This document shows, piece after piece, positions 1 through 58,722 of a DNA stretch of 58,722 bases (position 1 is its first letter; each line of letters begins with the position of its first letter). Source of the stretch: an uncultured bacterium. GTDB lineage: Bacteria > Armatimonadota > UBA5829. The stretch covers positions 1 through 58,722 of the forward strand of contig CAZFYZ010000007.1 of the NCBI GenBank assembly GCA_964523735.1, read 5' to 3'. The notes below the pieces were generated by a model. The model was not told the origin of the DNA. It worked only from the letters and a program-made list of their open reading frames with translations, and did no database searches. The position numbers and the translations under genes are program-made.

Positions 1-38
1 AAATCGTCGGTCAGTTATTTCCGAAATGAGCGGTCAGA

Positions 39-158
39 TTATTCCGAAATTCGCATCTCCAGGCTTCTTGCAACTCCTGCCTTTGTCGCGCCAGGCTGCA
101 TCGCCATCTCAACCGCCTGAGCCTTGAACTCATCAGAATATACACGCTGCTCGTTCAT
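39..158 (-). pseudogene. IS3-family transposase OrfA N-terminal stub
   Basis: Manual translation of the minus strand from 158 to 39 gives MNEQRVYSDEFKAQAVEMAMQPGATKAGVARSLEMRISE then stop. This fits the conserved start of IS3/IS911-type OrfA HTH proteins (..EFK..AV......vAr.lgi..) but ends inside the HTH. It is too short for the ORF track. Confidence 0.45.
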
Positions 159-242
159 TTTCTCTGTCCTCCAAATTACTAGATTTTACAACATGCAACG
201 TGTACATTAAATCTGCGCATTACAGAGATCACTGGCGTAAGG

Positions 243-1787
243 ATGGTGGTGACCGATGAGGACGAAGACGAGCCGTGGAGCGCTCCTCCTTCGCGCAGGC
301 TAAGCGAAGTCCCAATACAAGGTCCACTGCCAGAGAGCATCGAGCTCATTCTCGGAAACCAGATGTATATCGAGAAAGGGGGTTTGCCCTCCGAACTTAG
401 GAACCGCCTGATCCGACTGGCGGCATTCCAGAACCCCGAGTTCTACAAGGCACAGGCAATGCGCCTGCCGACGTTCGGCAAGCCACGCATTATCTCATGC
501 GCCGAGGACTTCGCAAAACACATCGCGCTTCCCAGAGGCTGCTTGGACGAGATCGTTGATCTGCTTCGAAGCCTGGGCTTTGCTGTAACGCTAAGGGATG
601 AGAGATGCACCGGGTCCGTTATCAGCGCGGAGTTCATTGGAGAACTCACGACGGAGCAGGCTGAAGCTGCGGGGAAGCTATTGGCATCTGACAACGGAGT
701 GCTTGCCGCAAGCACTGCGTTCGGCAAGACAGTTGTCGCCATCGATATCATCGCGCGGCGAGCGGTGAACACACTTGTTCTTGTCCATCGACAGCAGTTG
801 CTTGACCAGTGGGTAGCCCGGCTGTCGACATTCCTCGACATTGACCCAAAGCAGATCGGCAGGATTGGCGGTGGTAAGCACAAACCGACCGGAATGATTG
901 ATGTCGCCCTGCTGCAGAGCCTATGCAGGAAAGGCGTGGTCGATGACCTGGTCGGTGACTACGGACACTTGGTCGTGGATGAATGCCATCACATCTCTGC
1001 AAGCAGTTTCGAGCAAGTGGCACGGGCCTGCAAGGCAAAGTACGTGCTTGGCCTCTCGGCTACCCCGGCAAGGAAAGACGGGCATCATCCAATCATCTTC
1101 ATGCAGTGCGGGCCGATCCGCTACAAGGACAACGCCAGGGATCAGGCGGCGCTGCGGCCATTTGAGCACAAGCTGGTCGTGCGAAGAACCGACTTTGTCC
1201 TGCCGCTCGAGTTGTCGATGCAGGCCAAACCATCCATACAAGACATCTACTCCGCCATTATTGCGGATACTCAGCGCAATGATATGATTCTGGATGACAT
1301 CATTGCCGCCGTTGAAGATGGCCGGTCGCCAGTCGTGATAACCGAGCGGAAGGAGCACCTGGAGCTCCTGGCGGCTGCACTCGGCAAAGCAGTCAGGAAT
1401 GTTATCGTGCTCAAGGGCGGTATGGGCGCGGGACAGCGAAAGGCTGTAACGGAGCAACTGTCCGCCATACCCGACACGGAGGAACGGGTTATCGTCGCCA
1501 CCGGCCGCTACCTTGGGGAGGGATTCGATGATGCCCGGCTAGACACCCTTTTCCTGACAATGCCGATATCTTGGAAAGGCACTCTGTCTCAATACGCGGG
1601 CCGACTTCACAGGCTCCATTCCGGCAAGCGAGAGGTCCGCATCTATGATTACGCCGACCTTAACGTCTCGATGTTGGCTAGAATGCACGACAAGCGACTC
1701 AGAGGTTATCGCGCGATTGGATACTCACCGTCTGGTGGACAAGAGTCACACCGATGCGGAGCAGTATCTCACAATGGGTCGTCGTAA
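243..1787 (+). CDS. SF2 helicase (DEAD/DEAH-box family, DECH variant), possibly 5'-truncated
   Basis: 514-aa ORF. Walker A-like AASTAFGKTVVA, motif II VVDECHH, motif III GLSATP, and RecA2-type motifs VATGRYLGEGFD and QYAGRLHR. The first ~150 aa are non-helicase. The ORF begins 85 nt from the IS stub. Confidence 0.8.
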   Translation: MVVTDEDEDEPWSAPPSRRLSEVPIQGPLPESIELILGNQMYIEKGGLPSELRNRLIRLAAFQNPEFYKAQAMRLPTFGKPRIISCAEDFAKHIALPRGCLDEIVDLLRSLGFAVTLRDERCTGSVISAEFIGELTTEQAEAAGKLLASDNGVLAASTAFGKTVVAIDIIARRAVNTLVLVHRQQLLDQWVARLSTFLDIDPKQIGRIGGGKHKPTGMIDVALLQSLCRKGVVDDLVGDYGHLVVDECHHISASSFEQVARACKAKYVLGLSATPARKDGHHPIIFMQCGPIRYKDNARDQAALRPFEHKLVVRRTDFVLPLELSMQAKPSIQDIYSAIIADTQRNDMILDDIIAAVEDGRSPVVITERKEHLELLAAALGKAVRNVIVLKGGMGAGQRKAVTEQLSAIPDTEERVIVATGRYLGEGFDDARLDTLFLTMPISWKGTLSQYAGRLHRLHSGKREVRIYDYADLNVSMLARMHDKRLRGYRAIGYSPSGGQESHRCGAVSHNGSS

Positions 1788-2439
1788 GTACTTGAGGCCA
1801 TTACGGCTCGTCGCCCGGATTCACGCCCAGATTCATGAGTTGACTTCGGTGGCCGCATCCTCTTGTAGTCGAACCCCGCTTCGATTACGTGATTCAGAGA
1901 AAACTCGCCAAACAGAGAGAAAATGTCCCGAAACGTGGGTTTTCAGGGCAAAGCCCGACCACAAGATTTGGTTCGGATAACACGGGGAAGAAGCGGCTTT
2001 CACGCTCGTAAATACGCGAAAACCCCGCCGGGAGTCCCGACAGGGTCAATTCGCATAGAGAGCTTTTCGATTTTAATGCTTGGTAGGCCAAGGAACCGCT
2101 AGCGAAAACTCCAACTCACCTTGGCCACTGCGTCGGTGTTATCTGAAATTCGCCGAACCACCACATCGTCGCCGGTGGCGAATCCTCCACCCCGTTCTCA
2201 GGATGAGACCGCAATCTGAGCTCGAAGTCACCATCGATAGGGAGTCCGCATCCGTCCGAAACCCTGTTTTCGCTAGCAACCAAACGGCTCAGCGACCAAG
2301 CAACCATCAGTGAGAATTCGCGCGGGCGGGTTTCTGGAGAGCAGGGAAATGCACGAAACGAACGGCCACGACCAAGTAATATGCCGTCCAGATTGAGCAT
2401 CCGTATCATTCGCTGACGCAGCGTATCTGGCTTGTAGAA

Positions 2440-2646
2440 TCAGCCCACTGGACGCACGATGCGAAGGGCTAGTTCGGCATCAGCTAGGCGTGAGAGGCTC
2501 TGGATAAGCTCGTCGTAATCGTCGCCGAGCACCCACGGCTGATCTATCACCACTGCGTCCACACCCTGATGTTTCGCATCGTCGATCAGCGCGATGAGAG
2601 CAGCGAACTTCTTGTCATAGCCGACTGGCGTTGAATGTCGAGCCAT
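2440..2646 (-). CDS. hypothetical small protein (68 aa)
   Basis: Clean ORF directly downstream of the HExxH gene on the same strand, with protein-like composition. No motif recognised. Confidence 0.35.
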   Translation of the reverse strand: MARHSTPVGYDKKFAALIALIDDAKHQGVDAVVIDQPWVLGDDYDELIQSLSRLADAELALRIVRPVG

Positions 2647-2776
2647 ATAGCCTCCAGTTCTGTCTCTTTCAGTGGTTACCAGCTCGCCGCACCAGTGCCA
2701 TTACGCTCCGGGAATGGGCAGACGCGGCGCATCATACACCGGATGTAGATTCACAGCGATAATCGTTAGTAGGCAA

Positions 2777-3625
2777 TCATGCAGGCAGGCTGTATTTCTG
2801 CAGCAACGCTTTGATGAACAGCTCGACGTTGCCTTTGAAATCGTCCGGAAACCCAAAGGGGTCGTGCGCGGAAAGCTCGGTTCCACGCATAGCCGCAATG
2901 GCGAAGAGATCCGCGAAGACTTCCGGTGCCTCCGGGCTGCCCTGCTTGACCCTGCCTCCATACGCCTCGTCGAAGCGCATGAATTCCTCCGGCACCGTGT
3001 CGAGGGTTCCATTGATGGACGCGTGCAGCGCGTGTCCCAACTCGTGAAGGAAAACATACTCCGGCGAGTGCTCACTGTCTCTCATGTGATACATGAAGAC
3101 GAAGTGCTGGCCGGCCTTAGTGCCCATGCCGTATTCGGAGTTGTACTGCCGATGGCAGTTGTCGAATAGGAAGACCCTTAGGGGCTCCCGCTTGCTCACG
3201 ATGTCGATGTAGGGAAACTTAGCTTGGAGTACGTGAAGAACGCGCTTGGCACGCGCCTCTGTAAGTCGGTTTCCCGAAGGAGCGGCGAAACAAGCGTCGA
3301 TGTGCCCTACCAGCTTTCTGACCCGCGGGGCCGTGTCGCGCATCGTACCTGCAGCGAGACCATGCATCCATAGGTATATTGGTATGGCGACTGCCGGCGG
3401 ATAGACCACGTACCTTTTGGAGTTCAGCAATGTCCATCCAGCAAATGGCATTGCCTGCTCCAACAGAGCCTTGGAGAGTACCTTGCATAAGGCACCGCGA
3501 CCTGTGCTGCTCTCTGAGAGGAAGATGCCGATCTCTTCCAGCGTCTTTCGGACGGTGAGCAGATCAGCCGCGTCCAGCAAGTTCGATACAAGGGTATCCG
3601 AATAAGATGGCTTCATCCGTTCCAC
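2777..3625 (-). CDS. putative HExxH zinc metallopeptidase
   Basis: 282-aa ORF with a single HExxH motif (VFLHELGHALHAS) in the C-terminal third, similar to the HELGH motif of ImmA/IrrE-like peptidases. No signal peptide. Confidence 0.6.
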   Translation of the reverse strand: MERMKPSYSDTLVSNLLDAADLLTVRKTLEEIGIFLSESSTGRGALCKVLSKALLEQAMPFAGWTLLNSKRYVVYPPAVAIPIYLWMHGLAAGTMRDTAPRVRKLVGHIDACFAAPSGNRLTEARAKRVLHVLQAKFPYIDIVSKREPLRVFLFDNCHRQYNSEYGMGTKAGQHFVFMYHMRDSEHSPEYVFLHELGHALHASINGTLDTVPEEFMRFDEAYGGRVKQGSPEAPEVFADLFAIAAMRGTELSAHDPFGFPDDFKGNVELFIKALLQKYSLPA

Positions 3626-4040
3626 GGAAGTGGTGAATATCGCTTAGCTATGCGGCCACAGAGCATCGTCCCGATGACAGTCCGGGCGGTGTGCGGCCGA
3701 TTCCTGCCAGTGCCTCTGCCAATTCCGCGCAGCCATGTTACCACCGGAGCACAGATATGTCACGTGCTGACTAGGAGCGCATGTGCTCTCCCCTCGTCGC
3801 CGCTCAGCTAACCGCTGGCTAGCCGCCGATAGCTTGGGTCATCGTCGGGATGGTCGTGTCGTCGGGGGGAGCGAGGAACAATACTGGGCGGTGAGTGTGG
3901 ATGCGGAGGCAAACCAGAGACGCGATGTCCGCGTCTACATTCGCCAGGCCAACGGGGGAGCGGCAAACTCACGTGCTGTGCTCCAGAGTGGGCGATACAT
4001 CTCCGCAGCCGTGCTGAGCGGAAACTGCTCCCAATGCAGA

Positions 4041-4084
4041 AATGCGGCTTACGGACCGGCCACAAAACCCCCGTAAGCCGCATT
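4041..4084 (-). terminator. strong hairpin (14-bp perfect stem, 16-nt loop) just downstream of the 1594-aa gene
   Basis: AATGCGGCTTACGG (4041-4054) and CCGTAAGCCGCATT (4071-4084) are exact reverse complements. The hairpin lies 26 nt past the stop at 4110. No U-tract follows, so intrinsic-terminator function is unproven. Confidence 0.45.
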
Positions 4085-4109
4085 GTTGGAAACAAATACG
4101 CCGGTGGTT

Positions 4110-7100
4110 CTACGGCGCTACTTTCAGTTTCCAAGGCCACGCATCGTCAAGAGAGGAGTTGATCAGGGAGCTGTCACGCATGCCTGTAGCCGGTTGCAGA
4201 TACTTAAGCCACGGCAGCGGAGGTGCAAACCTTCCGTCCTGGTTAGTGTAGGCATATACTGCCGTAGGCCGCACCAGTGCCCTCTGACCACTGGAAAGTG
4301 TAGTCAGCGTCGCACCGGCTATGTCTATTGTGACATCGCGGTCAAGACCATCCACACGAACGGGCTTGTCCAGATACAGGTACAGCCTCGGGCCGTTGAG
4401 AATGGGTTCAAACCATTCTCGGAGTCCAAAGACGCGGCCGTCATACCACTGACCTGAGGTGGCTTCTGCCGAAAGATCGATCACGGATCCGTCAGGTTGT
4501 GAAAGTGCCCAACCGATAGCCCCAACTTGGCTGTACTGCTTCTTGAAACTCTCGCTAGCGAGTATCTCATCAGCAGTTGCTCCCGGCCAGGCTCGGAACG
4601 GTCCACCACCAATCTTCGAGCGGTCAGTCTCAGCAGGAGAAGCTGCAGTTGGCAACGAAAGGCTCATCGCACCAACGCTGCTGCCACCCAGATAGATGTG
4701 CCCAGTGGATGGGTCGACTTGGGTAAATGATGGCACGCCAGGCTCGGACATGAGTGTGCCGGTGATTGTTACAATATCGTTCGTCTGAAGCTGGGTGTAG
4801 CACGGCAGGGATACGTTGATCTGAAGATCAGGCTGAAGGTTACATGCCCAGAAACTGTGCACACCATTGATTACTCCATTCCAGGTCACCCTTTTATCGA
4901 CCAGGCGAACCTTAGTTCCAGCCTCTATGGGTTGTAGGTTGTCTAGCCTCACCAGGCTGCCAAGAGCGATCTTGGCCGGGACATAGCGATCATGATACGT
5001 CAGGTCACAATTGCTCCTGACCCGCAGCAATCGTACTCTTTCCCCGCCGATCTCCTCGACGCTGCTTATGCCGGTAACGGAGACGTAGTCATCAATGCCA
5101 GGCTTGGCAAAATCACCGAAGTAGACGCGTAAACCGCCAACTCCATAATCTGTTGCTGGTATTGCACTGCCATCTATAGGTACAACCCTGGCCTTTTCTA
5201 GATTGTTGCCATCGTACATACTATACGATGACATGCTACCTGTGCCATCGTTGAGGTATACAAAGTCGCTACCTACGTAGGCGACTTTACCCCAAGCGGT
5301 CACAAGCAGCCCCGTATTATATACTCCAACACCGTCAACGATGCCCGGTGTCCCAGTGGGAGCTTTCCCGCCGATAGAAGCGTTCGACATACCCAAGGGC
5401 TTTGGCACTTCAACCGCCCCCATGTCCCAGATGTCTGTCGCCTCCAGATACCTTTCCTGGTCATTCTGCCCTCTGTGAAGTATCCCTTGGATTGAGAGCA
5501 GCCTACCATTGCTCATGGAACCAACAACTGAGGTTTCAACCCGAATACCTGCAGCGCGATCTGTATCTTCAACATAGAACACATTCGCGGATGAGCTCGG
5601 TGTGCTCTTCATTGCAACCGACGTCCCTGCGGTAACTGGCCTGTTGGCCAGCATGAGGCTAGTTCCGTCCGGTTGGTTAGCGGCATCTACGACGCTGTAG
5701 TATAACGGACCGCTATTATGCACGATAAGCTGTCGCAGACTACTGTATGATGCGGTACCAGTGGCATCATCAAAAGCTACTGCCTGTACTCGGTACGCAC
5801 CGTCAGGCACCATCGCAGAAGTGACCGAGCACTCATAGGGCGGACTGTTATCCTCAAGCCCGTAGACTAGGGTGTTATTCCAAGACAACCAGAACTGCAC
5901 CCTCGATGCCGAAGGGCTGATCGTAGCTACTACAGGCGTCTCATGGCTAATGACCTGATTGTCTGTATCAGGCGAGCTTATGTAGACTGTCGGGTTCGCC
6001 GAGTTGTCTAGAGTGACAGTTCTTGGTAAGGTCGCAGATATACCAACGTGCGTGTTCAACTGATATGCTATGGCACGAATGGTGTAAGCTCCATTGGCAA
6101 AGCCATTGCTAGTATCCCAGACGAAGAAGTAAGGGGCGTCCCTGTCTGTTCCGATCAGCCTTGGGTTCTGATCTGTCCCTACAGCATAGAACTCAACACG
6201 GTCAATATTCCCTGTGCCGCCTGGCGCAGCAGTAGCCGAAAGCATCACTTGGCCACGAATGCGACTGCCATCCGCTGGAGTAGGCGATTGGAACGACACA
6301 GTAGGCTGCACGGCGAACGGTGCCATCAGAGGATCGCCCATTACGGCACTGGTAAAACCGAGTCCAAGGTATCGCAGTGCTGTCTCACCCCAGCAGTACC
6401 CTGTGGCGTAGTCAAGCATTGCCCCAGCTCCGCATGGGAGTCCCGGTTCATCTATGGCGGTGATAGCGCCAGAAGCCCCCTCTCGGATGTACTGGGATGT
6501 TACATCCCTGGCTGCCTCGATCTTGTATCGCTTTCCCGTCGATATAATGCCTGGTATCGCCGAGGCGGACCAGTAATCACGTCCGTTAGGGATGCATTTC
6601 CCCTGAAGGTCTGGATCTTGGTCATTGTCTGGGAATCGTATCTCCACATACACACCTTGACCTGGCGGCCAAGTCACGCCGCTCAGATCAATCTCCGCAG
6701 TGCCGTTGCTTGCGAACATGACCGTGCCCCCGGCAAGCGGCGTCCCACCCGGCTGAGTGCAAAGAACCACTTTGTGCGTGGTATACACTGTGCTCGCCCA
6801 CATCCCGAACACCTTCAGCCATCCGGAAGTCAGGCCATCTGTCTTCGCGTTCAGCCCCCAAATATGCAGAGGGATACGGAAGCTCTGCCCGTCATTCGTG
6901 TTATAGAATTGCACCCCTCCAGGATGCCAGGTATGTCCCGGCCGACCCCAGCTTATGTACTGGTATGCTGCGTCAATGATCATGTGAGGCCCGAAGTAAG
7001 CCATCACATCAGACTGACCGGTCACGGACGGGATACTGGTGCTGCAAGCGATATTGCCAGAGCTGATACCGGCAGCTTCCAATTGACCCAAAAAATCGGC

Positions 7101-8894
7101 GTTTGAGACAGGATCTCCATATATAGCGAACTTGCCGCCAGGAGTGGCTGCAACCGCTCTATCGATCATCCTCTTGATGTCACGTGGCATCCAGCCAAAA
7201 CCGGGAACGTTTTCAAGAGGGTCCTCCAGCGCGTCAAGTCTGCCTACCATATATCGGAGCTTCCAGTGCATTGGCGGAATCTGTACCGCATCAGTCCAAG
7301 TCACCGCACCCGCGCTGCCTGTTCCGTACTGGATGCACGGCCTGGACTGGCAGCAGAGCAGGTAATCACTCCCGCCCGTCCATGATACCGAAACGCTATC
7401 CCACGGAAAGCCAGTAAACACGTTCCAACCAGAGTTGCTGTCGTACAGGTATCCTTTTGGGCTGCCACTTCCAGTAACGGCAACCTTGTAGGAACCATCC
7501 TGTGCAGGGTACACCGCGATGTCATCCATGGTTGCCCTGATCTCCGGGTTGGCAATCTGCTCCTGCCAAGTCTGCCCGCCATTTTGAGTGAACAAGACAC
7601 AGGCATAGGTAACCTGATGGACAGTATCTACTTTGTATCCGGCGGCTACTCCCTCATAGTGGTCAGTGGCCCATCGCATCCAGACCTTGTAAATGGTGGA
7701 GTTGGCTGGAATACCGGAGGTCTGATGCGTCCACGTGCTGCCGCCGTCCAAAGAACGGAAGATGCCTGTGTTGCCGCACATCCAGACATTGTTACTGTCC
7801 GCGACAGCCACGCTGCAAGGAACAAACGTGCTTCCGAGCTTGCCTGGAGCATTATTTATCAACTCGCTTGTGCGGTCGTTGGGCTGGCTCCAGGAAGTAC
7901 CGTCAGTGCTCGTGAACGTCCTGATGCGCCAGCCAACAGTCCATCCTACCCAACCAGCACCTGACCGCTGGAAAGATATGCCGCAGACTGAAGGGCCGCA
8001 TTGGTGCTGATCACCCCAAGGCGTAGCGAGAACAACCGGTTTCCACGTCTGGCCAGCATCTTGGGTGAACAGAACACTGCCACCCTCGTCAGTACGCGTC
8101 GACGGTGTGCCACCAGTTGAGACAAAAGCGGTCTGCTGGTCTACTATCTGTATGTCCGTACAGTTATAAGCGACAAACTGCTTGTCTTCATCGTTCACCG
8201 GCGACCAAGACCACTGTCCACTGCTGAGCACGCCGTTGTAGATGATTCCATACGTTCCTACGGCAATGGCTGTGGACGGGCTGAGAAAGCGCACTTTGCG
8301 GAACGTTGGAGGGCTGCTCTGGCTATCGTTTCCTGAGCTCAGCCTGAATGCCGTAAAGTCTGTATCCGTTTCGGAATAGCGATTAGTTGCACCCATACCT
8401 CCGGTGCAGTATCTCCAGAGCGGAACGTTGCCCCAAGGAGCACGCTGGAACAACAAAGGCATGGTTCCATCAATGGAAGCACCTGTGCGCTCGCCATACG
8501 CAATCCGGGAAGGAACGCCATAGCACATTACGACACACTTTATGGGGTCCACGGATGGATTGGCCTTGTAGTAGTCGGGGTTGGATGGATAAGGGTTGAA
8601 GTTGTTGAGGAGATATTGCTCGATCTTATCAACAAGGCCATCACCTAACGCATTACGATAGCTCGATGGATCAGCTACCGCCTCGCTCGTAACGGGAGAG
8701 TCAACGTCGAAAAGGTTCCTGGCAGGTATGTTGCGTTTGTAGGCATAGTATAGTGCCACGTTTTCGGAGTATGCGTGCTGACTATTGTAGACAACAAGCA
8801 CTTCTGATGGAAGTATGCCTGCCTCAGTTGGAACATTAGTGAGAAATGCAGTCACAAGCACAACAGAGACAAGCAAGAGTCGCATTGGCTTCAT
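4110..8894 (-). CDS. giant secreted protein with BNR/Asp-box repeats and Ig-like domains (TIGR03790-like N-terminus)
   Basis: 1594-aa ORF. Signal peptide MKPMRLLLVSVVLVTAFLTNVPTEAG. The N-terminal ILPSEVLVVYNSQHAYSENVALYYAYKRNIPARNLF resembles, from memory, the TIGR03790 family seen in PEP-CTERM loci. Asp-box motifs DAGQTW, DGGSTW, NGGQTW and DGTSW. The C-terminal half is beta-rich and Ig-like. Confidence 0.85.
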   Translation of the reverse strand: MKPMRLLLVSVVLVTAFLTNVPTEAGILPSEVLVVYNSQHAYSENVALYYAYKRNIPARNLFDVDSPVTSEAVADPSSYRNALGDGLVDKIEQYLLNNFNPYPSNPDYYKANPSVDPIKCVVMCYGVPSRIAYGERTGASIDGTMPLLFQRAPWGNVPLWRYCTGGMGATNRYSETDTDFTAFRLSSGNDSQSSPPTFRKVRFLSPSTAIAVGTYGIIYNGVLSSGQWSWSPVNDEDKQFVAYNCTDIQIVDQQTAFVSTGGTPSTRTDEGGSVLFTQDAGQTWKPVVLATPWGDQHQCGPSVCGISFQRSGAGWVGWTVGWRIRTFTSTDGTSWSQPNDRTSELINNAPGKLGSTFVPCSVAVADSNNVWMCGNTGIFRSLDGGSTWTHQTSGIPANSTIYKVWMRWATDHYEGVAAGYKVDTVHQVTYACVLFTQNGGQTWQEQIANPEIRATMDDIAVYPAQDGSYKVAVTGSGSPKGYLYDSNSGWNVFTGFPWDSVSVSWTGGSDYLLCCQSRPCIQYGTGSAGAVTWTDAVQIPPMHWKLRYMVGRLDALEDPLENVPGFGWMPRDIKRMIDRAVAATPGGKFAIYGDPVSNADFLGQLEAAGISSGNIACSTSIPSVTGQSDVMAYFGPHMIIDAAYQYISWGRPGHTWHPGGVQFYNTNDGQSFRIPLHIWGLNAKTDGLTSGWLKVFGMWASTVYTTHKVVLCTQPGGTPLAGGTVMFASNGTAEIDLSGVTWPPGQGVYVEIRFPDNDQDPDLQGKCIPNGRDYWSASAIPGIISTGKRYKIEAARDVTSQYIREGASGAITAIDEPGLPCGAGAMLDYATGYCWGETALRYLGLGFTSAVMGDPLMAPFAVQPTVSFQSPTPADGSRIRGQVMLSATAAPGGTGNIDRVEFYAVGTDQNPRLIGTDRDAPYFFVWDTSNGFANGAYTIRAIAYQLNTHVGISATLPRTVTLDNSANPTVYISSPDTDNQVISHETPVVATISPSASRVQFWLSWNNTLVYGLEDNSPPYECSVTSAMVPDGAYRVQAVAFDDATGTASYSSLRQLIVHNSGPLYYSVVDAANQPDGTSLMLANRPVTAGTSVAMKSTPSSSANVFYVEDTDRAAGIRVETSVVGSMSNGRLLSIQGILHRGQNDQERYLEATDIWDMGAVEVPKPLGMSNASIGGKAPTGTPGIVDGVGVYNTGLLVTAWGKVAYVGSDFVYLNDGTGSMSSYSMYDGNNLEKARVVPIDGSAIPATDYGVGGLRVYFGDFAKPGIDDYVSVTGISSVEEIGGERVRLLRVRSNCDLTYHDRYVPAKIALGSLVRLDNLQPIEAGTKVRLVDKRVTWNGVINGVHSFWACNLQPDLQINVSLPCYTQLQTNDIVTITGTLMSEPGVPSFTQVDPSTGHIYLGGSSVGAMSLSLPTAASPAETDRSKIGGGPFRAWPGATADEILASESFKKQYSQVGAIGWALSQPDGSVIDLSAEATSGQWYDGRVFGLREWFEPILNGPRLYLYLDKPVRVDGLDRDVTIDIAGATLTTLSSGQRALVRPTAVYAYTNQDGRFAPPLPWLKYLQPATGMRDSSLINSSLDDAWPWKLKVAP

Positions 8895-9472
8895 CTTCTC
8901 GACCTCATTCTCATGCCAAGTAATGCAAGGGCGGGAACAAGCAGCCCAAGCAGTGTGGATGGCTCAGGCACTGCTACTACCCGGAGTCCGAGATATTGAT
9001 TCTCTGCGCGGACGTACTCACGCCAGTACGAATCATAACTGGCAGACTGGTAACCGGAAAGGTCCTGCGACCAGATAACGCTGATTGGGTTCAACTGCAG
9101 ATCCATCAATACGAGTTCCAACCGCATCTCGTTTGCATCGTAATCAGTGTTGTAATGGAAGGTAACTCGTGTGGCATTGCCGGGCAGCATAAGTCCTTCA
9201 CGGGCATACGCACTTGTGCCTACTGGCACACCCAAAGTAGCCGTTGGAACGGAGACGGTCCAGTCCCATCCTGTAGGCTTGCTAACCTCGTATGGCCCAT
9301 AGCTACCCGGTTGAAAGGTCAAGCCCGCAGGGTATCCGTAGAATGACCCTTCGTAGTAAACCATGAAGTTGTTTATTTTGGCGTATGATCCTGCCTGAAG
9401 ATCGGCGGCTGGACTGGCCGACCCCAACGCAGACAGTAAAACAACTGCTAAGATAATCGCAAGTCTTCTCAT
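8891..9472 (-). CDS. PEP-CTERM sorting-domain protein
   Basis: C-terminus VAVPEPSTLLGLLVPALALLGMRMRSRR has the VPEP motif, a TM helix and an Arg cluster. N-terminal signal MRRLAIILAVVLLSALGSASPA. Start placed at the internal ATG preceded by GGAGGAG. The stop overlaps the start of the 1594-aa gene by 4 nt. Confidence 0.8.
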   Translation of the reverse strand: MRRLAIILAVVLLSALGSASPAADLQAGSYAKINNFMVYYEGSFYGYPAGLTFQPGSYGPYEVSKPTGWDWTVSVPTATLGVPVGTSAYAREGLMLPGNATRVTFHYNTDYDANEMRLELVLMDLQLNPISVIWSQDLSGYQSASYDSYWREYVRAENQYLGLRVVAVPEPSTLLGLLVPALALLGMRMRSRR

Positions 9473-9473
9473 T

Positions 9474-10154
9474 TCAATCTCCTCCATAGTCAATCCATGA
9501 TTCTACTGCACGACGCTTGGCCCTAACCCGCCATCCACATAATCCGACTAACGGCAGAGCAAGGCAGGCAAATGATCCTGGTTCAGGAACGATGGCTAGG
9601 CGAAATGCATATCCGCCTATTCCATAGGGATCCGTGAGCGATACATGTGCATGCTGAGGTGTGATACTCCACGGACCATTTGAGGACCACAACAACTTAT
9701 CAAAGCTCCACGCGCTGCTCCTGTACTGGACTTGCCATAGCTCCAGTCGCAGGAGATTGGAGCCCCAGTGATCTACAGGAAAGGGATGTTGGCTTTGGTC
9801 CACGGCAAAGTAGTTGAAGTCAAACTCAGAAACGCCCGCACTTAGGGCACTAAAGCAGTAGCCATCATAGGCCCCGGTGGTTCGTGGACCAGTGTGCGAC
9901 ACATTCGTACCAAGCTGTATCTGGCCCTGGTAGTAAGGGCTCGCAGGCGGCTGTATAGAGTACAGCCAGTCACCTGGATCAGACTCAGCATGATATGAAT
10001 ACGGAAACAGATCACCCCAGCCGCTCCACCCTGGGTCCGCCCAGCAATAGTAGACCTGACCAGATACAACAACGCCACTAGCCGATTGAGCCCACGCACC
10101 TGTGGTCAGAATGGCGACTAGTGCCGAGATTATCAGGAGTGTAACGATCTTCAT
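9474..10154 (-). CDS. PEP-CTERM sorting-domain protein
   Basis: IVPEPGSFACLALPLVGLCGWRVRAKRR lies near the C-terminus. Signal peptide MKIVTLLIISALVAILTTGAWAQ. Start moved to Met40 of the track ORF (GAGGTG RBS), which removes the overlap with the upstream gene. Confidence 0.8.
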   Translation of the reverse strand: MKIVTLLIISALVAILTTGAWAQSASGVVVSGQVYYCWADPGWSGWGDLFPYSYHAESDPGDWLYSIQPPASPYYQGQIQLGTNVSHTGPRTTGAYDGYCFSALSAGVSEFDFNYFAVDQSQHPFPVDHWGSNLLRLELWQVQYRSSAWSFDKLLWSSNGPWSITPQHAHVSLTDPYGIGGYAFRLAIVPEPGSFACLALPLVGLCGWRVRAKRRAVESWIDYGGD

Positions 10155-10209
10155 CTGGACACACACCTCATCCTTATTGTTGTGCACATTTCGTGCCAGC
10201 CAGACCTCT

Positions 10210-11859
10210 TCATGGCTGTAACGTCGACTCAGCGCTTGCCTGATCGACCTGCGCGCTGACCACGGCAGCACTATCGCTATTCAGAGAACGTATCACAGCC
10301 CTGGCCTCTCCGACTGCATCAGTAATCGAGCCTGACGAAACAATGGTGCTGCGACTTGTCCTCCACGTGACGGGCATCTCAATTAAGCGCCGACCCTCTT
10401 CGTCCCTAACAATCGCCGTAACCTCAGTCTCTCTACTTCCATCTACCAGAGCGACCGAGGATGCTGTCATGATATCTACCCTTCTGCCTATTGTCGGAAG
10501 TGAGAAATCACAGGTTGCATCCGTTGTGGTGCTGCGAAGCCGAACAAGTTTAGTTGTGGTCTTGTAGCCTGTTGTCGTGGTGGTGACTGCGTGGCTGCCG
10601 TAGGGAATCGTCAGAGTATAGTGCGCTGTCCCATTCACAAATGTCGCTGTAGTCGACGAGCTTCCACAGTATATCCGAGCCGAACCACCGTCAGCCCCTG
10701 GAGCAGCTATAGTACCAGACACGATACCGTAACCAGACTGCTGAAGACTCTGCAGATACACACTGATTCCAGAGTCCGGTTTCCAGACAACGCGTATGTC
10801 TGGGCTTTCTGCATCGGATGCTCCATTCACTGCCACGTAGGAATCTACTGTCGGTAGAGTTTCTGTAGAAAGATCATATATCTTGACGCCAACATGCCCG
10901 TTACCACCATCGAGATTGCTGCCATCATCAATGAAGAAGATCCGGTTCCCCTGGTCCACATAAGTTACCTTGCCCCAAACCCTGACGAGAAGACCAGTGG
11001 TGTCGAGTCCATAATGGAGGTGCTTGTTATTCATTCCGAAGTAGCTGGCAGATGGGTAGTCGGTATCAAGGAGAGAGACCGTATCTGCCTGTACCACTCT
11101 GGCACCGTTGTTGGTGTCCATCTGTCCAGCAATATCTACCAGCGAGCCTTTTGAAACCCTGGCGCTTCCCGTCACCCAAATACCAAAGGATCGATCACCT
11201 CGCTCAATGCAGAACCTGTTACCCGCGATGGCCGTCACAACCGCGCCATTCACGTTGACCGATGCGCCGTCCGGCAAGGTCTTTATAGAGTCTCTCGAAC
11301 CTGGCGCAGGAAGCGGGGCATCAGGATTATCTGGAAGAACTGGCAACTGTCCAGCTAATGTGGCGGTAGCCGTAGAGACAGCCACTAGGGGTCGAGTAGT
11401 GAGCAAAGAATCGAGCATGCCCTTGGGGATCGGAAACGAATACGGTTTGCCTCCGGAGTCGCAATATACCTGTACATTCTCAGGAGCAACTACTACGACT
11501 CTCTGGCGGAAAGCCGCTCCGGTTCGTGTGGTTCCTTCGAGAGTCTGAATAGTCCCTGTCACGTCTACCGTCCAGTACTCGTGAACTGGCAACTGTGAAG
11601 TGCTGACAACGAGCAGTTCAGGCTGTTGCGTAGAAGCTTCGCTCCACATCTTCACCGCGAATGACTGGCCGCTCTTTCCGCACCATAGGACCTGAGCACA
11701 GGTCAGAGTCACGGTGGAACCATCCTCTTGAGCTATCGCTGCACCGATGGTGTCTTGAGCACTGTCATTGATCGTCGGTGTGCTCCATCCAGCGATGGAA
11801 CCAGTCAGTAGCAATACTGCCGCTACCAGACCTACTGTTTGCTTGCCCCGACATGTCAT
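10210..11859 (-). CDS. secreted protein with carboxypeptidase-regulatory-like and bacterial Ig-like (Big_1-type) domains
   Basis: 549-aa ORF. Signal peptide MTCRGKQTVGLVAAVLLLTGSIAGW. GIVSGTIAAPGADGGSARIY..TAHYTLTIPYGSH resembles a CarboxypepD_reg fold. The C-terminal ETEVTAIVRDEEGRRLIEMPVTW..GEARAVIRS resembles an invasin/intimin Ig domain. Confidence 0.75.
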   Translation of the reverse strand: MTCRGKQTVGLVAAVLLLTGSIAGWSTPTINDSAQDTIGAAIAQEDGSTVTLTCAQVLWCGKSGQSFAVKMWSEASTQQPELLVVSTSQLPVHEYWTVDVTGTIQTLEGTTRTGAAFRQRVVVVAPENVQVYCDSGGKPYSFPIPKGMLDSLLTTRPLVAVSTATATLAGQLPVLPDNPDAPLPAPGSRDSIKTLPDGASVNVNGAVVTAIAGNRFCIERGDRSFGIWVTGSARVSKGSLVDIAGQMDTNNGARVVQADTVSLLDTDYPSASYFGMNNKHLHYGLDTTGLLVRVWGKVTYVDQGNRIFFIDDGSNLDGGNGHVGVKIYDLSTETLPTVDSYVAVNGASDAESPDIRVVWKPDSGISVYLQSLQQSGYGIVSGTIAAPGADGGSARIYCGSSSTTATFVNGTAHYTLTIPYGSHAVTTTTTGYKTTTKLVRLRSTTTDATCDFSLPTIGRRVDIMTASSVALVDGSRETEVTAIVRDEEGRRLIEMPVTWRTSRSTIVSSGSITDAVGEARAVIRSLNSDSAAVVSAQVDQASAESTLQP

Positions 11860-12366
11860 GCATTAGACCTCCTATGCTTAGAATGTATTGCGGGTATAGC
11901 TAGTGTAGGAATCAGCGGACCCAATACTACACAGGCCCAGCCGGTATAGAGTTACATAATAATCACTCTCCATTCACACGACACGTGCGGATAGCCGCAG
12001 CCCCTGGTGGCACGGCCCCCCCATGCAACAGCCAGTTTCTATCCCTGCCGATCCCCACTGCAGGAGTTCAGGGCACTCTACTCACCTGCCTGCCTGCTGT
12101 CTGACTTGCTGAGAAGCGCGTCAGTTCCCTGGCCGTGCCAACCAGCCACGGTTCCATTATGCGCTACTTATCAGTAGCGTGTCAAGTGGGAGAACGCGGA
12201 TTAGGCAATCACTCTGCCTCAAAGAAGCTAGGCATCTTCCTGGGCAGTCTTTCCAGTTCAGTGCTTGACTTGTTCGGGCGTGAGTCTATGCTTCACAGTC
12301 ACGGCGCTCCTTGAGGTGGTTTGTGTTTCGAGGATAGACCGGAGGTCGCCGATGTGCCCAGGGTAG

Positions 12367-12974
12367 TTGCAGATGTCTGATTGTCATGCTGCACTGACTT
12401 CCGGAAATACTGTCCTCCAGGAAGTGACAGAGAACGTTTCTCCTGAGCTTTCTGGAATCCTCGCCAAAGCCCATGAGTTCCTCGTAACGACTGTCGCCGA
12501 GAGCACCCATGAAGTCTACTCCAGGGATTGGCAAGCGTTGCCGGCTGCTGCAACGATCCCCGGCTGTCGGTCCTGCCACCTTTCGAGATGAGAGGCTTGT
12601 AATCCTGCTCCGGCGAAGCAAGACCGACCAGAAAGGCAAGGGACGTTAGGTAGGCATTCCGCGGGGTAAGAATCTCGACACCTGTCCTGTGACTGCCATC
12701 CGGCACTGGCTGGAGCTCTCAGGCATATCGGATGGCACTATCTTCAGAGGACTTGACCGGCACGGGCACACCGTCTCGGAGAGGGGGCCGTCGGAGACAT
12801 CATTAGGCGGGCTGCAAGCGCAGTGGGCTCGATCCGTCCCGGTACAGTGGTCATAGCTTGCGCAGCGGCCGTTGCACGCAAGCCAGCAGAGCAGGGGTAG
12901 CAGAACACATCATCGCTCAGCAGACGGGTCACCGCTCACTGGCTTCACTCAGCGCCGACGCCCTTGATCTATGA
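12367..12974 (+). pseudogene. degraded tyrosine recombinase (phage integrase) remnant
   Basis: Three plus frames must be stitched together. They are an N-terminal SAM-like piece (AESTHEVYSRDWQA), then RLVILLRRSKTDQKGKGR followed by an in-frame TAG, then DTCPVTAIRHWLELSGISDGTIFRGLDRHG, then after a frameshift GLDPSRYSGHSLRSG...IIAQQTGHRSLASL. The region holding the first catalytic Arg is deleted, and the ORF stops before the expected catalytic Tyr. Confidence 0.7.
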
Positions 12975-13214
12975 GCCAGAGATCATCAGTTCCGCCTCGG
13001 TTGCGGCTATCAGGGTCGAGAGTGGCATCTTGAGACCGTCAGAGATAAGCAGCAGGTTCTTCAGCGTGACATTGCGCTCACCGCGCTCGACGGAGCCGAT
13101 GTATGTACGGTGTACTCCAATGGCGTCTGCGAAGGACTCCTGGCTGTAACCAAGCCTGCTGCGCCGAGCTTGAATGACCCGTCCCAGGCCACGTTGCATC
13201 TGTTTGCTGTCCAT
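12969..13214 (-). CDS. XRE-family (Cro/CI-type) HTH transcriptional regulator
   Basis: LGRVIQARRSRLGYSQESFADAIGVHRTYIGSVERGERNVTLKNLLLISDGL is a textbook HTH_3/XRE pattern. Start placed at MDSKQ (Met9 of the track ORF). Confidence 0.8.
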   Translation of the reverse strand: MDSKQMQRGLGRVIQARRSRLGYSQESFADAIGVHRTYIGSVERGERNVTLKNLLLISDGLKMPLSTLIAATEAELMISGS

Positions 13215-13273
13215 ACCGGGAGTGTACCCACATGGCAACTATACGTCTACACTCTATAAGTAGCATGCGGGCG

Positions 13274-13771
13274 TCAGTCAGGCCAACTGGTTCTGCCAGA
13301 TGATAAGGCATGCAGATCGATGTACTCGCCGGCCACGTAACACCAAGCCAGCACACTCTCACCGCTGTCGACGAGGATTGGCACGAGCGCGCGTCGATAC
13401 AGACTCGGCATTCCCGGCCGGAAGCCCTCTAGACGGTCTATAGGCGGTAGGCAGAGTCTCGGGTCGGTGAAATGCATCAGCTCTCCTCGAATCGTCTGCC
13501 AGTCGCGCGTATCCGGGATTGCATCGACAGGCGTTTCCGCAGTCAAGCGCCATTGCAGGGCCACATCCGCCAGTGGACTAGCGGTCCCCGTGGCAATGAC
13601 GTCGCCATCCGGAACACGCAAGACCGGAATGCCTGACGGTAGTCCATAGAGGCGTCCGCGCACTTGCGCCTCTTCTATGTGGATCGCGTCTCGGCAGAAC
13701 CGGTCGTGGTTCCAATAGCCGCGCTTCAGCGTGCCGTAGACGAACAGACTAAGTGTGTCCCGCGTCTGCAT
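13274..13771 (-). CDS. gamma-glutamylcyclotransferase (GGCT / AIG2-like) family protein
   Basis: LFVYGTLKRGYWNH near the N-terminus, then RGRLYGLP, IRGELMHF and PPIDRLEGF...LYRRALVPI...AWCYV, as in the GGACT/AIG2 family. Start set at Met43 (MQTRD), after the stop of the upstream gene. An alternative GTG lies 21 nt upstream. Confidence 0.8.
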   Translation of the reverse strand: MQTRDTLSLFVYGTLKRGYWNHDRFCRDAIHIEEAQVRGRLYGLPSGIPVLRVPDGDVIATGTASPLADVALQWRLTAETPVDAIPDTRDWQTIRGELMHFTDPRLCLPPIDRLEGFRPGMPSLYRRALVPILVDSGESVLAWCYVAGEYIDLHALSSGRTSWPD

Positions 13772-13808
13772 TTGTAGAACTGTCTTCTTCACGTTGTTCT
13801 CATTCCTC

Positions 13809-14642
13809 CTAGTCGTCGCTGGTCTCGTCGTCATCCCAGGCGGTGAATCGTCGAAACCGGCTGGCCGGTGCCGAACTTGCCAACCGGAATAGCTCACTGG
13901 TGCAGCGCGGAACGTCGCCGCAATCGAAGGTCAATAGGCTCATCGGGGCGGTGGGCAGCACGCGCCACCCGTTCTCTTTGGCAAGCACCACGTCGAGGTG
14001 GCCAGCGTCGGAAGCGTAGACTATGGCTCGATGCTCCTTGTGGTACCTAAGTTCCAGTGGCTTATTGCCCTTGATCATCAACACTGTCGCTGGGTCCTGT
14101 AGGGACGCCAGCACTGCGCTTACTTGTCCGCGACAGAGAGCCAGTCGAGCCCGGATCGCTGCCATATCGAGGCGACCGGCGTCAAGCGTCGCATCAGCGA
14201 TGCGAAAGATGAGTTCGCTGTCCACTTCGGCGCATCTGGGCAGTCCAAGTAGGTCGAAGAGCTCATCGGCATTGAAGATAGTGCCGTTGTGAGTCCCGAT
14301 GACATTGCCAGCGCGGATGGGGTGATTATTCTCATTGTTGCTGGCATCGCCAACGGTCTGCCAGCGAGTGTGTCCCACCAGCAGCGTTGTACGAGCATCA
14401 ATGCCGTCGAGCACTTCCCTGAAGCCTTTGCCCTTGATGAAGTCCGAGGCCTTGATCGGCTGCTTGAACAGCGTATGCTCGCCGTTGGATCTGAGCAGCG
14501 CCATGCCGGTTGCGTGAGGCCCGCGCTTCTCACTAAGGAGCAGCAGATAGGTGAACAGCCAGCCGAACAGCTTGTCCCGATGCTCCTGATCGTCCCTCCC
14601 GCGTTTCGCGGTTCCGAAGATCACTCCGAGTTGCGCACACAT
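13809..14642 (-). CDS. class-II (Ntn-type) glutamine amidotransferase domain protein
   Basis: N-terminal Met-Cys ([10 protein letters not shown]). By eye it aligns to the GlmS/PurF GATase domain: RGPHATGMA, GHTRWQTVGDASNNENNHP, THNGTIFNADEL and EVDSELIFRI. The start ATG shares one base with the amidoligase stop (TGATG). Confidence 0.8.
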   Translation of the reverse strand: MCAQLGVIFGTAKRGRDDQEHRDKLFGWLFTYLLLLSEKRGPHATGMALLRSNGEHTLFKQPIKASDFIKGKGFREVLDGIDARTTLLVGHTRWQTVGDASNNENNHPIRAGNVIGTHNGTIFNADELFDLLGLPRCAEVDSELIFRIADATLDAGRLDMAAIRARLALCRGQVSAVLASLQDPATVLMIKGNKPLELRYHKEHRAIVYASDAGHLDVVLAKENGWRVLPTAPMSLLTFDCGDVPRCTSELFRLASSAPASRFRRFTAWDDDETSDD

Positions 14643-15595
14643 CAGGCATCACCTCCCTCAGCGCAGCAGTCTGCGACACAGCACATCTCAGCAGCAGGCT
14701 TTGCAGATTTCGGCTTCGGCCTGCCTCGCTTGAACGCCGCGTCGCCGGGCATCGCGGACAACAGATGCTTGCGTGCGGTCTTGAACTCGTCGCCGTTGAG
14801 GCCGAGATGGATCAGGAATACGCGGAAGTCGTACTTGGCGGAGCTTGGATCGAACTGACGCTTGCGGCTCGAGGCCCCGCGGCTGTTCAGGGCTTTGGCG
14901 GCAATGGCCAGAACGAGCTGGACTGCAGCCTTGACCTTGCCAGCGTGCAATGTCGCCTCAAACCAGCGGAACTCGACGGTGCCACGATACCAGACATTGT
15001 GCAGGTTCACCCCGTGGTAGCGCGTGCTGTCATAGTGCGTCGGGTGGCTGTTGTGGAAGCCGTACCAGATGCGGTTCATCTGATCCTTGGTCTTCGGGCG
15101 GCTTCTCTCGATTCTCGCGATAAGCTCCGCACTTACCGGCTTTGTATATTGATTGAGCCTTTCCTGGCTCACGCCTAGCGCCGTCAGTATGAGCGGTTCT
15201 TGTTTGTGCACGATCTTCGCGAGGTTCGCCAGAGTTTTGCCGTCGAAAGCGCTTGCATCAACATGGATGTGCATGCCGCATTTATCATCAACCGTGGCAC
15301 CGCACCTGCGGATTGCTCTCACGACATCCTGTAAAGTGGCGATGTCGTCATAACCGAGGACCGGGCTCACGACTTCCGCCCGCAGGTCTGGGGTAACGCT
15401 CGTTAGTGACGCGTCGGTGACGACCTTCCAGATCCTTCCTTGCCCGTCCGTGATCTCCCAGGGATCATACGTCGAGGGGCTACCTATGTGCCTGGCACTA
15501 CCGCTAACCACCGATTGGATGGCATTCGCGACTGTCCCACGATCCCGCTTGATGGTCTCTATTTCTATTCCGAATCCAAGTTCCTGCAGCTTCAC
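14642..15595 (-). CDS. amidoligase family protein (Amidoligase_2-like, glutamine-synthetase/GCS2-related fold)
   Basis: 317-aa [36 protein letters not shown] and [13 protein letters not shown] follow the pattern I recall for Pfam Amidoligase_2. GTG start with GGAGG 9 nt upstream. Confidence 0.75.
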
Positions 15596-15622
15596 TAAGT
15601 CTGACCTCCACTCTGTGTCAGC

Positions 15623-15636
15623 AGAACATGTGTTCT
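15623..15636. promoter_or_regulatory. inverted repeat AGAACA-TG-TGTTCT (GAAC-N4-GTTC), candidate operator
   Basis: Perfect 6-bp arms lie 28 nt upstream of the amidoligase start, in the divergent intergenic region. The core matches the GAAC-N4-GTTC (Cheo-box type) LexA-site architecture. It could equally be the XRE operator. Confidence 0.35.
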
Positions 15637-15730
15637 CCTGTCATCACATTCATTGCCTCATCAGGCGGCAGGAAGTCAAGAGATATAGCACGAAGATGAA
15701 CAAATACGGTGTTCTTACCTGATACTGTGG

Positions 15731-16234
15731 ATGACTGGAGGACTACGCACGAAGAAAGGATCGCCTGATGCCATGTCCATCGACACTGATCTGCTGAGGG
15801 GTGTAATGCAGGACGCAACGAAGCTGGCAAAGCAGTACCGACAACTGACTGGTAAGCCGCTTGGCATCACGGGCGAAGTAGGCGAATTCCTTGCGGCCGA
15901 GCTGCTTGGCCTCAGACTCACCAATGCCAGGTGCCCGGGGTACGATGCCATTGCACCTGACGGACGACGCATCCAGATCAAGACAAGGTGTCTGCCGCCA
16001 GACGCGAAGCTGAGCCAGCGACTGGGGTGCATCAAGCTGGACTGTGAGTGGGACACCGTTGTCCTCGTGCTCATCAATGATGACTTTGAGTGTACTGCGG
16101 TCTACGAAGCGTTGAGAGGCGATGTCGAGCGTGAACTCAGGAAACCAGGCTCCAAGGCAAGAGCGCGCGGAGCCCTAGGCGTACGGAAGTTCATGTCGAT
16201 TGCTCGGCCTGCTTGGAGAAGAGAGGACCTATAG
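15731..16234 (+). CDS. small PD-(D/E)xK nuclease-fold protein (DUF6998-like by recollection)
   Basis: ITGEVGEFLAAELLGL, then GYDAI, then RRIQIKTR give an E...D...(Q/E)xK arrangement. The alternative start Met15 is at 15773. The next gene starts 3 nt after the stop. Confidence 0.5.
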   Translation: MTGGLRTKKGSPDAMSIDTDLLRGVMQDATKLAKQYRQLTGKPLGITGEVGEFLAAELLGLRLTNARCPGYDAIAPDGRRIQIKTRCLPPDAKLSQRLGCIKLDCEWDTVVLVLINDDFECTAVYEALRGDVERELRKPGSKARARGALGVRKFMSIARPAWRREDL

Positions 16235-16237
16235 CAA

Positions 16238-17257
16238 ATGCGAGTCCACACCCACAATGGATTGCCTTATCGACTTCCCAACGAACTGAATGATTTCCAG
16301 ATGGCGATGTACATCCATCTGATCGACTGGAAGAGAAGCCATCTGACAGAAGAGCCGGGCTATCATGGCGGGCATCCATATGACGCCGTGCTTCCCGATG
16401 AGTTCAGGAAACAATATCAGCCGATCTACCCTCCAATCGTTGAAAGGTTCCTGAGTCATCAGCGGCGCTTCCCGTTCAAGACCCATAAGTTCATCGGTCA
16501 CATGGCAAGCTCGCAGGCCGCGTGCGCGAGTCTGTTTCTTCCCTTGCTGCAGCACCCCGATGCTGCAGCCGAGGTGCTTCGTAGTGTCAAGCCTGACTTG
16601 GACAGGATCGCCACCGACCACCTGGATGCAGGCTTCCGCATAGAGTTCTGGGATGAGCCAGATAATATGCTCAATGACCACACGCCAGCTGCTGGCACCG
16701 ACGCCGACTTCGCCATCGCCTACTACGACAAAGCTGGCGGCCTGAAGCTCTGGCTGATCGAACACAAGCTCACGGAGAGCGAATTCACCACTTGCGGTGG
16801 ATGCCGCAGCAGAGGCCGGAATCCTCAGATATATGGATGCGATTCGGCGGCCGATGTTATCTCAGACAAGGACCTGTGCTACTACCACGGTGCTCTGGGC
16901 TATCGCTACTGGGACATTACACTGTCGCACCCTGAGGTGTTTCGGTCGGAGCGTCTGCAGGCATCAAATGTGTGTCCGTTCCAAGGAGGGATGAACCAGC
17001 TCTGGCGCAATCAGCTCTTGGCGCTATCCGTCGAGTCATCCGCGGATTGGCCATACAGCGAGGTCTGGTTCTCGGTAGTGCGGCATCCTATGAACCACGC
17101 CCTCACCGATGTCATCATTCAGTTCAGGCAGATGCTCGGACCCGCTGGGCGGTTCTTCGACTTCACGTCAGATACGCTCATCGCAGCAGCAGAGCGGATC
17201 GGTTACTCCGCTTGGCGCGACTGGCTGAACTACTACAGGGAGCTGTATCTCTTCTGA
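16238..17257 (+). CDS. putative restriction-endonuclease-like PD-(D/E)xK protein
   Basis: 339-aa ORF. GTDADFAIAYYD...LKLWLIEHKLTESEF gives a D...E-x-K core, and HMASSQAACASLFLPLL lies upstream of it. No methyltransferase is adjacent. Confidence 0.55.
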   Translation: MRVHTHNGLPYRLPNELNDFQMAMYIHLIDWKRSHLTEEPGYHGGHPYDAVLPDEFRKQYQPIYPPIVERFLSHQRRFPFKTHKFIGHMASSQAACASLFLPLLQHPDAAAEVLRSVKPDLDRIATDHLDAGFRIEFWDEPDNMLNDHTPAAGTDADFAIAYYDKAGGLKLWLIEHKLTESEFTTCGGCRSRGRNPQIYGCDSAADVISDKDLCYYHGALGYRYWDITLSHPEVFRSERLQASNVCPFQGGMNQLWRNQLLALSVESSADWPYSEVWFSVVRHPMNHALTDVIIQFRQMLGPAGRFFDFTSDTLIAAAERIGYSAWRDWLNYYRELYLF

Positions 17258-17301
17258 TCGCTGCACGATGGCCCGGACGGTGCATGCACAGTCGGGTCGG
17301 C

Positions 17302-17547
17302 TCACCTCGTATCCAGCAGATCCTCATTGAGGCGCTGCACGTGCTGTTCTTCGCGCTCTATGCGGGTCATGAGCTCTTTGAACTCGTCTGACAGATCGGG
17401 CGAGCCGCCGGCGGCGCTCTCAAGCTTCCGGATCCTGGCGTCAAGGTTCGCAAGCAAATCGAGCACATGGTTTCGGATGACGCCATCCCGCTTCTCCTTG
17501 AGCGACGGGATGAACTCCGTCATCCCGCCGCGTTGTTTGACCAGCAT
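17302..17547 (-). CDS. hypothetical coiled-coil protein (81 aa), last gene of the tail block
   Basis: Clean ORF 11 nt downstream of the fibre gene. Heptad-like charged sequence (LDARIRKLESAA...FKELMTRIEREEQHVQRLNEDL). Confidence 0.5.
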   Translation of the reverse strand: MLVKQRGGMTEFIPSLKEKRDGVIRNHVLDLLANLDARIRKLESAAGGSPDLSDEFKELMTRIEREEQHVQRLNEDLLDTR

Positions 17548-17558
17548 CGTGCGCCTCC

Positions 17559-20500
17559 TCAGCTCAGTGTTGCGCCAAGAGAGTGGATGCGCGGATAGAC
17601 CAGGTTGTTGCCGGTGAGGATGGCCTTGTAGCGAACGCGGGTGCCCGCGGGATTGGTGAATGTGCGCAGGTAGACGTATTCGGTCCAGGTCTGGTCAACC
17701 TCGCGAGTCGAATCGAGCGCCATCGGCTCCCACGTAGCGCCGCCGTCGTTTGAGGTGAACCACTCCATCGAGCACCCGCTGGGTATGTTCATCTGTGCGT
17801 AAACCTTGGTCGATTCCACCCCTTGCGTAAGCTCATTCTCCCGGCTGATGTACGTGCCGCTGGGGCTATTGAGATAGCCTATGAGGTTCACGTCGAGGTA
17901 ATTCAGAGCCGGAGTGTCGTTTGGCGTGCTGCTTGTGAGCCTCGCCCGGACCGTGATCTGCGCGGCCACATTCGGCAAGCTCTCCTCCTCTTCGGGCACT
18001 ATCGCATCCCACGAACTGCCGCCATCGGTCGAGTAGTCCCAAGTGATGCCCGTGCGCTGCGGAATGGAGGAGTACTCATCCAGGTTGATGTCGGTGAACT
18101 GCACCCCCGTCACAGGCTTGAAGCGCACCTCACCCTCGGCCTCGAAGTCGAAACCGTAGATCCGCATCGCAAGGTCGGAGCCGTTGAGTGGAGTCCAGGT
18201 CTCGGCGTTGGAGCTTTCAAGCAGGGCACCCGCCGCATAGGTCTGCTTGGTAATGACCCCATTCTGCCCCATCTGTCCGAGGGTCGCTACGCGCACGCGA
18301 TAGTTGGTGCTGTCGGTGAGAATGACTACAGCGTAGCTGGTGTTAGCATCAGCGCTCATGGGATTGCTGAACATGACCTTGGTCTCGGCGTTCAGGTTCA
18401 CCTCGGCCGGCGAGACGACCTGCTGGGCGTATATGACGTCGTTGGGCAGTCCCGTGGTGACTCCGCGAATCTGCACGGTCACGGGAGTGGACGCGTCCTT
18501 CTTCGTGAAGTAGATGCCAACTGCGGAGATGACCCTGTTCTCGGTGAAGCTGAACGTCTGCGCGAGCGGGTCCCACCTGTTCCAGCCCCACCACCATCGC
18601 CACACCGTACGAATCACAGGGACGCGGATGATCCGCTCCTGGATGATGGTCTGCTGTTGGATAATAGTATTGGTGACCTCGACACGTTCGACCCGAGTCA
18701 CGACCAGCGGGTCGTTTATCTGCAGACTGGCCTGAGCGGAATACGTGCCGTCAGTGACTTCGACGATCCGGCTGCCGTTGCTGGCGCTCTCCGGGATGAC
18801 AAATGATGATGTCACCCGCCCAGCAGCATCGGAATGAACGTCTGTCGCGACCACCTGGCCGTCGCAACGGATGGTAATATGCTCCGCGCTGGGAGTGAAG
18901 TTCGATCCAGTGACTGCGATCCCAGTCTGTCCCCTGCGGCCAATGTTCGGGGTCACCTCGACCGTCGCCGGAGGCTTTTCGAACACGGCGTAGGGATTGA
19001 TGTTCTTCTCCTCAGACCAGTCGAGCTGCTGTGCGAGCACCTTTTCAGTGCCAGGCAGGAGAACGAGGCTGCCCGCAAAAAGTGCGCTGCTCGCGGCGGG
19101 ATTGACCTGCAGAACACGTGAAGTCGCGGCACGGGCAGGTGCTACGAACTTGCGAATACCATCAACGCGCGCGCTCCATTCGGAGTGGAATGTGTCCGAT
19201 TGAGCTTCGTTGGAGAAGTCATCTGAGTAGATGCCTTTCTTGGTTTGCGCGTCCCTGTTCTGCAGTTCGTTGTTCATCTGATACTGCGCGTCGTTGTATT
19301 TCAGGTCCTCCACGTCTTGGATCATCTGGTGGATCTGGGACATGGTGATCCGTGTGAGACCGAAGTTCCGGATCGTCATCGCGACCGAATCGGCCGGGCA
19401 GTCGACGCTGCACAGAGCCAGGCTTCCCTCCGGCACTATCGGGAGCTTTGGAAAGTCCGAGGGCGCGCCCTCGATACGTTTGAGTTCTCGAGCTGTCGCA
19501 TAGATGATGTCCTTCCTACCGAGGTAATAGTCGTAGTCGATGCTGCAGTTCGAGCCGTTCACGGGATCACTGCCGACTCCGTTTCTGCCGAAGTTGATGA
19601 CACTTGTGTTCCCCGGGGCCATCTCGGGCGAAGGCTGGGAGAGTCCACTGGAGTTAGACGCTGGCGGCGTGCTGGTCGTGGCCTCATCCACGGCGTCGTC
19701 GATGTATGATGTGACTCCCGAGCCTACTTCCTTAAGCCTCTCAAAGCTCGTCCTGCCCGTATTGGGCGACGCCCGGTATATGCGATAGCCTGTAGCGCCG
19801 CTTATCGGCTTCCATGTAATAAGGTTAGCCTCTCCAGCGGCCGTCTGGCGTGAGACGACCCGACCGCTGATGTATTCGGTCTCGCCAGACGCCGAGAGCG
19901 CCGTGACCACATAGAAGTACTCGGCTGCGGCGGGATAGCCGGAGCGTCCGAACCACCCGCCATCGACATAGTCCGTACCCTCGATCATCTGCTTCACATA
20001 AGTCCAGCGGACGGTGTAGGTCGTCCCTATCGCGGGCTCACTGCCACTGCCCAGCCAGTCGACATAGTTGCCGCTCTGCTGCCAATCAGTACCTTCGGCG
20101 AAAACCGTCGCGCCCTGGCTCACCTCGATAATGTCCACGACAGGATTCGGCACGAGCAAGTCCTCGCCGCCACCGACCGATCCACGCGTGATGTTCGAGA
20201 CTATCTCCACTATCGCCTCGACCTGGGTGGTCTCTTTGAGAGGTGTACAGTTCAGGGCGTAGCTGCGCTGGCCGGTGACGAACGTCTTCTGTTCTCCCCG
20301 AACACTCTTGGTCGCGACCGACTTGGGAACCACGGTTGTCGTCGGCAGGTCCTTCTGGAGACGATATCCCTGTATGTATGCGCGGCCTGCGTTGGTGATG
20401 ACCCGCACGCTTGCGCCGTCGTTTGAGCCGATGAAGCTGTCGAATCCCTTGACGAGATAGCTGCCCGCCTGGTCGTAAGTCCTTTCCGCCAGGTTATTGA

Positions 20501-21143
20501 GGAGGGAGTTCAGACCCTCGGCAGCGGCAAAGGAAAGCTGGTCCTCGGTAATAGACGCGACCGTTATGCGGCTGCCAGGTAGAGTGCCCAGGAAGTCACT
20601 GAGGTAGATGCTGGACTTCTCCTGCACCGTCGCCGTAACATCACCACTATCGCGGTCGAACTTGTATATGGGAACCACTTTACGCTGCGTGACATTACTT
20701 GGCAGGCTCTCGCCGCTCGTGTCGTGATCCCTGAGAGAGAGGACCCATTTCTCTCGCTCCGCTGTCTGCTCGCCTGTCGCAGGGTTGATAAGCCCAGCAT
20801 CCTGGTTGTAACCATAGTTAGACTTCAAAAGCTCGACGTACACATAGTCGACGCCCGAAGTCTTTGCCGGATCATAGGTAAGGACCGCGCCCGGTACGCT
20901 CTCGATATGCCCGTCGATGTAGGTGACACCGGCTGACACCGTGACCACGTTACCCGCGACCGTCACTACAAGCCCGGAGATTATCGCTCCCTCCTTGAAG
21001 AGCAGGTCGGCGACTTTCTTGTGCTCATTGATGACGATGTCCTGGGCTTCGTTTAGCTCCGAGTCCAGCAGGTCTCTGTCCTGATGGTATCTCACCCGCT
21101 TATAGTTCTTGGTCGGGTCGAATGTGTTTCTGGAGATGGTCAA
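17559..21143 (-). CDS. large tail fibre / host-recognition protein (DUF4815-like N-terminus, FN3-like and IPT/TIG-like modules)
   Basis: 1194-aa ORF. The N-terminus FDPTKNYKRVRYHQDRDLLDSELNEAQDI resembles DUF4815 phage proteins (recollection). ITWKPISGATGYRIYRAS is FN3-like. VEVTPNIGRRGQTGIAVTGSNF is IPT/TIG-like. It sits at the distal end of the tail module. Confidence 0.75.
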   Translation of the reverse strand: MTISRNTFDPTKNYKRVRYHQDRDLLDSELNEAQDIVINEHKKVADLLFKEGAIISGLVVTVAGNVVTVSAGVTYIDGHIESVPGAVLTYDPAKTSGVDYVYVELLKSNYGYNQDAGLINPATGEQTAEREKWVLSLRDHDTSGESLPSNVTQRKVVPIYKFDRDSGDVTATVQEKSSIYLSDFLGTLPGSRITVASITEDQLSFAAAEGLNSLLNNLAERTYDQAGSYLVKGFDSFIGSNDGASVRVITNAGRAYIQGYRLQKDLPTTTVVPKSVATKSVRGEQKTFVTGQRSYALNCTPLKETTQVEAIVEIVSNITRGSVGGGEDLLVPNPVVDIIEVSQGATVFAEGTDWQQSGNYVDWLGSGSEPAIGTTYTVRWTYVKQMIEGTDYVDGGWFGRSGYPAAAEYFYVVTALSASGETEYISGRVVSRQTAAGEANLITWKPISGATGYRIYRASPNTGRTSFERLKEVGSGVTSYIDDAVDEATTSTPPASNSSGLSQPSPEMAPGNTSVINFGRNGVGSDPVNGSNCSIDYDYYLGRKDIIYATARELKRIEGAPSDFPKLPIVPEGSLALCSVDCPADSVAMTIRNFGLTRITMSQIHQMIQDVEDLKYNDAQYQMNNELQNRDAQTKKGIYSDDFSNEAQSDTFHSEWSARVDGIRKFVAPARAATSRVLQVNPAASSALFAGSLVLLPGTEKVLAQQLDWSEEKNINPYAVFEKPPATVEVTPNIGRRGQTGIAVTGSNFTPSAEHITIRCDGQVVATDVHSDAAGRVTSSFVIPESASNGSRIVEVTDGTYSAQASLQINDPLVVTRVERVEVTNTIIQQQTIIQERIIRVPVIRTVWRWWWGWNRWDPLAQTFSFTENRVISAVGIYFTKKDASTPVTVQIRGVTTGLPNDVIYAQQVVSPAEVNLNAETKVMFSNPMSADANTSYAVVILTDSTNYRVRVATLGQMGQNGVITKQTYAAGALLESSNAETWTPLNGSDLAMRIYGFDFEAEGEVRFKPVTGVQFTDINLDEYSSIPQRTGITWDYSTDGGSSWDAIVPEEEESLPNVAAQITVRARLTSSTPNDTPALNYLDVNLIGYLNSPSGTYISRENELTQGVESTKVYAQMNIPSGCSMEWFTSNDGGATWEPMALDSTREVDQTWTEYVYLRTFTNPAGTRVRYKAILTGNNLVYPRIHSLGATLS

Positions 21144-21153
21144 TTCGCTCCTC

Positions 21154-21687
21154 CTATATCTTTATGACCCCGACAAGCTCAACGCGGGTGTCGGAGGTTT
21201 TCACAAAGTCTGGGATGTTCTTTACCTCGTAGAGGTAGCCAGGGTTCTGCACCTGGCCTGTTGGATTGGTTGCGGCGCTGTAGATGCCACCCTCGGCATA
21301 GTCGGAGGCGACACTGTCCACATAGGCGACGTTTCCGCCGAAAAAGCCATACTCACGGATGGTGATTCCGTTTGCCTCAGATTCATCGAATCTAAAGAAG
21401 ACGCCGATGACGCGGCTCTCGTTGATTGTCTCCGAGTAGCGGATGCCGTTCACCTCAAGCGCGCCCTCGGGGTCCTCCACCAGAAAGGTCATCTTGTAGC
21501 AGCACTTACGAGCCCGCTCATGCAGTAGCTGCGTCTGCTCGAATGCGGGATCCGGCGGGTTGAGCGGATCTGTGAACGTCGAATCTCCGTCGCCTATGGC
21601 GCAGTGCGTGATTCCCTCTATTGGATCACCTTTGAGAAGCCGCGCGGTCAGCACTCGACCTGCGGCGGTTATGAGTCCAAGTGACAT
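21154..21687 (-). CDS. tail-collar / fibre-associated structural protein
   Basis: LITAAGRVLTARLLKGDPIEGITHCAIGDGD and later GFFGGN resemble phage tail-collar fibre N-terminal domains. Start at Met27 with an AAGGAG RBS. Confidence 0.55.
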   Translation of the reverse strand: MSLGLITAAGRVLTARLLKGDPIEGITHCAIGDGDSTFTDPLNPPDPAFEQTQLLHERARKCCYKMTFLVEDPEGALEVNGIRYSETINESRVIGVFFRFDESEANGITIREYGFFGGNVAYVDSVASDYAEGGIYSAATNPTGQVQNPGYLYEVKNIPDFVKTSDTRVELVGVIKI

Positions 21688-21691
21688 TATG

Positions 21692-22414
21692 TCATTCTCC
21701 TTGAGTAGATATCTCGTGGCTTTCTCGAATGAGCAGACCGTAGATGACCAGTTGAGCGTCCACATCCGGCGCTACCCGCCGAAGCACGACCAGTTCACCA
21801 TCAGCTTCAAAGCCAATGTGCCGAATGATGGTGAGGAGGCTGTCCATTGAAAGCAGCCCATCATCTATTCCAGCGGACATATCAGCAAGCAAACTGTAGG
21901 GCCCGCTCACTCGCAGGCGTGAGTCAGCGCTGTGGCTGGTCCCGCCGAAGATCACGGCTCTTGTATCACCAAGCCTGGCGATAGCTCCCGTTATAGAAAG
22001 GAACAGGTCGGCGTCACGGGCAACTGCCTGAGATACCCTGAGCCGCGAATCGGCCCGCAGAAGCTGAGGATCGACTATTGCCAGCAGCACATCAGCGTCG
22101 AGGCCTGTGTCTCCATAGGCTCCTATTCGAGTATCCGCTTCGAGCCCAATGAGACGCGCCACGTTCACGCGGACATCGGATGCCTGCTCCAGTAGAGCGG
22201 TAATAGACCACTTACTATCGGCCTGACGACTCATTGCGCCAGACACCCTGAGCCTGCCATCGGCAGCAAGACTGATGTTCCGGCTTACCGGTCCATCCGA
22301 GCCAAGGAACTCGTAGAAAATGCCAGCGTTCTTCGGCCCGAGAAAGTGAGTGGTTGGTAAGACCCGACCGGTTTTGCTGGCAATGCTAGCTTGCCTTCCG
22401 CTACGGACGGTCAC
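21692..22414 (-). CDS. hypothetical structural protein with internal AD-x-RLRVS repeats
   Basis: 240-aa ORF. Recurring ADGRLRVSG, ADSRLRVSQ, ADSRLRVSG, EADTRIG and GDTRAVI units. GTG start is uncertain. Confidence 0.5.
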   Translation of the reverse strand: MTVRSGRQASIASKTGRVLPTTHFLGPKNAGIFYEFLGSDGPVSRNISLAADGRLRVSGAMSRQADSKWSITALLEQASDVRVNVARLIGLEADTRIGAYGDTGLDADVLLAIVDPQLLRADSRLRVSQAVARDADLFLSITGAIARLGDTRAVIFGGTSHSADSRLRVSGPYSLLADMSAGIDDGLLSMDSLLTIIRHIGFEADGELVVLRRVAPDVDAQLVIYGLLIRESHEISTQGE

Positions 22415-22532
22415 GTTTGACCTTGCCCTTTATGATGACAGCCTTGCCTACCGTGACGAAGAACTTGTTCGTCGGGATCAGGCAACCCTTTCGCACACCA
22501 AAAGTCTTGCTCTTTCCTGCCCTTACAGCCAT
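22401..22532 (-). CDS. possible 43-aa basic protein
   Basis: Manual translation gives MAVRAGKSKTFGVRKGCLIPTNKFFVTVGKAVIIKGKVKRDRP. AAGGAG lies 6 nt upstream of the ATG. It fills the gap between two structural genes. Below the ORF-track size cut-off. Confidence 0.4.
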   Translation of the reverse strand: MAVRAGKSKTFGVRKGCLIPTNKFFVTVGKAVIIKGKVKRDRP

Positions 22533-22535
22533 CGA

Positions 22536-23528
22536 TTACTCCTTGACCGCACAGAACCCGGCGCTGGCAAGGTTGAACATCTTATAGGTGCCCGACCCTG
22601 TGTCGATTACATCCTCAGAGTCGCCCGCGCTTGCTCCCATAGCGTAGACCTCTATAAGTTCGCCACGAGGTTCCTCGTTGCCCGTGCCTGACATGACCAC
22701 AAACCAAGGGAACATCGTAACGAGACCGTAGCGGGCGTCCGGATCAGCGCTGTTGAGAATGGTGCTAATCGGCGCATAGCAACTGCCACTCTGACCACTA
22801 TAGCTAACCCAGCCGTCCCACTTGCTGGTTGCCTGAAATGTCCCCGGCATCTGTGTCTTGCCAACTATTAGTGGCTGCGGGTCTTCTCCTATCTTCGCCC
22901 CTGCGGCATAGCTGTTCGATAGGGAAGATATGGTTATGGTGTTGGGACTTGACGCGGTGTCGACTGCTGCTACAAGCGCTCTTTCGATGCTGGCGTTGTC
23001 CTTTATGATGTAGGATTTGCCTGCCGCAAAGATAGAAGCATCATCTACAGGCACGACCACGTCGCTTCCTGCTGTAATGTCGGCCCCGACGATAGCGACC
23101 CTATCGGACCAAAACCGCCTGACGATGCCGCTGTAGTGGCCGTAGTAAGTTGAGACGAACTTGGTCACGATGAAGACGTGGTCGAGATCCGCGTAGATCC
23201 AGTATAGGAACTGCGCGGTGTCCTTGGTGTAGAACGCTGTGCCGGTGGTGCCTGTTGCGAACGCATCTTTCACTGGCGCATGGGTTGTGTTGTTCCAATA
23301 CTGCGTAGCGCGGACCGCTATGATGTTGGTGTTCGAATCATTTAGATACTGCAGATAGATGTCTTCTGTGCCGGATTCCCCGCTGGAGTAGACGACGAAA
23401 TATGGCTGCGCGAGTCCCATCTGGTCATCGTGCAGTGTCCATCCGCAGGTTGTGACCAGAAATTCTTTGAGTTTGGCGTGCATGTCTGCCGTGTTCTCGG
23501 CCATTCCTGATGTCGAATGATATGCCAT
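22536..23528 (-). CDS. hypothetical tail/baseplate-distal structural protein
   Basis: 330-aa ORF in an unbroken series with the baseplate and fibre genes. No motif recognised. Confidence 0.55.
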   Translation of the reverse strand: MAYHSTSGMAENTADMHAKLKEFLVTTCGWTLHDDQMGLAQPYFVVYSSGESGTEDIYLQYLNDSNTNIIAVRATQYWNNTTHAPVKDAFATGTTGTAFYTKDTAQFLYWIYADLDHVFIVTKFVSTYYGHYSGIVRRFWSDRVAIVGADITAGSDVVVPVDDASIFAAGKSYIIKDNASIERALVAAVDTASSPNTITISSLSNSYAAGAKIGEDPQPLIVGKTQMPGTFQATSKWDGWVSYSGQSGSCYAPISTILNSADPDARYGLVTMFPWFVVMSGTGNEEPRGELIEVYAMGASAGDSEDVIDTGSGTYKMFNLASAGFCAVKE

Positions 23529-23538
23529 ATTTGCCTCC

Positions 23539-24129
23539 CTAGACTGGTGTCTCTGTTCCGGTCAGCCGGAGCTTGATGTCGAGTTTGTTCTGGACGGGCG
23601 TCCCTGCCGGGACTGTGAATCTTCGCCAGAATGATATGGCCGCGCCGTATGCCTTGTCACCAAGAGTAAGCTCGGTGCCCGCCACGGCTGTCTCAAGCTC
23701 TGCCTGAGTGAGTGCGAGAGCACACCAACCTGATTCGTCGGAGCCGCTCGTGTCGATGGGTTTGACCTTCAGGTTGGTATAGTTGAATGCGGAGTATACC
23801 GCGATTCCGCTTGCATGGGCTGCTGCCGCAGTGCCGTTGTAACCACGCTGGACTGTCAGACTCGTTGTTCCGCCACCCGCAGTCACCAGCATTTGCTCAT
23901 CTTCGGCAACGATGACTTCACCATTGACAAAGCGTGGCTGGGCAAGCGGCAGATTTGTCTGGGAGTTCGTGACAGCGCCTGAAAGCGCAGTTTGCTCGTT
24001 GGCGATGAAGATCTCCCTGTCTCTCGACTCCCCGTCCGTTCCGTTGTACGTGTCTGAGTCGGGGTTGGTCATATCGCCTTCGGATATCTGCTGTGTGAGC
24101 AGCCCGTCTTTATAGAGATGCAGTGCCAA
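23539..24129 (-). CDS. hypothetical tail structural protein
   Basis: 196-aa ORF immediately after the gpI-like gene (stop and start adjacent). Position only. Confidence 0.55.
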   Translation of the reverse strand: MALHLYKDGLLTQQISEGDMTNPDSDTYNGTDGESRDREIFIANEQTALSGAVTNSQTNLPLAQPRFVNGEVIVAEDEQMLVTAGGGTTSLTVQRGYNGTAAAAHASGIAVYSAFNYTNLKVKPIDTSGSDESGWCALALTQAELETAVAGTELTLGDKAYGAAISFWRRFTVPAGTPVQNKLDIKLRLTGTETPV

Positions 24130-25191
24130 TTATGCCTCCTGTGAACCTGGCCATCGAGTGACCACGTAAAGATTCGTTGCCGCCTCAAGCACCGGCTCGG
24201 CGAGCGTATAATAGTCTTTGCGCTTGAATCTGACCTGGCACAGCCTCCGGCCAAGGGCAAGCTTCGAACGGTTCAGATGTTGCCTGGTGAGCCGAACATA
24301 CGGTGGTGCAATGAGTTCGGATGGATCGACCGCCACTGGGCACGTCATAGAGAGCCGCCGCTCATCTATCTCCACACCCAGCAATCTGGCGGTATTAAGC
24401 GAAATGCTGTTCAGCTTGCCCCGGGTAGTGCGGCCATGCCAGCGATTGATGAGCATGCCGGCGCTGACGAAATCCTGCCTGACCGTAACCTGCTCGGTGA
24501 TGCGCCAGTAAGACCAGCTGCTTCGTCGCAGGTTCAAAGGGCGTTTTGAGTTCAGATGGTCGTGCCCAACGACAAATGCCTCACGCGGGCGTACGTCACT
24601 CGGGAGCGTTACTATCCTGCCTATGGACCCGAAGCCATCGGTGGGCATCGACTCATCGGAACGCATCCACTGAATGTAGAACACCTTCGTTCCTGCCGGG
24701 GAGTGTTCACGAAGCGCGTCGCGCAGGCCACTTGTTATGTTCTCGCAGATGATTCGATAGACGCCGAGGCTGTAAATGCGCCCTGGTAGCTTGGATGCAT
24801 TCGTACAAGAGCGCTTGTTGAGCCGCAGCGCTGAGCGAAAGGTCTCGTCAATCTCCCCTTCCCAGCCGACATTGATAAGCGAATGACCAATGGCTGGAAT
24901 GCTCCCCTTGCGCCGATACTGCTCGACGATCTCAGCAATCTCCCGGCGCTGCGTATCCGGATCGCGCGTTGGGTCAAAGCTGTAGCCGACTATAGCCGAA
25001 ACGAGCGGCAGGAACCGGGGATCACAAGTGTCCACATTCCAGATGTCCGGGAGCCGGTCGATGAGGCTCTTGATCTCATCGAGCGTTTCGGCAGGAATGG
25101 TCAGAAACGCACGCAGATCACCGGCGGTATCGCGCTCACGATAGATCGGCGGCAGCAGGTCTGGAAGCTTATCCGCGAAGTAGCCGCTCAT
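24130..25191 (-). CDS. baseplate protein, phage tail protein I-like (TIGR02242-type)
   Basis: The N-terminus LPDLLPPIYRERDTAGDLRAFL...LPDIWNVDTCDPRFLPLVSAIVGY is the typical gpI / tail-protein-domain signature. It follows the J-like gene with a 4-nt overlap. Confidence 0.7.
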   Translation of the reverse strand: MSGYFADKLPDLLPPIYRERDTAGDLRAFLTIPAETLDEIKSLIDRLPDIWNVDTCDPRFLPLVSAIVGYSFDPTRDPDTQRREIAEIVEQYRRKGSIPAIGHSLINVGWEGEIDETFRSALRLNKRSCTNASKLPGRIYSLGVYRIICENITSGLRDALREHSPAGTKVFYIQWMRSDESMPTDGFGSIGRIVTLPSDVRPREAFVVGHDHLNSKRPLNLRRSSWSYWRITEQVTVRQDFVSAGMLINRWHGRTTRGKLNSISLNTARLLGVEIDERRLSMTCPVAVDPSELIAPPYVRLTRQHLNRSKLALGRRLCQVRFKRKDYYTLAEPVLEAATNLYVVTRWPGSQEA

Positions 25192-26627
25192 AGCGTCGCG
25201 GTCCTCATATCCAGATGGACCTCACCGAGTGTTGCTATCTGGCCCGGGCGTATGTCGATGTTGGCTTGCGGAGAGTAGAGTGTAATGTGACTCACCCCGC
25301 GCACGCCGTCGATGAGCGAGACCATATCGGAGAAGTAGACAGACTGGCCGAAAGTCAGCTTCTCGAATGAGAAGAACTCACGAAGCGCAGATTCGATCCG
25401 CATGCGTACGGCCTGAGCGTCTTCGGTAGGATAGACATAGACTTCGGCGTCGATATTCACAGGCCGGTAGTTCGGGTCGAACAGGTTTACCTCGACTGTG
25501 ATAACCTTGCGGCTCTCAATGAACTCGGCGAGCTCGCGTTTCAGAATTGGAGAAGGCAGTCCACCTCCATCCGGCGCTACAGCCATGTTCACCTGGTAAT
25601 ACCGGATGTTGGCGCAATCATTGGCGTCCAATACCTGAGCCTTAGCTACACCCGGGAAGCCCTCGGCGAGCGCCTTGTAGTCATCCTTGGTAACGGCTTT
25701 CCAGAGTGAGCGCAGTTCAGCCGGAGCCTGCAGCTTCGCGTGTTCCAGGGTCTCGCGGTCGGAGCCACCTGTGGAGGCTACTGGGTTGGTGACAGTGAGA
25801 TCGATTTGTGTTCCGTCGTGGTAGACCGGGCTGACGACATCCGTCACCAGGTCACGCCCTATGTTCCCTTCCGATCCCAGTGTTTCCAGATACTCGACGG
25901 TGACTGCTTCACCTGCAGGCGGAACAGCGCCGTGGATTGCATCGCCGAAGATGATCCACGTAACATCCAGCCCGTCAGTATCCACCTGAAAGTGCTTCGA
26001 ATCCGGTGCGCTGTCGATGAAGAAGTGCGTCTCCTCCCAGTTGTTCTCCCCGACCTTCACCCGCACGCTCCCCTGGGCGATGCTGGTGGAGGCAAGCGCA
26101 AATCGCTGACTTCGGCCAGCCGTTGATATGAAGTCCTCACTCTTGCGCGTTCCCTGCCGCGCGCCGACGTCTACCGAGAGCTGTCCGCGTGGAATCACCG
26201 CATCCTCGGTAGTCTCAAAGTCCACATCACCGTCGTCGAGCTTTGCCTTACAGACGGTCCTTGCTGGAACGGTGATATCTTCGGCAATTGCAGACGGCAG
26301 AGCAAAACGCAGAGTCGTGGTCGCGGCAATCGGGGTGTCCAGCCTGTAGCCAATGAGTTTGCAGAGGTTGATGACATTCTGGCGCTGCCGGGCAGTTGGC
26401 AGAAATGCCTCGGCGGCCTGCGCATCCAAGTAGTACGCGAGCATATCGCCGACACCGCAAAAGAGCTCAAGGAGCACCACGCCCAGGTCGGACTCGTTGA
26501 AGTCAGTCCAGCGGTCGGTAAGCTGGGGAATGCGCGAAAGCAGTTCCTGGCGCAGGGATTCATAATCCTTATTACTATATGAGATGCTCGCTCTACCCAC
26601 GAATCGGTCCTCCATCCTGGATTGCAT
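25188..26627 (-). CDS. baseplate J-like protein (gpJ / gp6 family)
   Basis: NKDYESLRQELLSRIPQLTDRWTDFNESDLGVVLLELFCGVGDMLAYYLD is the canonical Baseplate_J N-terminal pattern. It lies downstream of the gp25-like gene. Confidence 0.85.
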   Translation of the reverse strand: MQSRMEDRFVGRASISYSNKDYESLRQELLSRIPQLTDRWTDFNESDLGVVLLELFCGVGDMLAYYLDAQAAEAFLPTARQRQNVINLCKLIGYRLDTPIAATTTLRFALPSAIAEDITVPARTVCKAKLDDGDVDFETTEDAVIPRGQLSVDVGARQGTRKSEDFISTAGRSQRFALASTSIAQGSVRVKVGENNWEETHFFIDSAPDSKHFQVDTDGLDVTWIIFGDAIHGAVPPAGEAVTVEYLETLGSEGNIGRDLVTDVVSPVYHDGTQIDLTVTNPVASTGGSDRETLEHAKLQAPAELRSLWKAVTKDDYKALAEGFPGVAKAQVLDANDCANIRYYQVNMAVAPDGGGLPSPILKRELAEFIESRKVITVEVNLFDPNYRPVNIDAEVYVYPTEDAQAVRMRIESALREFFSFEKLTFGQSVYFSDMVSLIDGVRGVSHITLYSPQANIDIRPGQIATLGEVHLDMRTATL

Positions 26628-27030
26628 CGCGGCAGAACGGCCACACCAGATTGCCTGCCACCTGCGTGTCTATCACCCGGTAGGAAATACGTACATCTAA
26701 TGTATAGGCGTCGGTTGCCTCCGGCGAGTCATCGAATGTGACATCGGTCACAAGAATTCGCTTCTCCCATCGCTCGATTGCGTCGATCACATAGTGCCGG
26801 ATCAGACCCCTTAAGACGGGATCGTTTGGTTCAAAGACAAGGTCTTTCAAGCAGGAGCCAAACTCCGGGTTCAGAAACCGCTCGCCCGGGCGCGTGCCCA
26901 GTATCTGCAGAATGCTCTCGTGAATGTGGGCGTGATCCATCGATGTGACTGTCGAGACCTGCGCGCCGCCGGAGCGTTTGGCGAATGCAAAAGGGAACCG
27001 TAGTCCCTTGCCGAGGAAGTCCATGCTCAT
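26593..27030 (-). CDS. baseplate wedge protein gpW / gp25-like
   Basis: FLGKGLRFPF, SILQILGTRPGERFLNPEFGSCLKDLVFEPND and IERWEKRI match the GPW_gp25 pattern. Confidence 0.85.
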   Translation of the reverse strand: MSMDFLGKGLRFPFAFAKRSGGAQVSTVTSMDHAHIHESILQILGTRPGERFLNPEFGSCLKDLVFEPNDPVLRGLIRHYVIDAIERWEKRILVTDVTFDDSPEATDAYTLDVRISYRVIDTQVAGNLVWPFCRDAIQDGGPIRG

Positions 27031-27950
27031 CAGTCATGCTCCTGGCAATCGAAGCAAACCGGCGCATTGTCGTTATCAGCGCCGCTTCCATGGCCGTGAT
27101 CCTGCGTAAACCGGATCACGAGGTCCAGCCCGGTCGCGAGCGATAGATGGATGGTGCCATCGGCCTCTATCATCCCTGCGTGGCCGCTCTCCACTGCGCG
27201 GAAGCTCTTCGACCCGCCGGAGATGCTGCGAGCCTGCACCTCTTCGCCAACTCCATCGATGCGGCTGATTCCGACGATATTCACCGTGCCGGTCGGATTG
27301 ATGATGATGGCGAGCTTTTCCTGTCGCAGCACATCAAGCCGAGTTCCATCCGGCAGCGCCGCCGTATATCTGCCATCCGCCGCAAGCGTCGGTTCGACGT
27401 CGTGAGGCAGTCCCTCCATTCCACAGGCGTCGTGCGTCACCGCTATGGCATCAGATATAAGATCAAGCTCCATCCCGCCCGGCAGCGTAACTCTGCCCGC
27501 GCGAGACGGAGAGACTGGCATTGCCGTGCCATTCTCACCGATAGAGACCAGTCCTCCATCGGGCAGGACTCTCAGGAACGCTCCATCCGAAAGCGAGAAC
27601 AACCGACCGCCGTCGGGAAGATCGCGGATAGTAGTCCCGACCGGCACTGACTGGAAAGGATGCGCATCCGCGTCATCATCCAAGCGGCGCAGGTATTCAC
27701 CGGCGCTCTGCTGGTGCAGGGCAAGCATTCTCTGCGCCTCCTGCTGGAGTTGCTGGGTCGCAAACCAGGTCTGCTCCATGATCGTGCGGATGGCGCTAAG
27801 ATCATCAGCCATCCGTTCCAGATGAGGCCGCTCGTGGTCCAGGCCGAACCATTTCCAGAGACCTTGAGCAATTGCCATCAGCTCATAATGGTTCTCCGAA
27901 GAACTGGTCTGCTCCATAAGCGGCTGTAGTGTTGTCTCGTTATCTGCCAT
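27030..27950 (-). CDS. hypothetical baseplate-region protein with LPDGG/LPDGT repeats and Cys/His-rich C-terminus
   Basis: 306-aa ORF. Motifs DLPDGGRLF, VLPDGGLV and ALPDGTRL. Ends HGHGSGADNDNAPVCFDCQEHD. Coupled to its neighbours by short overlaps. Confidence 0.55.
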   Translation of the reverse strand: MADNETTLQPLMEQTSSSENHYELMAIAQGLWKWFGLDHERPHLERMADDLSAIRTIMEQTWFATQQLQQEAQRMLALHQQSAGEYLRRLDDDADAHPFQSVPVGTTIRDLPDGGRLFSLSDGAFLRVLPDGGLVSIGENGTAMPVSPSRAGRVTLPGGMELDLISDAIAVTHDACGMEGLPHDVEPTLAADGRYTAALPDGTRLDVLRQEKLAIIINPTGTVNIVGISRIDGVGEEVQARSISGGSKSFRAVESGHAGMIEADGTIHLSLATGLDLVIRFTQDHGHGSGADNDNAPVCFDCQEHD

Positions 27951-28707
27951 TTATCACATCCTCCGGTGACAGGAGCCTGATGTTGCCGACATACCAGCCG
28001 TCAAACATCTGATAGAGCGCATCTTTGGTGTCCCATACAAAGCGCACCGTGACGCTTCTGCCGATAAACTCCCACAAGTCGACTCGCTCCGTTCGCCTGG
28101 GGATAACACACGGCTGATTCCAGGCGGGATAGATCACGTATGGTGGGTTGAAATTGCGCTTCCACTTATTGTTGAAATAGAGGTCAAGGCAGTCGTGATT
28201 GTGCGCCGCCATACTCTCTATCTCGCCCCAGACATCAAAAGCAAGCCAGTAGTGCTTATCAAGGTCCAGCATCAACGCAAGCTCGCCCTTCACGCGTATG
28301 TTGCAGCCCCACTGATCGAACCAGTCGGTGAAGTACTTGAAGTGCCAGACTCCATCCGGCAGCTCTTCCACGTAGCCGCTTGGCACGATCTCACGAATAG
28401 GAGGCTTCGCGGGAGCCTGCTCCTGCTCAATTCCGACCTCCACCTGGACATAACGGCGGGAGGCAACGATACCTTCGCAAACTGCTTCGGCCACGATAAC
28501 GGCCGCACCGGCGTTAGCGCCGTAAGTGAGCACTCCGCTTGATACTGCGGCTATGGTCGGCTCCGTTGTTGTAAAGGACACATTCCCATTGGGATTGCCA
28601 AGGATTTCGAGCGGCACTGACTTCGCCACCTGATCATACGGTTGCACGATAAGCCTGGGCCTGACATTCCAGTATGGAAACGCTAGCGGGCTCTCAAGCA
28701 TCGGCAA
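27940..28707 (-). CDS. Big_2-like Ig domain protein with C-terminal jelly-roll-like domain
   Basis: The N-terminus VPLEILGNPNGNVSFTTTEPTIAAVSSGVLTYGANAGAAVIVAEA is like bacterial Ig group 2. The C-terminus ends ...DGWYVGNIRL, a pattern seen in carbohydrate-binding jelly rolls. Confidence 0.55.
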   Translation of the reverse strand: MPMLESPLAFPYWNVRPRLIVQPYDQVAKSVPLEILGNPNGNVSFTTTEPTIAAVSSGVLTYGANAGAAVIVAEAVCEGIVASRRYVQVEVGIEQEQAPAKPPIREIVPSGYVEELPDGVWHFKYFTDWFDQWGCNIRVKGELALMLDLDKHYWLAFDVWGEIESMAAHNHDCLDLYFNNKWKRNFNPPYVIYPAWNQPCVIPRRTERVDLWEFIGRSVTVRFVWDTKDALYQMFDGWYVGNIRLLSPEDVINGR

Positions 28708-28978
28708 CCGCCGCAGCGACGCTTATAACCTCAACCTGCACATACCGAACGCTCGAGCGGTCCTCACTGTCGTAAGCAGCGATGATCGTCGCGCCCACGT
28801 TGTAGCCCAGGGAGACAAGACCATCCTCACTTACAGTCGCTATGGCCATGTTCGATACATCGAAGCGCACTTGGCCCCTTGGATTGCCACGAACCGATAG
28901 CGGCACGGTCATGTTGAGTGAGCCATGCGAAACCCTTATTGACTTGGGAAACACATCCCAATATTGCACCTGATCCAA
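28694..28978 (-). CDS. Big_2-like Ig domain protein (94 aa), paralogue of the N-terminus of the next gene
   Basis: VPLSVRGNPRGQVRFDVSNMAIATVSEDGLVSLGYNVGATIIAAY...VRYVQVEV aligns with the N-terminal 95 aa of the 27940-28707 product (..RRYVQVEV). Confidence 0.55.
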   Translation of the reverse strand: MDQVQYWDVFPKSIRVSHGSLNMTVPLSVRGNPRGQVRFDVSNMAIATVSEDGLVSLGYNVGATIIAAYDSEDRSSVRYVQVEVISVAAAVADA

Positions 28979-28986
28979 TGCTCACC

Positions 28987-29253
28987 TCAGTTCTCAAAAA
29001 CATTCAAGCTGCCGCTTACTATCACGGCACCGCAGCCTGCGATATCACCGAGCCTTGCGTTGGGCCTGCCATCCGTTATGATGTTCATACTCCCGCCAAC
29101 GATGGGAGTCACGCCGTGTCCGGGAATCGGGCATACATGCATATCACCCACTCGTGCAACCGGCCTGCCGTTCACGAGCGTGGTTACTGACCCTGTGATG
29201 ATCGTACCGCCGTGACTTGAGGTGTCGCCAAGTCTCGCTTGCGGTCTAGCCAT
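28987..29253 (-). CDS. PAAR-domain spike-tip protein
   Basis: MARPQARLGDTSSHGG, GRPVARVGDMHVCP and GRPNARLGDIAGCG form three PAAR-type repeats. Start at Met31 of the track ORF, with GGAGG 9 nt upstream. Confidence 0.85.
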   Translation of the reverse strand: MARPQARLGDTSSHGGTIITGSVTTLVNGRPVARVGDMHVCPIPGHGVTPIVGGSMNIITDGRPNARLGDIAGCGAVIVSGSLNVFEN

Positions 29254-29255
29254 GA

Positions 29256-29645
29256 TCAGTGCCTCCCGAAGTAGTTGATGATCGCGCTTATGATGCCACT
29301 CACGATTCCGCCTAGAGTCACCACCAGGCCGACCACCTTCCACATGGTGTCGGTCCCGACTTTGCCATCCATCGCAGAATTGAGATTCTTGATCTCATCG
29401 GCATGGCGGCGCAGATCATCATTGACGCCGCGAACGATAAGGTCGACATACTCGCGGTCGCTCTTCTTTTCGATGCGCTGCTCGATCATCTCAAGGCGAT
29501 TCTGTATATCGCGGCGATGATCTTCGAGTATCGTGCGAAACTCCGAGCGCCAGGCATCGAAGGTCTTTGCGAGCATCCTCTCGCTATCCACCCATCCGCA
29601 CTGGGTCGGGCCCTGGCATTCGTTGTGAACGAGTTCGTCTTTCAT
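29256..29645 (-). CDS. coiled-coil protein with C-terminal transmembrane anchor (129 aa)
   Basis: Start ATG overlaps the gpV stop (ATGA). Central charged helical region. C-terminal hydrophobic helix MWKVVGLVVTLGGIVSGIISAIINYF. Confidence 0.6.
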   Translation of the reverse strand: MKDELVHNECQGPTQCGWVDSERMLAKTFDAWRSEFRTILEDHRRDIQNRLEMIEQRIEKKSDREYVDLIVRGVNDDLRRHADEIKNLNSAMDGKVGTDTMWKVVGLVVTLGGIVSGIISAIINYFGRH

Positions 29646-30664
29646 GGATTGATAAGCACCTTCCCAGACGAGCGCACAACGATATGCCCGGCTGACCCGT
29701 CCATTATCACCTTGCTTCCGGTTCTGTCTTTGAGTCGAATCTGCTCCTTGCCCGAAGCCGAAATAATACGGACTTCCTGTGTGCCACCAAGCCCCCAGAT
29801 ACTGATGCTCTCCCGGCCCTTGGTGGTGTCGATGAGTATCTTCTGCCAACGAGACCGGGTCTTGTCGCAGGAGAGAATGTGAATCTTCTCCTTCTCGTGC
29901 CAGGCTTCAAGCCGGACGAACTGACGGCAGACATCCGTTATCTGAACAAACGCTTTGCCGCCTTTGATATCCCGCGAGATATCGATTTGCTGACCTGTCG
30001 CACCAGCACCCGCTTCGCTGTTTGTTTGAGTGTCTTGCGCATCGTACGTCCCACGCCGCCGAGTATTTTCACTTTGAACCTCCGCCTTAACTGGGCAGTG
30101 CATATGCAGTATCTGTCCGGCCCTGTCGATTATCTTTAGAAACTCCTCTTCGTCCCGGTCGTCCATCACGATGGTATGGCCGGTCTCGGTCTTCACGAGC
30201 ACCTTTCTGCGCGGGCAGTAGTAATCCGGGTGAGAGTGGAACTTGTCGTGTTCCCGATCATCCGCCGAGTCCATCGCGTGCTCGCATTTGTCTTCGCAGT
30301 CCCGACAGGTCGCGGACGAACACAGCCGCTTCGACTCCTGGGGCTGTTCACCCGGGTTGGATCCTGCGAGCCAGACACCGCTCCAGATGGGGTATTGCGG
30401 GTCGCCGCCCTCAAACTCCGCCCAGACCGACGCGGCCTCTTCGGGGATCAGGAACATGCCGGTATCATCATTGCCGCCATAGAGAAAGCAGGGCCATGCC
30501 CAGTCCGACCAGTTATCTTTGCCGACTCCGAGGACTGCAGGCACTTCCAAACGACATCTGCCCAGTCTCTCCGGGTCGTTATTATCACGCACGAAGGCGC
30601 GGTACTTGCCGTACCATTTGTCCTTGTAGCGCTCCTCGTGTTGCTGGTCTTGAAACTCAAGCAT
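29642..30664 (-). CDS. baseplate central spike, gpV / gp5 / VgrG-like
   Basis: YGKYRAFVRDNNDPERLGRCRLEVPAVLG...WAWPC...GMFLIPEEAASVWAEFEGGDPQYPIWSG is the Phage_base_V OB-fold signature. Confidence 0.85.
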   Translation of the reverse strand: MLEFQDQQHEERYKDKWYGKYRAFVRDNNDPERLGRCRLEVPAVLGVGKDNWSDWAWPCFLYGGNDDTGMFLIPEEAASVWAEFEGGDPQYPIWSGVWLAGSNPGEQPQESKRLCSSATCRDCEDKCEHAMDSADDREHDKFHSHPDYYCPRRKVLVKTETGHTIVMDDRDEEEFLKIIDRAGQILHMHCPVKAEVQSENTRRRGTYDAQDTQTNSEAGAGATGQQIDISRDIKGGKAFVQITDVCRQFVRLEAWHEKEKIHILSCDKTRSRWQKILIDTTKGRESISIWGLGGTQEVRIISASGKEQIRLKDRTGSKVIMDGSAGHIVVRSSGKVLINP

Positions 30665-30677
30665 GGCCCACTCCTAT

Positions 30678-30989
30678 CTACAGCCAGCGGAAGACTTCGC
30701 GAAGAACACGCAAGATAACGGACTTTGGCGTCTTCTTCACGTCGACCTTGGCAACGGAGTCACGGATGGCGTCCTTCGCCGCATCGGGAAGCTTCTTCTC
30801 CGTCCCTGCTACTCCGCTCTTGACCTCACCGGCCCCCACGCGCTCGATGACACCTATCACGGTATCAAGCGCGAGCGCCTGCGCACGGCCCCAGGCTGTC
30901 AGCTTGATGATGGTGAGCAGCGAGACAAGAAACGTCGCGAAGAGCTCCTTGTGGCTGAGAATGAACGTTACAATCTGATCGATCTGCAT
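30678..30989 (-). CDS. small membrane protein (103 aa, one N-terminal TM helix)
   Basis: LFATFLVSLLTIIKLTAW is a hydrophobic helix, followed by a charged tail. It lies between the gpD-like and gpV-like genes. Confidence 0.5.
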   Translation of the reverse strand: MQIDQIVTFILSHKELFATFLVSLLTIIKLTAWGRAQALALDTVIGVIERVGAGEVKSGVAGTEKKLPDAAKDAIRDSVAKVDVKKTPKSVILRVLREVFRWL

Positions 30990-31007
30990 TATGCGGTTGC
31001 CTCCTTG

Positions 31008-32378
31008 TTACTTGCTGAGAATGCGCCCTGTATTGGCGTCGATTCGGACCATCTGCGGCTTCGGATTCACCGGCCTTGCCGGTTGGGGCCGTTTGACCTG
31101 TGCGGTGTGTCCCGACTTGGTCGCTGCCTGCTTCTCTTCGACTCGGCTCAGGACAGGCTTGGGATGTCGCGGCGCTTCGTGATCGTTGCGCTTGCCTTTG
31201 GCCTCGACTGACTTGCTGCCAGCGCCCTTTCCCAGCGCGTTGCGCTTGAGCTTCAGCTCGCATGAATATCCATCGCCGAAGACGTGCCGCACCGAGGTGC
31301 AGTAGTATGTGCCGGAGAACTTTCTACCGACTCCCTTGATCTCGATGTTCTGCTTTGCGTGCAGTGTCGGTATGCCGATGGTGACTGCGGCCGCTTCTAC
31401 CTGCCGAAGCTCGGCTTCTTTGAAATGCCCCTCCGCTTTGTCCTGAGCAGGCTCCTGGCGTGGCTCTTCGTGAAAGCTCTCCGACCGCTCGAAGCTCTGC
31501 GCAATCTTGCCCGACTCTTGCTTGCGGAATTTGCCTTCGCCGGTGTTGCCGTCGACGAGGTATGTCTTTTTGCCAAGCGAAGTCCGGTCTGTCGCGGTTG
31601 CGTTGTTGGCCGCATGTTCGACGTGGCCCTTCTTGCGTGGATCGACGCCGACAGCCTTGGTCTCCGTGCCAGCGCCTTTCACGCCCTGCGACTGAGTCGA
31701 CGGAGTGAATGAGCGCAGCACTCCCTCGCGGTCGGTGAAGTACTCCAGCGCCATCCCCGGTCGCGATTCGAGCTTCCTTGGGTGGAAGTGTAATTCGTCG
31801 TCCTGGATGTAGAACACGAACCCGGTCACTCCCTTGCCGTCCTTGTCACGGCTCTTGGCAGCAAGCTCTTTGAGAAACTGGGCGTCGGAAAGATTGCCCT
31901 GTGCCACCCTGAGATGCCTGCCAACGGTCTTTGTCACCACAGTAGTCAACCCATGCTCTGTTGCGATTTTCTCCGCGATCTCCGAGTAGAGAATGCCGGG
32001 GGCGGGCTTCCGCCACACGCGCTGAATCTGTTTTCCAGCGAGTTTGTGGCCCTTGTCGTAAGCCTTGAGCTTGATAGTTGGCTCACCGGTTTCAGGGAAG
32101 TCATAGTCGATATCCTTGATGACCGCGACCTTCTTGGGCGAGAGATCGTCAGCGTAGCCAAACCGAGCTGTGATCTCATTGCCTTCTTGAAAGAGCGGAT
32201 CGTCCACGAACTGCAGATACCTGTCCGTGACTGATATCTCCATCACATCCATTTCCTCTTCGTTGTCCTCAAAGACAAACGAGGTTATCTCATGGGTGAT
32301 GTCCTTGGAGAGCCGTCTGCCCTCGATCTCTATCAGGAATGTTGGCTGGTACACGTCCAGTTGCATCGCGTGATTCAC
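31008..32378 (-). CDS. late control protein D-like (gpD) baseplate hub protein
   Basis: 456-aa ORF. YQPTFLIEIEGRRLSKDITHEITSFVFEDNEEEMDVMEISV...GNEITARFGY and QGNLSDAQFLKELA follow the Phage_GPD pattern. The start may be the internal ATG at 32366. Confidence 0.8.
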   Translation of the reverse strand: MNHAMQLDVYQPTFLIEIEGRRLSKDITHEITSFVFEDNEEEMDVMEISVTDRYLQFVDDPLFQEGNEITARFGYADDLSPKKVAVIKDIDYDFPETGEPTIKLKAYDKGHKLAGKQIQRVWRKPAPGILYSEIAEKIATEHGLTTVVTKTVGRHLRVAQGNLSDAQFLKELAAKSRDKDGKGVTGFVFYIQDDELHFHPRKLESRPGMALEYFTDREGVLRSFTPSTQSQGVKGAGTETKAVGVDPRKKGHVEHAANNATATDRTSLGKKTYLVDGNTGEGKFRKQESGKIAQSFERSESFHEEPRQEPAQDKAEGHFKEAELRQVEAAAVTIGIPTLHAKQNIEIKGVGRKFSGTYYCTSVRHVFGDGYSCELKLKRNALGKGAGSKSVEAKGKRNDHEAPRHPKPVLSRVEEKQAATKSGHTAQVKRPQPARPVNPKPQMVRIDANTGRILSK

Positions 32379-32482
32379 CGACCTCTAGTAGGTTAAATGC
32401 CGTGGCGTTCACTGGAGTGTTCGGTTTTCGAAGGAGGCCACAGATCCGGGGTGCATAGTCCAAGCGGATGGGGATGCTCAGA

Positions 32483-32773
32483 TCACTGGAGTATTCTCAT
32501 CTCAACATGCTCTACCGACGGCAACCTGAGCACTCTTCCAAGCTCGATCTCTAGCGGAAAGAAGATGTCGTTGTAGTCGCAGACAACCCACCAGAGTTCC
32601 GCCCGGCCAAGATAGCGATAGGCAATGAGGTCGATGCGATCTCCTTCGACCACGGTATGGAACACATCGTCAGGCCGAGGCGAAGTATCTATGGGCTGCC
32701 TGGTTCCCATAAATTCCTGGTCGCTGTCCACGTAGAGAATGCACGTGGCGTATCTTGAGTCCGGACCTATCAC
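32483..32773 (-). CDS. tail protein X-like / LysM-like protein
   Basis: HTVVEGDRIDLIAYRYLGRAELWWVVCDYNDI...LGRVLRLP has the LysM/gpX pattern. It lies immediately upstream of gpD, as in P2-type tails. Confidence 0.7.
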   Translation of the reverse strand: MIGPDSRYATCILYVDSDQEFMGTRQPIDTSPRPDDVFHTVVEGDRIDLIAYRYLGRAELWWVVCDYNDIFFPLEIELGRVLRLPSVEHVEMRILQ

Positions 32774-33240
32774 CTGCGCACCTCCGTGTAATCGACTGAC
32801 TTCGCGACTATCTCCTCAAGAGTCACGTCTACCTCGGCATGCTGCGGGAGCAGACTGTCTTTATCGAAGAGATGGAAGTAGCGCGTTCTTACCTGCCGCA
32901 CCACGCACATCGTCCCCGGATAAAGATCGCCGAGGAAGAAGAGCACCTTGTGCGGTGCGTTCTTGAGCATAGTCCTCTCGTGCTGTGGATAAAGCAGCGA
33001 CTGCAGCCAGGCCACTTTCTCTTTGACCGGTCCCTTGAAAAGCGAGAGCTTGAATGATATCTTCCGAGCTTCACCAGAGACATACTGATAGCGCGGATGG
33101 CTCATGCCGGGCACCTTTATGGTGGCGAAGTCAGTGCTCTTGTCGTCGGTTATCTCGTCGGGATTGTACTGGAACTCCAGCGACTCGCGAGTCACAACAT
33201 CCACGATGTAGCCAGTCGTCTTCCTTAGATCAGCGCGCAA
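32770..33240 (-). CDS. contractile-injection-system tube-like protein (tube initiator/baseplate hub candidate)
   Basis: SLEFQYNPDEITDDKSTDFATIKVPGMSHPRYQYVSGEARKISFKLSLF matches the N-terminal CIS tube-protein pattern. Start assigned to a TTG with GGAGG 7 nt upstream. The long track ORF N-terminus overlaps the preceding gene. Confidence 0.6.
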   Translation of the reverse strand: MRADLRKTTGYIVDVVTRESLEFQYNPDEITDDKSTDFATIKVPGMSHPRYQYVSGEARKISFKLSLFKGPVKEKVAWLQSLLYPQHERTMLKNAPHKVLFFLGDLYPGTMCVVRQVRTRYFHLFDKDSLLPQHAEVDVTLEEIVAKSVDYTEVRR

Positions 33241-33569
33241 GACCGGACCTCCTGGATCATGACGATGGGTTTGCCGATTCGCCGTGCATGTTCCATCTCC
33301 CGGCGCATTCCGTCCGAGACGCCTTCGCCGACATATGCCCATACCACGCCACAAATCTCCATGAAGCGCAGACCCATCGATATGCCGAGATCACGCTCAC
33401 GCGAGTCGAGGTCATTCAGAAACTGCGTATAGAGAAGGTGCGGGGCGAACGGCGCAAGTCCTGCATCAGTAGCCATGCGGCAGAGCACCTGAGCTACTCG
33501 CACGTTATGCTCGATGTCACCCGCATATCTGCTGCAGATGAAGACCCTCTGCGCCTCAGGCTGACTCAT
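33225..33569 (-). CDS. nucleoside 2-deoxyribosyltransferase-like (DUF4406/DUF1937-like) protein
   Basis: VFICSRYAGDIEHNVRVA...GLAPFAPHLLYTQFLND...CGVVWAYVGEGVSDGMRREMEHARRIGKPIVMI fits the pattern I recall for this Rossmann-like family. It overlaps the tape-measure stop by 14 nt. Confidence 0.5.
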   Translation of the reverse strand: MSQPEAQRVFICSRYAGDIEHNVRVAQVLCRMATDAGLAPFAPHLLYTQFLNDLDSRERDLGISMGLRFMEICGVVWAYVGEGVSDGMRREMEHARRIGKPIVMIQEVRSCALI

Positions 33570-36500
33570 AGTTTCGAACCTTTCTCTCCCGCATATCCTT
33601 GTATACAGCCTGAGCGATCTTTCGGCCGTCGAGATTGGTAGTGACCGTTACGTCAATGGGTCGCTCCGCCACGCCATCGAGCTTCGCCAGGATCGCCTCA
33701 AGTATCGGCCGCATGTCCTGTGATGGTGCTTGTGTATCTGTGGTCTGGCTGCTGCCCAGTGATCCGCGTGTGATCGATAGCAGCCTGGTCCGGTTTGCCT
33801 GTCGGCCGCTAGCCTCGCCCACCGGCGCTCGCTCAATAGCAACACTCGATGGTGTAACCTCCGGTATTGCACCGGCTATTGCCGGGGTGAGCGCCAGCGT
33901 GCCCGCGACCGCTGTCGGCAGCACTGCGGACTTGGCAACTCCGAATGCCTGTCTGAGAGCCTGGGCTGGCAGTTTGGATGCACCGGCAATTCCAGAGCTG
34001 AAAGCCTCAAGTAAGGCAGCACCACTTCGCGTCAGTGTGGAGAGAGGCCCTTCTTTTGCGTCCGAGAAAGGCAGCAGCCTTCGAAGCCTCGAAAGCACCG
34101 ACCTTGCCGCCTCGTAAGGCACATTCATTGCCGAGCGGATACCGGAAGCGATGGTGGTCATCATTGAGCGTCCGCTTGCAAACGCGTTTGCAACAAGATT
34201 GCGTGCACCGGAGAGGATCGATGAGAACGCGCTGGATGCTGCGCTGCGCACTGTCGACCAGGCAGATGAAGCAAATCCCACGAGACTGGCGAACGGCGCT
34301 CTCAGCCACCCGATGGAGGACGACGCCATAGAGCGAATGCCTGACCATGCATATGATGCAGATCCTGCAACCCGCGACCATGCGGATCCCGCGACTCCGG
34401 CGACCCACCGAAAGGGTGCCGATACAGAGGAGTAGGCAGATGAGCCGATGGATATCACTGCATTCCAACCGGCAGATGCAGTTCCTGTGATCCCATTCCA
34501 AGCAGAACTCGCAATCTGCGCACCGGCCGATAGAGCACCGGAAAGCGTTGAGACGACCTGCGAGCCAATGGATTTCAAGCCATCCCATACCCAGCTAACA
34601 GACTCCAGCATGCGCTGGAATACATAACTCAGCGCCTGTGCCGGAAATGTCACCATCGAGAGCATCCCCTGAGCAAGCGTCCGCAGCAACGCCGCTCCTG
34701 ATGCGGTCAGAGACGAGAGTGGTCCAGTCTCGGCATCCGAGAATGGCAGCAGGCGTCGCAGCCAGCCAAGGGCGCGCTTCAACATCTCGAAGGGGTATGT
34801 GGCCGCCGACCAGATGCCTTGCGCGAGTGTGATGAGTATCTTCTTTCCTGCCTCCGTGAGATTCAACTGACCCGAAAGAAATGCTCGGATTGTCCCGAAC
34901 ACCCGGGAGAGCGTACTTATAATCGGTAGGTTCGTGAACACCAATAGCAGAGCCGAGCCCGCTGATCTGAAGAACCCGCTTAATCCTGAGAACAGCCCTC
35001 GCAAATACCCCCATGTCGTCGAGGCAACATCTTGCACCCACGCAAATGGAGTCGAGAGATATTGGTAGATCGCGCTGCCTATGGATTTGAGCCCATCCAT
35101 CACTGATATATTGCCTGTAATCATCTGCCAAACCGTATATGCGACACGGCCTAACGCGAGCAAGCCTTGTACGAGCATCCGCAGCGGCAGGAAGAACTTG
35201 TAGACGTAGGGGGCCGCCGCGACAAAGGCCCCAATGATGACCCCGCCAAGCCAGAGAGTAGCTCTCACAACCAGCGCCACAACCCGGATAACGAACACAA
35301 GTGGGTAGATCACGAACTTCAGCACGTGCGCCCCGATCTGCAGAATCACGCCGAGCACCTTGCCAAGCGTCTGCCCCAGGCTCCTAAACGATGATGAATC
35401 CACCGACGTTGCGGCCTTGCCGAAGATCGCAAACACCGAAAGCACCGCTCCTCCCAGCTCAGAGAACGCGCCGGTCATCGCACGGATAGCGGGCTCCAAT
35501 ATCTTACGGATGCTTCCGAATACAGAGGAGAACGCATCCCACAGCCCGGTAAGAAACTGCCGCACGCGGTAGTAGACCTGGAAAACCGTGGTGACGAACT
35601 TCATAAGCCCAGCCGCCTCAAGCTTCTTGGCAAGCTCCGCAGACATCTGGCCGCCGCCGCCAGAGAGCGAACTGAAAAGCGCGCGTATGCCCTGGAATGC
35701 AAGGCTCACCTTGTTCCACACACCGAGAACCACATCTCGGATTCCGCCGAAGTTGGTTTCCCAGGCTCTCTTGAGAAGAACAACTGCAATGACCACAGTT
35801 GCGATGATGGCAACAACAGGCCAGAAGTAAGCTGAGACCGCCGCGCCGACTCCTGCAAGCATCGGCCCCAGCGCCGCGATTCCCGCCTGAACTGCTGGCA
35901 TTACAATACCAATCGTTCCTATAGCGGCGGTCACGCTGCCGACCACAACAAGTGCAGCGCCGAGTGCGACACAGAGTGTGAGGATAGCTCTCGTGACACC
36001 AGGCGTGGACTTCGCCATGTCCTGCAAGCGCAGGATGAACCGAGATATCCCCTGGAAGACCGGGATCACGACCGGCAGCAGAGTTCGTCCGAGGATCTCT
36101 GCCAGATTCTGGATCTGCTGTTTCATGAGAGCAAACTGCGAGCCAATATCCATATTCATGGCGTTTGCCATCTCCAGGGTGATCGCGGTGCCGCCTTTCA
36201 TTGCAGCCCCGACGCTCTTGATGTTGCCCTCGAGCTGGTCCATGCCCATAGACATCTGCAGCAGGAATCGCACAGCCTCGTCCGAGCCGAATGCTTTCTT
36301 CAGCTTCACTTGAGCCGCCGCCTGTGAGAGGTCCGGGAACTTGCCCTTTACTTCCTGCAGGATCGGCAGGATTCCCTTGAGCCTGCCACCCGCGTCCACA
36401 AACGAAAGGCCAAGCTCATCTCCCGCCTCGGCTACTTTCATCATGAAAGCCTTGTAGAGCGTGCCTGCTTCGGAACCCGGCATCGTTGTCTGGAGCTGGC

Positions 36501-37170
36501 CGAGGATCGCCATCTGTTCTTGCAGAGGCACGTTGGATGCGGCGGCGATTGCACCGATGTTCTTTATGGCTTCCGCCATCTGGGGTCCGGTTGTTTTGAA
36601 GACACCAACAGTCTGAGAAAGAGCGCCGGAGAACATCTTGGCCCACTCCGTGTCGGTCATGTCTTTGGCGAGTGGCTTGAAGATGCCGTATGCCGTGGTG
36701 AACGTCTCCACCATTTCCTGAGTTGTGGCCTTCGTGGCCTTGCCGGTAAGCGCCGCCATTGCGGCGAATGTGCCGACTGCTGTGTCGGAAAGACTCGCCA
36801 GCGCCGATTTCACATCGTAGGCCGCACCTATGAACTCGGCTTTGTTGGTCCCTGCCCATTGGTTTGTGAATGACTCCGCCGCGTCTTCCATTGCCCGGAA
36901 GTCTTTGACGCCAACTGATGCGAGTTCACCAAGAGCTTTCTGTGTTGCGGCGGTAGACGCCACCAGCGCAGTAGGCACCGCAAGAAGCGCAAGACCCGCA
37001 CCGACCATCATCGTGCCTTTCTCGATGAGGCCGAGGTTGCGGGTCATGTTCTCGCCAGCCTTGGCGACGGATGAGTCCAGCGATTCCATAGAGGACTGGA
37101 TGCGTGTCGCGTTGGCAGTGAATGCATCTTTGAGACTTACAATTATGCCGAGTCCAAGGTCACTCATCAT
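33556..37170 (-). CDS. tail tape measure protein
   Basis: 1204-aa ORF between the chaperone and baseplate genes. The N-terminal core LGELASVGVKDFRAMEDAAESFTNQWAGTNKAEFIGAAYDVKSAL is like the TP901-type TMP core. Long Ala/Gly/Ser-rich helical and hydrophobic segments. Confidence 0.9.
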   Translation of the reverse strand: MMSDLGLGIIVSLKDAFTANATRIQSSMESLDSSVAKAGENMTRNLGLIEKGTMMVGAGLALLAVPTALVASTAATQKALGELASVGVKDFRAMEDAAESFTNQWAGTNKAEFIGAAYDVKSALASLSDTAVGTFAAMAALTGKATKATTQEMVETFTTAYGIFKPLAKDMTDTEWAKMFSGALSQTVGVFKTTGPQMAEAIKNIGAIAAASNVPLQEQMAILGQLQTTMPGSEAGTLYKAFMMKVAEAGDELGLSFVDAGGRLKGILPILQEVKGKFPDLSQAAAQVKLKKAFGSDEAVRFLLQMSMGMDQLEGNIKSVGAAMKGGTAITLEMANAMNMDIGSQFALMKQQIQNLAEILGRTLLPVVIPVFQGISRFILRLQDMAKSTPGVTRAILTLCVALGAALVVVGSVTAAIGTIGIVMPAVQAGIAALGPMLAGVGAAVSAYFWPVVAIIATVVIAVVLLKRAWETNFGGIRDVVLGVWNKVSLAFQGIRALFSSLSGGGGQMSAELAKKLEAAGLMKFVTTVFQVYYRVRQFLTGLWDAFSSVFGSIRKILEPAIRAMTGAFSELGGAVLSVFAIFGKAATSVDSSSFRSLGQTLGKVLGVILQIGAHVLKFVIYPLVFVIRVVALVVRATLWLGGVIIGAFVAAAPYVYKFFLPLRMLVQGLLALGRVAYTVWQMITGNISVMDGLKSIGSAIYQYLSTPFAWVQDVASTTWGYLRGLFSGLSGFFRSAGSALLLVFTNLPIISTLSRVFGTIRAFLSGQLNLTEAGKKILITLAQGIWSAATYPFEMLKRALGWLRRLLPFSDAETGPLSSLTASGAALLRTLAQGMLSMVTFPAQALSYVFQRMLESVSWVWDGLKSIGSQVVSTLSGALSAGAQIASSAWNGITGTASAGWNAVISIGSSAYSSVSAPFRWVAGVAGSAWSRVAGSASYAWSGIRSMASSSIGWLRAPFASLVGFASSAWSTVRSAASSAFSSILSGARNLVANAFASGRSMMTTIASGIRSAMNVPYEAARSVLSRLRRLLPFSDAKEGPLSTLTRSGAALLEAFSSGIAGASKLPAQALRQAFGVAKSAVLPTAVAGTLALTPAIAGAIPEVTPSSVAIERAPVGEASGRQANRTRLLSITRGSLGSSQTTDTQAPSQDMRPILEAILAKLDGVAERPIDVTVTTNLDGRKIAQAVYKDMRERKVRNYESA

Positions 37171-37343
37171 TTGCGCGCACGCTCCAGTTCTTGTTTCTCA
37201 TAATCAAGCTGACGCTCAAGCGCCTCGACGAACTGCTGCCGGGTCTTGAGCGGAAGTCCTGCAACCTCCGCATACTCCCAGTGCAGCCCGCCATAGGCAA
37301 GAAAGAATGCGTCTCTTACAATCGAACTCCGGGGAACAAAAAA
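37167..37343 (-). CDS. -1 frame extension of the tail assembly chaperone (lambda G-T / P2 E-E' analogue)
   Basis: An ORF in the -1 frame overlaps the 3' end of the chaperone gene and ends with ATGA coupling to the tape measure start. The slippery heptamer lies in the overlap. Confidence 0.75.
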   Translation of the reverse strand, partial: FFVPRSSIVRDAFFLAYGGLHWEYAEVAGLPLKTRQQFVEALERQLDYEKQELERARK

Positions 37344-37993
37344 GAGGGTTCTGCCTCCAGGCGGGTGCGGATTCTCGTTCCGCACGACTCGCAGTCGCAT
37401 TCGATGGTTGTGTCGATACCTCCGTCTACGCGAAGCATCTCTGCTCTCAGAGCGCTGCGGTCCCGCATGGACATCTCAGCCAGGGCTTTCTTCGAGGGCG
37501 AATTGCTGTCTATATCCAGTATCCGAATCATCATGGCCGAGGAAATCGAGGGCTCCTGCATCTGCGCCAGCCGCTTCTCTTTGTGGCCGTCGAGATAGCC
37601 GAACCGGACCTTGGCTCCCGATGCTGGTAGGGTGAACACGAACTCCCGCTCCTCACCGTAAGGGGTGACGTTCAGATCATCTATGTTGATAGTCGCCCGG
37701 TTCTTAGCTCGGCAGGCAGGGTTGGGACAAGAAAGCTCAAGCTCGACTTCATCCCCGAGCGATATCTGGCGAAGCTTCACGAGAGTGAACAGCCTGTCGC
37801 CGGACAGCATATCCAGAATGACCCTGCTACCAATCTCATCGCTCTCACCGATCCGCAGTGTGCAGTTCGCGAGCGCCTGGTTCACGGCATCGCCGGATCT
37901 GATGAGACGCTGATTGGTTAGGATTTCCTCTTCCGCTCCGGTCATTTCCCGAAGCTCTATCTCATCACCGCTTGGCAGTTGGAATGTGTACAT
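37316..37993 (-). CDS. tail assembly chaperone (zero-frame product)
   Basis: 225-aa ORF between the tube and tape measure genes. Contains Cys pairs (CPNPAC...CDCESC). Position and frameshift architecture are diagnostic. Confidence 0.8.
   Translation of the reverse strand: MYTFQLPSGDEIELREMTGAEEEILTNQRLIRSGDAVNQALANCTLRIGESDEIGSRVILDMLSGDRLFTLVKLRQISLGDEVELELSCPNPACRAKNRATINIDDLNVTPYGEEREFVFTLPASGAKVRFGYLDGHKEKRLAQMQEPSISSAMMIRILDIDSNSPSKKALAEMSMRDRSALRAEMLRVDGGIDTTIECDCESCGTRIRTRLEAEPSFLFPGVRL
37337..37343 (-). promoter_or_regulatory. programmed -1 ribosomal frameshift slippery heptamer U UUU UUG
   Basis: The minus strand reads CCC UCU UUU UUG UUC in the zero frame. The X XXY YYZ heptamer lies 7 codons before the chaperone stop, and the -1 frame stays open for 58 further codons. 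Confidence 0.75.
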
Positions 37994-38008
37994 TTGCGCT
38001 CCCCCTTT

Positions 38009-38467
38009 CTAGTCCCACCACTGATAGCACAGGCTTATCTTCTCGATGGTATTGTCCGAGCTGCCGCCTTCGAGCTCATCGTATTCGAGTGATTTCACCC
38101 ACGCGCCATGCAGTGTCCAACGCCGGGTTTCGTTGCCTGAGCGGTCATAGCGAACGATATCGATGTCGCGCATATACTCTTCGGGCAGCGCTCCAACGCC
38201 AGCATTCACATCAGCCTGAAGCCGCACCCAGTCACGGGCGGCTTCATCTGACCCGTCGGCAAGCACGCCCTTTTCGAGAGTGATGTCCTCGAACTTCATG
38301 CGCCCTGCTACTTTCTGGTCGAACATCGAGCCCGCGGGGGCGAACGCCACCTCCTCGAACTCAGTCTTGGGTTCCTGGCCTTTCTTGAACAGAGCCACAT
38401 CGAAGCCGTTTATTTCAATGGCGAACTGCCAGTTCTGATACAGGCTCTGGGGCATTGTTGCTTCCAC
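38009..38467 (-). CDS. tail tube protein (T4 gp19-like family)
   Basis: FAIEINGFDVALFKKGQEPKTEFEEVAF..., KFEDITLEKGV and RRWTLHGAWVKSLEYDELEGGSSDNTIEKISLCY follow the tube pattern. The stop and start of the sheath and tube genes overlap. Confidence 0.85.
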   Translation of the reverse strand: MEATMPQSLYQNWQFAIEINGFDVALFKKGQEPKTEFEEVAFAPAGSMFDQKVAGRMKFEDITLEKGVLADGSDEAARDWVRLQADVNAGVGALPEEYMRDIDIVRYDRSGNETRRWTLHGAWVKSLEYDELEGGSSDNTIEKISLCYQWWD

Positions 38468-40314
38468 TAGATCACCTCCCGAAAAGCCGCGCCGGTCGCA
38501 GTCAGAATGAAGTTGAGCTCCACAAACTCGGCAGTCCTTGTGGGTTTCACGAACACCCGGCAGACCATCTGATTGGAGTCAATCATCTGTGCGGTATTGG
38601 TCTCATCATCACACTGCACGCGGAAGTCGTAGAACCCGCCCTTGCTCTTGATATTCTGCAGGAACGGTGTGATAAGCCTTACCAGCGCGCGCCACGTCTG
38701 CGAGTTGTTGGGTTCGAAGACCACGAACCGGGACGACTGTGAGATTGCTTCTTCCACATACATCATCAGACGGCGCACGTTGATGCGGTCAGTTGCGGAA
38801 GGCTGGCTCTGCAGCGTCCTCTGTCCCCATACGTTGATACCAGTGTCTGTAAACGACGCGATCACGTTGACACCTTCAGGATAGAGAACATCCCGTTCGC
38901 CGCGACTGGTCTTGTAGGCCAGAGATAGGGCATTGAAGACACGCCCCCTGTCGATACCGGCCGGTGCATACCAGACTTCAGCTTTCTCATCGCTCCTGGC
39001 TATACAGCCAGCGACGGCACCGGTGGGGGGCACAAGCTTCTTCTTGCCGTTGAGCGGATCGGAGATCTCTATCCACGGATAGTAAAGTGCCGCGTACGAC
39101 GAGTTGAAGGCTGCGTGGGTGTAGAGGCCCTGACCTTTTCGGAAGTCGACCACCTCAAGCGGTTCAAGGTAAATCGGTGCCTCGGCGATAAACAGCAGGT
39201 CCTTGCGGCCCTCTGCATAGGCGATACCGGCGTGGATCACCTGTGCTGTGGTGACGCCCGGTATGACTAGGATGTTCAGCGCGTCGATCTCATCGAACGC
39301 GTATAAGCCAGTATGAATTGCTGGCTCCCCTATATAATCGGAGTCTTGTATATTGGCTACGCCGTCTTCGCCGTCAGTGAGCCCATATCCACCTACCGCA
39401 GGGCGCTTCAGCGCAGTGGTGACAGGCACTTCCAGATCACGGATTGTTACAAACTCCGAGATCTCGTTTACGGCTGTCTCCACATATCGGGGGTGGTTGG
39501 GGTCCATCGACAAGTCCTTGAATACCTCAACTACCTCATCTCCCAGTCGCACTGTCAGATTGAAGAGGATGGTCGCATCAAGAGTGCTGTCGGCTATTTC
39601 AACTCTCAGTTCATCTCCCCAAGCGCCTTCGCTAAGTGCGCTGACTTCGACTGCACTGCGACCATCTATGCCGCCGCTCAGCGATGTTAGGCCGACGCCG
39701 CTAACCTCGTCAAAGTCTATACCGACGGCCTGGACGAGTAGAGAGGCGGCTGGATCCGCATTCACCGCATTTGTCACGGCGAAGACAGTGCTGGTGGCCA
39801 CCCCCGATCCATTGGTGGCCAGGTTGACCGTGATCGCCTGTTCGCTCACGCTGACAGAGAGCTCGGTGTCTATTCCGGACTCGACCAGTGTGATTCGTAT
39901 GCTGTTCCCGGCTAAACCGACTGTTCTGGCTCGCCAGGTGATCTGATTGACACCAGCTGTTCCGGTGGTGGCCGATGCGGCCACGCCTTCGCGGTTCATC
40001 AGAGTTGCCTGTGATTTGGCCGCCAGTAGACTGGTGGGTTCAGATTGGATCTGATAGTGCGCCACGCGGTTCACGTAGAGCACTTGTCCGCCGTTATCGA
40101 AGAACGATCTCGCTGCATAGGCAAGATAGCCGTCGTTGGTGTAGGAGCCGAACTTACGGATAAACTGCTCCCAGCTCGTGACCAGCGTGGGCTTGTTGAT
40201 TGGCCCTTTCTCCGCGATCCCGATCATACCGCACGCGGATGTGGAGATCTGCTTTATGTAGAAACTGAAATCCGTTTCCCGGGTATAGACTCCGGGCGAA
40301 AGATATGATGGCAT
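38467..40314 (-). CDS. contractile tail sheath protein
   Basis: MPSYLSPGVYTRETDFS...GMIGIAEKGPINKPTLVTSWEQFIRKFG is the canonical sheath N-terminus. The C-terminal INVIASF...GINVWGQRTL motif is present. Confidence 0.95.
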   Translation of the reverse strand: MPSYLSPGVYTRETDFSFYIKQISTSACGMIGIAEKGPINKPTLVTSWEQFIRKFGSYTNDGYLAYAARSFFDNGGQVLYVNRVAHYQIQSEPTSLLAAKSQATLMNREGVAASATTGTAGVNQITWRARTVGLAGNSIRITLVESGIDTELSVSVSEQAITVNLATNGSGVATSTVFAVTNAVNADPAASLLVQAVGIDFDEVSGVGLTSLSGGIDGRSAVEVSALSEGAWGDELRVEIADSTLDATILFNLTVRLGDEVVEVFKDLSMDPNHPRYVETAVNEISEFVTIRDLEVPVTTALKRPAVGGYGLTDGEDGVANIQDSDYIGEPAIHTGLYAFDEIDALNILVIPGVTTAQVIHAGIAYAEGRKDLLFIAEAPIYLEPLEVVDFRKGQGLYTHAAFNSSYAALYYPWIEISDPLNGKKKLVPPTGAVAGCIARSDEKAEVWYAPAGIDRGRVFNALSLAYKTSRGERDVLYPEGVNVIASFTDTGINVWGQRTLQSQPSATDRINVRRLMMYVEEAISQSSRFVVFEPNNSQTWRALVRLITPFLQNIKSKGGFYDFRVQCDDETNTAQMIDSNQMVCRVFVKPTRTAEFVELNFILTATGAAFREVI

Positions 40315-40317
40315 CTC

Positions 40318-40680
40318 CTATCTCCGTTTCTTTGTTCTTGTCTCGACTTTGGTGTCAGGGTCCGCGGCATCACTGTCGTTTACTAAGGTGGTCGCGAGTT
40401 GATCCGGTTCTTCTCCGGTCACCATCTCCCCGTTTGGTTGGGCCGCAGCCTCCGGCGGGGACAAGCTGTCGTCGCTGATCATAGGCGGCCCCTCAGGTTG
40501 ATCAGCCTGCTCCAACACTCTCAGATCGATTAGCCCACGCTTGGCGGCGATCCGAATCTCCTCGGACACCTGGGCGTCTCTGACAGTCTTGCGCTCTCGG
40601 CAGCCGAGGTGCAATCCACTCTGTCTGCCTGCAAGCTGGAATGCTAATGGTTGGGAAAGTAAATTGCGTATCTCAATCAA
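40318..40680 (-). CDS. hypothetical protein (120 aa; small N-terminal domain plus acidic tail)
   Basis: Clean ORF immediately upstream of the sheath gene. It resembles the 42933-43274 product in its N-terminal ~50 aa. Confidence 0.5.
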   Translation of the reverse strand: MIEIRNLLSQPLAFQLAGRQSGLHLGCRERKTVRDAQVSEEIRIAAKRGLIDLRVLEQADQPEGPPMISDDSLSPPEAAAQPNGEMVTGEEPDQLATTLVNDSDAADPDTKVETRTKKRR

Positions 40681-41210
40681 GGTGTCTCTCCTGTATTCTC
40701 AATTTCTATCTTCACACCGGTCGCGAGCTTACCGGTGATCACTCTGCCATCGTAAACGGGGCAGTCCTCAATCCGGCATTTACCGGATGCCTGCCGCATG
40801 TTCGAGAGGTTTACTCGCTTGAGTCCACCGAGCGGCACAAGCTCGGTGATGTTGAGTGCTCCGTGTTCTCCGATCACAAGCATTGGGTGAAGCTGATAGA
40901 ACCGCTCTACCTTTTCGGTCAGGTCGAGCAGGTCGGCTTCCTTGCCGGTGGTCACGATGACGTCGAAGTCCAGATGATACAGCCGCGGATGGCGGCATTG
41001 CTCAAATGAGAGGTCAGTCTGGTTGCGGCGAACTAGCATTGCCAGTGTTCGCCTGTCGCCGTTCTCTGTGAGAGTCGGACCCTGCAGGATGATGCTAGGC
41101 ACATTCGACACTTCGAACATATCATCCGATGCGACAAGCACAGCGCCTGCGTGTATCTCAGACTTTGCGAGTCGAACCAGTGACTCGACTACCTCGCGCA
41201 TCATTTCCAA
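40677..41210 (-). CDS. putative tail completion / neck protein
   Basis: 177-aa ORF between the connector genes and the sheath gene. Assigned by position only. Confidence 0.45.
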   Translation of the reverse strand: MEMMREVVESLVRLAKSEIHAGAVLVASDDMFEVSNVPSIILQGPTLTENGDRRTLAMLVRRNQTDLSFEQCRHPRLYHLDFDVIVTTGKEADLLDLTEKVERFYQLHPMLVIGEHGALNITELVPLGGLKRVNLSNMRQASGKCRIEDCPVYDGRVITGKLATGVKIEIENTGETP

Positions 41211-41211
41211 C

Positions 41212-41652
41212 TTACTGGGCCTTTATCGAGTATTCCAAGGCGACCGATTCGCCCTCAGCGATAGTCTGTCCCAATTCAAAGATCAGCTGTCCAGTATCAA
41301 GCGCGGGAGTCACTGGCTGGCCGTTCACTTTCGCAGAGCCAGCCACAAAAGCAAAAAGAGCGGGTATGGCCACCTTGTATCTGTTGACCTTGATAGGCTG
41401 GACCACTGTTATGGTGGCGCTCGCCGTTGTGGTTCTAGCCGTTCCGTATTCGTCTTCCCACTCGGCCTCGGCGGTCAGAGTGATGGGGTCTCGCGGTGCA
41501 AGTGTGTTCTTCAGGCTCACCGCCATCGCCACCGGAGCACCGGCCTTAGTCTTTGCCGACGCCGGGGTGGTGGTTACCTGCAGTGACTCAGCATTGCATG
41601 TTGTCGCCGCCAAAAGAAGCACAAGCGCAAGTATCGATCTGATTAACCTCAT
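41212..41652 (-). CDS. Sec-signal-bearing beta-rich protein (146 aa) embedded in the connector module
   Basis: MRLIRSILALVLLLAATTCNA-ES is an N-terminal signal peptide with an AxA-like cleavage site. The mature part is a beta-rich, DUF11/CARDB-like sequence. Confidence 0.6.
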   Translation of the reverse strand: MRLIRSILALVLLLAATTCNAESLQVTTTPASAKTKAGAPVAMAVSLKNTLAPRDPITLTAEAEWEDEYGTARTTTASATITVVQPIKVNRYKVAIPALFAFVAGSAKVNGQPVTPALDTGQLIFELGQTIAEGESVALEYSIKAQ

Positions 41653-41663
41653 ATCATCCTTTC

Positions 41664-42152
41664 TCAGTTCAGAACGGAGAGCAGAGCCTCTCGGTAGTTG
41701 GTCATCACTTCATCGCGGTATCTGAGCATCGTCGGATGCAGAAACGGCCTTGGCGGGATCACGATCACGGCCCCGGACGGGTGGTTGATGGTCGCGCCAT
41801 ACTCCATGATCGCGCCGATATTGGCGACGCTCTCACCGTCCTTGGAGATGCTGGTCCGCAGCAGCCCGACGAACGCTCCATCGGAGAGTATCTTCTGTGT
41901 GATGGAGTTCACCAGGAACCCTGTATCTATGAGCGCCTTCGAGGAACCTTTGCGATCTATGGTCACCTGGGCAAGAGGCGCGAACTGCTGCCCACCCGGG
42001 GCCTGGCTGCGTATCCCTCGCTTTATCTCCCGCACCAAAAGCAGTGCATTCTTAATGGTCGCTTTTCGGATCGCCAGCGCCAGCCGCTGATTGAACCCAT
42101 TCGCCAGTAGCCGCTTGGCCTTGTCCCAGTCTCCGAAACGGCTAATCTCCAT
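41664..42152 (-). CDS. HK97 gp10-family head-tail connector protein
   Basis: KATIKNALLLVREIKRGIRS..., IDTGFLVNSIT and IMEYGAT...IPPRPFL follow the gp10 family pattern. Confidence 0.7.
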   Translation of the reverse strand: MEISRFGDWDKAKRLLANGFNQRLALAIRKATIKNALLLVREIKRGIRSQAPGGQQFAPLAQVTIDRKGSSKALIDTGFLVNSITQKILSDGAFVGLLRTSISKDGESVANIGAIMEYGATINHPSGAVIVIPPRPFLHPTMLRYRDEVMTNYREALLSVLN

Positions 42153-42537
42153 GCAGTGTCACCAGTTCCAGGATCTTATGCGTCTGGATCCCGAAAAGTG
42201 ACTGCGGCGCAACAGTCTGCACCCGGTAGTCACAGCTTACAAAACGAACACGATCCTCCACGCGAACATCAAGCTCCGGGAGAACACAAGCCAGCGCATC
42301 AGTCTTCTGAGCAATGTCTGCTGCCGGAGTTACGGATAGCTCAAGACTGAACGCGCAAACCTCGGCAAACTCGCCCTCGTCGGAACCATACAGGCTTTCA
42401 CCAATCTGCTTTCGCAGCAGTGTTGCCGTCTGACCCGAGGAGATGATGAGTTCCCTCACATCCTCGGCAGCAGATGCTTTCTCCACATCAGAGAGTAGTT
42501 TCAAGGTCGATTCCCTGCTCGTAGGCAATTGGCGCAA
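42142..42537 (-). CDS. putative head-tail adaptor protein
   Basis: 131-aa ORF overlapping both neighbours in the connector module. Position only. Confidence 0.45.
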   Translation of the reverse strand: MRQLPTSRESTLKLLSDVEKASAAEDVRELIISSGQTATLLRKQIGESLYGSDEGEFAEVCAFSLELSVTPAADIAQKTDALACVLPELDVRVEDRVRFVSCDYRVQTVAPQSLFGIQTHKILELVTLHGD

Positions 42538-42946
42538 GTCCCTTTGGCGTCAGGATGTGGTCATCTGCGATGCTCTCCGGTCTTATCCCAGCCAGTCGCG
42601 CGCGGTAAGTCGTGGTAAGATCGCTTTCGAGCTTCGCCCAGTGTTCCGACTGGCTCGTCTTATCCACCCGCTTATCACCCGAAGAAAACGAGAAGGCATT
42701 CGCGGTCGCCCCCCGCATGAACTGGCACGCCGCGATCTGTGCATGCAAGATCAGTAGCTCAAGCACTTCACCTTGCGGCTCCGGGGTTATCTCGCCGTCG
42801 GAAACGGTCATCTGCGTTCCGGTGTCCCTGCCGACCGGGAATACGCTCTTCAAGACGCAGCGCGTGAGCACCTCATCCGAGAAACGCTCGGCACCCGGGT
42901 CGGCAAGGTCCGTTCTCAGGATCGATACCAGATCACTTACTGGCAC
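42488..42946 (-). CDS. putative head-tail connector (head completion) protein
   Basis: 152-aa ORF downstream of the capsid gene. Position only. Confidence 0.45.
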   Translation of the reverse strand: MPVSDLVSILRTDLADPGAERFSDEVLTRCVLKSVFPVGRDTGTQMTVSDGEITPEPQGEVLELLILHAQIAACQFMRGATANAFSFSSGDKRVDKTSQSEHWAKLESDLTTTYRARLAGIRPESIADDHILTPKGLAPIAYEQGIDLETTL

Positions 42947-43274
42947 TCTTCACCCCGGAACTGGTTCCTGCGGATGCGCCGTCGTCTTTGCCTGTATCCT
43001 TAGCCTCGCCGCTGCCTGCGATTTGCGCGCCTGAATCATCGGGCGCAGGCTTACCGGTGGCAGTTGTCTCCGGCTTTATCTCCGCTGCTTTGTGCTGGGC
43101 CTTGGGTTTGGGCTTGCCCTCGTTGTCGCTATCCGTACGCAGAAGCCCGGCATCGACTGCCGAGATCATCTGCGGTGTGAGTTTCTCCACCGGCACTGTC
43201 TCTCCCGGCGCGAGCTTGAGTCCGGCGTCGGCAATAATGACTATGCCAGCGCGGACATTCTTAACCTTTATCAA
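42933..43274 (-). CDS. hypothetical protein (113 aa; small N-terminal domain plus low-complexity tail)
   Basis: Clean ORF directly after the capsid gene. The C-terminal half is Lys/Pro/Gly/Asp-rich. Confidence 0.5.
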   Translation of the reverse strand: MIKVKNVRAGIVIIADAGLKLAPGETVPVEKLTPQMISAVDAGLLRTDSDNEGKPKPKAQHKAAEIKPETTATGKPAPDDSGAQIAGSGEAKDTGKDDGASAGTSSGVKSASK

Positions 43275-43285
43275 GTCAGCCCTCC

Positions 43286-44149
43286 TTACGGCAGTATCTT
43301 TATCTTCGCGAGAATCTCGGGGCGAGTGATGCCCTGACCGAGTTCAGTCCAGACGAGCCAACCAGTCTTGAAGCGGGTCTTCTGCTCGATAGCCTCGGTC
43401 TTCAGGGACTCGCGAATAGGCATCTTGCCTACCTCGTCGTCCGGCAGCAGCAGAATCTCGCTCATATCGGCGGATGCAGTCAGCATAATGCCACCCGTGC
43501 CGTAGTTCTTGATGACACCCTTTGTGCGCAGTTCGGCGCGTGTCTCCGGGTCAAGATCCCAGTCGCGCATGTCGTTGAAGCGCCGCCCGCGCATCACGAT
43601 GTACTTGACCGAGAGCTCAAGGTCCTCGATGATCGAGATGGCCTCGTTAAGGGCGTCGTCGGTGAGCTTGCCACCGGTGACCTCGATTGTGTTCGCTGCG
43701 GGCACTGCTGCAGAGAGGACCGTGAGTGTTCTCTTGTCGACCTCCTTACGAATCTCGTCGGCCGCCGAGGTCTGTATGTCCATCAGGGTGCCGATATTGC
43801 CGTTCTTGAGGACACTCACATCGACCATTGGAGTCGAGTGAATCCGGTTGGTCGGGAACTCGACTTCGTCCTGTCCGAGTTCCTGCTCGCGGGCCTCGCC
43901 CTCCGTACTGATCCAGTAAGCCTTTACCTTGGGCTTCTTCTGGTAGATCGGGCGCTCGCCTTTCGGGAGAGTGTGCTGGGTGAGAAGAAGCGAGGTGATT
44001 TCCTTGCGCTTTATCTCCTCGTCGATGGGAGCCGCTATCGCTGCCGCCAGCGCACGCATCCCATCGGGAGACTCCAGGGCTTCGCTCATCAGGCGAGCCA
44101 TAGTCTCCATGTATTCCTGGCTGTGAATATTCACCTGGGTCGGTTCCAC
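43286..44149 (-). CDS. major capsid protein (HK97-fold type, no delta domain)
   Basis: 287-aa ORF after a DUF2190-like decoration gene and a scaffold gene, matching the lambda C/Nu3-D-E gene order. Size and composition are typical. No diagnostic motif was verified. Confidence 0.7.
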   Translation of the reverse strand: MEPTQVNIHSQEYMETMARLMSEALESPDGMRALAAAIAAPIDEEIKRKEITSLLLTQHTLPKGERPIYQKKPKVKAYWISTEGEAREQELGQDEVEFPTNRIHSTPMVDVSVLKNGNIGTLMDIQTSAADEIRKEVDKRTLTVLSAAVPAANTIEVTGGKLTDDALNEAISIIEDLELSVKYIVMRGRRFNDMRDWDLDPETRAELRTKGVIKNYGTGGIMLTASADMSEILLLPDDEVGKMPIRESLKTEAIEQKTRFKTGWLVWTELGQGITRPEILAKIKILP

Positions 44150-44163
44150 TTATACCTCCGTCC

Positions 44164-44526
44164 TTAGATCAAGAGGCGGAACTTCAGCGTCCCGCTCGAA
44201 GCAGATATGGCCTCCGCGACGACCTGGTCGCCTACGCCTACGCCTGCGGTGAGTTTGCCGCCTGCGGAAACCTTGAGATCGTCACCCGCGTTGATGTTGC
44301 CCTCGTAGACGTCGGTCTCATAAACACCGCCCATGCAGAAGACGCCGGGCATCTCGCCTGCCTTGTAATCCTTTATGAGGACGCCGAAGCTCTTTGCAGC
44401 CGGGTCAGTGTTGACGGCGAAGAGGTCGTTGCCAACCAGCTTCACGAACTGGCCGCACGACCCCGCGCTCTGCATGTATCCGTCGCCGTAAGCGAGCCCT
44501 CGATGATTTGGGTTGAGAAATGGCAC
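44164..44526 (-). CDS. head decoration protein (DUF2190-like)
   Basis: 120-aa ORF. GQFVKLVGNDLFAV, GVLIKDYKAGEMPGVFCMGGVY, INAGDDLKVSAGGKL and VAEAISASSGTLKFRL fit the DUF2190 pattern. Confidence 0.7.
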   Translation of the reverse strand: MPFLNPNHRGLAYGDGYMQSAGSCGQFVKLVGNDLFAVNTDPAAKSFGVLIKDYKAGEMPGVFCMGGVYETDVYEGNINAGDDLKVSAGGKLTAGVGVGDQVVAEAISASSGTLKFRLLI

Positions 44527-44537
44527 GATGAACCTCC

Positions 44538-47500
44538 TTAGTTACTCTTGCCGGAACCCGCGAGACCAACCCGCTCACGGTAGGCAGTCATGAACCCGTC
44601 GCGGAGCTTGTCCTCGAGGGATACTTTCTTGTCGTCTACTTCCAGTGGGCGAACGTCCGCGTGGGAGCGCATCTGTCGATCCGCCGATGCCGAAGCGGAA
44701 TTCTCCTTCTCGCCAGCGCCCTTGTCATCGTCCTGCTTCGCAGCATTCGGACACTCAGACTTGGTCTGCACGGCCCTGTCATAAGCTGCCTCGGTAGCGG
44801 TGAATGCATCGTCGGAGAGCCCGGCGAGTCGGTTGATTTCCTGGTCCCTGTCCTCATCCGAGGCAAATGACATTCCAGCTTTTTCCAGCTTCTTCAGGAG
44901 CTTCTGCGCACGGGTCTTGTTGGCGGCTGCTTTGCTCTCCGCCTCCAACTCCTGGACCTGCTTTTGAAGCTCAAGCACCTGATTCTGAAGGTCTTTGTTC
45001 TCGGCCTCAAGCTCCTTTATGCGGGTCTTGTCATCGACCGCAGGCGCGGCCCCGCCGCCCGGGGCATCGCGTTTCTTCGCAGCCTCAAGCTGCTCTTCGT
45101 TGTCTTTCTGAATGTCGTCCACTGAGTTGCCTCCTGTGTTGTTACAACTGCATTGATTTGCCTCATGCGAGGCGACTTGTGTTATTCGCGCGTTTTCATC
45201 AGCGCCCTTGCGGTCCAAGAGTCCAAGGCCAGTGAATGTTACGCCGTGCAGGATTTCAAAGACGGGCTTGCCCTGATACTGCGCACCCTTGAACTTGCGG
45301 AGATGGACGCAGTAATCGTCTTTGCTGGTGACTCTCTTGCCGCAGATGGAGCACTCCCCGGTTTCATAGTCACACTCCATCGACACCTGGGTTATGATCC
45401 CGCGTTTCATGAGCTTGTAGGCCAGGGCGGCCGTGGGCGAATCGGTCGCATATAGCTCGCCCACGCACTCGACGCGCCCACCGGTTTCGTCTTCAACGAA
45501 GTCGGCCGCCATTATCCCGCCTACGATGTCAGTGAGTTCCTGGGAATGCTTGAGATCGATCTTCTTGTTGATAGCCGTGGTGTAGCGAGCCGCCAATTCG
45601 TCCGGGGTGAAATGGTCACCGTTTTTGTTGGTGCCCACGCGGCACATTATGAAGCTGAACTGCGGATCCCCCGCATTGGGGTTGAGGTCAACCGCTTCGG
45701 TTGAGAGTCCGTCTCTAACCTTGAGACTCACTTCCACGGGGATAGCTGTGTGGCAGTTTGAAGCACTAGCCGAGGCGATTGACCTTGGAGCCTGCCTGGA
45801 ACCCGATGCGATGAAAAGCAGTTCCCGCGCGTTCTTTCCTTCGCCGCCCTTGCCCATGACTATGCCGTATTCAACGTCCATGCCCTTGACCCGGACCTGA
45901 CCGAAGCGCTCAGCTAAGATGTCTTTGATCTCTTTCTCCGTTGGGAATGCACGGTCACGGTAGGACATGATCACGGTCTTGTATTTGCCGCGGGCTTCGG
46001 AGGCAAGGTTATCGATAAGGGATCGAATGGACTCCTTGTCATAGTGAGTGCGCGACTTGTAGCTTCGACGATTATCGTCGAGGAGTTCCTTATCCGCCCA
46101 GCGGTTCATTAGACCCTCGACGAAGTGCAGCGAGTACTCGTAGTCATTGTTCGAGAACTCAGTGATATACGGCGGGTCAAGATACAGCACATCCGCGCCG
46201 AACTTGCGCACGGCTTCGACCGCATCCCCTCGGAACACCTTGCATTCCTGTCCGCTATCGAAAACAAGCCGGTTAAGCTGGTTCGCGTAACGCTTGAAGC
46301 TCTCGACCATGCTGGAGATGGGAATGCTGGTGAGCTGGCTTTCTTTGAAACCACCAGCATACGCTCCCATCTCCGCTTCGGCATCTGTGCCGGATTCGCC
46401 CTTGAGATTGATCTTCGAGCGGTGGAACTGGCCGTAAAGGGCCTTTGCTTTCACAGTGTTACCGAGCGCCGCCAGCGCCAGGTCTTTCTTGTAGCCAGAG
46501 AGCTTCTGGATGTTTGCCCACACCTGCTCAAGCCAGGAGAGCACCTTCTTCGTGTAGTAATAACCGCTGAAGTTATCTACTATGAAGCTACCGGCATTGG
46601 GATTTGGCGCGAGTATTCGTTCAATATCTTCGTCTGAGAGCGTCTCATGAGAGTTCTCAACCACCGCCCGCGCGACGTGATACGGGAAGAGCAGGAGGTC
46701 GTTTGCTATGACCTTCAGCCCTTTACGCTTGAAGTGATATGCGACATTAGCCCCGCCGGAAAACGCGTCGACCACAGTCTTGGCATCCTTGGGAAGCTGG
46801 CGCTCGATCCAGCCGAGCATCACGTATTTGTTGCCCATGAAGCCCGTGACCTTGACCGGATCAGTTCCAGCCTGGCAGGAGAGCAGATCAAGGTCGCCAT
46901 CGAATGGCGAATCAGCCAGCGCCGCCAGGTTTTCATCGATGCGCGCGGTCACTTCCGGCGAGTGCCCATCCTCATCTGCCAGAGCGGATTTGCCGCCCTT
47001 GGTGCAGATAAACAGGCGCTCCATCGCAACCGAATTCTCGGAGTGCTTTGAGGAAATGTGATACTTGTGCTGCTGCGACTGCATTCGGCTGGACATGCCG
47101 CTTGCTGAGATGATGTCTTTCATCTCAGACTCGTTCGGGTAGGCATGGTCACGGTATGAGATGAGCCAGTTCGGAATGTGCTTCGCGCTCGCGAGAAACG
47201 TCGAGAAGAACTCGTTTGCATTCGCCTTGGTGACTGTCTTGTGTTCAGTCTGATAGTGTTTGGTCTTGGAATCCGTGACGAGCGTGAGCCCGTCCCAGTA
47301 GGTCATCAGACCCTCGACAAAGTGATAGCTCTTTTCGTAGTTGGTCGTGGAGAACTCGGTGGCGTAAGGCGGATCGAAATATGCCAGGTCGACCTTTGCC
47401 TCCGGCAGAACCTCATTGATGTCTTTGTTAAGGGCCTTACACTCTTTGCCGTTATCGAAGATGAGCGCATTGATGCGCGCGATGTTGTCGGCGAAACGCT

Positions 47501-48119
47501 CCCGGAACTCCTCGGGCGTGTCCTGTCGCTTTCCATAATCTGTGGATGAGGAGAAGTGACCAAAGCCGCCCTTGCCGGACATACAAGTTTTTCCGAGCGC
47601 AAAAAGAGCAATGTCCTTTTTGAAGCCCTCGAGCTTATCGGCGTTTGCGCGGATCTGGTCGATCACGCCATGCACGCCCTTAGCGAAGAAAATCCCTTTG
47701 AAGTTGTCTCGGACGAAGGTCCCAGCCTTTAGATTATCCGCTAAGAGAGCGGCAAGCTCGTCCTCGTCTATCCGGACGCTTGAGTTCTCAACAATTGCGC
47801 GCGCGGCGTGATAGCTATAGCGCAGCCGGTCGTTGGCGATGACCCGCAGGCCCTTAGTCTTGTACATGTAGGCCACAACGCCCGAGCCGGAGAACGCATC
47901 GATGACCGACCCGACATCCTCGGGCGTGTGCTTCCATATCCAGTCGATGAGCTTCTGCTTGGAGCCGATATAGTTGGTTATGTATTTCGGACGCTGGTCG
48001 GCTGGCAGTTCTTCAGTGACAAGCTCCGCAGCCTCGGCGAGAAGCTCGTCAAGGTGGCGCGATGCGTCCGTCTCCAGAAGAAAAGCAAGCCGATCATTGT
48101 CTGTGGCGAAAAGCTGCAT
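44538..48119 (-). CDS. fusion protein: two tandem Dam-like N6-adenine DNA methyltransferase modules plus prohead-protease-like domain plus coiled-coil scaffold
   Basis: 1193-aa uninterrupted ORF.
- Module 1 (aa ~45-375): YIGSKQKLIDWI, motif I IDAFSGSG, motif IV FDPPY (47364-47375).
- Module 2 (aa ~424-775): FMGNKYVMLGWI, VDAFSGGA, LDPPY (46167-46178).
- The two modules are clearly paralogous (KGLRVIANDRLRYSYHAARAIVENS versus KGLKVIANDLLLFPYHVARAVVENS).
- aa ~800-980: NKNGDHFTPDEL...KHSQ...FVEDETGG...QVSMEC resembles the S78-type prohead protease layout.
- aa ~1030-1085: coiled coil KELEAENKDLQNQVLELQKQVQELEAESK. Confidence 0.85.
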   Translation of the reverse strand: MQLFATDNDRLAFLLETDASRHLDELLAEAAELVTEELPADQRPKYITNYIGSKQKLIDWIWKHTPEDVGSVIDAFSGSGVVAYMYKTKGLRVIANDRLRYSYHAARAIVENSSVRIDEDELAALLADNLKAGTFVRDNFKGIFFAKGVHGVIDQIRANADKLEGFKKDIALFALGKTCMSGKGGFGHFSSSTDYGKRQDTPEEFRERFADNIARINALIFDNGKECKALNKDINEVLPEAKVDLAYFDPPYATEFSTTNYEKSYHFVEGLMTYWDGLTLVTDSKTKHYQTEHKTVTKANANEFFSTFLASAKHIPNWLISYRDHAYPNESEMKDIISASGMSSRMQSQQHKYHISSKHSENSVAMERLFICTKGGKSALADEDGHSPEVTARIDENLAALADSPFDGDLDLLSCQAGTDPVKVTGFMGNKYVMLGWIERQLPKDAKTVVDAFSGGANVAYHFKRKGLKVIANDLLLFPYHVARAVVENSHETLSDEDIERILAPNPNAGSFIVDNFSGYYYTKKVLSWLEQVWANIQKLSGYKKDLALAALGNTVKAKALYGQFHRSKINLKGESGTDAEAEMGAYAGGFKESQLTSIPISSMVESFKRYANQLNRLVFDSGQECKVFRGDAVEAVRKFGADVLYLDPPYITEFSNNDYEYSLHFVEGLMNRWADKELLDDNRRSYKSRTHYDKESIRSLIDNLASEARGKYKTVIMSYRDRAFPTEKEIKDILAERFGQVRVKGMDVEYGIVMGKGGEGKNARELLFIASGSRQAPRSIASASASNCHTAIPVEVSLKVRDGLSTEAVDLNPNAGDPQFSFIMCRVGTNKNGDHFTPDELAARYTTAINKKIDLKHSQELTDIVGGIMAADFVEDETGGRVECVGELYATDSPTAALAYKLMKRGIITQVSMECDYETGECSICGKRVTSKDDYCVHLRKFKGAQYQGKPVFEILHGVTFTGLGLLDRKGADENARITQVASHEANQCSCNNTGGNSVDDIQKDNEEQLEAAKKRDAPGGGAAPAVDDKTRIKELEAENKDLQNQVLELQKQVQELEAESKAAANKTRAQKLLKKLEKAGMSFASDEDRDQEINRLAGLSDDAFTATEAAYDRAVQTKSECPNAAKQDDDKGAGEKENSASASADRQMRSHADVRPLEVDDKKVSLEDKLRDGFMTAYRERVGLAGSGKSN

Positions 48120-48553
48120 GAATCACTCCGACACTCTTGGGCGCTTATTGCACGGCCCTAATCAGTTAAATGCCAAGCTAATCCAAAGAGTGTCTGAAAC
48201 TCCGCCAGTGGAGGTATGTCGTGGCTCAACTGGGATGCAGAGCCGTCTATCAAGGTTGTCTTGGCCAAAGGGGGCTGGCAGGCTGACTCACACTTGCGTT
48301 CTTCTGGCGGAATGGATAATAGCACCCACAGATGCAAACAAGTGTAGGGGGACATTATCATGACAAGAGGCGCGCACCGGGAGGCCGCGGCACAGAACGC
48401 ACATCGGCTTATTGAGCACAAAGGCGGGATTGTCAGAATTGCTGAGGCAATATGAATGGGGATACGCCCGCAGGTATTCTATGAACTGCGGGCCAGCGCA
48501 GATATCACGGGGCGTATAGTGGTCGAGTGCGCGATCAGTGCGCAACTCGGACG

Positions 48554-48895
48554 CTAGCCACGATGGTCCGCGATCATTTGACAGACCACTTTGGCGCACT
48601 CCTCCGCCATCGCGTATTCCTCTGTCTCGACTATCTCGCCCCGCATCCCACGGTACGGCGACATCGTTTCCCGGTGATACTCCAAGAAGCCCTCCGGCAG
48701 GCTCTTGATGTCGTTCTCTACCAGCCGGTTGATGATCCAGTCTGCATCCTCCTGGAACTCGTCGTTTCCCGTCAGGTATTCTATCACTACATCCAGTCCC
48801 GGCCCGTGGCCCTGCACCCAGACGCCGACAGGCTCGTAGTGCGGGTTCGTCTCCCGGTCCCGGAGAGCATACTCAAGCATATACCTAAGCCGCAT
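48554..48895 (-). CDS. hypothetical acidic protein (113 aa)
   Basis: Clean ORF overlapping the preceding ORF by 11 nt. No motif recognised. Confidence 0.5.
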   Translation of the reverse strand: MRLRYMLEYALRDRETNPHYEPVGVWVQGHGPGLDVVIEYLTGNDEFQEDADWIINRLVENDIKSLPEGFLEYHRETMSPYRGMRGEIVETEEYAMAEECAKVVCQMIADHRG

Positions 48896-49367
48896 CCCAG
48901 TCCTCCGCTATCCGAATGTGCTCCTCAAGGATCTGCGCGTCGATGACCGCGAACTCGGCGGCATTCTCCAACTTATAGCGCTGCCACTTCCGCCAGGCAA
49001 CGACATAGTCGTGTTCGGTCGCATCCATGATGAGTTCGACGTGATACCTGCGGCCTCGGTCATCGTTAAGGTCGATGAGATAGGTGTCGTCCTGGCTCCA
49101 GTCGACCACCTTGATAGTGTGCGTGTATTGGTAGCCGTTGTTGTAGCCGACTGACTTGAACATAAGCCAGAAGTCAGTCTTGGTGATATTGCCCGCGGCA
49201 TCGAAATATGGTGCAACGCGTGTCACGACGAAGCTGTCGATAAGGCCAAAGGGCAGCGGCGTATCGTGACCCTCGTGCATTACCATGATGGAGCCCTCTT
49301 TATTGAACTCATCAAAGAACGCCTGCAGCCTCTGCTTTTCGCTCGCTATGAACTCTTTCATACTCAC
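48885..49367 (-). CDS. hypothetical protein (about 158-160 aa) coupled to the MuF giant gene
   Basis: A GTG at 49367 overlaps the MuF stop, or an ATG at 49361 is preceded by GAGGTGA. No motif recognised. Confidence 0.55.
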   Translation of the reverse strand: MSMKEFIASEKQRLQAFFDEFNKEGSIMVMHEGHDTPLPFGLIDSFVVTRVAPYFDAAGNITKTDFWLMFKSVGYNNGYQYTHTIKVVDWSQDDTYLIDLNDDRGRRYHVELIMDATEHDYVVAWRKWQRYKLENAAEFAVIDAQILEEHIRIAEDWDAA

Positions 49368-52300
49368 CTCACAAGAACAATATCTGCGACATTGCGACCA
49401 TCGGGCAGCACTGATACTCCGTGCTTCGTGAATACCGCGAGCACTTTGGTTCGCTCCGACTGGCTCGGAACCACTATGGCTTCCAGGTTGTCCAGAAGCG
49501 TCACGGAGTGCTTCAGGATGGTCTCATTGCTGGTGTTGCGCGCGTAGGTCTTCCATGTCTTAGGATCTGAGCCCCGGTGAGAGGCGACGTAATCGTCGGT
49601 CACCTTGCCGTAGGCATCGTGGTTGTAGCTTATCGCATCAGTCCGGCGCAGCAGGCGCTTCTTGAAGTAGAGCCCGTTCTCGGACGAGCCGCCAGAGAGT
49701 GGTGACTTCTTGATTCGCGTGAACACATAGGACGCGCCTCCGCTGCGCATGTCAGCCTGCGGCGACATTCCACCCGGCGCAATCCCGGAGCGAACCTTCT
49801 CCACAGTGCTTACCAGCGCGCCATTATTCTCAAGGACGGTATCGAGGAAGCTCGACATCGAGCCGGAGTTCGTCAGATTGTGGTGCAGGCTGTATCCGGC
49901 CATCTCTTTCTCAAGCTGTTCGTCGGAGATGTCGAAGCGATACTGGTATCTGTAGCCTCCGCCGATCTTCCTGTCCTTGAAACCCAACTGATACTCCCCG
50001 ATTGGATCATAGCCAGGCAGTTTCGTGATGTCGGAGACACCGAGGCGCTTTGCCCAGAATCCGCGCATGGCCTGGATGCGTTCGGCCTTGGTGGCGCTCC
50101 TTGCGTCAAGGTCGGAGACTAGCTTCGTGTATTCCGGCTCGCGGTCGGCCTTGGTGATGTAGGCTTGCTTTGTGAGATACATTATCTCCGCGTCATCGGA
50201 GGTGGCGATATTGGCTTTGACTCCCAGCTTCTCCATGTGCTCAAGCGCCCTGTCCAGGCTCTTCGCGTCGGGTCGCTCTGGAAGAGATATCTCAAGCTCG
50301 CCGCTATGCGCATAGAGGTTCTTTGATCCCCAGGGTCTATAGGTCGCCCGGATGCCGTCGCCAAAGTCTATCTCATACTGTTCGCCGTCGGGCATTGGAT
50401 GGCCATTGAAGAGCGTGGTCGTGGTGGCGGATTCACTTTCCACTGCAAGCTCGCCCTTTGACAGACTCCGCTTCTCCATCACGGCCTTGGTCTTTCTGAC
50501 CGTGAAGTCTGTGGCTTTGTCCCTCTGTTTGGCTGGCACACTCTTCCTGAGATACGCCTCGAACTTCTCCTGGAGAGGAGTCTTATCCCTTACGGCCTGC
50601 TGGGTTCTCTCCAGCCAGCCGATGTAGGTTTCGGCCATCTGCCGCACCTCGGTATCGTCGGACTTGGCGAGCTTTCTGAGTTCGACCAGATGCTTTTCGG
50701 CCTTGTCCAGAGTCGACTGGTTGTAACTTCCGTCCCCCGCGTGATGATTCACTGTCTTCACCGCCGCGAGGATGTCGGATGCGAAGCTGTCTTCATCAAG
50801 AGGCTCCCCGACCTTGGGCGCGCTCACCTGTCTATCGGCTTTGCGAAGCGCGGGAAGTATCTTCGCTTCTGCTTCGGGCCGGAGCTTCATCTTCACGATT
50901 GTGTGAGTCTGGCCCTTGGCCGTCTCGGCGAAGACCAGAGCGTTCTGGTCCTCGATGTCGTTCTCATCGATTGGCAGAGCCTTTCCCTGCCAGCCCAGTA
51001 TCCGCGCCTCCTCGATGATCTGTTCCTCCGCTTTCCCGATCCGTCCCACAACCCGAGCCTGGGCTGCATCCTCGAATCGGAAATCTGGCCTACCGAGCAC
51101 GTCCGAGTAGAACCCCTCGAAGTCGCTGCGCAGGCCGTGTTTCCTGGCGAGCGCCAGATCATAGAATGCTTTCCTCTGAGCTGGGCTCTTGGCGAACCTG
51201 CCCTCCACATACGGACGCAGCATCGCCAGGTAGTCATCGTCGGATATCTTCTCGACCTCGCGAATGTAGCGCAGCGTCACTGATGGATCTACCGCCACCT
51301 TGCCCTGCTTCGCCGCGCGAAAGAGCGTGTTGTAGAATGGCTCGCTTTCCCCGCAGGCTGCATTGGGATGGTAGTCAACAGATAGCTTGTCCGAGCCGAG
51401 GAACTTGAAAAGCTGTCCCTTGTCGATACCGTAGACTTTTCCATTTTTCGCGCGCAGGAACTGCTTAGCGTGTCCGTCGTGATTTGAGATAAGCCAGTCC
51501 ACGACGTGCTCGCGCTGAACCTGGGCTATCTCGTCGGCGGATAGCTCGGTGACATCAAGGCCGGAGAAGTCATACTTGGCCGCGAGGTCATTCCGCCATT
51601 TCTGTATGGACCCGGTGCGACCATTGAGACGAATCGTCCTGACTTCGATGGCTTCCGGATCGATGAGGCGGCCTATCTTATACGCGGCCTCCTCGCCTTG
51701 GGCGATAAAGTCATCCGATGCCTTACCGACCGGCTTGAACATCCACTTGTGCCCGTCGGCGTCAGTCCAGAACTCTTTTTCGTGAGCGCCGCCGACGCTT
51801 GCTTTGCCCTCATATTTGAAGCTTTCGGACTTACCGTGTGCGGCCCAGGCGGTATCGGCGTCATCGAACTCGCTACCTTTCTTTGCGAATGTGTTCGTGG
51901 TCGCGGTTGTGACGCTCTCGCTGACAGGCTCTGGCTGTGTCTTCGGCACTGAATGCTTGGCCACTGGCTGAGCCGCTTTGCCGGGCTTCGCCAGATGCTT
52001 CTCGGCCCACTTGGCATGCTTTGCTTCAATGCTGGCCTTGGACGCCGCGATCTTCGCCGTGTCCGTTTCGGTGAACAGGGTAGCGAGTTCATCTTTCGAG
52101 GCCCACTGCCAGTGCGCGACCTTCGTCTGTTTTGCCAGATCCTTAAGCTCGCCGGACTTCATCCCCCCGATCTGCTGGGCGAACGTAAGCTTCTTCACCG
52201 CTATCTCCTTCGCGTGCTGCTCGATAACTGTGACAGGCAGACCCGAGTCCTTTGCCAGTTCGCTTTCGGCTGCTTTCACGGAGTCGAGGAAAGATGAGTA

Positions 52301-53965
52301 TTGCGTGGGAGACGACGGCATCACTATCTGTGTCGTGGCATCCTTTAGGGCCTGTTCGGCCTTCTGCAGCGCCTCCTGCTTCGCCACGTCAAGTGCCTGC
52401 TGCTTGGCCTGGTCTGCCATCTTTTGGCCCGCGACCTTCTCCAGGGCCTTGGCGAGCTGCTCTTTGTTCTTCAGAGGCGGGATGCCGAACTTCTGCTTGG
52501 CGGCGATTAAGGTCTTGCCGGAGTAGTTGTAATGGTCTATGTGCGGCTCAAGGCCGTCCAGCATCTCAATGACTTCGCTCTTAGTGAGATTCAAAGACAC
52601 GCCGTGTTGCTTGGCCATCACCTTGAGCTGGACCATCGTCATACTTGAGAGGTCACTCTGAGGTGCGGCGTTTTTTGCCGCTTCCTCCAGGACTTTGGCC
52701 TGCTTGATCGCTGCCTGCTTCTCCGCGAGTAGCTTAGCCAGATCGTCTTTGCTACGCAGAGCGGCAATATTATACTGCTTGATCTTCGCCTGCAGAGCCG
52801 CGCCGGAGAGATCGGCATGGCCAACACCCGGCTCCGCCGCGTCGAGGAGCTTGATGAAATCGGTCTTGGTGCGGGCGATAGCTATGCCATTACCTTTAGC
52901 GAGAGTCTGAAGCTGCTTCACCGTAAGACCCGACAGATCCGCGATCTGGCCCGACTCGAATGCATCCTTGAGCTTCTTCTCTTCCTCGGCCTGCTGCTTT
53001 GCCTGTTCGTGGATCGCCTGCGGGGCAAGAATACATGCATTGGTCTTTGCGGCTGCGACGGTGCCCAGTTCGCCACCACAAATAACCAGTGGCCACGCCA
53101 CGATGCTGGTGCATCGGCAGTTGGGATGCGCTGGCTGACTGGGGAAGCGGTCGATATCAAAGACCTTGCCATCGAGGCCACCGCAGACCGGGCAGGTCCG
53201 CTCGTCCTCCATCGTCATCCACTCAAGCTGGCTTACGCCGACCTCCTTGTGGAACTTGATGCGGCCCTGGTTGTGCGCACGCAGCACTTCGGTCCGCGCT
53301 ATCGTCTCCATCCGGTACTGCGCTTTTGAGAACACTTTGGATCCGGCTTGGCGGAAGCTCTCCTTGTCCTCGATGACGCTACCCATATCGCGAACGATGT
53401 CGCGGACGCTTTTGCCGGTGGTGATACCGGAGAGGATAGTGCGCTTGATGCCGCTCGCCAGTTCCTGATGCACGTCACCCAACAGGACCAGGTTGTAGTT
53501 AGCCATGAAGTCGAGCGCGTCAGTGTCGATGAGAGTGAACACCGAGGTCGTGAGCTTATCGATCCCGTCCGCTGTCAGGTCCCTGTAAAACGGCATCTGC
53601 GCCGCCGAGAACTCATCTATTCCGCGATATACGCCGGAGCGAAATGACGCCTGGCTCGCCCTCTTGAACATCAGGCTTTGGTCCTTCTTGAGCGCCTTCA
53701 TCGCCTCCTGAATCTGGCCGTCGAGTTTCTCCAGACCATTCATGGCGGCGAGCTTGTTCTCAGGAAGCGACCCAACATCCTTGTAGACGGAGAGCGCCTG
53801 ACGCACATGGTCCTGCGCGGACTTCAGTGACTGCGAAAGCTCAAAGGCCACTTGCTCGGCGTACATATCACGAGCCATCAGGCTCTTGCCGGTCGCCTCC
53901 CGGATGGCCTGGGGCTGCGCATCGAGGTCGGCGACGGCGCACATCATAGGGGTGGACAAACTCAC
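49364..53965 (-). CDS. giant MuF / SPP1 gp7-family head morphogenesis protein with HeH/SAP-like repeats, kinase-like module and extra C-terminal domain
   Basis: 1533-aa ORF.
- MuF core (aa ~120-292): YRMETIARTEVLRAHNQG...ERTCPVCGGLDGKVF...PAHPNCRCT.
- Five HeH/SAP/Rho_N-like motifs between aa 340 and 635, for example LSGLTVKQLQTLAKGNGIAIARTKTDFIKLLD.
- aa ~725-930: WMFKP, GEEAAY, DWLISNHDGHAKQF and YGIDKGQLF give a kinase-like K / E / D-x-H-x-x-N-type loop / D-x-G layout.
- The C-terminal ~350 aa are unassigned. Confidence 0.85.
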   Translation of the reverse strand: MSLSTPMMCAVADLDAQPQAIREATGKSLMARDMYAEQVAFELSQSLKSAQDHVRQALSVYKDVGSLPENKLAAMNGLEKLDGQIQEAMKALKKDQSLMFKRASQASFRSGVYRGIDEFSAAQMPFYRDLTADGIDKLTTSVFTLIDTDALDFMANYNLVLLGDVHQELASGIKRTILSGITTGKSVRDIVRDMGSVIEDKESFRQAGSKVFSKAQYRMETIARTEVLRAHNQGRIKFHKEVGVSQLEWMTMEDERTCPVCGGLDGKVFDIDRFPSQPAHPNCRCTSIVAWPLVICGGELGTVAAAKTNACILAPQAIHEQAKQQAEEEKKLKDAFESGQIADLSGLTVKQLQTLAKGNGIAIARTKTDFIKLLDAAEPGVGHADLSGAALQAKIKQYNIAALRSKDDLAKLLAEKQAAIKQAKVLEEAAKNAAPQSDLSSMTMVQLKVMAKQHGVSLNLTKSEVIEMLDGLEPHIDHYNYSGKTLIAAKQKFGIPPLKNKEQLAKALEKVAGQKMADQAKQQALDVAKQEALQKAEQALKDATTQIVMPSSPTQYSSFLDSVKAAESELAKDSGLPVTVIEQHAKEIAVKKLTFAQQIGGMKSGELKDLAKQTKVAHWQWASKDELATLFTETDTAKIAASKASIEAKHAKWAEKHLAKPGKAAQPVAKHSVPKTQPEPVSESVTTATTNTFAKKGSEFDDADTAWAAHGKSESFKYEGKASVGGAHEKEFWTDADGHKWMFKPVGKASDDFIAQGEEAAYKIGRLIDPEAIEVRTIRLNGRTGSIQKWRNDLAAKYDFSGLDVTELSADEIAQVQREHVVDWLISNHDGHAKQFLRAKNGKVYGIDKGQLFKFLGSDKLSVDYHPNAACGESEPFYNTLFRAAKQGKVAVDPSVTLRYIREVEKISDDDYLAMLRPYVEGRFAKSPAQRKAFYDLALARKHGLRSDFEGFYSDVLGRPDFRFEDAAQARVVGRIGKAEEQIIEEARILGWQGKALPIDENDIEDQNALVFAETAKGQTHTIVKMKLRPEAEAKILPALRKADRQVSAPKVGEPLDEDSFASDILAAVKTVNHHAGDGSYNQSTLDKAEKHLVELRKLAKSDDTEVRQMAETYIGWLERTQQAVRDKTPLQEKFEAYLRKSVPAKQRDKATDFTVRKTKAVMEKRSLSKGELAVESESATTTTLFNGHPMPDGEQYEIDFGDGIRATYRPWGSKNLYAHSGELEISLPERPDAKSLDRALEHMEKLGVKANIATSDDAEIMYLTKQAYITKADREPEYTKLVSDLDARSATKAERIQAMRGFWAKRLGVSDITKLPGYDPIGEYQLGFKDRKIGGGYRYQYRFDISDEQLEKEMAGYSLHHNLTNSGSMSSFLDTVLENNGALVSTVEKVRSGIAPGGMSPQADMRSGGASYVFTRIKKSPLSGGSSENGLYFKKRLLRRTDAISYNHDAYGKVTDDYVASHRGSDPKTWKTYARNTSNETILKHSVTLLDNLEAIVVPSQSERTKVLAVFTKHGVSVLPDGRNVADIVLVR

Positions 53966-55509
53966 TTACTCTCGACCCTCCCTTCGACTCCGTTTGGGAC
54001 ATGCCTCGCCTGAAGGAAGCGGCACGCCGGAGTGTCGAAGGTTACCTCCGCATGCGTGACTCCGCAGCGATTGGTCTCGTCACCGAAGTAGGCGCAAGCA
54101 TCACAGACCTGGCCTGCGTGTTCGCCGCTTGCGAAGATCCCGGCCCACGCAGCTTCCGAGCGCGATCCGACTGGAGGGTTCTTGGCCGGGTCGAGCCCGA
54201 GCATCTCCTGGGCGCTCTCGATACTCATTATTCCGGCCACCACCATGTCGACTATGGGCTTCACCTGCTTCTCATCAAGCAGATCCACCGACTGACCTTC
54301 GCTGAGCCGGTTGGCCTGCTCGATATCCGGGTCCAGGTCCATCTTGAGCTGTAGGCTGGACTTACTGATGAGCTTGCGGTCGTAGAGCTCGATGAGGAGC
54401 TTCTTAAAATCCACGGCGTCTGTCGGATCGAGATCGTTGAAGAGGAACTGCATGCTCTTGCCCGCGTGCCCGGAGAGCTCGATCCAGTCGTCATATATCC
54501 ACTCAAGAATCGTGCGAGCGGCATGCTTTATCTCCCGGATCATGATGAGCATCTTCTGCATCGAGACCGAGGCCGTGGCGAAGTTGGGACCGTCACCCGT
54601 AACCAATGACCGCGAAAGGCCCAGCGCCACAACGATGTCTTCCTTGACCTCTTTGACCTTATCCTCGACATTCAGGACTTGGCCTTCGGTCCCATGGGTT
54701 TCCACCGTCACATAGAAAGGCACCACGAGGCCACTCTTGAGGTCCATTTTGTTGACCATGTCCCGAACCTGCTCGAGCATCTTCTGGTCGGGCATCACCA
54801 GCTTCTGGCCGAATGCTCCGCCGACCTTGAGGAGTCGAAATGGAGTCGCCCAACGTTTGGCAATGGCCTGTTCCGCGCGCCGATAATCCCTGAGTAGCTC
54901 AATGGATTGGAAAGCGGGAAGCACGAGCGAGTTACCGCGAGGTGAGAACTCAGGGGCGTCCCACTTGATGTGCAGCGTCTGTTCCACCGGCAGCGCAAGC
55001 CCTTCACCGGCCGCCGGTGTGTCCTCGGGATACTGCCGTACCTCAAGGAGTTGTCCTTGCGAATACTTCACCTTGACTGATACTGGGTTGACGCAAGTGA
55101 CCTCCTCGATATCGCATCCATCCTTGGTATAGCGCTTGAAACCTACAGCATCACCCTTCACCAGAAGCTGGAGGATCATGTCTTTCACGAACTCAGAGAT
55201 GCCGAGTTTGTCAGCGAGTTCATTAGCCTCAGTCTTTACCACGTCTTCGTCGCTTGTGATCTTTATCTCATCTCCCACGGCGAACGTGCGCCAGGAGTTG
55301 ACGCAGTTTTTGACGAGCGGCTCCTCGACATAGTACTCCCAGGCTTTGCGCGCCCGGTCTTCCCAGGAAGCGGGAATTGCATCGTTGGCGCTCACGCCGC
55401 TAAAGGCGGACGCGTCGAGTGCGGCAGCGCTGGCCAGTGCGGGAACCACGATTGCGTATGTTGAGTTCTGCTCCTGGAACTCCTGGTCTTCAGAGTTGGT
55501 GCTATTCAA
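53962..55509 (-). CDS. portal protein
   Basis: Lies between the TerL and MuF genes. The stop overlaps the MuF start (ATGA). Start reassigned to a TTG at 55509 with AGGAGGA 5 nt upstream. The 47 upstream codons of the track ORF are Arg/Cys-rich and run into the divergent promoter. Confidence 0.8.
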   Translation of the reverse strand: MNSTNSEDQEFQEQNSTYAIVVPALASAAALDASAFSGVSANDAIPASWEDRARKAWEYYVEEPLVKNCVNSWRTFAVGDEIKITSDEDVVKTEANELADKLGISEFVKDMILQLLVKGDAVGFKRYTKDGCDIEEVTCVNPVSVKVKYSQGQLLEVRQYPEDTPAAGEGLALPVEQTLHIKWDAPEFSPRGNSLVLPAFQSIELLRDYRRAEQAIAKRWATPFRLLKVGGAFGQKLVMPDQKMLEQVRDMVNKMDLKSGLVVPFYVTVETHGTEGQVLNVEDKVKEVKEDIVVALGLSRSLVTGDGPNFATASVSMQKMLIMIREIKHAARTILEWIYDDWIELSGHAGKSMQFLFNDLDPTDAVDFKKLLIELYDRKLISKSSLQLKMDLDPDIEQANRLSEGQSVDLLDEKQVKPIVDMVVAGIMSIESAQEMLGLDPAKNPPVGSRSEAAWAGIFASGEHAGQVCDACAYFGDETNRCGVTHAEVTFDTPACRFLQARHVPNGVEGRVESK

Positions 55510-55639
55510 TCTTGTCCTCCTGTCGGATGTAGCGTTTGTTCGCGCCACGTTCGCCAACGTCGCGCGAGTGCACCGAAGTGCGGTAAATCGGCCGAGCGCA
55601 CAAGCAGGGCGCGAGTAGTCGGCAAAGTGAAGTCTCATG

Positions 55640-55667
55640 TTGCGCCGCACAGGCTTTGTGGTATAAT
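55640..55667 (+). promoter_or_regulatory. sigma70-like promoter for the toxin-antitoxin pair
   Basis: TTGCGC (55640-55645), a 16-nt spacer, then an extended -10 TGGTATAAT (TATAAT at 55662-55667), 43 nt upstream of the antitoxin ATG. Confidence 0.4.
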
Positions 55668-55680
55668 AGAAATAGCTAAT

Positions 55681-55695
55681 TTCGCAATTTGCGAA
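55681..55695. promoter_or_regulatory. palindrome TTCGCAA-T-TTGCGAA, candidate antitoxin operator
   Basis: Perfect 7-bp inverted arms between the putative -10 and the antitoxin RBS. A third half-site, TTTCGCA, overlaps the start codon. Confidence 0.35.
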
Positions 55696-55709
55696 TCTTG
55701 GAGTTTCGC

Positions 55710-55982
55710 ATGTTACTCAAACTTAGAAAGAACGCTCAGATCACGCTTCCGGCCAATATCCGCAAGTCAGCACATCTCGAAGACGGTGATGTTCTGGATT
55801 GTGAGGTTCGCGATGGTCAGATAGTGCTCACACCCAAGAAGCTCATCGACAAGCGCGACGCTTGGTTTTGGACACCTGAATGGCAGCAGGCCGAAGCGCA
55901 GGCTCAGAAAGATATCCAGGAAGGAAACGTCCGCGAATTCGAATCCGTTGACGATCTGCTCGGACATCTCAAGGGAGATTAG
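55710..55982 (+). CDS. AbrB/MazE/SpoVT-family antitoxin
   Basis: MLLKLRKNAQITLPANIRKSAHLEDGDVLDCEVRDGQIVLTP is a SpoVT-AbrB looped-hinge-helix pattern. GGAG lies 7 nt upstream of the ATG. Confidence 0.8.
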   Translation: MLLKLRKNAQITLPANIRKSAHLEDGDVLDCEVRDGQIVLTPKKLIDKRDAWFWTPEWQQAEAQAQKDIQEGNVREFESVDDLLGHLKGD

Positions 55983-55985
55983 TCC

Positions 55986-56246
55986 GTGCGATTTGTCATC
56001 ACACATCGATTCGCTGACGCTTACCGCGCCTTGCCTGCAAGTCTGCAGAAGAAGACCGACAAAGCCCTGCGCTTTCTTGCCGAGAACCCCGCTCACCCGT
56101 CTCTTCGTCTGAAGAAAGTCCAGGGCGTCCAAGGCATATGGGAAGCGAGAGTCGACAGGTCCTGTAGGATGACTCTTGAGGTCCATTCCGATCACTATCT
56201 CCTTCGAAACGTCGGCAAACACGATGAGACTCTGGGCGATCCATAG
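55986..56246 (+). CDS. RelE/ParE-superfamily toxin
   Basis: 86 aa. F..AYRALPASLQKKTDKALRFLAENPAHPSLRLKKVQGVQGIWEARVDRSCRMTLEV..DHYLLRNVGKHDE is the typical RelE/ParE layout. It starts 4 nt after the antitoxin stop. Confidence 0.75.
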   Translation: MRFVITHRFADAYRALPASLQKKTDKALRFLAENPAHPSLRLKKVQGVQGIWEARVDRSCRMTLEVHSDHYLLRNVGKHDETLGDP

Positions 56247-56258
56247 AGCTGAGCCACA

Positions 56259-57782
56259 TCAAAGAAAGATCGGGTTCGTCAGTACCGGCATCACCGAGAC
56301 TGTCTCCTCACTCACCGTATCAAGGGTCGCCTGCCCGTGGGCGAGCATCGCGCAGCGCACCGCGTCTATGATGTGGTCGTTTCCCTTTGAGTAGATGATG
56401 TTGCCGTTTGAGAGTGTATAGGTGTGCGTCGTGAACTGATCCTCGACTTCCGAGTCATCAGCTGGCAAGATGATCTGACGCCTTTGCAGACCGCCATTGA
56501 TGAGCGTAGTCATCAGTTCCTTGGTGCGTTTCCTGACCTCGCGCCCATCCCTTACCGCGAGGGTGGTCACTCCGCCGAAGTCATATCCACGCAAACGCCC
56601 CTCAAGCTGGAGCGGCTTATACTTGTCGAGCGTTAGCAGTTCCTGGACGACTGCAAGGCCATTGCCGCCGTTATCGATGCCGATGCCGACGGGAGTGAAG
56701 TATCTTTCGAGAAGCGAGAGCACCTGCGCGATATGCGGGTACGAGACATGCTCCATGTGGATTCGCAGAATCATCGTCATGACCCGCCTGTCCGCGACGT
56801 CGTCCTCCCGGAACACTACAATCTCCGTCGGATCGTTGGTGTAGCCCAGGTCGCCACCTATCCAGAACACTCCGGTCTGAGGCATAAGATTGAGGAGCAG
56901 CTCTATCCGGTCATAGGATTCTTCTTCCGTTTCGCACCCGCGCAGATCACTTCCGATCAGAGATATCTTCCGATACTCGACAAGGTGCTGTCTGCAGAGG
57001 CTCAGATGCTCGATGTTGAATGCTCCGTATGACGGCTTACCGTGTTCTCCTGCGACCTCATGCTGCCAGCCGGCCGTGTCTCTGCCGCCATAGAATTCCT
57101 GGAGTTCTGCTTCCCGTTCATCATTCCAATTGGGATTCAGCCACGAGGGCCACCGGAACACCTTGAATTGGGCTGAACTCGTGAGCCGGTAGTAGGTCGT
57201 GTCGCGAAGCCCGTTGGGCGTCGAGTAGATGCGAAGCGTACCTCCCGCTCTGAGGCATTGTCGCAGGGCCTTCCATGCCTTTTCGGTCAGCCACGCACCC
57301 TCATCGACCCATACGCGCCCAACGTGCAGCGACCGGAACGCATCACCATAGGTGCTGGCTGGTCGGAAGTACAGCACAGAGCCGTTGGTGAACTCCAGTC
57401 GGAAGTAGGGCTTGCGATATATCTTGGGCTTGCCGAACTTAGTGAGCGCAATGCTCCTCATCAGCTCGGGGTTAGAATCGAGCTGAAACTCTATCTCCTC
57501 GATAAGACTGTCCAGATGCCCCTGATGCGGAGCAGCGACGAGACCTTGCGTACCGCGCGTCGTAAACGCGAAGTGCAGAGCGTCGGTCGTGATATTCACG
57601 CTCTTCCCGGCGTCACGCCCATCCAAGTGGATAATGTTTCTATCTTGGCATTTCAGATCCTCGATCTGGTGGGGCCAATAGCTGCGCGCGGAGCCGTCCC
57701 GGTTGCGCAGGTATCTCTCTCCCCACAGCACCGGGTCTCGCAGCGACATTCCCAGCCGCATTTCCTCGCTTGATATAACCAA
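56259..57782 (-). CDS. terL: terminase large subunit
   Basis: 507-aa ORF. Walker A-like LDGRDAGKS. An ATPase N-terminal half and a RNaseH-like nuclease C-terminal half (IGIDNGGNG...DHIIDAVRCA). First gene of the morphogenesis block. Confidence 0.85.
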   Translation of the reverse strand: MVISSEEMRLGMSLRDPVLWGERYLRNRDGSARSYWPHQIEDLKCQDRNIIHLDGRDAGKSVNITTDALHFAFTTRGTQGLVAAPHQGHLDSLIEEIEFQLDSNPELMRSIALTKFGKPKIYRKPYFRLEFTNGSVLYFRPASTYGDAFRSLHVGRVWVDEGAWLTEKAWKALRQCLRAGGTLRIYSTPNGLRDTTYYRLTSSAQFKVFRWPSWLNPNWNDEREAELQEFYGGRDTAGWQHEVAGEHGKPSYGAFNIEHLSLCRQHLVEYRKISLIGSDLRGCETEEESYDRIELLLNLMPQTGVFWIGGDLGYTNDPTEIVVFREDDVADRRVMTMILRIHMEHVSYPHIAQVLSLLERYFTPVGIGIDNGGNGLAVVQELLTLDKYKPLQLEGRLRGYDFGGVTTLAVRDGREVRKRTKELMTTLINGGLQRRQIILPADDSEVEDQFTTHTYTLSNGNIIYSKGNDHIIDAVRCAMLAHGQATLDTVSEETVSVMPVLTNPIFL

Positions 57783-57877
57783 TCTCAGTTCCTCTTCTTT
57801 CCGACGACATCCCCCTTGACTTCACTGGCACATCCAAGCGTGAATGTGAACCACACGAACTCCCAGGAGGTATCCAA

Positions 57878-58273
57878 ATGTCAGATGTCACTTTGCACAG
57901 CGCCGCGAAAACCTATCTTGAGCATCTCAAGGACCAGGGCAAGACCGAGCGCACCCTCTACACCTATGGAAAGGACTTCGAACAGATCGAAGCGTTCTTC
58001 GGCCCCGACAAGAAGCTCACGTCGATTCTGACCCCGCACGTCTCGGGCTTTCTCAAATCGGACGCTCTTCTGAAAATGCCCAGCGGCAAGGAGCGGTCTG
58101 AGCCGACCGTCAAGAAAACCGTGCGCATCTTTCGCATGTTCCTGGTCTGGTGCCAGGAGCAGAATTACATCACTAAGCTCCCACTTCCAAAGGACACGCC
58201 TATGGGCCGAAGCCTCAAGACTGAACAGGAGGTGAGCCATGCCGAACCCAATCCGGCTACTGCAGCCGACTGA
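57878..58273 (+). CDS. stand-alone integrase N-terminal SAM-like (core-binding) domain protein
   Basis: AAKTYLEHLKDQGKTERTLYTYGKDFEQIEAFF...VKKTVRIFRMFLVWCQEQNYI is the Phage_int_SAM pattern. There is no catalytic domain. The RBS GGAGG precedes the ATG. Confidence 0.6.
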   Translation: MSDVTLHSAAKTYLEHLKDQGKTERTLYTYGKDFEQIEAFFGPDKKLTSILTPHVSGFLKSDALLKMPSGKERSEPTVKKTVRIFRMFLVWCQEQNYITKLPLPKDTPMGRSLKTEQEVSHAEPNPATAAD

Positions 58274-58722
58274 CGATCTCAGGCAAGCGATTGACAGCTT
58301 CGCGGTAAGGCTTCGGGCGCAAGGTCGCTCGGAGCACACTATCTCTGCCTACCTACGCGACCTGCGATGCTTTGCCAGGGCGCTCCGCGCTGCGAGCGTC
58401 GTCAGTGTTACACCGGCGATGATTGACTGCGCCCTCGTCGATCCGGCAGTCGCCTGCTGCGAAAATGGCACTCCCAAGTCGGCTGCGACAATGCATCGGC
58501 TTAGGGCAGTGGTCCGCTCGTTCTTTGCGTGGGCTGCCGAGAGCGGTCTGATAGACTGCAGCCCGGCCACGGCCGTCACGACGAAGCGCCTCTCCAGAAC
58601 ACCGCCCCAGTTCCTGACCGAAGCTGAGAAGCGCAGGCTCCTCAAGGAGCTTCACGACCGAGTGAGCCCACTGGCACGTCGCGACCGAGTCATCTTTGAA
58701 CTGCTCCTCGGCACTGGAATTC
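58239..58722 (+). CDS. tyrosine recombinase (XerC/XerD-like integrase), 3' end beyond window
   Basis: Manual translation from an ATG with AGGAGGTG upstream gives MPNPIRLLQPTDDLRQAIDSFAVRLRAQGRSEHTISAYLRDLRCFARAL...LTEAEKRRLLKEL...ARRDRVIFELLLGTGI. This covers a SAM-like domain plus the box with the first catalytic Arg. It stays open to the window end. Confidence 0.8.
   Translation, partial: MPNPIRLLQPTDDLRQAIDSFAVRLRAQGRSEHTISAYLRDLRCFARALRAASVVSVTPAMIDCALVDPAVACCENGTPKSAATMHRLRAVVRSFFAWAAESGLIDCSPATAVTTKRLSRTPPQFLTEAEKRRLLKELHDRVSPLARRDRVIFELLLGTGI

Follow-up and report, generated by a model that had tools for sequence, protein, structure and literature searches.

The window, the whole 58,722-nucleotide stretch of DNA from an uncultured bacterium that was analysed here, carries genes for an amidoligase, a class-II (Ntn) glutamine amidotransferase-type protein (GATase) and a GGCT/AIG2-like cyclotransferase (GGCT) side by side, and the locus raises the question of what these three enzymes do together and whether they are accessory cargo or a stable part of the phage that carries them. 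ORF calling and an independent gene call for the publicly deposited contig both gave four co-directional ORFs on the minus strand (Table 1), in agreement with the original prediction, which had been made from the sequence alone. Its placement of these genes was also correct: the tail-fibre end lies on one side and an integrase remnant on the other, and nuclease genes adjoin them. In particular, the intact 362-aa Phage_integrase (PF00589) of the L093 locus matched the pseudogene region in tblastn in separate segments, one in each of frames 1, 2 and 3, with an internal gap, and the nuclease genes were recognized by Pfam and PADLOC. The 81-aa coiled-coil-like protein at the end of the tail module had no family match in Pfam or PHROGs. 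The element is a temperate myovirus-type prophage, and the triad lies at the prophage end.

Table 1. Features of the enzyme operon and its surroundings (positions counted from the first letter of the window).
Feature	Position	Strand	Remarks
Tyrosine-integrase pseudogene, prophage-end marker	12316..12971	+	three frames, internal deletion; convergent with XRE
Small XRE/HTH_3 protein	12969..13199	-	76 aa; PF01381 E=3.6e-13
GGCT/AIG2-like cyclotransferase	13274..13792	-	172 aa, GTG start, RBS AGGAGG upstream; PF06094, phrog_2520
Class-II (Ntn) glutamine amidotransferase-type domain, stand-alone	13809..14642	-	277 aa; PF13522, phrog_14519
Amidoligase, Amidoligase_2	14642..15595	-	317 aa, GTG start; PF12224, phrog_2443
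Operon upstream control region, putative	15596..15772	-	architecture kept in relatives
DUF6998 / methyl-directed type II restriction-enzyme-like gene	15773..16234	+	PF22522 7e-11; PADLOC mREase_II 3.2e-32
REase-ARP / PD-(D/E)XK (PDDEXK_13) nuclease gene	16238..17257	+	PF22558 1.9e-17, PF20796 4e-16
Conserved coiled-coil-like protein, 81 aa, final tail-module gene	17302..17547	-	directly after DUF4815 in nearly all relatives
DUF4815 tail-end protein, 1194 aa	17559..21143	-	phrog_877 1.9e-239; PF16075 (public gene call)

As a test of core status, 28 relatives were chosen solely by their DUF4815 tail-end protein, and the amidoligase was found at the same place in 25 of them. The DUF4815 protein was 58-90% identical in 43 IMG/VR loci, and the hosts of the relatives belong to more than 10 phyla. 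Among the 82 amidoligase loci with enough downstream DNA to be counted, both the GATase and the GGCT followed in the same order in 77, and the GGCT was kept in 79; all of the triad loci compared come after phage tail genes. The genes of the set overlap or lie close together. Between the tail genes and the amidoligase lies a variable slot, which holds the two nuclease genes in the window, a mer (mercury-resistance) operon in L068, L108 and L119, and different genes in further relatives; the DUF6998 and REase-ARP genes were not detected in the related loci compared. PADLOC v2 gave no match for the amidoligase, the GATase or the GGCT. The triad had been predicted to be typical defence or counter-defence cargo, and these results do not bear that out: it is unlike defence cargo because it is near-universal and fixed in place, whereas defence cargo differs from one close relative to the next, which is what the neighbouring slot shows. 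The triad thus belongs to the stable gene content of a single, very widespread prophage family and is not swappable cargo.

The region upstream of the operon contains the ribosome-binding site GGAGGT (15604-15609), a perfect palindrome AGAACA-CA-TGTTCT (15623-15636), a conserved GCAATGAATG block (15647-15656), a -35-like TTGACT (15674-15679) and a distal AAGAACAC..TGTTCA element (15697-15716). This architecture was kept where the amidoligase was only ~53% identical and also in relatives without the nuclease insertion, and across 30 related loci (439 kb in total) the extended palindrome occurred only upstream of the operon. An Rfam search of this region gave no match, and a sigma-70 scan found nothing there. 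In relatives, a strong promoter for the next gene lies directly 3' of the GGCT. With the cargo slot before it, the conserved palindrome region at its start and the promoter of the next gene after it, the triad is an independent unit. The palindrome is a putative operator-like site and suggests tight repression, as might be expected if the set served the prophage in defence or abortive infection, in which a glutaminase-fed futile cycle of ligase and cyclotransferase would burn ATP, drain glutamine and glutamate and stop an incoming phage. The three activities close such a cycle on paper, and the operon lies near a cargo hot spot with restriction-like nucleases adjoining. However, the lack of any PADLOC match for the three enzymes, the near-universal conservation at a fixed place and the presence of the set in strictly lytic phages make this explanation very unlikely.

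HMM searches against Pfam and PHROGs confirmed all three enzyme families that had been assigned by eye. The amidoligase matched PF12224 with an E-value of 1.8e-58 and 198.8 bits (cut-off 22), its residues 5-231 covering profile positions 2-244 of 245, and matched phrog_2443 with 1.7e-79. There were 4473 homologues at E<=1e-10, and the best 120 of these 4473 were all at least 67% identical. Residues E11, E13, H109, H111, R204, E208 and R210 were invariant in 99 unique relatives and map to the core strands of the AF2 model (pLDDT 82); they are candidates for the binding of metal, ATP and acyl phosphate. With this model, Foldseek returned YbdK/GCS2 (1TT4, 1R8G) as the best matches, followed by many glutamine synthetases, at a probability of 1.0 but a TM-score of only ~0.4, and the matches included gamma-glutamylmethylamide and 1-naphthylamine GS-type ligases. 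A sequence search against solved structures revealed no detectable relative of the amidoligase, and an NCBIfam search gave no match for it or for the GGCT. YbdK/GCS2, the glutamine synthetases and the GS-type ligases all activate the glutamate gamma-carboxyl, and the best structural matches, the GCS2/YbdK and GS-family gamma-glutamyl ligases (GS, PuuA, GmaS), do so by ATP-dependent acyl-phosphate chemistry. In contrast to GS, the window amidoligase is much smaller and has an extra C-terminal domain (residues ~232-300, ~70-90 residues), which recurs C-terminally in shorter Firmicutes-phage proteins such as a 227-aa 'virulence-related protein' of phage phi1605. The amidoligase is accordingly predicted, from its sequence family and the model, to be a GS/GCS2-like ATP-dependent carboxylate-amine ligase.

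A GS-like ligase fold is also common to PafA and Dop, the enzymes of pupylation-type tagging. In a scheme of this type, the amidoligase would attach a small protein tag, by way of the tag's C-terminal glutamate, to lysine residues of host or virion proteins; deamidation or trimming of the tag would fall to the Ntn protein, and the GGCT would clear residual gamma-glutamyl-lysine. Peptide-tag roles have reportedly been proposed for such systems by Iyer and colleagues, the operon adjoins virion genes, and the small DUF5049 protein that is co-translated in most relatives, and that forms a fusion with the amidoligase in P0063, could serve as tag or adaptor. However, PafA and Dop were not among the 50 best structural matches of the amidoligase model, the C-termini of the DUF5049 proteins vary in sequence, and no gene in the window codes for a tag, which would be a small protein ending in GG-Gln/Glu. 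The amidoligase itself ends in 'EGGDA'; this was considered as a GG-acid tag tail and rejected, as it is the Shine-Dalgarno sequence of the GATase gene read as codons. We regard tagging as improbable.

The GATase matched GATase_6 (PF13522) with an E-value of 1.2e-15 and 58.1 bits (cut-off 27) and has no fused synthase domain. The single sequence gave only weak matches to the N-terminal parts of GlmS and PurF, while the family profile detected GlmS at 7e-13 and PurF at 8e-6 and no EgtC-type chain at E<=1. The Met-Cys start that supplies the predicted nucleophile was present in 86 of 86 unique relatives, and the likeness to GlmS noted by eye held in an alignment with the GlmS glutaminase domain, where Arg73, Asn98-Gly99 and Asp123 of GlmS correspond to R93, N119-G120 and D141 of the GATase, all of them invariant. 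By this alignment, the residues kept are the ones that bind glutamine by its alpha-amino and alpha-carboxylate groups. The TGATG overlap noted beforehand is also real and indicates translational coupling in the window; the amidoligase stops with the TGA at 14644-14642 and the GATase starts with the ATG at 14642-14640, eight bases downstream of a GGAGG. In ~85% of relatives, a DUF5049 gene that is absent from the window lies between the two, so that direct coupling is the exception among relatives.

This coupling, together with the intact glutamine-binding residues and a profile nearest to the GlmS and PurF glutaminase domains and not to the EgtC type, is what would be seen in a two-subunit amidase-ligase like MurT/GatD, in which ammonia from the GATase would pass to the amidoligase and a carboxylate of the envelope (e.g. 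the peptidoglycan stem glutamate) or another host carboxylate would become a carboxamide; the surface change would block superinfection, and the GGCT would have a side role. A role in cell-wall modification has likewise been ascribed to the amidoligase of phiEco32, in citing papers that attribute it to Iyer et al. 2009. Several observations count against this explanation. It leaves the retention of the GGCT in nearly all loci unexplained, the DUF5049 gene parts the two proposed subunits in most relatives, and the amidoligase of the 'Ca. Heliusvirales' phages has no GATase. Dehalococcoidia, which are not known to have peptidoglycan, are among the named hosts of the relatives, and MurT and GatD are of other folds, so that the likeness is one of analogy only. 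This explanation is unlikely, though not negligible.

The GGCT matched the GGACT family (PF06094) with an E-value of 1.4e-16 and 61.6 bits (cut-off 22.8), and its nearest solved relative by sequence was human GGACT, which was a weak match. The two motifs read in it beforehand were recovered, with YGTLKRG at residues 19-25 and G-E-L at 103-105, and Y19-G-T-L-K23, G103 and E104 were invariant in 78 unique relatives. The gene starts at the GTG at 13792; a start at 13897 was rejected, as it would overlap the GATase and disagreed with the homologue lengths and the public gene call.

The fold relatives of the amidoligase, the glutamine-binding residues of the GATase and the YGTLK motif and catalytic Glu of the GGCT suggest that each of the three active sites is directed at a gamma-glutamyl moiety. 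The chemistry is most likely ATP-dependent gamma-glutamyl amide ligation and turnover, and the order of the steps and the biological purpose are what we infer. In such a scheme, ATP would activate a carboxylate on the amidoligase as an acyl phosphate, by analogy with characterized enzymes of the same fold the gamma-carboxyl of glutamate, and the amidoligase would join it to an amine, either of a small molecule or of a lysine-type side chain. The Ntn-Cys protein would bind glutamine or a gamma-glutamyl compound and either feed the ligase (Gln -> Glu + NH3) or hydrolyse the amide, and the cyclotransferase would convert the gamma-glutamyl amine to 5-oxoproline and the free amine. The simplest full scheme that requires no further enzyme would consume ATP and run Gln -> Glu -> gamma-Glu-X -> 5-oxoproline + X, and the operon may be switched by its own putative operator. 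Comparable logic is found in ergothioneine (EgtA/EgtC) and butirosin (BtrJ/BtrG) biosynthesis, where a ligase adds a gamma-glutamyl group that is later removed by the Ntn-Cys amidohydrolase EgtC or the GGCT-fold cyclotransferase BtrG. In contrast to these pathways, there are no tailoring enzymes between the ligase and the removing enzymes here, the GATase profile matches GlmS and PurF with no EgtC-type chain, and BtrJ is an ATP-grasp enzyme and not GS-like. Taken together, we tentatively read the locus, with a probability somewhat short of even, as a self-contained, separately controlled three-enzyme operon that works on gamma-glutamyl amide bonds and serves a stable lineage function and not defence.

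Some observations weigh against the gamma-glutamyl scheme. A second apparent amide-cleaving enzyme seems superfluous next to a single ligase, and as the GATase is GlmS/PurF-like and coupled to the ligase, a glutamine-dependent amidation complex fits at least as well. The likeness of the modelled amidoligase to GS/GCS2 is modest (TM ~0.4), with no solved sequence relative, and the scheme gives no part to the DUF5049 protein of most relatives. Additionally, the Heliusvirales have only the amidoligase and GGCT, and Laroyevirus only the amidoligase and GATase; therefore, the three need not form a linear pathway.

For a phage family found in more than 10 phyla, and with a putative operator in the form of a Gram-positive-type LexA box, the operon might also be an obligatory, separately switched step of lytic growth or induction whose target would be either an amine common to all hosts or the pool of glutamine and glutamate. 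Examples would be a phage-driven Gln -> gamma-Glu-X -> 5-oxoproline cycle or the glutamylation of a conserved host or virion target. We consider this improbable; if true, it would represent a new kind of phage takeover chemistry. A contribution to nitrogen metabolism, in which the enzymes would let an infected or lysogenic host incorporate more ammonium or nitrate into amino acids, is still less probable. According to one report (PMC10945688), growth in the presence of nitrate or ammonium was enhanced by a deep-sea Planctomycete phage that encodes an amidoligase, a GATase, a GGCT and a glutathione synthase, but what it shows is correlation only. Furthermore, the amidoligase and GGCT have no close housekeeping counterparts in NCBIfam, and a glutaminase and a cyclotransferase consume amino-acid nitrogen and do not build it.

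To place the operon among known systems, we compared it with related phage loci. The claim that the triad travels together in phages and prophages was upheld by the neighbourhood analysis of the 82 loci, and LUZ24-like Pseudomonas phages (Bruynoghevirus; LUZ24 gp18-gp22, UFV-P2 ORF21-29) have the set too, as a co-directional block of Amidoligase_2, GATase_6-type amidotransferase and AIG2/GGCT genes along with additional ones. Unlike the window prophage, these phages are lytic podoviruses, and their block lies in the early region beside primase/helicase and contains an additional COOH-NH2 ligase and an ATP-grasp (RimK-like) enzyme; their GATase is longer (~490-510 aa) and only ~26% identical to that of the window. 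The systems of Iyer, Abhiman, Burroughs and Aravind (2009, Mol Biosyst 5:1636) reportedly comprise, similarly, a GCS2/GS-like amidoligase near a class-II GATase-like Ntn protein and/or AIG2/GGCT in phages and prophages, with a predicted function. In contrast to these, the window has the plain triad without an ATP-grasp enzyme, the triad occupies a constant site behind the tail genes of one prophage lineage, and there is a putative operator of its own here and a DUF5049 partner in most relatives. The three-gene combination has thus already been described in phages, and this operon is a new member of an uncharacterized phage enzyme system. Consistent with the original prediction that no function had been defined, the papers up to 2025 in the literature searched call it unknown or cite only the 2009 prediction.

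The closest amidoligases in deposited phage genomes (35-42% identity) were those of the 'Ca. Heliusvirales' gut Firmicutes phages and related prophages, where a GGCT gene comes after the amidoligase. In contrast to the window, they lack a GATase and carry a DUF4314 protein as well as an additional, degenerate paralogue of the amidoligase, and their amidoligase lies between DNA methyltransferases and the small terminase. This position, along with the co-occurrence of amidoligase and GATase domains with thymidine-hypermodification genes in viral metagenomes (PMC8989533) and the listing of GATases with the T-hypermodification machinery (PMC13229309), would suit DNA or nucleobase hypermodification, in which a base of phage DNA that bears a carboxyl or amino group would be amidated or extended by the ligase and GATase so as to escape restriction. 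However, no gene for a hydroxymethylase, 5-HMUDK, amino-acid:DNA transferase or TET/JBP protein was found in the window, and a Pfam scan of the 10 largest ORFs in the 10-kb early region preceding the terminase in L192 and L159 revealed none either. The replication genes, moreover, are at the opposite end from the operon, and the GGCT would have no obvious role, which makes hypermodification highly improbable.

Finally, the fourth co-directional gene, the small XRE gene, had been counted as a member of the cassette, but it was not conserved together with the enzymes. Its product is most likely the 76-aa protein given in Table 1 and had only generic 'control protein' matches in PADLOC. The gene was present only in L003/L007, L008, L019, L091 and L093, which form an Armatimonadota-type clade, and in other clades its place is taken by an HTH_17 gene that has a strong promoter of its own. 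The XRE product was 82-88% identical regardless of the amidoligase allele, and still 86-88% identical where the identity of that allele falls to ~53%. The XRE gene goes with the integrase/lysogeny end of the prophage and not with the enzyme cassette.

The amidoligase, the class-II Ntn glutamine amidotransferase (GATase) and the GGCT/AIG2 cyclotransferase (GGCT) of the window form a real, intact and strongly conserved enzyme operon (the triad), of a kind that is already known but uncharacterised. The ORF listing and the DNA itself confirmed the original prediction of four co-directional minus-strand genes, the fourth encoding a small HTH_3 protein (XRE), and the predicted enzyme families proved to be right: all four Pfam scores were well over the curated cut-offs, and the PHROGs names agreed with Pfam. 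GGCT and XRE were placed inside their longer ORFs because the contig's public gene call has them at 172 and 76 aa and homologues are of matching length. The coordinates of these and other features, including those of related prophage loci (L numbers), are collected in the table.

Coordinates of features in the window and in related prophage loci
Feature	Locus	Coordinates	Strand	Remarks
Two proteins with PEP-CTERM-like sorting tails (VPEPS.., VPEPG..)	window	8891-10271 and 10210-11859	minus	by eye
Tyrosine integrase, broken	window	12316-12971	plus	left of XRE
XRE	window	12969-13199	minus	76 aa, inside ORF 12969-13238; Pfam HTH_3, 3.6e-13
GGCT	window	13274-13792	minus	172 aa, inside ORF 13274-13897; Pfam GGACT, 1.4e-16
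GATase	window	13809-14642	minus	277 aa; Pfam GATase_6, 1.2e-15
Amidoligase	window	14642-15595	minus	317 aa, GTG start; Pfam Amidoligase_2, 1.8e-58
Upstream element: ribosome-binding site of amidoligase	window			
Upstream element: perfect palindrome (C)AGAACA-NN-TGTTCT(G)	window	15623-15636		AGAACA-CA-TGTTCT; about 40 bp before amidoligase start codon
Upstream element: GCA(A/T)T(G/C)A(A/T)TG block	window			
Upstream element: TTGACT	window			
Upstream element: distal AAGAACAC..TGTTCA	window	15697-15716		
Cargo slot: two nuclease-like genes	window		opposite to triad	Pfam, PADLOC
81-aa protein	window	17302-17547	minus	
DUF4815 protein	window	17559-21143	minus	1194 aa
Baseplate proteins	window	between tape measure and DUF4815 gene	minus	
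Tape measure	window	33556-37170	minus	
Sheath	window	38467-40314	minus	
Protein with D12 N6-adenine DNA methyltransferase domain	window	44538-48119	minus	1193 aa
MuF fusion	window	49364-53965	minus	1533 aa
Mu-like portal	window	53962-55650	minus	
Large terminase	window	56259-57782	minus	
Cargo slot: MerA-, MerT/P-, MerR-like mercury-resistance set	L068	7285-9754		by eye
Same set	L108	12146-14615		by eye
Same set	L119			by eye
Cargo slot: 437-aa protein	L020 group			no Pfam match
Cargo slot: secreted proteins	L063			
DUF5049 gene	L038	10972-11496		
DUF5049 gene	L020	10993-11493		
DUF5049 gene	L004	10960-11301		

At the TGATG junction, the stop codon of the amidoligase overlaps the GATase start codon by a single base (the A at 14642), and GGAGG lies eight bases 5' of the GATase start. 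The translational coupling predicted for these two genes is therefore seen in the DNA of the window, but it is not typical; the direct junction was found only there and in three Armatimonadota-type loci, whereas 300-700 bp separate the two genes in 81 of 95 loci. This interval encodes a 113-174-aa protein that overlaps both amidoligase and GATase and whose C-terminal part is DUF5049 (PF16468). The DUF5049 gene is usually part of the cassette; it is missing from the window, and in one amidoligase homologue from the protein database (P0063) DUF5049 is fused to the amidoligase. The XRE gene, which had been counted as a cassette member, lost that place, as tblastn detected it only in Armatimonadota-type relatives, where it is 82-88% identical beside close and distant amidoligase alleles alike. 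Other clades have an HTH_17 (excisionase-type) gene 3' of GGCT, and a near-consensus promoter lies between the two, directly after GGCT.

The set had also been read as defence-type cargo, a reading that the related loci did not bear out. The core test was made independent of the amidoligase by picking IMG/VR loci by the tail-end DUF4815 protein alone, and the amidoligase was present in 25 of the 28 loci so selected that had at least 1.5 kb past the tail genes. Among 82 amidoligase loci with enough downstream DNA, 80 contained GATase, 79 GGCT and 77 both. The distance between the last tail-module gene (81 aa) and the amidoligase was below 350 bp in 75 of 97 loci and 0.7-5.9 kb in the others, and because the longer gaps are filled by unrelated genes, the hot spot for cargo was located in this slot, which lies upstream of the triad and is separate from it. 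In the window, the first gene in this slot is DUF6998, a methyl-directed REase-like gene according to PADLOC (mREase_II, 3.2e-32), and the second is REase-ARP/PD-(D/E)XK. L068, L108 and L119 have there what by eye looks like a mercury-resistance set, and the prophage family can thus carry metal resistance where the window has two nucleases. The PADLOC scan gave no match for the three enzymes and only a generic HTH for XRE. The triad behaves as a lineage-stable module, separable from the true cargo. In the relatives L091-L093, DUF4815 is 85-90% and XRE 86-88% identical to the window, while the amidoligase, GATase and GGCT are only 53-58% identical; the enzyme block has been exchanged as one unit between phage backbones. 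The triad is under strong purifying selection; from Armatimonadota to Proteobacteria, the amidoligases of the different hosts remain about 67-75% identical.

The 177 bp 5' of the amidoligase are common to relatives without the nuclease insertion and to relatives with a distant allele, and the position of the palindrome is kept even where the amidoligase allele is very different. The core GAAC-N4-GTTC occurs twice in the window versus 0.71 expected, a frequency at which one site alone proves nothing; the extended palindrome, by contrast, had no occurrence elsewhere in the 439 kb of 30 related loci. We take its form to be that of a Gram-positive-type LexA (Cheo) box, and the palindrome is a candidate operator with LexA, XRE or another protein as putative binder. 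In one relative, L009, the palindrome is present and XRE is not detectable. A role as general prophage repressor site was rejected, as the palindrome was absent from the early regions sampled. The majority clade has a different, equally conserved upstream region. An Rfam scan upstream of the amidoligase had no match in the window and, in L075, a single lncRNA match of chance level, and RNAalifold predicted no consensus structure for 36 relatives; because neither an Rfam family nor a consensus RNA fold was found, the conserved blocks were read as protein-binding or promoter elements. The sigma-70 promoter scan returned nothing 5' of the amidoligase in the window, and the terminator scan flagged none 3' of the 81-aa gene in L004 or L038. 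A putative terminator (hairpin and T-run) was seen by eye 3' of the 81-aa gene in many relatives. We conclude that the triad is transcribed as a separate unit, for which the palindrome is the candidate operator.

The GATase starts with Met-Cys and resembles GlmS, as had been noted by eye; in an alignment to 1XFF, the isolated glutaminase domain of GlmS, HTRW, HNG and E-x-D-[ST]-E are in register, and Cys2 and the glutamine-site residues (Arg, Asn-Gly and Asp) are invariant in relatives. Both motifs predicted for GGCT, YGTLKRG and G-E-L, are present, and YGTLK and Glu104 are invariant in relatives. With the amidoligase profile, a PDB sequence search gave no match at E<=1, and no NCBIfam model matched amidoligase or GGCT. 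The AlphaFold model of the amidoligase (pLDDT 82) was nearest to YbdK/GCS2, followed by glutamine synthetases and other gamma-glutamyl ligases, although the similarity was modest (TM about 0.4). In characterised enzymes with the GS/GCS2-type fold, the glutamate gamma-carboxyl is activated as an acyl phosphate. The intact GATase and GGCT sites and the amidoligase fold therefore all point in one direction, to a moiety that is gamma-glutamyl or glutamine. The best mechanistic reading, which we hold with somewhat less than even confidence, is that the operon would form gamma-glutamyl amide bonds in an ATP-dependent ligation fed by glutamine, with turnover by the cyclotransferase. The main rival is a glutamine-dependent amidation complex. 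The GATase family profile found GlmS first (7e-13) and then PurF (8e-6), and EgtC-type hydrolases were not found at E<=1; the sequences would be compatible with the Ntn protein either as ammonia donor to the ligase or as hydrolyser of the ligase product. A Pup-like C-terminal tail ('EGGDA', 'LGGES') was considered and rejected, as these codons make up the Shine-Dalgarno sequence of the gene that follows. We also observed that the C-terminal 70-90 residues of the amidoligase (about 232-300; window 14700-14900) fall beyond the Pfam domain and match the C-terminal part of shorter Firmicutes phage proteins. One of these, the 227-aa 'virulence-related protein' of Erysipelothrix phage phi1605 (L133 3590-4273), adjoins an adenine methyltransferase and a SAM synthetase.

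Since 2009, amidoligase/GATase/GGCT sets have appeared in the annotation of phage genomes, among them those of therapeutic-candidate Pseudomonas phages and of abundant phages of gut and marine origin. Annotations of the combination exist for LUZ24-like phages, which have additional COOH-NH2 ligase and ATP-grasp genes, for OM43 phages and for a Planctomycete phage; Arthrobacter Laroyeviruses have amidoligase and GATase, and gut Firmicutes phages amidoligase and GGCT. The papers on these phages all cite back to Iyer et al. 2009 and state or imply that the function is untested. The Heliusvirales paper does not mention amidoligase or GGCT genes, and we found no experimental assignment of function in the searchable literature up to 2026. 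The gene combination itself is thus already known, and as a kind the operon has little that is new. What the lineage provides is a clean system for tests, with the minimal three-gene version of the window as a compact construct for heterologous expression; should the triad serve as no more than a dispensable metabolic tweak, the finding would be routine annotation.

Amidoligase homologues numbered 4473 at E<=1e-10, the best 120 of which were all at least 67% identical; unnamed metagenome proteins reached 90-92%. The locus scan, with one genome per GTDB species, gave 356 loci. Among the best 80 of these, the closest relatives were from Armatimonadota (up to 89% among genome loci), and the other hosts were Anaerolineae, Dehalococcoidia, Desulfobacterota, Acidobacteriota, Nitrospirota, Verrucomicrobiota, Planctomycetota, Gemmatimonadota, Zixibacteria, Bacteroidales and several Gammaproteobacteria. 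The best 80 also included complete genomes of cultured strains. According to the record titles, the carriers of the prophage include isolates that can serve as experimental handles: Desulfosarcina widdelii PP31, D. alkanivorans PL12, Syntrophus buswellii DM-2, Desulfofustis glycolicus DSM 9705, Desulfobulbus rhabdoformis DSM 8777 and Ectothiorhodospira shaposhnikovii DSM 243. The order conserved in tblastn started with Baseplate_J and Tail_P2_I, continued with three to four further tail genes, DUF4815 and the 81-aa gene, and ended with amidoligase, GATase and GGCT, with typical identities to the window of about 70% for amidoligase and DUF4815, about 50% for GATase and GGCT and 40-65% for the other tail proteins. 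Beyond the triad, the whole prophage (window 17302-58722; L004-L086, L090-L215) recurs with about 60-75% protein identity in genomes assigned to more than 10 phyla, among them complete genomes of cultured Desulfosarcina, Syntrophus, Dichelobacter and Ectothiorhodospira. Structural proteins so close across phyla are unusual for a tailed phage. No near-identical DNA was found in deposited phages.

The myovirus-type prophage occupies the right-hand 46 kb of the window. Its two giant proteins, the D12 and MuF proteins, lie inside the head/packaging module and may be virion-carried or ejected. No thymidine-hypermodification context was seen in the window or among the 10 largest ORFs in the 10 kb preceding the terminase in L192 and L159. 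L192 is a close relative, and in its early region (650-4222) a RecD2-like helicase interrupted by a LAGLIDADG-domain intein is followed by an NrS-1-type primase-polymerase and then by a second integrase. Of the prophage genes examined in the window, all are intact except the integrase, a pseudogene with frameshifts and an internal deletion; the intact 362-aa integrase of L093 (15404-16492; PF00589) matches it in three frames, leaving a gap. The L093 integrase adjoins a homologue of the host Big_1 protein of the window, and the two loci therefore have the integration neighbourhood in common. The surface proteins left of the integrase remnant, with PEP-CTERM-like tails, are taken to be encoded by host genes; they adjoin the 549-aa Big_1 protein and a 1594-aa Big_7 protein, which suggests a cell-surface gene cluster beside the attachment site.

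Follow-up and report, generated by a model that had tools for sequence, protein, structure and literature searches.

The window analyzed here is a stretch of 58,722 nucleotides, i.e. positions 1 to 58,722 of contig CAZFYZ010000007.1 from an uncultured bacterium of the Armatimonadota. It contains a phage head module in which the genes follow the order terminase, portal, MuF, two small ORFs, a fusion ORF, a 120-aa cement-like protein and a 287-aa major capsid protein. The following features are referred to below:

53962-55650, minus strand: portal protein
49364-53965, minus strand: MuF-domain head protein of 1533 aa, the upstream neighbor (Pfam Phage_Mu_F; phrog_6577)
44538-48119, minus strand: full-length ORF of 1193 aa, laid out in the AF2 model as N-helix, methyltransferase module M1, linker, module M2, linker, prohead protease, linker and scaffold
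46995-47990, minus strand: module M1, aa 44-375 (Pfam PF02086; Dam fold; FSGSG at aa 76; DPPY at aa 249-252, nt 47364-47375)
45795-46859, minus strand: module M2, aa 421-775 (FSGGA at aa 453; DPPY at aa 648-651, nt 46167-46178)
45663-45794, minus strand: disordered Ser/Ala linker with a nearly invariant His790-Thr791, the fusion junction and a candidate processing site
45165-45662, minus strand: predicted prohead serine protease domain, aa 820-985, of the assemblin/HK97 fold (His858, nt 45546-45548; Ser913, nt 45381-45383)
45130-45135, minus strand: internal Shine-Dalgarno (SD) sequence AGGAGG, 7 nt before an in-frame GTG and conserved at the nucleotide level
44538-45122, minus strand: predicted nested scaffold gene of 194 aa, from the GTG at 45120-45122 (codon 1000) to the stop
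44164-44526, minus strand: cement/decoration-like protein of 120 aa, directly downstream (phrog_673)
43286-44149, minus strand: major capsid protein of 287 aa (phrog_2522, E 3e-85)

A preliminary description, made from the DNA alone, had placed the fusion ORF in a lambda-like head module. The head-module slot was confirmed, with the protease gene lying between the portal/MuF and major capsid genes both in the window and in the related loci L002, L004 and L007, but the order is Mu/SPP1-like and not strictly lambda-like. The cement-like neighbor is conserved in the same three loci, while its match to DUF2190 (Phage_cement_2), to which it had earlier been assigned, is weak, lying below the cut-off at E 0.011. 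Judged from its size, the major capsid protein lacks a delta domain and would therefore need a separate scaffold. No PDB sequence match was obtained for the C-terminal region of the MuF protein, and a scan of positions 44100-49000 for promoters and terminators stayed at chance level.

All 1193 codons of the ORF form a single uninterrupted frame, as had been claimed, and in the AF2 model of its product four folded units are joined by disordered linkers at aa 376-431, 774-817, 984-1029 and 1120-1167. The Ser/Ala linker pointed out earlier was identified as SIASASAS at aa ~784-791. Its His-Thr motif is also found at the N-terminus of the stand-alone protease-scaffold P0147 and marks the ancestral N-terminus; as a cleavage site it is a candidate only, and no cleavage motif for the protease could be defined in the linkers.

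The two methyltransferase modules were both recovered by the Pfam family MethyltransfD12 (PF02086), which matched two stretches far above the curated threshold (E 5.9e-47, 161 bits vs a cut-off of 22). They align with each other at 37% identity (E 1e-71), and the earlier view of two paralogous modules, each with motif I followed by DPPY, was thereby borne out. Since a phmmer search of the whole protein against the PDB gave no meaningful match, a fold search was needed, and in this Foldseek comparison Escherichia coli Dam (2ORE, 4RTJ, 2G1P) provided the best matches (probability 1.0, target TM ~0.6). DPPY is kept in 401/401 instances in the family, 143 of whose long proteins have two full motif sets, and the perfect conservation of the SAM-binding and DPPY motifs of both modules in more than 240 proteins argues for retained catalysis. 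By their motifs, the modules are D12-class (alpha) N6-adenine DNA methyltransferases, with predicted m6A activity. The existence of one-module relatives and of a free-standing M1 orthologue (see below) indicates that M1 is self-sufficient, and that a division of labor between M1 and M2 over the two strands of an asymmetric site is not a requirement. The tandem pair is an orphan, having head genes as neighbors and no adjacent cognate restriction endonuclease. In a k-mer analysis of the window, GATC occurred at 0.74 of expectation and FokI sites at expectation, which did not reveal the methyltransferase target; 6-bp palindromes were strongly avoided, which shows restriction pressure.

The protease domain was modeled at a pLDDT of 95-98 across aa ~820-985. 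With the C-terminal part as query, Foldseek placed herpesvirus assemblins on top in the PDB (probability 1.0), and a search of BFVD returned phage G gp19 (E 2.7e-18) along with many proteins named 'prohead protease'. On the strength of this model, the protease is assigned by fold to the assemblin/HK97 type, in what appears to be a distant lineage together with phage G gp19. Support from the sequence itself is weak: among profile searches, Peptidase_S78 in Pfam scored below its gathering score (15.5 bits vs 21, E 0.019), and phrog_18299 matched the domain at E 4.5e-6. The predicted catalytic residues His858 and Ser913 are invariant in alignments of 44 and 40 sequences, the protease motif SMEC is present in 238/241 family proteins, and the domain carries a zinc-knuckle-like insert (Cys923/Cys926/Cys937/His939, nt 45303-45353). 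No other protease or scaffold match was found in the head module of the window, nor any start in the window that would give a methyltransferase-free protease. To our knowledge, all known prohead proteases of the assemblin/HK97 fold, e.g. HK97 gp4, T4 gp21 and the herpesvirus assemblins, work inside the procapsid.

In the scaffold part, the AF2 model shows a coiled coil at aa 1031-1080, helices up to aa 1120 and a conserved C-terminal helix at aa 1168-1187, so that both the protease-like region and the scaffold coiled coil of the preliminary description were recovered, as a protease fold and a long helix. The scaffold slot had been described as filled by this one ORF, which is more than a scaffold gene, as a separate 194-aa scaffold is predicted from an internal start. 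The GTG at codon 1000 sits exactly at the boundary between protease and scaffold, and the AGGAGG in front of it is the strongest SD sequence within the whole ORF. SD and start are conserved in about 157 of 162 homologous loci, namely in 82 of the 83 viral and reference loci, where the lone exception has a weaker GGAGA plus ATG, and in 75 of the 79 from bacterial genomes. The start codon varies between ATG, GTG and TTG, and the SD is read in different registers (Gly-Gly, Gly-Asp, Gln-Glu or Glu-Gly-Asp), i.e. it is conserved as nucleotides although the surrounding linker is hypervariable. The same internal start is present in the stand-alone protease-scaffold gene of L007. This nested start is a new finding beyond the preliminary description and predicts a separate scaffold-only product, in which case the methyltransferases would be attached to the protease-containing form, which is probably the less abundant one. 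Some members of the one-module class have a further internal start ahead of the protease, at codon 393; the window lacks an equivalent, and none is proposed here.

The fusion corresponds to PHROG 27806 and recurs widely, in hundreds of prophages and viral contigs from at least ten phyla, with one or two modules. The preliminary description had considered that a stop or frameshift might separate the methyltransferase and scaffold parts; over 250 different sequences, assembled independently, show the same unbroken architecture, which is shared by complete isolate chromosomes of Desulfosarcina alkanivorans, D. widdelii and Syntrophus buswellii. Cultured bacteria that carry such prophages include D. 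alkanivorans PL12, D. widdelii PP31, S. buswellii DM-2, Desulfobulbus rhabdoformis DSM 8777 and Desulfofustis glycolicus DSM 9705. The databases annotate the homologues only as 'DNA adenine methylase', and one of them (P0111) is named 'Modification methylase FokI' in one source. A tblastn search against deposited phage genomes found no close relative and only the LlaI methylase, a two-module methylase adjoining a type IIS endonuclease in phage phi1605, and phage G gp19. The preliminary description knew of no published fusion of this kind, and in our literature searches none between a D12 methyltransferase and a prohead protease or scaffold came up; the design seems never to have been described or tested, although the architecture itself is not rare.

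Cargo at the N-terminus is gained and lost in a modular fashion, and consists of one module (a class of ~800 aa without M2), two modules, or a ~90-aa domain X, alone or combined. Neither domain X nor a ~125-aa insert in the class of P0110 matched any Pfam or PHROG family. In L007, the slot that follows the portal/MuF gene and precedes the capsid genes (119 and 283 aa) is taken by a stand-alone protease-scaffold of 392 aa, while the M1 orthologue (48% identity, E 2e-119) is a separate gene upstream of the terminase. As L007 manages with this free-standing orthologue, encapsidation is not required for the basic role of the enzyme. Another candidate stand-alone protease-scaffold, P0128, was dropped, being open to the edge of its 1.5-kb contig and showing the linker motif.

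Nested protease and scaffold genes are known from phages lambda (C/Nu3) and Mu (I/Z), where a long product contains the protease, a short one from an in-frame internal start is the scaffold, and the common C-terminus takes the protease into the procapsid. As here, these genes lie between the portal/MuF and capsid genes. The lambda protease gpC is of the S49/ClpP type, whereas that of the window has the predicted assemblin/HK97 fold, and we know of no described lambda- or Mu-type nested case with an unrelated enzyme N-terminal to the protease. The roles of the lambda genes are listed in PMC10695390. An assemblin-like peptidase at the C-termini of phage polyvalent proteins was noted by Iyer et al. 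2017 (PMC5512222), these being multidomain late proteins with effectors N-terminal to a peptidase thought to be active in virion assembly. Scaffolds have 0 occurrences in that paper, which includes no nested scaffold gene and no D12 methyltransferase cargo; in the window, by contrast, a scaffold domain comes after the peptidase, and the gene sits in the protease/scaffold position of the phage itself. The methylase-helicase dyad of the same work (NPP(Y/F), LPD36, SWI2/SNF2-type helicase) also differs from the modules of the window, which are DPPY alpha-class and have no helicase. In MuF-fused toxins and effectors (PMC5512222), a head-morphogenesis protein likewise carries enzymatic cargo, although C-terminally on MuF and not N-terminally as here.

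Among phages that load enzymes into their heads, P1 incorporates ~45 copies of the adenine methyltransferase-containing DarB while each head is being assembled, and its Dar proteins are ejected along with the DNA, which is thereby protected from restriction (PMC12810830); in the window, encapsidation is what we infer. DarB combines a gamma-class (NPPY/F) methyltransferase with an SF2 helicase (PMC5512222), and is recruited via DarA and Hdf instead of being fused to a protease or scaffold, while the window enzymes are covalently attached. A T4 head contains 20-200 copies of capsid-targeted enzymes, which reach the cell at infection, and ~72 copies of gp21 are present per prohead (PMC9026906). 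The T4 proteins IPIII and Alt and engineered fusions are directed to the core of the prohead, where the prohead protease frees them, and they stay with the DNA until delivery (PMC9026906), the targeting signal being an N-terminal propeptide of 10-19 residues, whereas here it would be the whole C-terminal protease-scaffold. Two D12 modules per polypeptide are also found in type IIS methylases such as M.FokI and M.LlaI, which have a cognate endonuclease where the window has none.

The reading that we favor, with moderate confidence, is that a nested gene for prohead protease and scaffold has gained, in its long product, an N-terminal methyltransferase cargo that is carried into the procapsid and retained with the DNA. 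The 194-aa protein, translated from the internal SD and GTG, would be the bulk scaffold for the 287-aa capsid protein, and the second product would be the full-length protein with M1, M2, protease and scaffold. As the two products have their C-terminal scaffold sequence in common, the long one should be incorporated into the procapsid together with the short one, and since there is no start for a methyltransferase-free protease, each protease molecule should bring along two Dam-class modules that are predicted to be catalytically intact. The earlier suggestion that the fusion targets the methyltransferases into the procapsid is thus a reasonable one, and is strengthened by the inability of the window to make a protease without them. 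In the assembled procapsid, the protease would then degrade the scaffold and cleave the long protein at its disordered linkers. The scaffold pieces would leave the shell, whereas the methyltransferase domains of ~40 kDa would be too large and remain with the DNA. The retained enzymes could then methylate the genome during packaging or be ejected with it, protecting it against restriction in the next cell. In its full form, with methyltransferases brought in and freed by the protease-scaffold, methylation taking place inside the capsid as the genome is packaged, possible ejection thereafter and the N-terminus of the family serving as a modular cargo-loading site, the proposal is tentative and in our view rather doubtful. 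As regards assembly, the N-terminal cargo of ~88 kDa might hinder co-assembly, and early cytoplasmic autoprocessing could free the methyltransferases. Base flipping may also be hard in densely packed DNA.

It is possible, if on the unlikely side, that the fusion serves co-expression only, as a polyprotein that couples the methyltransferase to the late head genes, with the rapidly replicating phage DNA being fully methylated in the cytoplasm before packaging and the enzyme either removed by cleavage ahead of assembly or degraded in the procapsid, without a function in the virion. The orthologous gene of L007 stands free at the start of the late operon, which makes late cytoplasmic action the likely ancestral state, and the long, disordered linkers are polyprotein-like. 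With the bulk scaffold predicted to be made separately, heads would not need many copies of the long form, and as the full-length protein would be cytoplasmic before assembly and could methylate there, capsid entry may be irrelevant to its function. This is countered by the action of known proteases of this fold in the procapsid, the only protease here being the fused one, and by the maintenance of the fusion across at least ten phyla. Moreover, the N-terminal site also takes domain X or a second methyltransferase, which suggests a cargo position and not a regulation specific to methyltransferases.

Far less probable is a role of the modules as DNA-binding internal head proteins, e.g. in condensation, head-size control or as an ejection aid, with methylation secondary or lost. 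While the T4 IPs as well as DarA and Hdf of P1 show that internal proteins can influence head morphogenesis, the perfectly conserved catalytic motifs of both modules speak against such a role. An assembly or annotation artefact, in which a sequencing error joined separate methyltransferase and scaffold genes, is effectively refuted. Frameshifts do break the gene in the closest MAG (L089, L126), and such assemblies hence contain indels, but the unbroken fusion in hundreds of independent assemblies, complete isolate chromosomes included, leaves practically no room for this explanation.

Should the enzymes indeed be encapsidated, the fusion would be a naturally occurring case of covalent loading of DNA-modifying enzymes into capsids, a principle so far known from P1 Dar, T4 Alt and internal proteins, and engineered T4 fusions. 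Methylation inside the capsid would confine protection to encapsidated DNA and let each virion leave fully modified, and would open a direct test of DNA modification within the capsid or by co-ejected enzymes. As a small and transferable targeting module, the protease-scaffold could likewise be used to bring foreign proteins into HK97-fold capsids. Lastly, the hundreds of 'DNA adenine methylase' entries hide the phage's only protease and scaffold, so that annotation pipelines report head modules without both.

The fusion gene consists of a single open reading frame, the parts of which are listed here with their positions (the helices as they appear in the structural model):
44538..48119, minus strand: fusion ORF, 1193 codons, uninterrupted
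aa 44-375: first methyltransferase module (M1), motif I FSGSG at aa 76, DPPY at aa 249
aa 421-775: second methyltransferase module (M2), motif I FSGGA at aa 453, DPPY at aa 648
45303-45353, minus strand: Cys-x2-Cys ... Cys-x-His cluster (aa 923-939, Cys923/Cys926/Cys937(/His939)) within the protease domain
45130-45135, minus strand: internal Shine-Dalgarno (SD) motif AGGAGG, 7 nt upstream of an in-frame GTG
45120-45122, minus strand: this GTG, codon 1000, exactly between protease domain and scaffold
aa 1031-1080: scaffold helix of 50 residues, downstream of the protease domain
between aa 1080 and the C-terminal helix: further helices and an acidic disordered stretch
aa 1168-1187: conserved C-terminal helix

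By employing Pfam profiles, we found the D12 N6-adenine methyltransferase family matched twice in the ORF (E 5.9e-47; score 161 bits, where 22 bits is the cut-off), with motif I preceding DPPY in both modules, i.e. the alpha-class order. The modules are paralogues (37% identity, E 1e-71). An AlphaFold model of the full-length protein, based on a 40-sequence family alignment, contains four folded units separated by disordered linkers, and its best PDB matches are structures of E. coli Dam (probability 1.0). The preliminary description of two tandem Dam-like modules in the N-terminal two thirds was thus correct. Across the fusion family DPPY is kept in all 401 instances, and 143 long proteins carry two full methyltransferase motif sets.

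The C-terminal third matched Peptidase_S78 below threshold (E 0.019) and PHROGs labelled "head maturation protease" down to E 4.5e-6, while its sole phage relative by tblastn was gp19 of Bacillus phage G, an unannotated protein encoded between the portal and capsid genes. Where this sequence evidence is weak, the predicted structure settles the assignment of aa ~820-985 as a prohead protease domain. The region is modeled at pLDDT 95-98 (44-sequence alignment), the top PDB matches are herpesvirus assemblin proteases (probability 1.0), and a viral structure library returned phage G gp19 (E 2.7e-18) together with dozens of matches named prohead protease, COG3740 head maturation protease or XkdF; the prohead-protease-like region proposed earlier is thereby borne out at the level of fold. 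His858 and Ser913 are invariant in the family alignments, and the SMEC motif is kept in 238 out of 241 fusion family proteins. The cysteine cluster, invariant even in distant relatives, looks like a zinc knuckle, and gives spurious zf-C2H2 matches. We know of no zinc-binding insert in the prohead proteases described for HK97 or T4.

Downstream of the protease, the modeled long helix, further helices, acidic disorder and C-terminal helix make up the usual build of a scaffold, in agreement with the classic scaffold coiled coil noted previously. None of the remaining head-module genes matched a protease or scaffold family in Pfam or PHROG. At 287 aa, the capsid protein (phrog_2522) corresponds in length to HK97-fold proteins that have been processed and lack a delta domain, which suggests that a separate scaffold is needed.

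Such a scaffold could be supplied by a nested gene, as AGGAGG is the strongest SD motif across the whole fusion ORF, and initiation at codon 1000 would yield a scaffold-only protein of 194 aa. We compared the DNA of 83 loci (IMG/VR and reference contigs): 82 of them have an SD of 5 nt or longer together with an in-frame start (ATG, GTG or TTG) ~20 codons past the protease domain, the single exception having GGAGA ten nt ahead of an ATG. An independent bacterial-genome set gave 75 out of 79 loci, and the stand-alone protease-scaffold gene of L007, a related phage locus, has the pair as well. The SD sits in a hypervariable linker and is translated as Gly-Gly (always GGA GGN), Gly-Asp, Gln-Glu or Glu-Gly-Asp in differing registers; it is thus the nucleotide sequence, rather than the encoded peptide, that is constrained. 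In lambda C/Nu3 and Mu I/Z, an abundant short scaffold and a rarer long form have a common C-terminus, which brings the protease into the procapsid. The fusion gene has the same nested arrangement, here with a start predicted from sequence. Ahead of the protease domain the window has no start of this kind, and every protease molecule should therefore be made as a methyltransferase fusion.

The fusion is common, with 465 matches in a collection of 5.8 billion proteins, the best 120 of which all retain the protease and scaffold parts. IMG/VR yielded 80 loci, most of them encoding a ~800-aa form with an N-terminal helix, M1, protease and scaffold; this one-module form corresponds to PHROG 27806, labelled "DNA methyltransferase". 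A search of one representative genome per species added 80 loci, of which 36 have an intact gene with two modules and 26 an intact gene with one. Among these, prophages of Armatimonadota are closest to the window (90% identity), the other hosts being Desulfobacterota, Acidobacteriota, Nitrospirota, Planctomycetota, Verrucomicrobiota, Chloroflexota, Zixibacteria, Hydrogenedentota and more, with cultured carriers among strains of Desulfosarcina, Syntrophus, Desulfobulbus and Desulfofustis. The position in the head module is kept in Desulfosarcina alkanivorans and a further genome (5.2 Mb). No source annotation of the homologues goes beyond "DNA adenine methylase" or "Modification methylase FokI". 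Two copies of the window-type prophage (L089 and L126) lie on one 511-kb contig, CAVQDB010000004.1, of an Armatimonadetes MAG that is the closest relative of the window; the frame changes in both fusion genes look like (long-read) indel errors or prophage decay.

In L007, the slot of the fusion gene is taken by a protease-scaffold of 392 aa that carries no cargo, and an orthologue of M1 (48% identical across the full length, E 2e-119) opens the late operon as a separate gene. The fusion therefore appears to be the phage's own orphan methyltransferase moved onto the protease gene. Between terminase and protease-scaffold, L007 has a single 720-aa gene (5846-8008) with no more than a weak Phage_Mu_F match; no separate portal gene was called there, and it may be a portal-MuF fusion. 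Among the 977 relatives returned by an exhaustive representative search with the protease domain, the N-terminal site is modular: it may be empty or contain M1, M1-M2 or a recurrent ~90-aa domain X that lacks annotation. Absent from the window, domain X is found singly, in two copies or together with methyltransferases, and lies either ahead of the protease domain (one or two copies) or in the M1-M2 interval. Its consensus is WEETxNEIRYRVxDPxxFxxDSFR...GKLKPExVPEG...QAYRF...AKEWI, without a match in Pfam or PHROG, and its carriers are:
P0125, P0132, P0141, P0145, P0150, P0159, P0052 (aa 379-488), P0127 (aa 377-622)
One subclass, P0110-P0120, has a different ~125-aa insert between M2 and the protease domain (aa ~761-886).

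The best supported reading, which we hold to be reasonably probable, is that the long form assembles together with the short scaffold, enters the procapsid and is processed, leaving the methyltransferases in the head. It would join the short scaffold via the shared C-terminal region and bring in both protease and methyltransferases; once activated, the protease would digest the scaffold and the disordered linkers, so that the folded ~40-kDa methyltransferase units would remain alongside the DNA. T4 shows that head loading of enzymes is feasible: its heads package foreign enzymes at 20-200 copies, delivered on infection, and each prohead contains ~72 copies of the T4 protease (PMC9026906). Methyltransferases carried in this way could methylate the DNA during packaging or be ejected with it. 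The main rival, in which the fusion does no more than tie the production of methyltransferase to the expression of late genes, with the enzyme working in the cytoplasm, draws on the free-standing orthologue of L007, by which late cytoplasmic action is likely the ancestral mode; we regard this rival as less probable. The head-loading reading makes a sharp prediction, testable in a heterologous assembly system and cultured lysogens, and the outcome would bear on the possibility of DNA modification within the capsid.

The window strongly avoids several 6-bp palindromes, a signature of restriction avoidance which shows that this phage is under genuine pressure from restriction: CGATCG (0 observed vs 18.4 expected), GGCGCC (0 vs 19.7), AGGCCT (2 vs 14.2), AGATCT (4 vs 17.9) and GCCGGC (8 vs 28.2). 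GATC is only mildly depleted (0.74).

In polyvalent proteins containing an assemblin-like peptidase, this domain is always C-terminal, with a presumed role in virion assembly; the methyltransferases of that study are gamma-class and DarB-like, occurring with helicases, and scaffolds are not mentioned (Iyer et al. 2017, PMC5512222). The literature searched contained no description of a D12 methyltransferase-prohead protease-scaffold fusion, nor of a scaffold gene nested within a D12 methyltransferase-prohead protease fusion. The fusion is neither categorically new nor confined to the window, head-loaded anti-restriction or effector enzymes and nested protease/scaffold genes being already known kinds.

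Other features of the window are:
49364-53965, minus strand: MuF-domain head protein, 1533 aa, phrog_6577 (function unassigned), MuF domain at aa 173-287
48120-48553: non-coding gap of 435 nt upstream of the fusion gene
243-1787, plus strand: ResIII/DEAD-box helicase gene at the left end, on the strand opposite to the fusion gene
17559-21143, minus strand: DUF4815 protein, 1194 aa, tail/baseplate region

The MuF protein may be a second head-loaded multidomain effector. Behind the MuF domain, a segment scan gave 27.5 bits for a Rho_N/SAP-like DNA-binding motif at aa ~438-467; there is also a weak HipA-like kinase signature below threshold (aa ~809-836), and ~700 aa gave no match. Its counterpart has 1531 aa in the related locus L002, and the MuF protein of the D. 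alkanivorans prophage has 528 aa. At the position of the gap, L002 (5512-7668) and a further related locus, L003, have four or five genes on the reverse strand, of which one gave a weak HTH_Tnp_1 match, and the site may be an insertion hot spot within the head operon.

Follow-up and report, generated by a model that had tools for sequence, protein, structure and literature searches.

What does a phage head protein do when, behind its head domain, it carries presumed DNA-binding motifs and two enzyme-like modules? Proteins carried inside phage heads come into play within seconds of infection, but characterised examples are few (T4 Alt, the P1 Dar proteins and N4 vRNAP). We addressed this question for a gene in a 58,722-nt stretch of DNA from an uncultured bacterium of the Armatimonadota, analysed as a whole and called the window below.

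A large gene within the head-gene module

The gene begins with a GTG codon and encodes a protein of 1533 aa (Table 1). The family phrog_6577 ('unknown function') spans aa 50-1380 of this protein (E=3e-203), and full-length homologues form more than 100 clusters with 46-94% identity. The gene lies inside a head-gene module, in which the order is terminase, portal, MuF gene, two small ORFs, a methyltransferase-protease-scaffold fusion gene and the major capsid protein. The start of the MuF gene overlaps the stop of the portal gene by 4 nt, and its own stop overlaps the start of the following ORF, also by 4 nt. We found the identical order of head genes in two prophages, L004 (from Verrucomicrobia S94) and L006, where the MuF gene is again placed right behind the portal gene; a short metagenomic contig encoding the relative P0119 has the same order for the genes present there. 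The fusion gene is the next head gene of the conserved module. Two stretches of its product match Pfam MethyltransfD12, and the product also matches phrog_27806 and a head maturation protease PHROG; its S94 homologue is 48-67% identical and has one methyltransferase copy.

Table 1. Features of the MuF gene and its neighbours, in window coordinates.
Feature	Position	Strand	Basis
Two D12-class DNA adenine methyltransferases, XkdF-like prohead protease and coiled-coil scaffold in one fusion gene	44538..48119	-	Pfam, PHROG
Conserved 113-aa ORF, second downstream of the MuF gene	48554..48895	-	Synteny, S94 identity
Conserved 160-aa ORF, translationally coupled to the MuF gene	48885..49367	-	Synteny, S94 identity
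Whole gene: MuF-HeH-kinase-M-CN-ART-like polyvalent head protein	49364..53965	-	ORF list, PHROG, homologues
C-terminal ART-like domain of DarT-like fold, aa 1315-1533	49367..50023	-	Foldseek, conservation
'CN' domain, aa 1160-1314, beta-sheet and four helices	50024..50488	-	AF2, local HMM
'M' domain, aa 985-1120, beta-hairpin and helices	50606..51013	-	AF2 secondary structure, local HMM
Protein-kinase-like domain, HipA/CtkA/PI3-4K type, aa 700-960	51086..51868	-	AF2, Foldseek, conservation
Five HeH (SAP/Rho_N-like) motifs, aa 343-634, 2+2+1	52064..52939	-	Pfam and internal repeats
MuF/SPP1 gp7-type minor head domain, aa 73-292	53090..53749	-	Pfam and PHROG
Portal protein gene, directly upstream	53962..55650	-	Pfam Portal_Mu/Phage_portal

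MuF core and HeH motifs

The initial annotation of this DNA had proposed an SPP1 gp7-like MuF core followed by five helix-extended-helix (HeH) motifs, and both were confirmed. Pfam Phage_Mu_F (PF04233) matches aa 173-287 (E=3e-16; 60.5 bits, cut-off 29.6), and minor head protein families of PHROG match aa 73-289 (E about 1e-29). The MuF domain is presumed to be the part that targets the protein to the capsid or portal. All five HeH motifs were found, at aa 343-378, 384-418, 437-472, 479-512 and 600-634. Motif 3, scanned as a separate segment, passes the Pfam Rho_N threshold (27.8 bits, cut-off 24.9) and scores 22.5 bits against SAP, for which the cut-off is 23.9; the other motifs were recognised solely by their internal similarity (motif 1 to motif 3, z=16; motif 2 to motif 4, z=7; motif 2 to motif 5, z=6). 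Their layout is that of a two-motif unit that is duplicated and joined by a fifth copy. Presumably these motifs bind dsDNA.

A kinase domain with conserved catalytic-type residues

Behind the HeH motifs, aa ~700-960 are predicted to adopt a bilobal kinase fold (AF2 model, pLDDT 85). A Foldseek search of the PDB with this model returned 289 matches with E<=1e-3, of which the best 50 are all kinases; the top match is CtkA of Helicobacter pylori (3akl; E=9e-6, TM 0.51). We next examined the residues that had been singled out as kinase-like landmarks in the initial annotation, which had also suggested comparison with PI3/4-kinases, HipA and CtkA. The motifs are K744, E759, D830-x-H832-x-x-Q835 and D848. 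Among 43 diverse relatives, K744, N828, D830 and D848 are invariant, H832 is found in 42, E759 in 38, and position 835 is Q or N in 42, which is the pattern of the DxHxxN loop. The order of the motifs and an alignment with the HipA_C loop suggest that these residues are the beta3 Lys, the alphaC Glu, the catalytic-loop Asp with its Asn/Gln and the metal-binding Asp. The domain looks catalytically intact, and the landmarks held up on both structural and conservation grounds. Its resemblance to CtkA and HipA-type Ser/Thr kinases extends to the DxHxx[N/Q] loop, a DFG-like Asp and a weak Pfam HipA_C match on the catalytic loop (28 residues; 21.6 bits, below the gathering cut-off of 30.5). However, identity is 11-16% and the biological context is a different one.

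The C-terminal domain is probably a DarT-like ADP-ribosyltransferase

The five best PDB matches of the C-terminal domain in Foldseek are all DarT structures, from two species (7omw, 7omy, 7omv, 7omx and 7yk3; probability 0.77-1.0, E 0.01-0.08, TM about 0.5), after which the probability falls steeply. Among the fold matches in BFVD are a large phage protein with a ParB domain and a 'minor capsid protein' from a phage. Eight residues of the domain are conserved (H1362, R1392, S1401, D1405, Y1413, R1417, D1450 and E1481). In 142 relatives, S1401, D1405 and E1481 are present without exception, R1417 in 141, Y1413 in 140 and H1362 in 138. In the model, predicted strands have H1362 and E1481 at their edges, and Y1413 immediately precedes one; His, Tyr and Glu follow each other in the expected order. 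An H-Y-E type layout had been read, very tentatively, from short motifs in this region; the layout is supported by conservation and by the DarT fold matches, with the correction that only the second His of the HHNL motif (H1362) is kept in relatives. We conclude that the domain is probably a DarT-like ADP-ribosyltransferase (ART), in which H1362, Y1413 and E1481 are candidate counterparts of the NAD+ site of DarT. The additional invariant residues R1392, S1401, D1405, R1417 and D1450 could indicate a chemistry unlike that of canonical H-Y-E ARTs.

The alternative that this domain is not an ART, but another enzyme or a structural or ejection module resembling DarT, with the kinase as the only effector, is in our judgement improbable. 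It draws on the modest scores of the fold matches (E about 1e-2, TM about 0.5), on the many invariant residues beyond the H-Y-E triad and on the sequence searches: Pfam DarT (PF14487) does not match the window protein at E<=10, and profile searches of Pfam, PADLOC, NCBIfam and PDB assign it to no ART family. One of 25 relatives (P0253) has a weak Pfam DarT match (14.5 bits, cut-off 22.5; E=0.03), which is in the range of chance matches. Yet this match is co-linear and covers the invariant Glu, the best structural matches are all DarT from two organisms with a sharp drop behind them, and the H, Y and E residues sit at or beside predicted strands in the expected order. In addition, NUDIX domains co-occur in relatives, and bona fide ARTs are paired with the kinase at the same C-terminal position in related phage proteins (see below). 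DarT, the toxin of DarTG, remains the sole credible structural match of aa ~1315-1533, at about 12% identity; DarT belongs to a toxin-antitoxin defence of bacteria and has a DarG macrodomain partner, whereas the window protein is a phage structural protein without such a partner.

Kinase, M, CN and ART-like domains form a constant block

Between the kinase and the ART-like domain lie two further domains, M and CN (AF2 model of CN, pLDDT 88), neither of which matches a known family. M is always found between the kinase and the CN-ART-like domains, and CN always directly N-terminal to the ART-like domain. Using local HMMs, we detected the M-CN-ART-like block at the C-terminal end of about all 148 fetched representatives. 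It is preceded, in every family member examined, by a kinase of the window type or by the homologous type K2 (hhalign probability 96.5%, E=7e-10 between the two). In relatives, variable middle domains precede the C-terminal block; these include NUDIX domains (8 of 27 relatives), Zeta toxin and peptidases, a metallopeptidase among them. Conservation within the family is highest in this block, whose C-terminal domain retains 55-82% identity across more than 10 phyla. Since the four domains form one conserved unit, the two enzymes probably cooperate and are not independent cargo. The available portions of PMC5512222 and PMC9503650 make no mention of a fixed block of this kind.

The association of this kinase with ARTs recurs outside the family. 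Mycobacteriophage McProf gp54 and Onyinye gp16 carry the same kinase family (E=9e-49 to the profile, 31-34% identity) and are annotated as 'minor capsid and ADP-ribosyltransferase fusion', with the ART likewise at the C-terminal end. Unlike the window protein, they have a VG15 N-terminus instead of Pfam MuF, a classical ADPrib_exo_Tox ART, and no M and CN domains. In a further phage (L005), a fusion of the kinase with an XkdF protease directly follows two ADPrib_exo_Tox genes. The occurrence of the same kinase family beside classical ARTs in unrelated phages suggests an undescribed link between phosphorylation and ADP-ribosylation in host takeover or counter-defence. The initial annotation had considered kinase-like cargo on MuF unusual, which does not agree with these results: such a kinase, or K2, accompanies every family member examined and is found in the mycobacteriophage capsid fusions as well. 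Kinases in polyvalent proteins had also been described in 2017 (PMC5512222).

The C-terminal region is not polymorphic

The two small ORFs that follow the gene are conserved. The 160-aa ORF is 38% identical to the syntenic ORF of the S94 prophage and has equivalents in position in L006 and the P0119 contig; the 113-aa ORF is 49% identical to its syntenic S94 counterpart. The first has no family in Pfam, PHROG, PADLOC, NCBIfam or PDB, and the second no match in any family library or PDB. Candidate roles for the 160-aa product are those of a chaperone, an inhibitor or an immunity protein.

These ORFs bear on the question of whether the protein is a MuF-type polymorphic toxin for interbacterial competition, released on prophage induction in the manner of the MuF toxins of Jamet et al. 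or Bxa, with the small ORFs as its cognate immunity proteins; a polymorphic-toxin architecture had been proposed in the initial annotation. Polymorphic toxins are defined by the exchange of C-termini and immunity genes. Here, the M-CN-ART-like C-terminus is the constant core and the middle of the protein is the variable part, so that the polymorphic-toxin reading is unsupported. Moreover, the small ORFs are conserved between phyla rather than diversifying, and searches of the neighbouring small ORFs revealed neither a DarG-type macrodomain nor an ARH or any other known immunity fold. What speaks for a toxin is that two small ORFs of no known family always trail the gene, that homologues reside in prophages carrying integrases, that MuF-toxin fusions are established (PMC5576092), and that genes for two immunity proteins lie near that of the prophage ART Bxa (PMC11699363). 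Like the window protein, the MuF toxins of Jamet et al. (PMC5576092) and Bxa (PMC11699363) are prophage-encoded, combine an N-terminal phage-derived domain (MuF in the toxins of Jamet et al.) with a C-terminal enzyme and are followed by small ORFs. They differ in that the window gene belongs to a complete head-tail module and has a conserved C-terminus and conserved downstream ORFs. We regard the toxin explanation as very unlikely.

A putative effector delivered with the phage genome

We favour, with moderate confidence, the explanation that the gene encodes a virion-packaged polyvalent effector that is delivered into the host with the DNA. Through its MuF domain, the protein would enter the procapsid in a few copies at the portal, in the manner of SPP1 gp7, and the five HeH/SAP motifs would anchor it to the packaged dsDNA, with which it would leave the head upon infection. 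In the host, two enzymes may then work at or near the incoming genome: a HipA/CtkA/PI3-4K-type kinase, with apparently intact catalytic residues, and a predicted NAD+-dependent ADP-ribosyltransferase with a DarT-like fold, possibly coupled in their action. They would most likely inactivate host defences or host proteins bound to DNA, or modify nucleic acid. At the level of fold and motif, the domains are assigned, the ART-like one as probable, and their catalytic-type residues are conserved; activity, substrates and passage through the virion are what we infer from them. An ejected, capsid-internal effector had been suggested from the outset, and this idea fits the position of the gene between the portal and the scaffold/protease genes. 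It is also in line with the concept of polyvalent proteins in the literature: PMC5512222 describes virion effectors of this class that combine MuF, ART, kinase and Rho-N/SAP domains, and PMC9503650 head-packaged ARTs, which are enriched in myoviruses. What is new here is that the family always links an apparently intact kinase to a probable ADP-ribosyltransferase.

With 1533 aa, the protein is large, and its size was counted against this explanation.

The enzymes might instead modify the phage's own DNA or capsid contents and not host proteins. They would then shield the genome against nucleases of the host, together with the capsid-targeted DNA methyltransferases of the neighbouring gene; for example, ADP-ribose could be added by the DarT-like domain to bases of the phage DNA or to its phosphorylated ends, and the kinase would prepare or modify what the transferase acts on. 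The kinase fold, however, is nearest to protein kinases, and the mycobacteriophages pair the same kinase with ADPrib_exo_Tox ARTs, which typically modify protein. A filled capsid also has no supply of NAD+ or ATP, and the action would therefore fall during packaging or after ejection. We give this explanation a low probability, even though several features agree with it, namely the five presumed DNA-binding HeH motifs in the same chain, the obligate linkage of the kinase and ART-like domains, the fusion of two DNA adenine methyltransferases to protease and scaffold in the adjoining head gene, and the fact that DarT, the sole credible fold match, modifies DNA (PMC9503650).

A broader proposal, which we consider unlikely, is that the kinase-M-CN-ART-like block is an obligately coupled two-enzyme machine, carried in the heads of phages from more than 10 bacterial phyla, that acts on nucleic acid and not on protein. 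The DarT-like domain, tethered by the HeH motifs to the incoming genome, would ADP-ribosylate either host DNA, stopping replication, or phage bases or ends, protecting them, and the kinase would ready the target or control the transferase. If true, phages would possess their own equivalent of DarT, the defence toxin of bacteria, and the block would represent a new type of DNA-modifying system delivered from the capsid.

Relation to known phage proteins

T4 Alt is a capsid-packaged, ejected R-S-E (Alt/VIP2) ART that is not fused to MuF. The window protein resembles it in that an ART-type enzyme would presumably be packaged in the capsid and enter the host together with the phage DNA; unlike Alt, it has a DarT-like fold and a kinase fusion. 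T7 Gp0.7 (T7K) combines a phage kinase with a DNA-binding module through which it phosphorylates DNA-bound proteins, disarming defences (PMC13645617), and is a model for the phosphorylation of DNA-bound host or defence proteins. It differs in being expressed early from the genome rather than packaged and in belonging to another kinase lineage, with no detectable sequence relation between T7K and the window kinase. The window protein also resembles the polyvalent proteins of phages and conjugative elements of Iyer et al. 2017 (PMC5512222), which are large multi-domain, virion-associated proteins encoded among head genes, with MuF, kinase, ART-type and Rho-N/SAP HeH domains; relatives of the window protein add NUDIX, Zeta-toxin kinase and metallopeptidase domains. 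Several unrelated effector-type domains are combined in one chain in a virion context in the window protein, as in that class. By the description given there, however, the ART of polyvalent proteins is an H-Y-D 'HYD2' type and their kinase is without a C-terminal lobe, whereas the window protein has a DarT-like domain with an invariant Glu and a kinase with a confidently modelled helical C-lobe.

Distribution of the family

A search with the ART-like domain recovered 1597 representative clusters (50% identity). The domain is found in prophages of Armatimonadota, Acidobacteriota, Desulfobacterota, Nitrospirota, Verrucomicrobiota, Planctomycetota, Gammaproteobacteria and others, and databases offer no label for the family beyond 'minor capsid protein' or 'unknown function'. 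Cultured lysogens include Desulfosarcina alkanivorans PL12, Syntrophus buswellii DM-2 and Ectothiorhodospira shaposhnikovii DSM 243, and gp15 of the isolated cyanophage Pan1 is a shorter relative.

Architecture of the MuF protein family

We examined whether the 1533-aa MuF protein has the polymorphic-toxin architecture proposed for it in the initial annotation. Full-length homologues are numerous (46-94% identity), and an exhaustive HMMER search with the profile of the C-terminal ADP-ribosyltransferase (ART)-like domain gave 1597 representative clusters at E<=1e-3, of which 385 remained at E<=1e-30, with the domain nearly always C-terminal in proteins of 1000-3200 aa. Architectures were compared by running a local HMM for each region on 148 fetched representatives. 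M (aa 985-1120), CN (aa 1160-1314) and the ART-like domain (aa 1315-1533) form a constant block among these representatives, and the kinase type of the window was found in 46 of them. The remainder carry a second kinase-like type at the same place, with the motifs GSNxGG...YYxK...RNE...NWDVVG..DN...IDVGG, and the two types are homologous (hhalign probability 96.5%, E=7e-10, 206 columns). The apparent absence of the kinase from many relatives was therefore rejected. We conclude that kinase-M-CN-ART-like is one conserved four-domain unit, as a homologous kinase occupies the same place in both sets. The second type, seen for example at aa 1585-1840 of the relative P0185 (alignment A5), takes the place of the window's type in roughly two thirds of the family, and in some proteins that have it a Zeta-toxin kinase and a NUDIX domain are present as well.

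The variable part of these proteins is the middle: in Pfam, 27 members with the second kinase type contain Phage_Mu_F (23/27), NUDIX (8/27), HipA_C (6/27) and, in a few cases, Zeta toxin and metallopeptidases. In polymorphic toxins the C terminus is the part that varies. The family has the opposite pattern, with a constant C-terminal block and a varying middle, and the polymorphic-toxin proposal is not upheld. The polyvalent proteins of Iyer et al. show the same pattern as the MuF protein family (PMC5512222).

The kinase-like domain

The kinase-like landmarks noted in the sequence were followed up by structure prediction and fold search, which bore out the kinase reading. An AlphaFold2 model of aa 695-1125, built from 47 input sequences, had a mean pLDDT of 85, with aa ~700-960 above 90. 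Foldseek returned 289 PDB matches at E<=1e-3, and all among the 50 matches listed were protein kinases; the closest was CtkA, a Ser/Thr kinase of H. pylori (3akl; E=9e-6, TM 0.51 on target). Pfam gave HipA_C alone, sub-threshold and over the catalytic loop. The landmarks are near-invariant among 43 diverse relatives (K744 43/43, E759 38/43, N828 and D830 43/43, H832 42/43, D848 43/43). At position 835, 29 relatives have Q and 13 have N, in agreement with the DxHxxN catalytic loop of HipA and PI3/4-kinases. Given these conserved residues, the predicted domain looks like an active enzyme rather than a pseudokinase.

The C-terminal ART-like domain

The C-terminal domain of the MuF protein was unrecognised by Pfam, PADLOC, NCBIfam and PDB sequence and profile searches, and M and CN had no PADLOC or NCBIfam match. 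Evidence for its fold came from a predicted structure of aa 1160-1533 (pLDDT 88, pTM 0.84), for which the best five PDB matches were all DarT, from Thermus and M. tuberculosis (probability 0.77-1.0, E 0.01-0.08, TM about 0.5, about 217-250 columns); after these five entries, probabilities dropped to 0.2 or below. DarT is a DNA ADP-ribosyltransferase toxin. We assign the ART-like fold to aa ~1315-1533 by inference from the model, since this is the sole stretch long enough for the DarT alignment. In BFVD, the best fold matches were giant-virus proteins that are uncharacterised, a protein of 932 aa with a ParB domain from Bacillus phage CP-51, and one named 'minor capsid protein'.

One of 25 diverse relatives (P0253) had a weak Pfam DarT match, E=0.03 and chance-level by itself, which counts only through its agreement with the fold result: residues 132-198 of the relative's scanned segment align co-linearly with positions 125-190 of the 201-position profile, a match spanning the family's invariant Glu. 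The residues of the tentative H-Y-E layout proposed from the sequence are conserved among 142 relatives, with H1362 in 138, Y1413 in 140 and E1481 in all 142; R1392, S1401, D1405, R1417 and D1450 are conserved as strongly. In the model, E1481 is the first residue of a predicted strand, H1362 the last of one, and Y1413 comes just ahead of one, a layout like that of the His, Tyr and Glu of DarT/PARP-type ARTs. We consider it probable, by roughly two chances in three, that the C-terminal domain is an ART of DarT-like fold.

Kinase-ART pairing in other phages

The kinase domain is 31-34% identical (E down to 1e-33) to mycobacteriophage proteins annotated as 'minor capsid and ADP-ribosyltransferase fusion'. 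In one of these, McProf gp54, what is shared with the MuF protein is the kinase, at aa 478-729 (E=9e-49 to the family kinase profile), and Pfam assigns the annotated ART to a distinct ADPrib_exo_Tox domain at the C terminus (aa 1007-1176); Onyinye gp16 is built in the same way. We therefore rejected 'ADP-ribosyltransferase' as a name for the kinase-like region. On a metagenomic phage contig (L005, 430-5464), a kinase-XkdF prohead protease fusion (P0131) is immediately preceded by two ADPrib_exo_Tox genes (217 and 708 aa). This makes three independent contexts in phage head modules in which the kinase family is paired with an ART, supporting a functional link between the two as well as the ART reading of the MuF protein C terminus. 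A SAP-domain protein is encoded further downstream on L005, where functions of the MuF protein are split over separate head-module genes.

The MuF core and HeH motifs

Pfam places the proposed MuF core (Phage_Mu_F) at aa 173-287, with E=3e-16 and a score that passes the curated cut-off. In PHROG, aa 73-292 match minor head and head morphogenesis families, and phrog_6577, of unknown function, spans aa 50-1380 (E=3e-203). All five helix-extended-helix (HeH) motifs were also found, at aa 343-378, 384-418, 437-472, 479-512 and 600-634. Scanned alone against Pfam, the third reached 27.8 bits for Rho_N (cut-off 24.9) and was borderline for SAP. Motifs 1+2 and 3+4 arose by tandem duplication, according to shuffling tests (motif 1 with motif 3, z=16; motif 2 with motif 4, z=7), and the fifth motif is similar to the second (z=6.4). 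Against PDB sequences, neither the whole protein nor the family profiles gave a meaningful match, the sole ones being histone H3 and nanobodies at chance level. The family profile around the fifth motif (aa 579-646) resembles the histone H3 fold, also at chance level (E=0.17-1); rare histone-fold domains are mentioned for polyvalent proteins by Iyer et al. (PMC5512222).

Proposed mechanism and relation to published work

In the best-supported scheme, which we infer for packaging, ejection, activity and substrates alike, the MuF domain would position the protein at the procapsid portal, in analogy to SPP1 gp7. The HeH motifs would bind packaged DNA, the protein would exit the head together with it, and the kinase and ART-like enzymes would go on to act on host factors located at the incoming genome. 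T4 Alt is a precedent for a head-packaged ART. Such ARTs are enriched in myoviruses (PMC9503650), and the T7 kinase is steered by a DNA-binding domain to DNA-bound proteins and disables defence systems (PMC13645617). The constant linkage of the kinase and ART-like domains in these sequences suggests that the two enzymes cooperate; one may regulate the other, they may share a target, or the target may be DNA as for DarT.

Polyvalent virion effectors that are anchored by MuF and carry ART and kinase domains are, as a general kind, already published. In the libraries searched and in the portions of these papers that were consulted, we found no description of this widespread family or its fixed kinase-M-CN-ART-like block, of the DarT-like fold of the terminal domain, or of the recurrent kinase-ART pairing.

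Gene and head-module context

The 1533-aa ORF is real and starts with GTG. It overlaps each neighbour by 4 nt, the portal gene stop at its start and the beginning of a 160-aa ORF at its stop, an arrangement that suggests translational coupling in a head-gene operon. The window as a whole is a (pro)phage of myovirus type. Terminase, portal, MuF protein gene, ~160-aa ORF, ~115-aa ORF, a methyltransferase (MTase)-protease-scaffold fusion and major capsid protein follow in this order, as they do in the Verrucomicrobia S94 prophage (L004) and another prophage (L006). On the short metagenomic contig of a relative with 35% identity (P0119), the order is kept from the MuF-type gene onward, through two small ORFs and a 1172-aa gene similar to the fusion in size. 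The two small downstream ORFs (38% and 49% identity, window versus S94) had no family match in Pfam, PHROG, PADLOC or NCBIfam, and PDB sequence searches were also empty. An 18.7-kb region had no megablast match among GenBank phages.

Coordinates of features in the window
Feature	Position	Strand	Basis
Large terminase	56259-57782		Pfam
ParE-like toxin	55986-56246	+	weak match, E=0.003
MazE/AbrB-type antitoxin	55689-55982	+	Pfam, E=6.5e-9
Portal gene	53962-55650		Pfam
MuF protein gene	49364-53965	-	ORF list
Region of fifth HeH motif	52028-52231	-	
MTase-protease-scaffold fusion	44538-48119	-	
Major head protein	43286-44149		PHROG
Tail sheath	38467-40314		PHROG
Tape measure protein	33556-37170		PHROG
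1194-aa ORF	17559-21143	-	
1594-aa ORF	4110-8894	-	

In the 1193-aa fusion, D12-class DNA adenine methyltransferase domains occur twice in tandem and are joined to an XkdF-like prohead protease and to a scaffold region of coiled-coil type (phrog_27806). Its S94 homologue has a single MTase copy, so the window's gene has undergone tandem duplication. The fusion looks like a capsid-targeted DNA methyltransferase and is reminiscent of P1 DarB. Between the terminase and portal genes, on the opposite strand, the MazE/AbrB-type and ParE-like genes likely form a toxin-antitoxin pair. The largest gene of the window, the 1594-aa ORF, is wholly unannotated (no PHROG family at E<=0.001), and the strong matches of the 1194-aa ORF are limited to PHROGs of unknown function (phrog_877, E=2e-239; also phrog_358 and phrog_5986).

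Distribution

Across species-representative genomes the C-terminal domain occurs in many phyla at 54-93% identity (55-82% over full-length matches). They include Armatimonadota (closest to the window), Acidobacteriota, Desulfobacterota, Nitrospiraceae, Hydrogenedentota, Verrucomicrobiota, Phycisphaerae, Dehalococcoidia, Zixibacteria and Gammaproteobacteria, and among cultured strains Desulfosarcina alkanivorans PL12, D. widdelii PP31, Syntrophus buswellii DM-2, Desulfofustis glycolicus DSM 9705 and Ectothiorhodospira shaposhnikovii DSM 243. A shorter relative, gp15 (MuF, M and ART-like), is encoded by the cyanophage isolate Pan1; we found no virion proteomics covering gp15 in the Pan1 literature. 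A Bryobacterales MAG (OZ252029.1, 9.1 Mb) holds four separate copies of the ART-like domain (L021, L050, L071 and L078), three within about 120 kb, which suggests several related prophages or a duplicated region. One further match lies on a 1.3-kb contig (L053) binned to a Methanomicrobiaceae archaeon MAG and may reflect either misbinning or a genuine relative in an archaeal virus.
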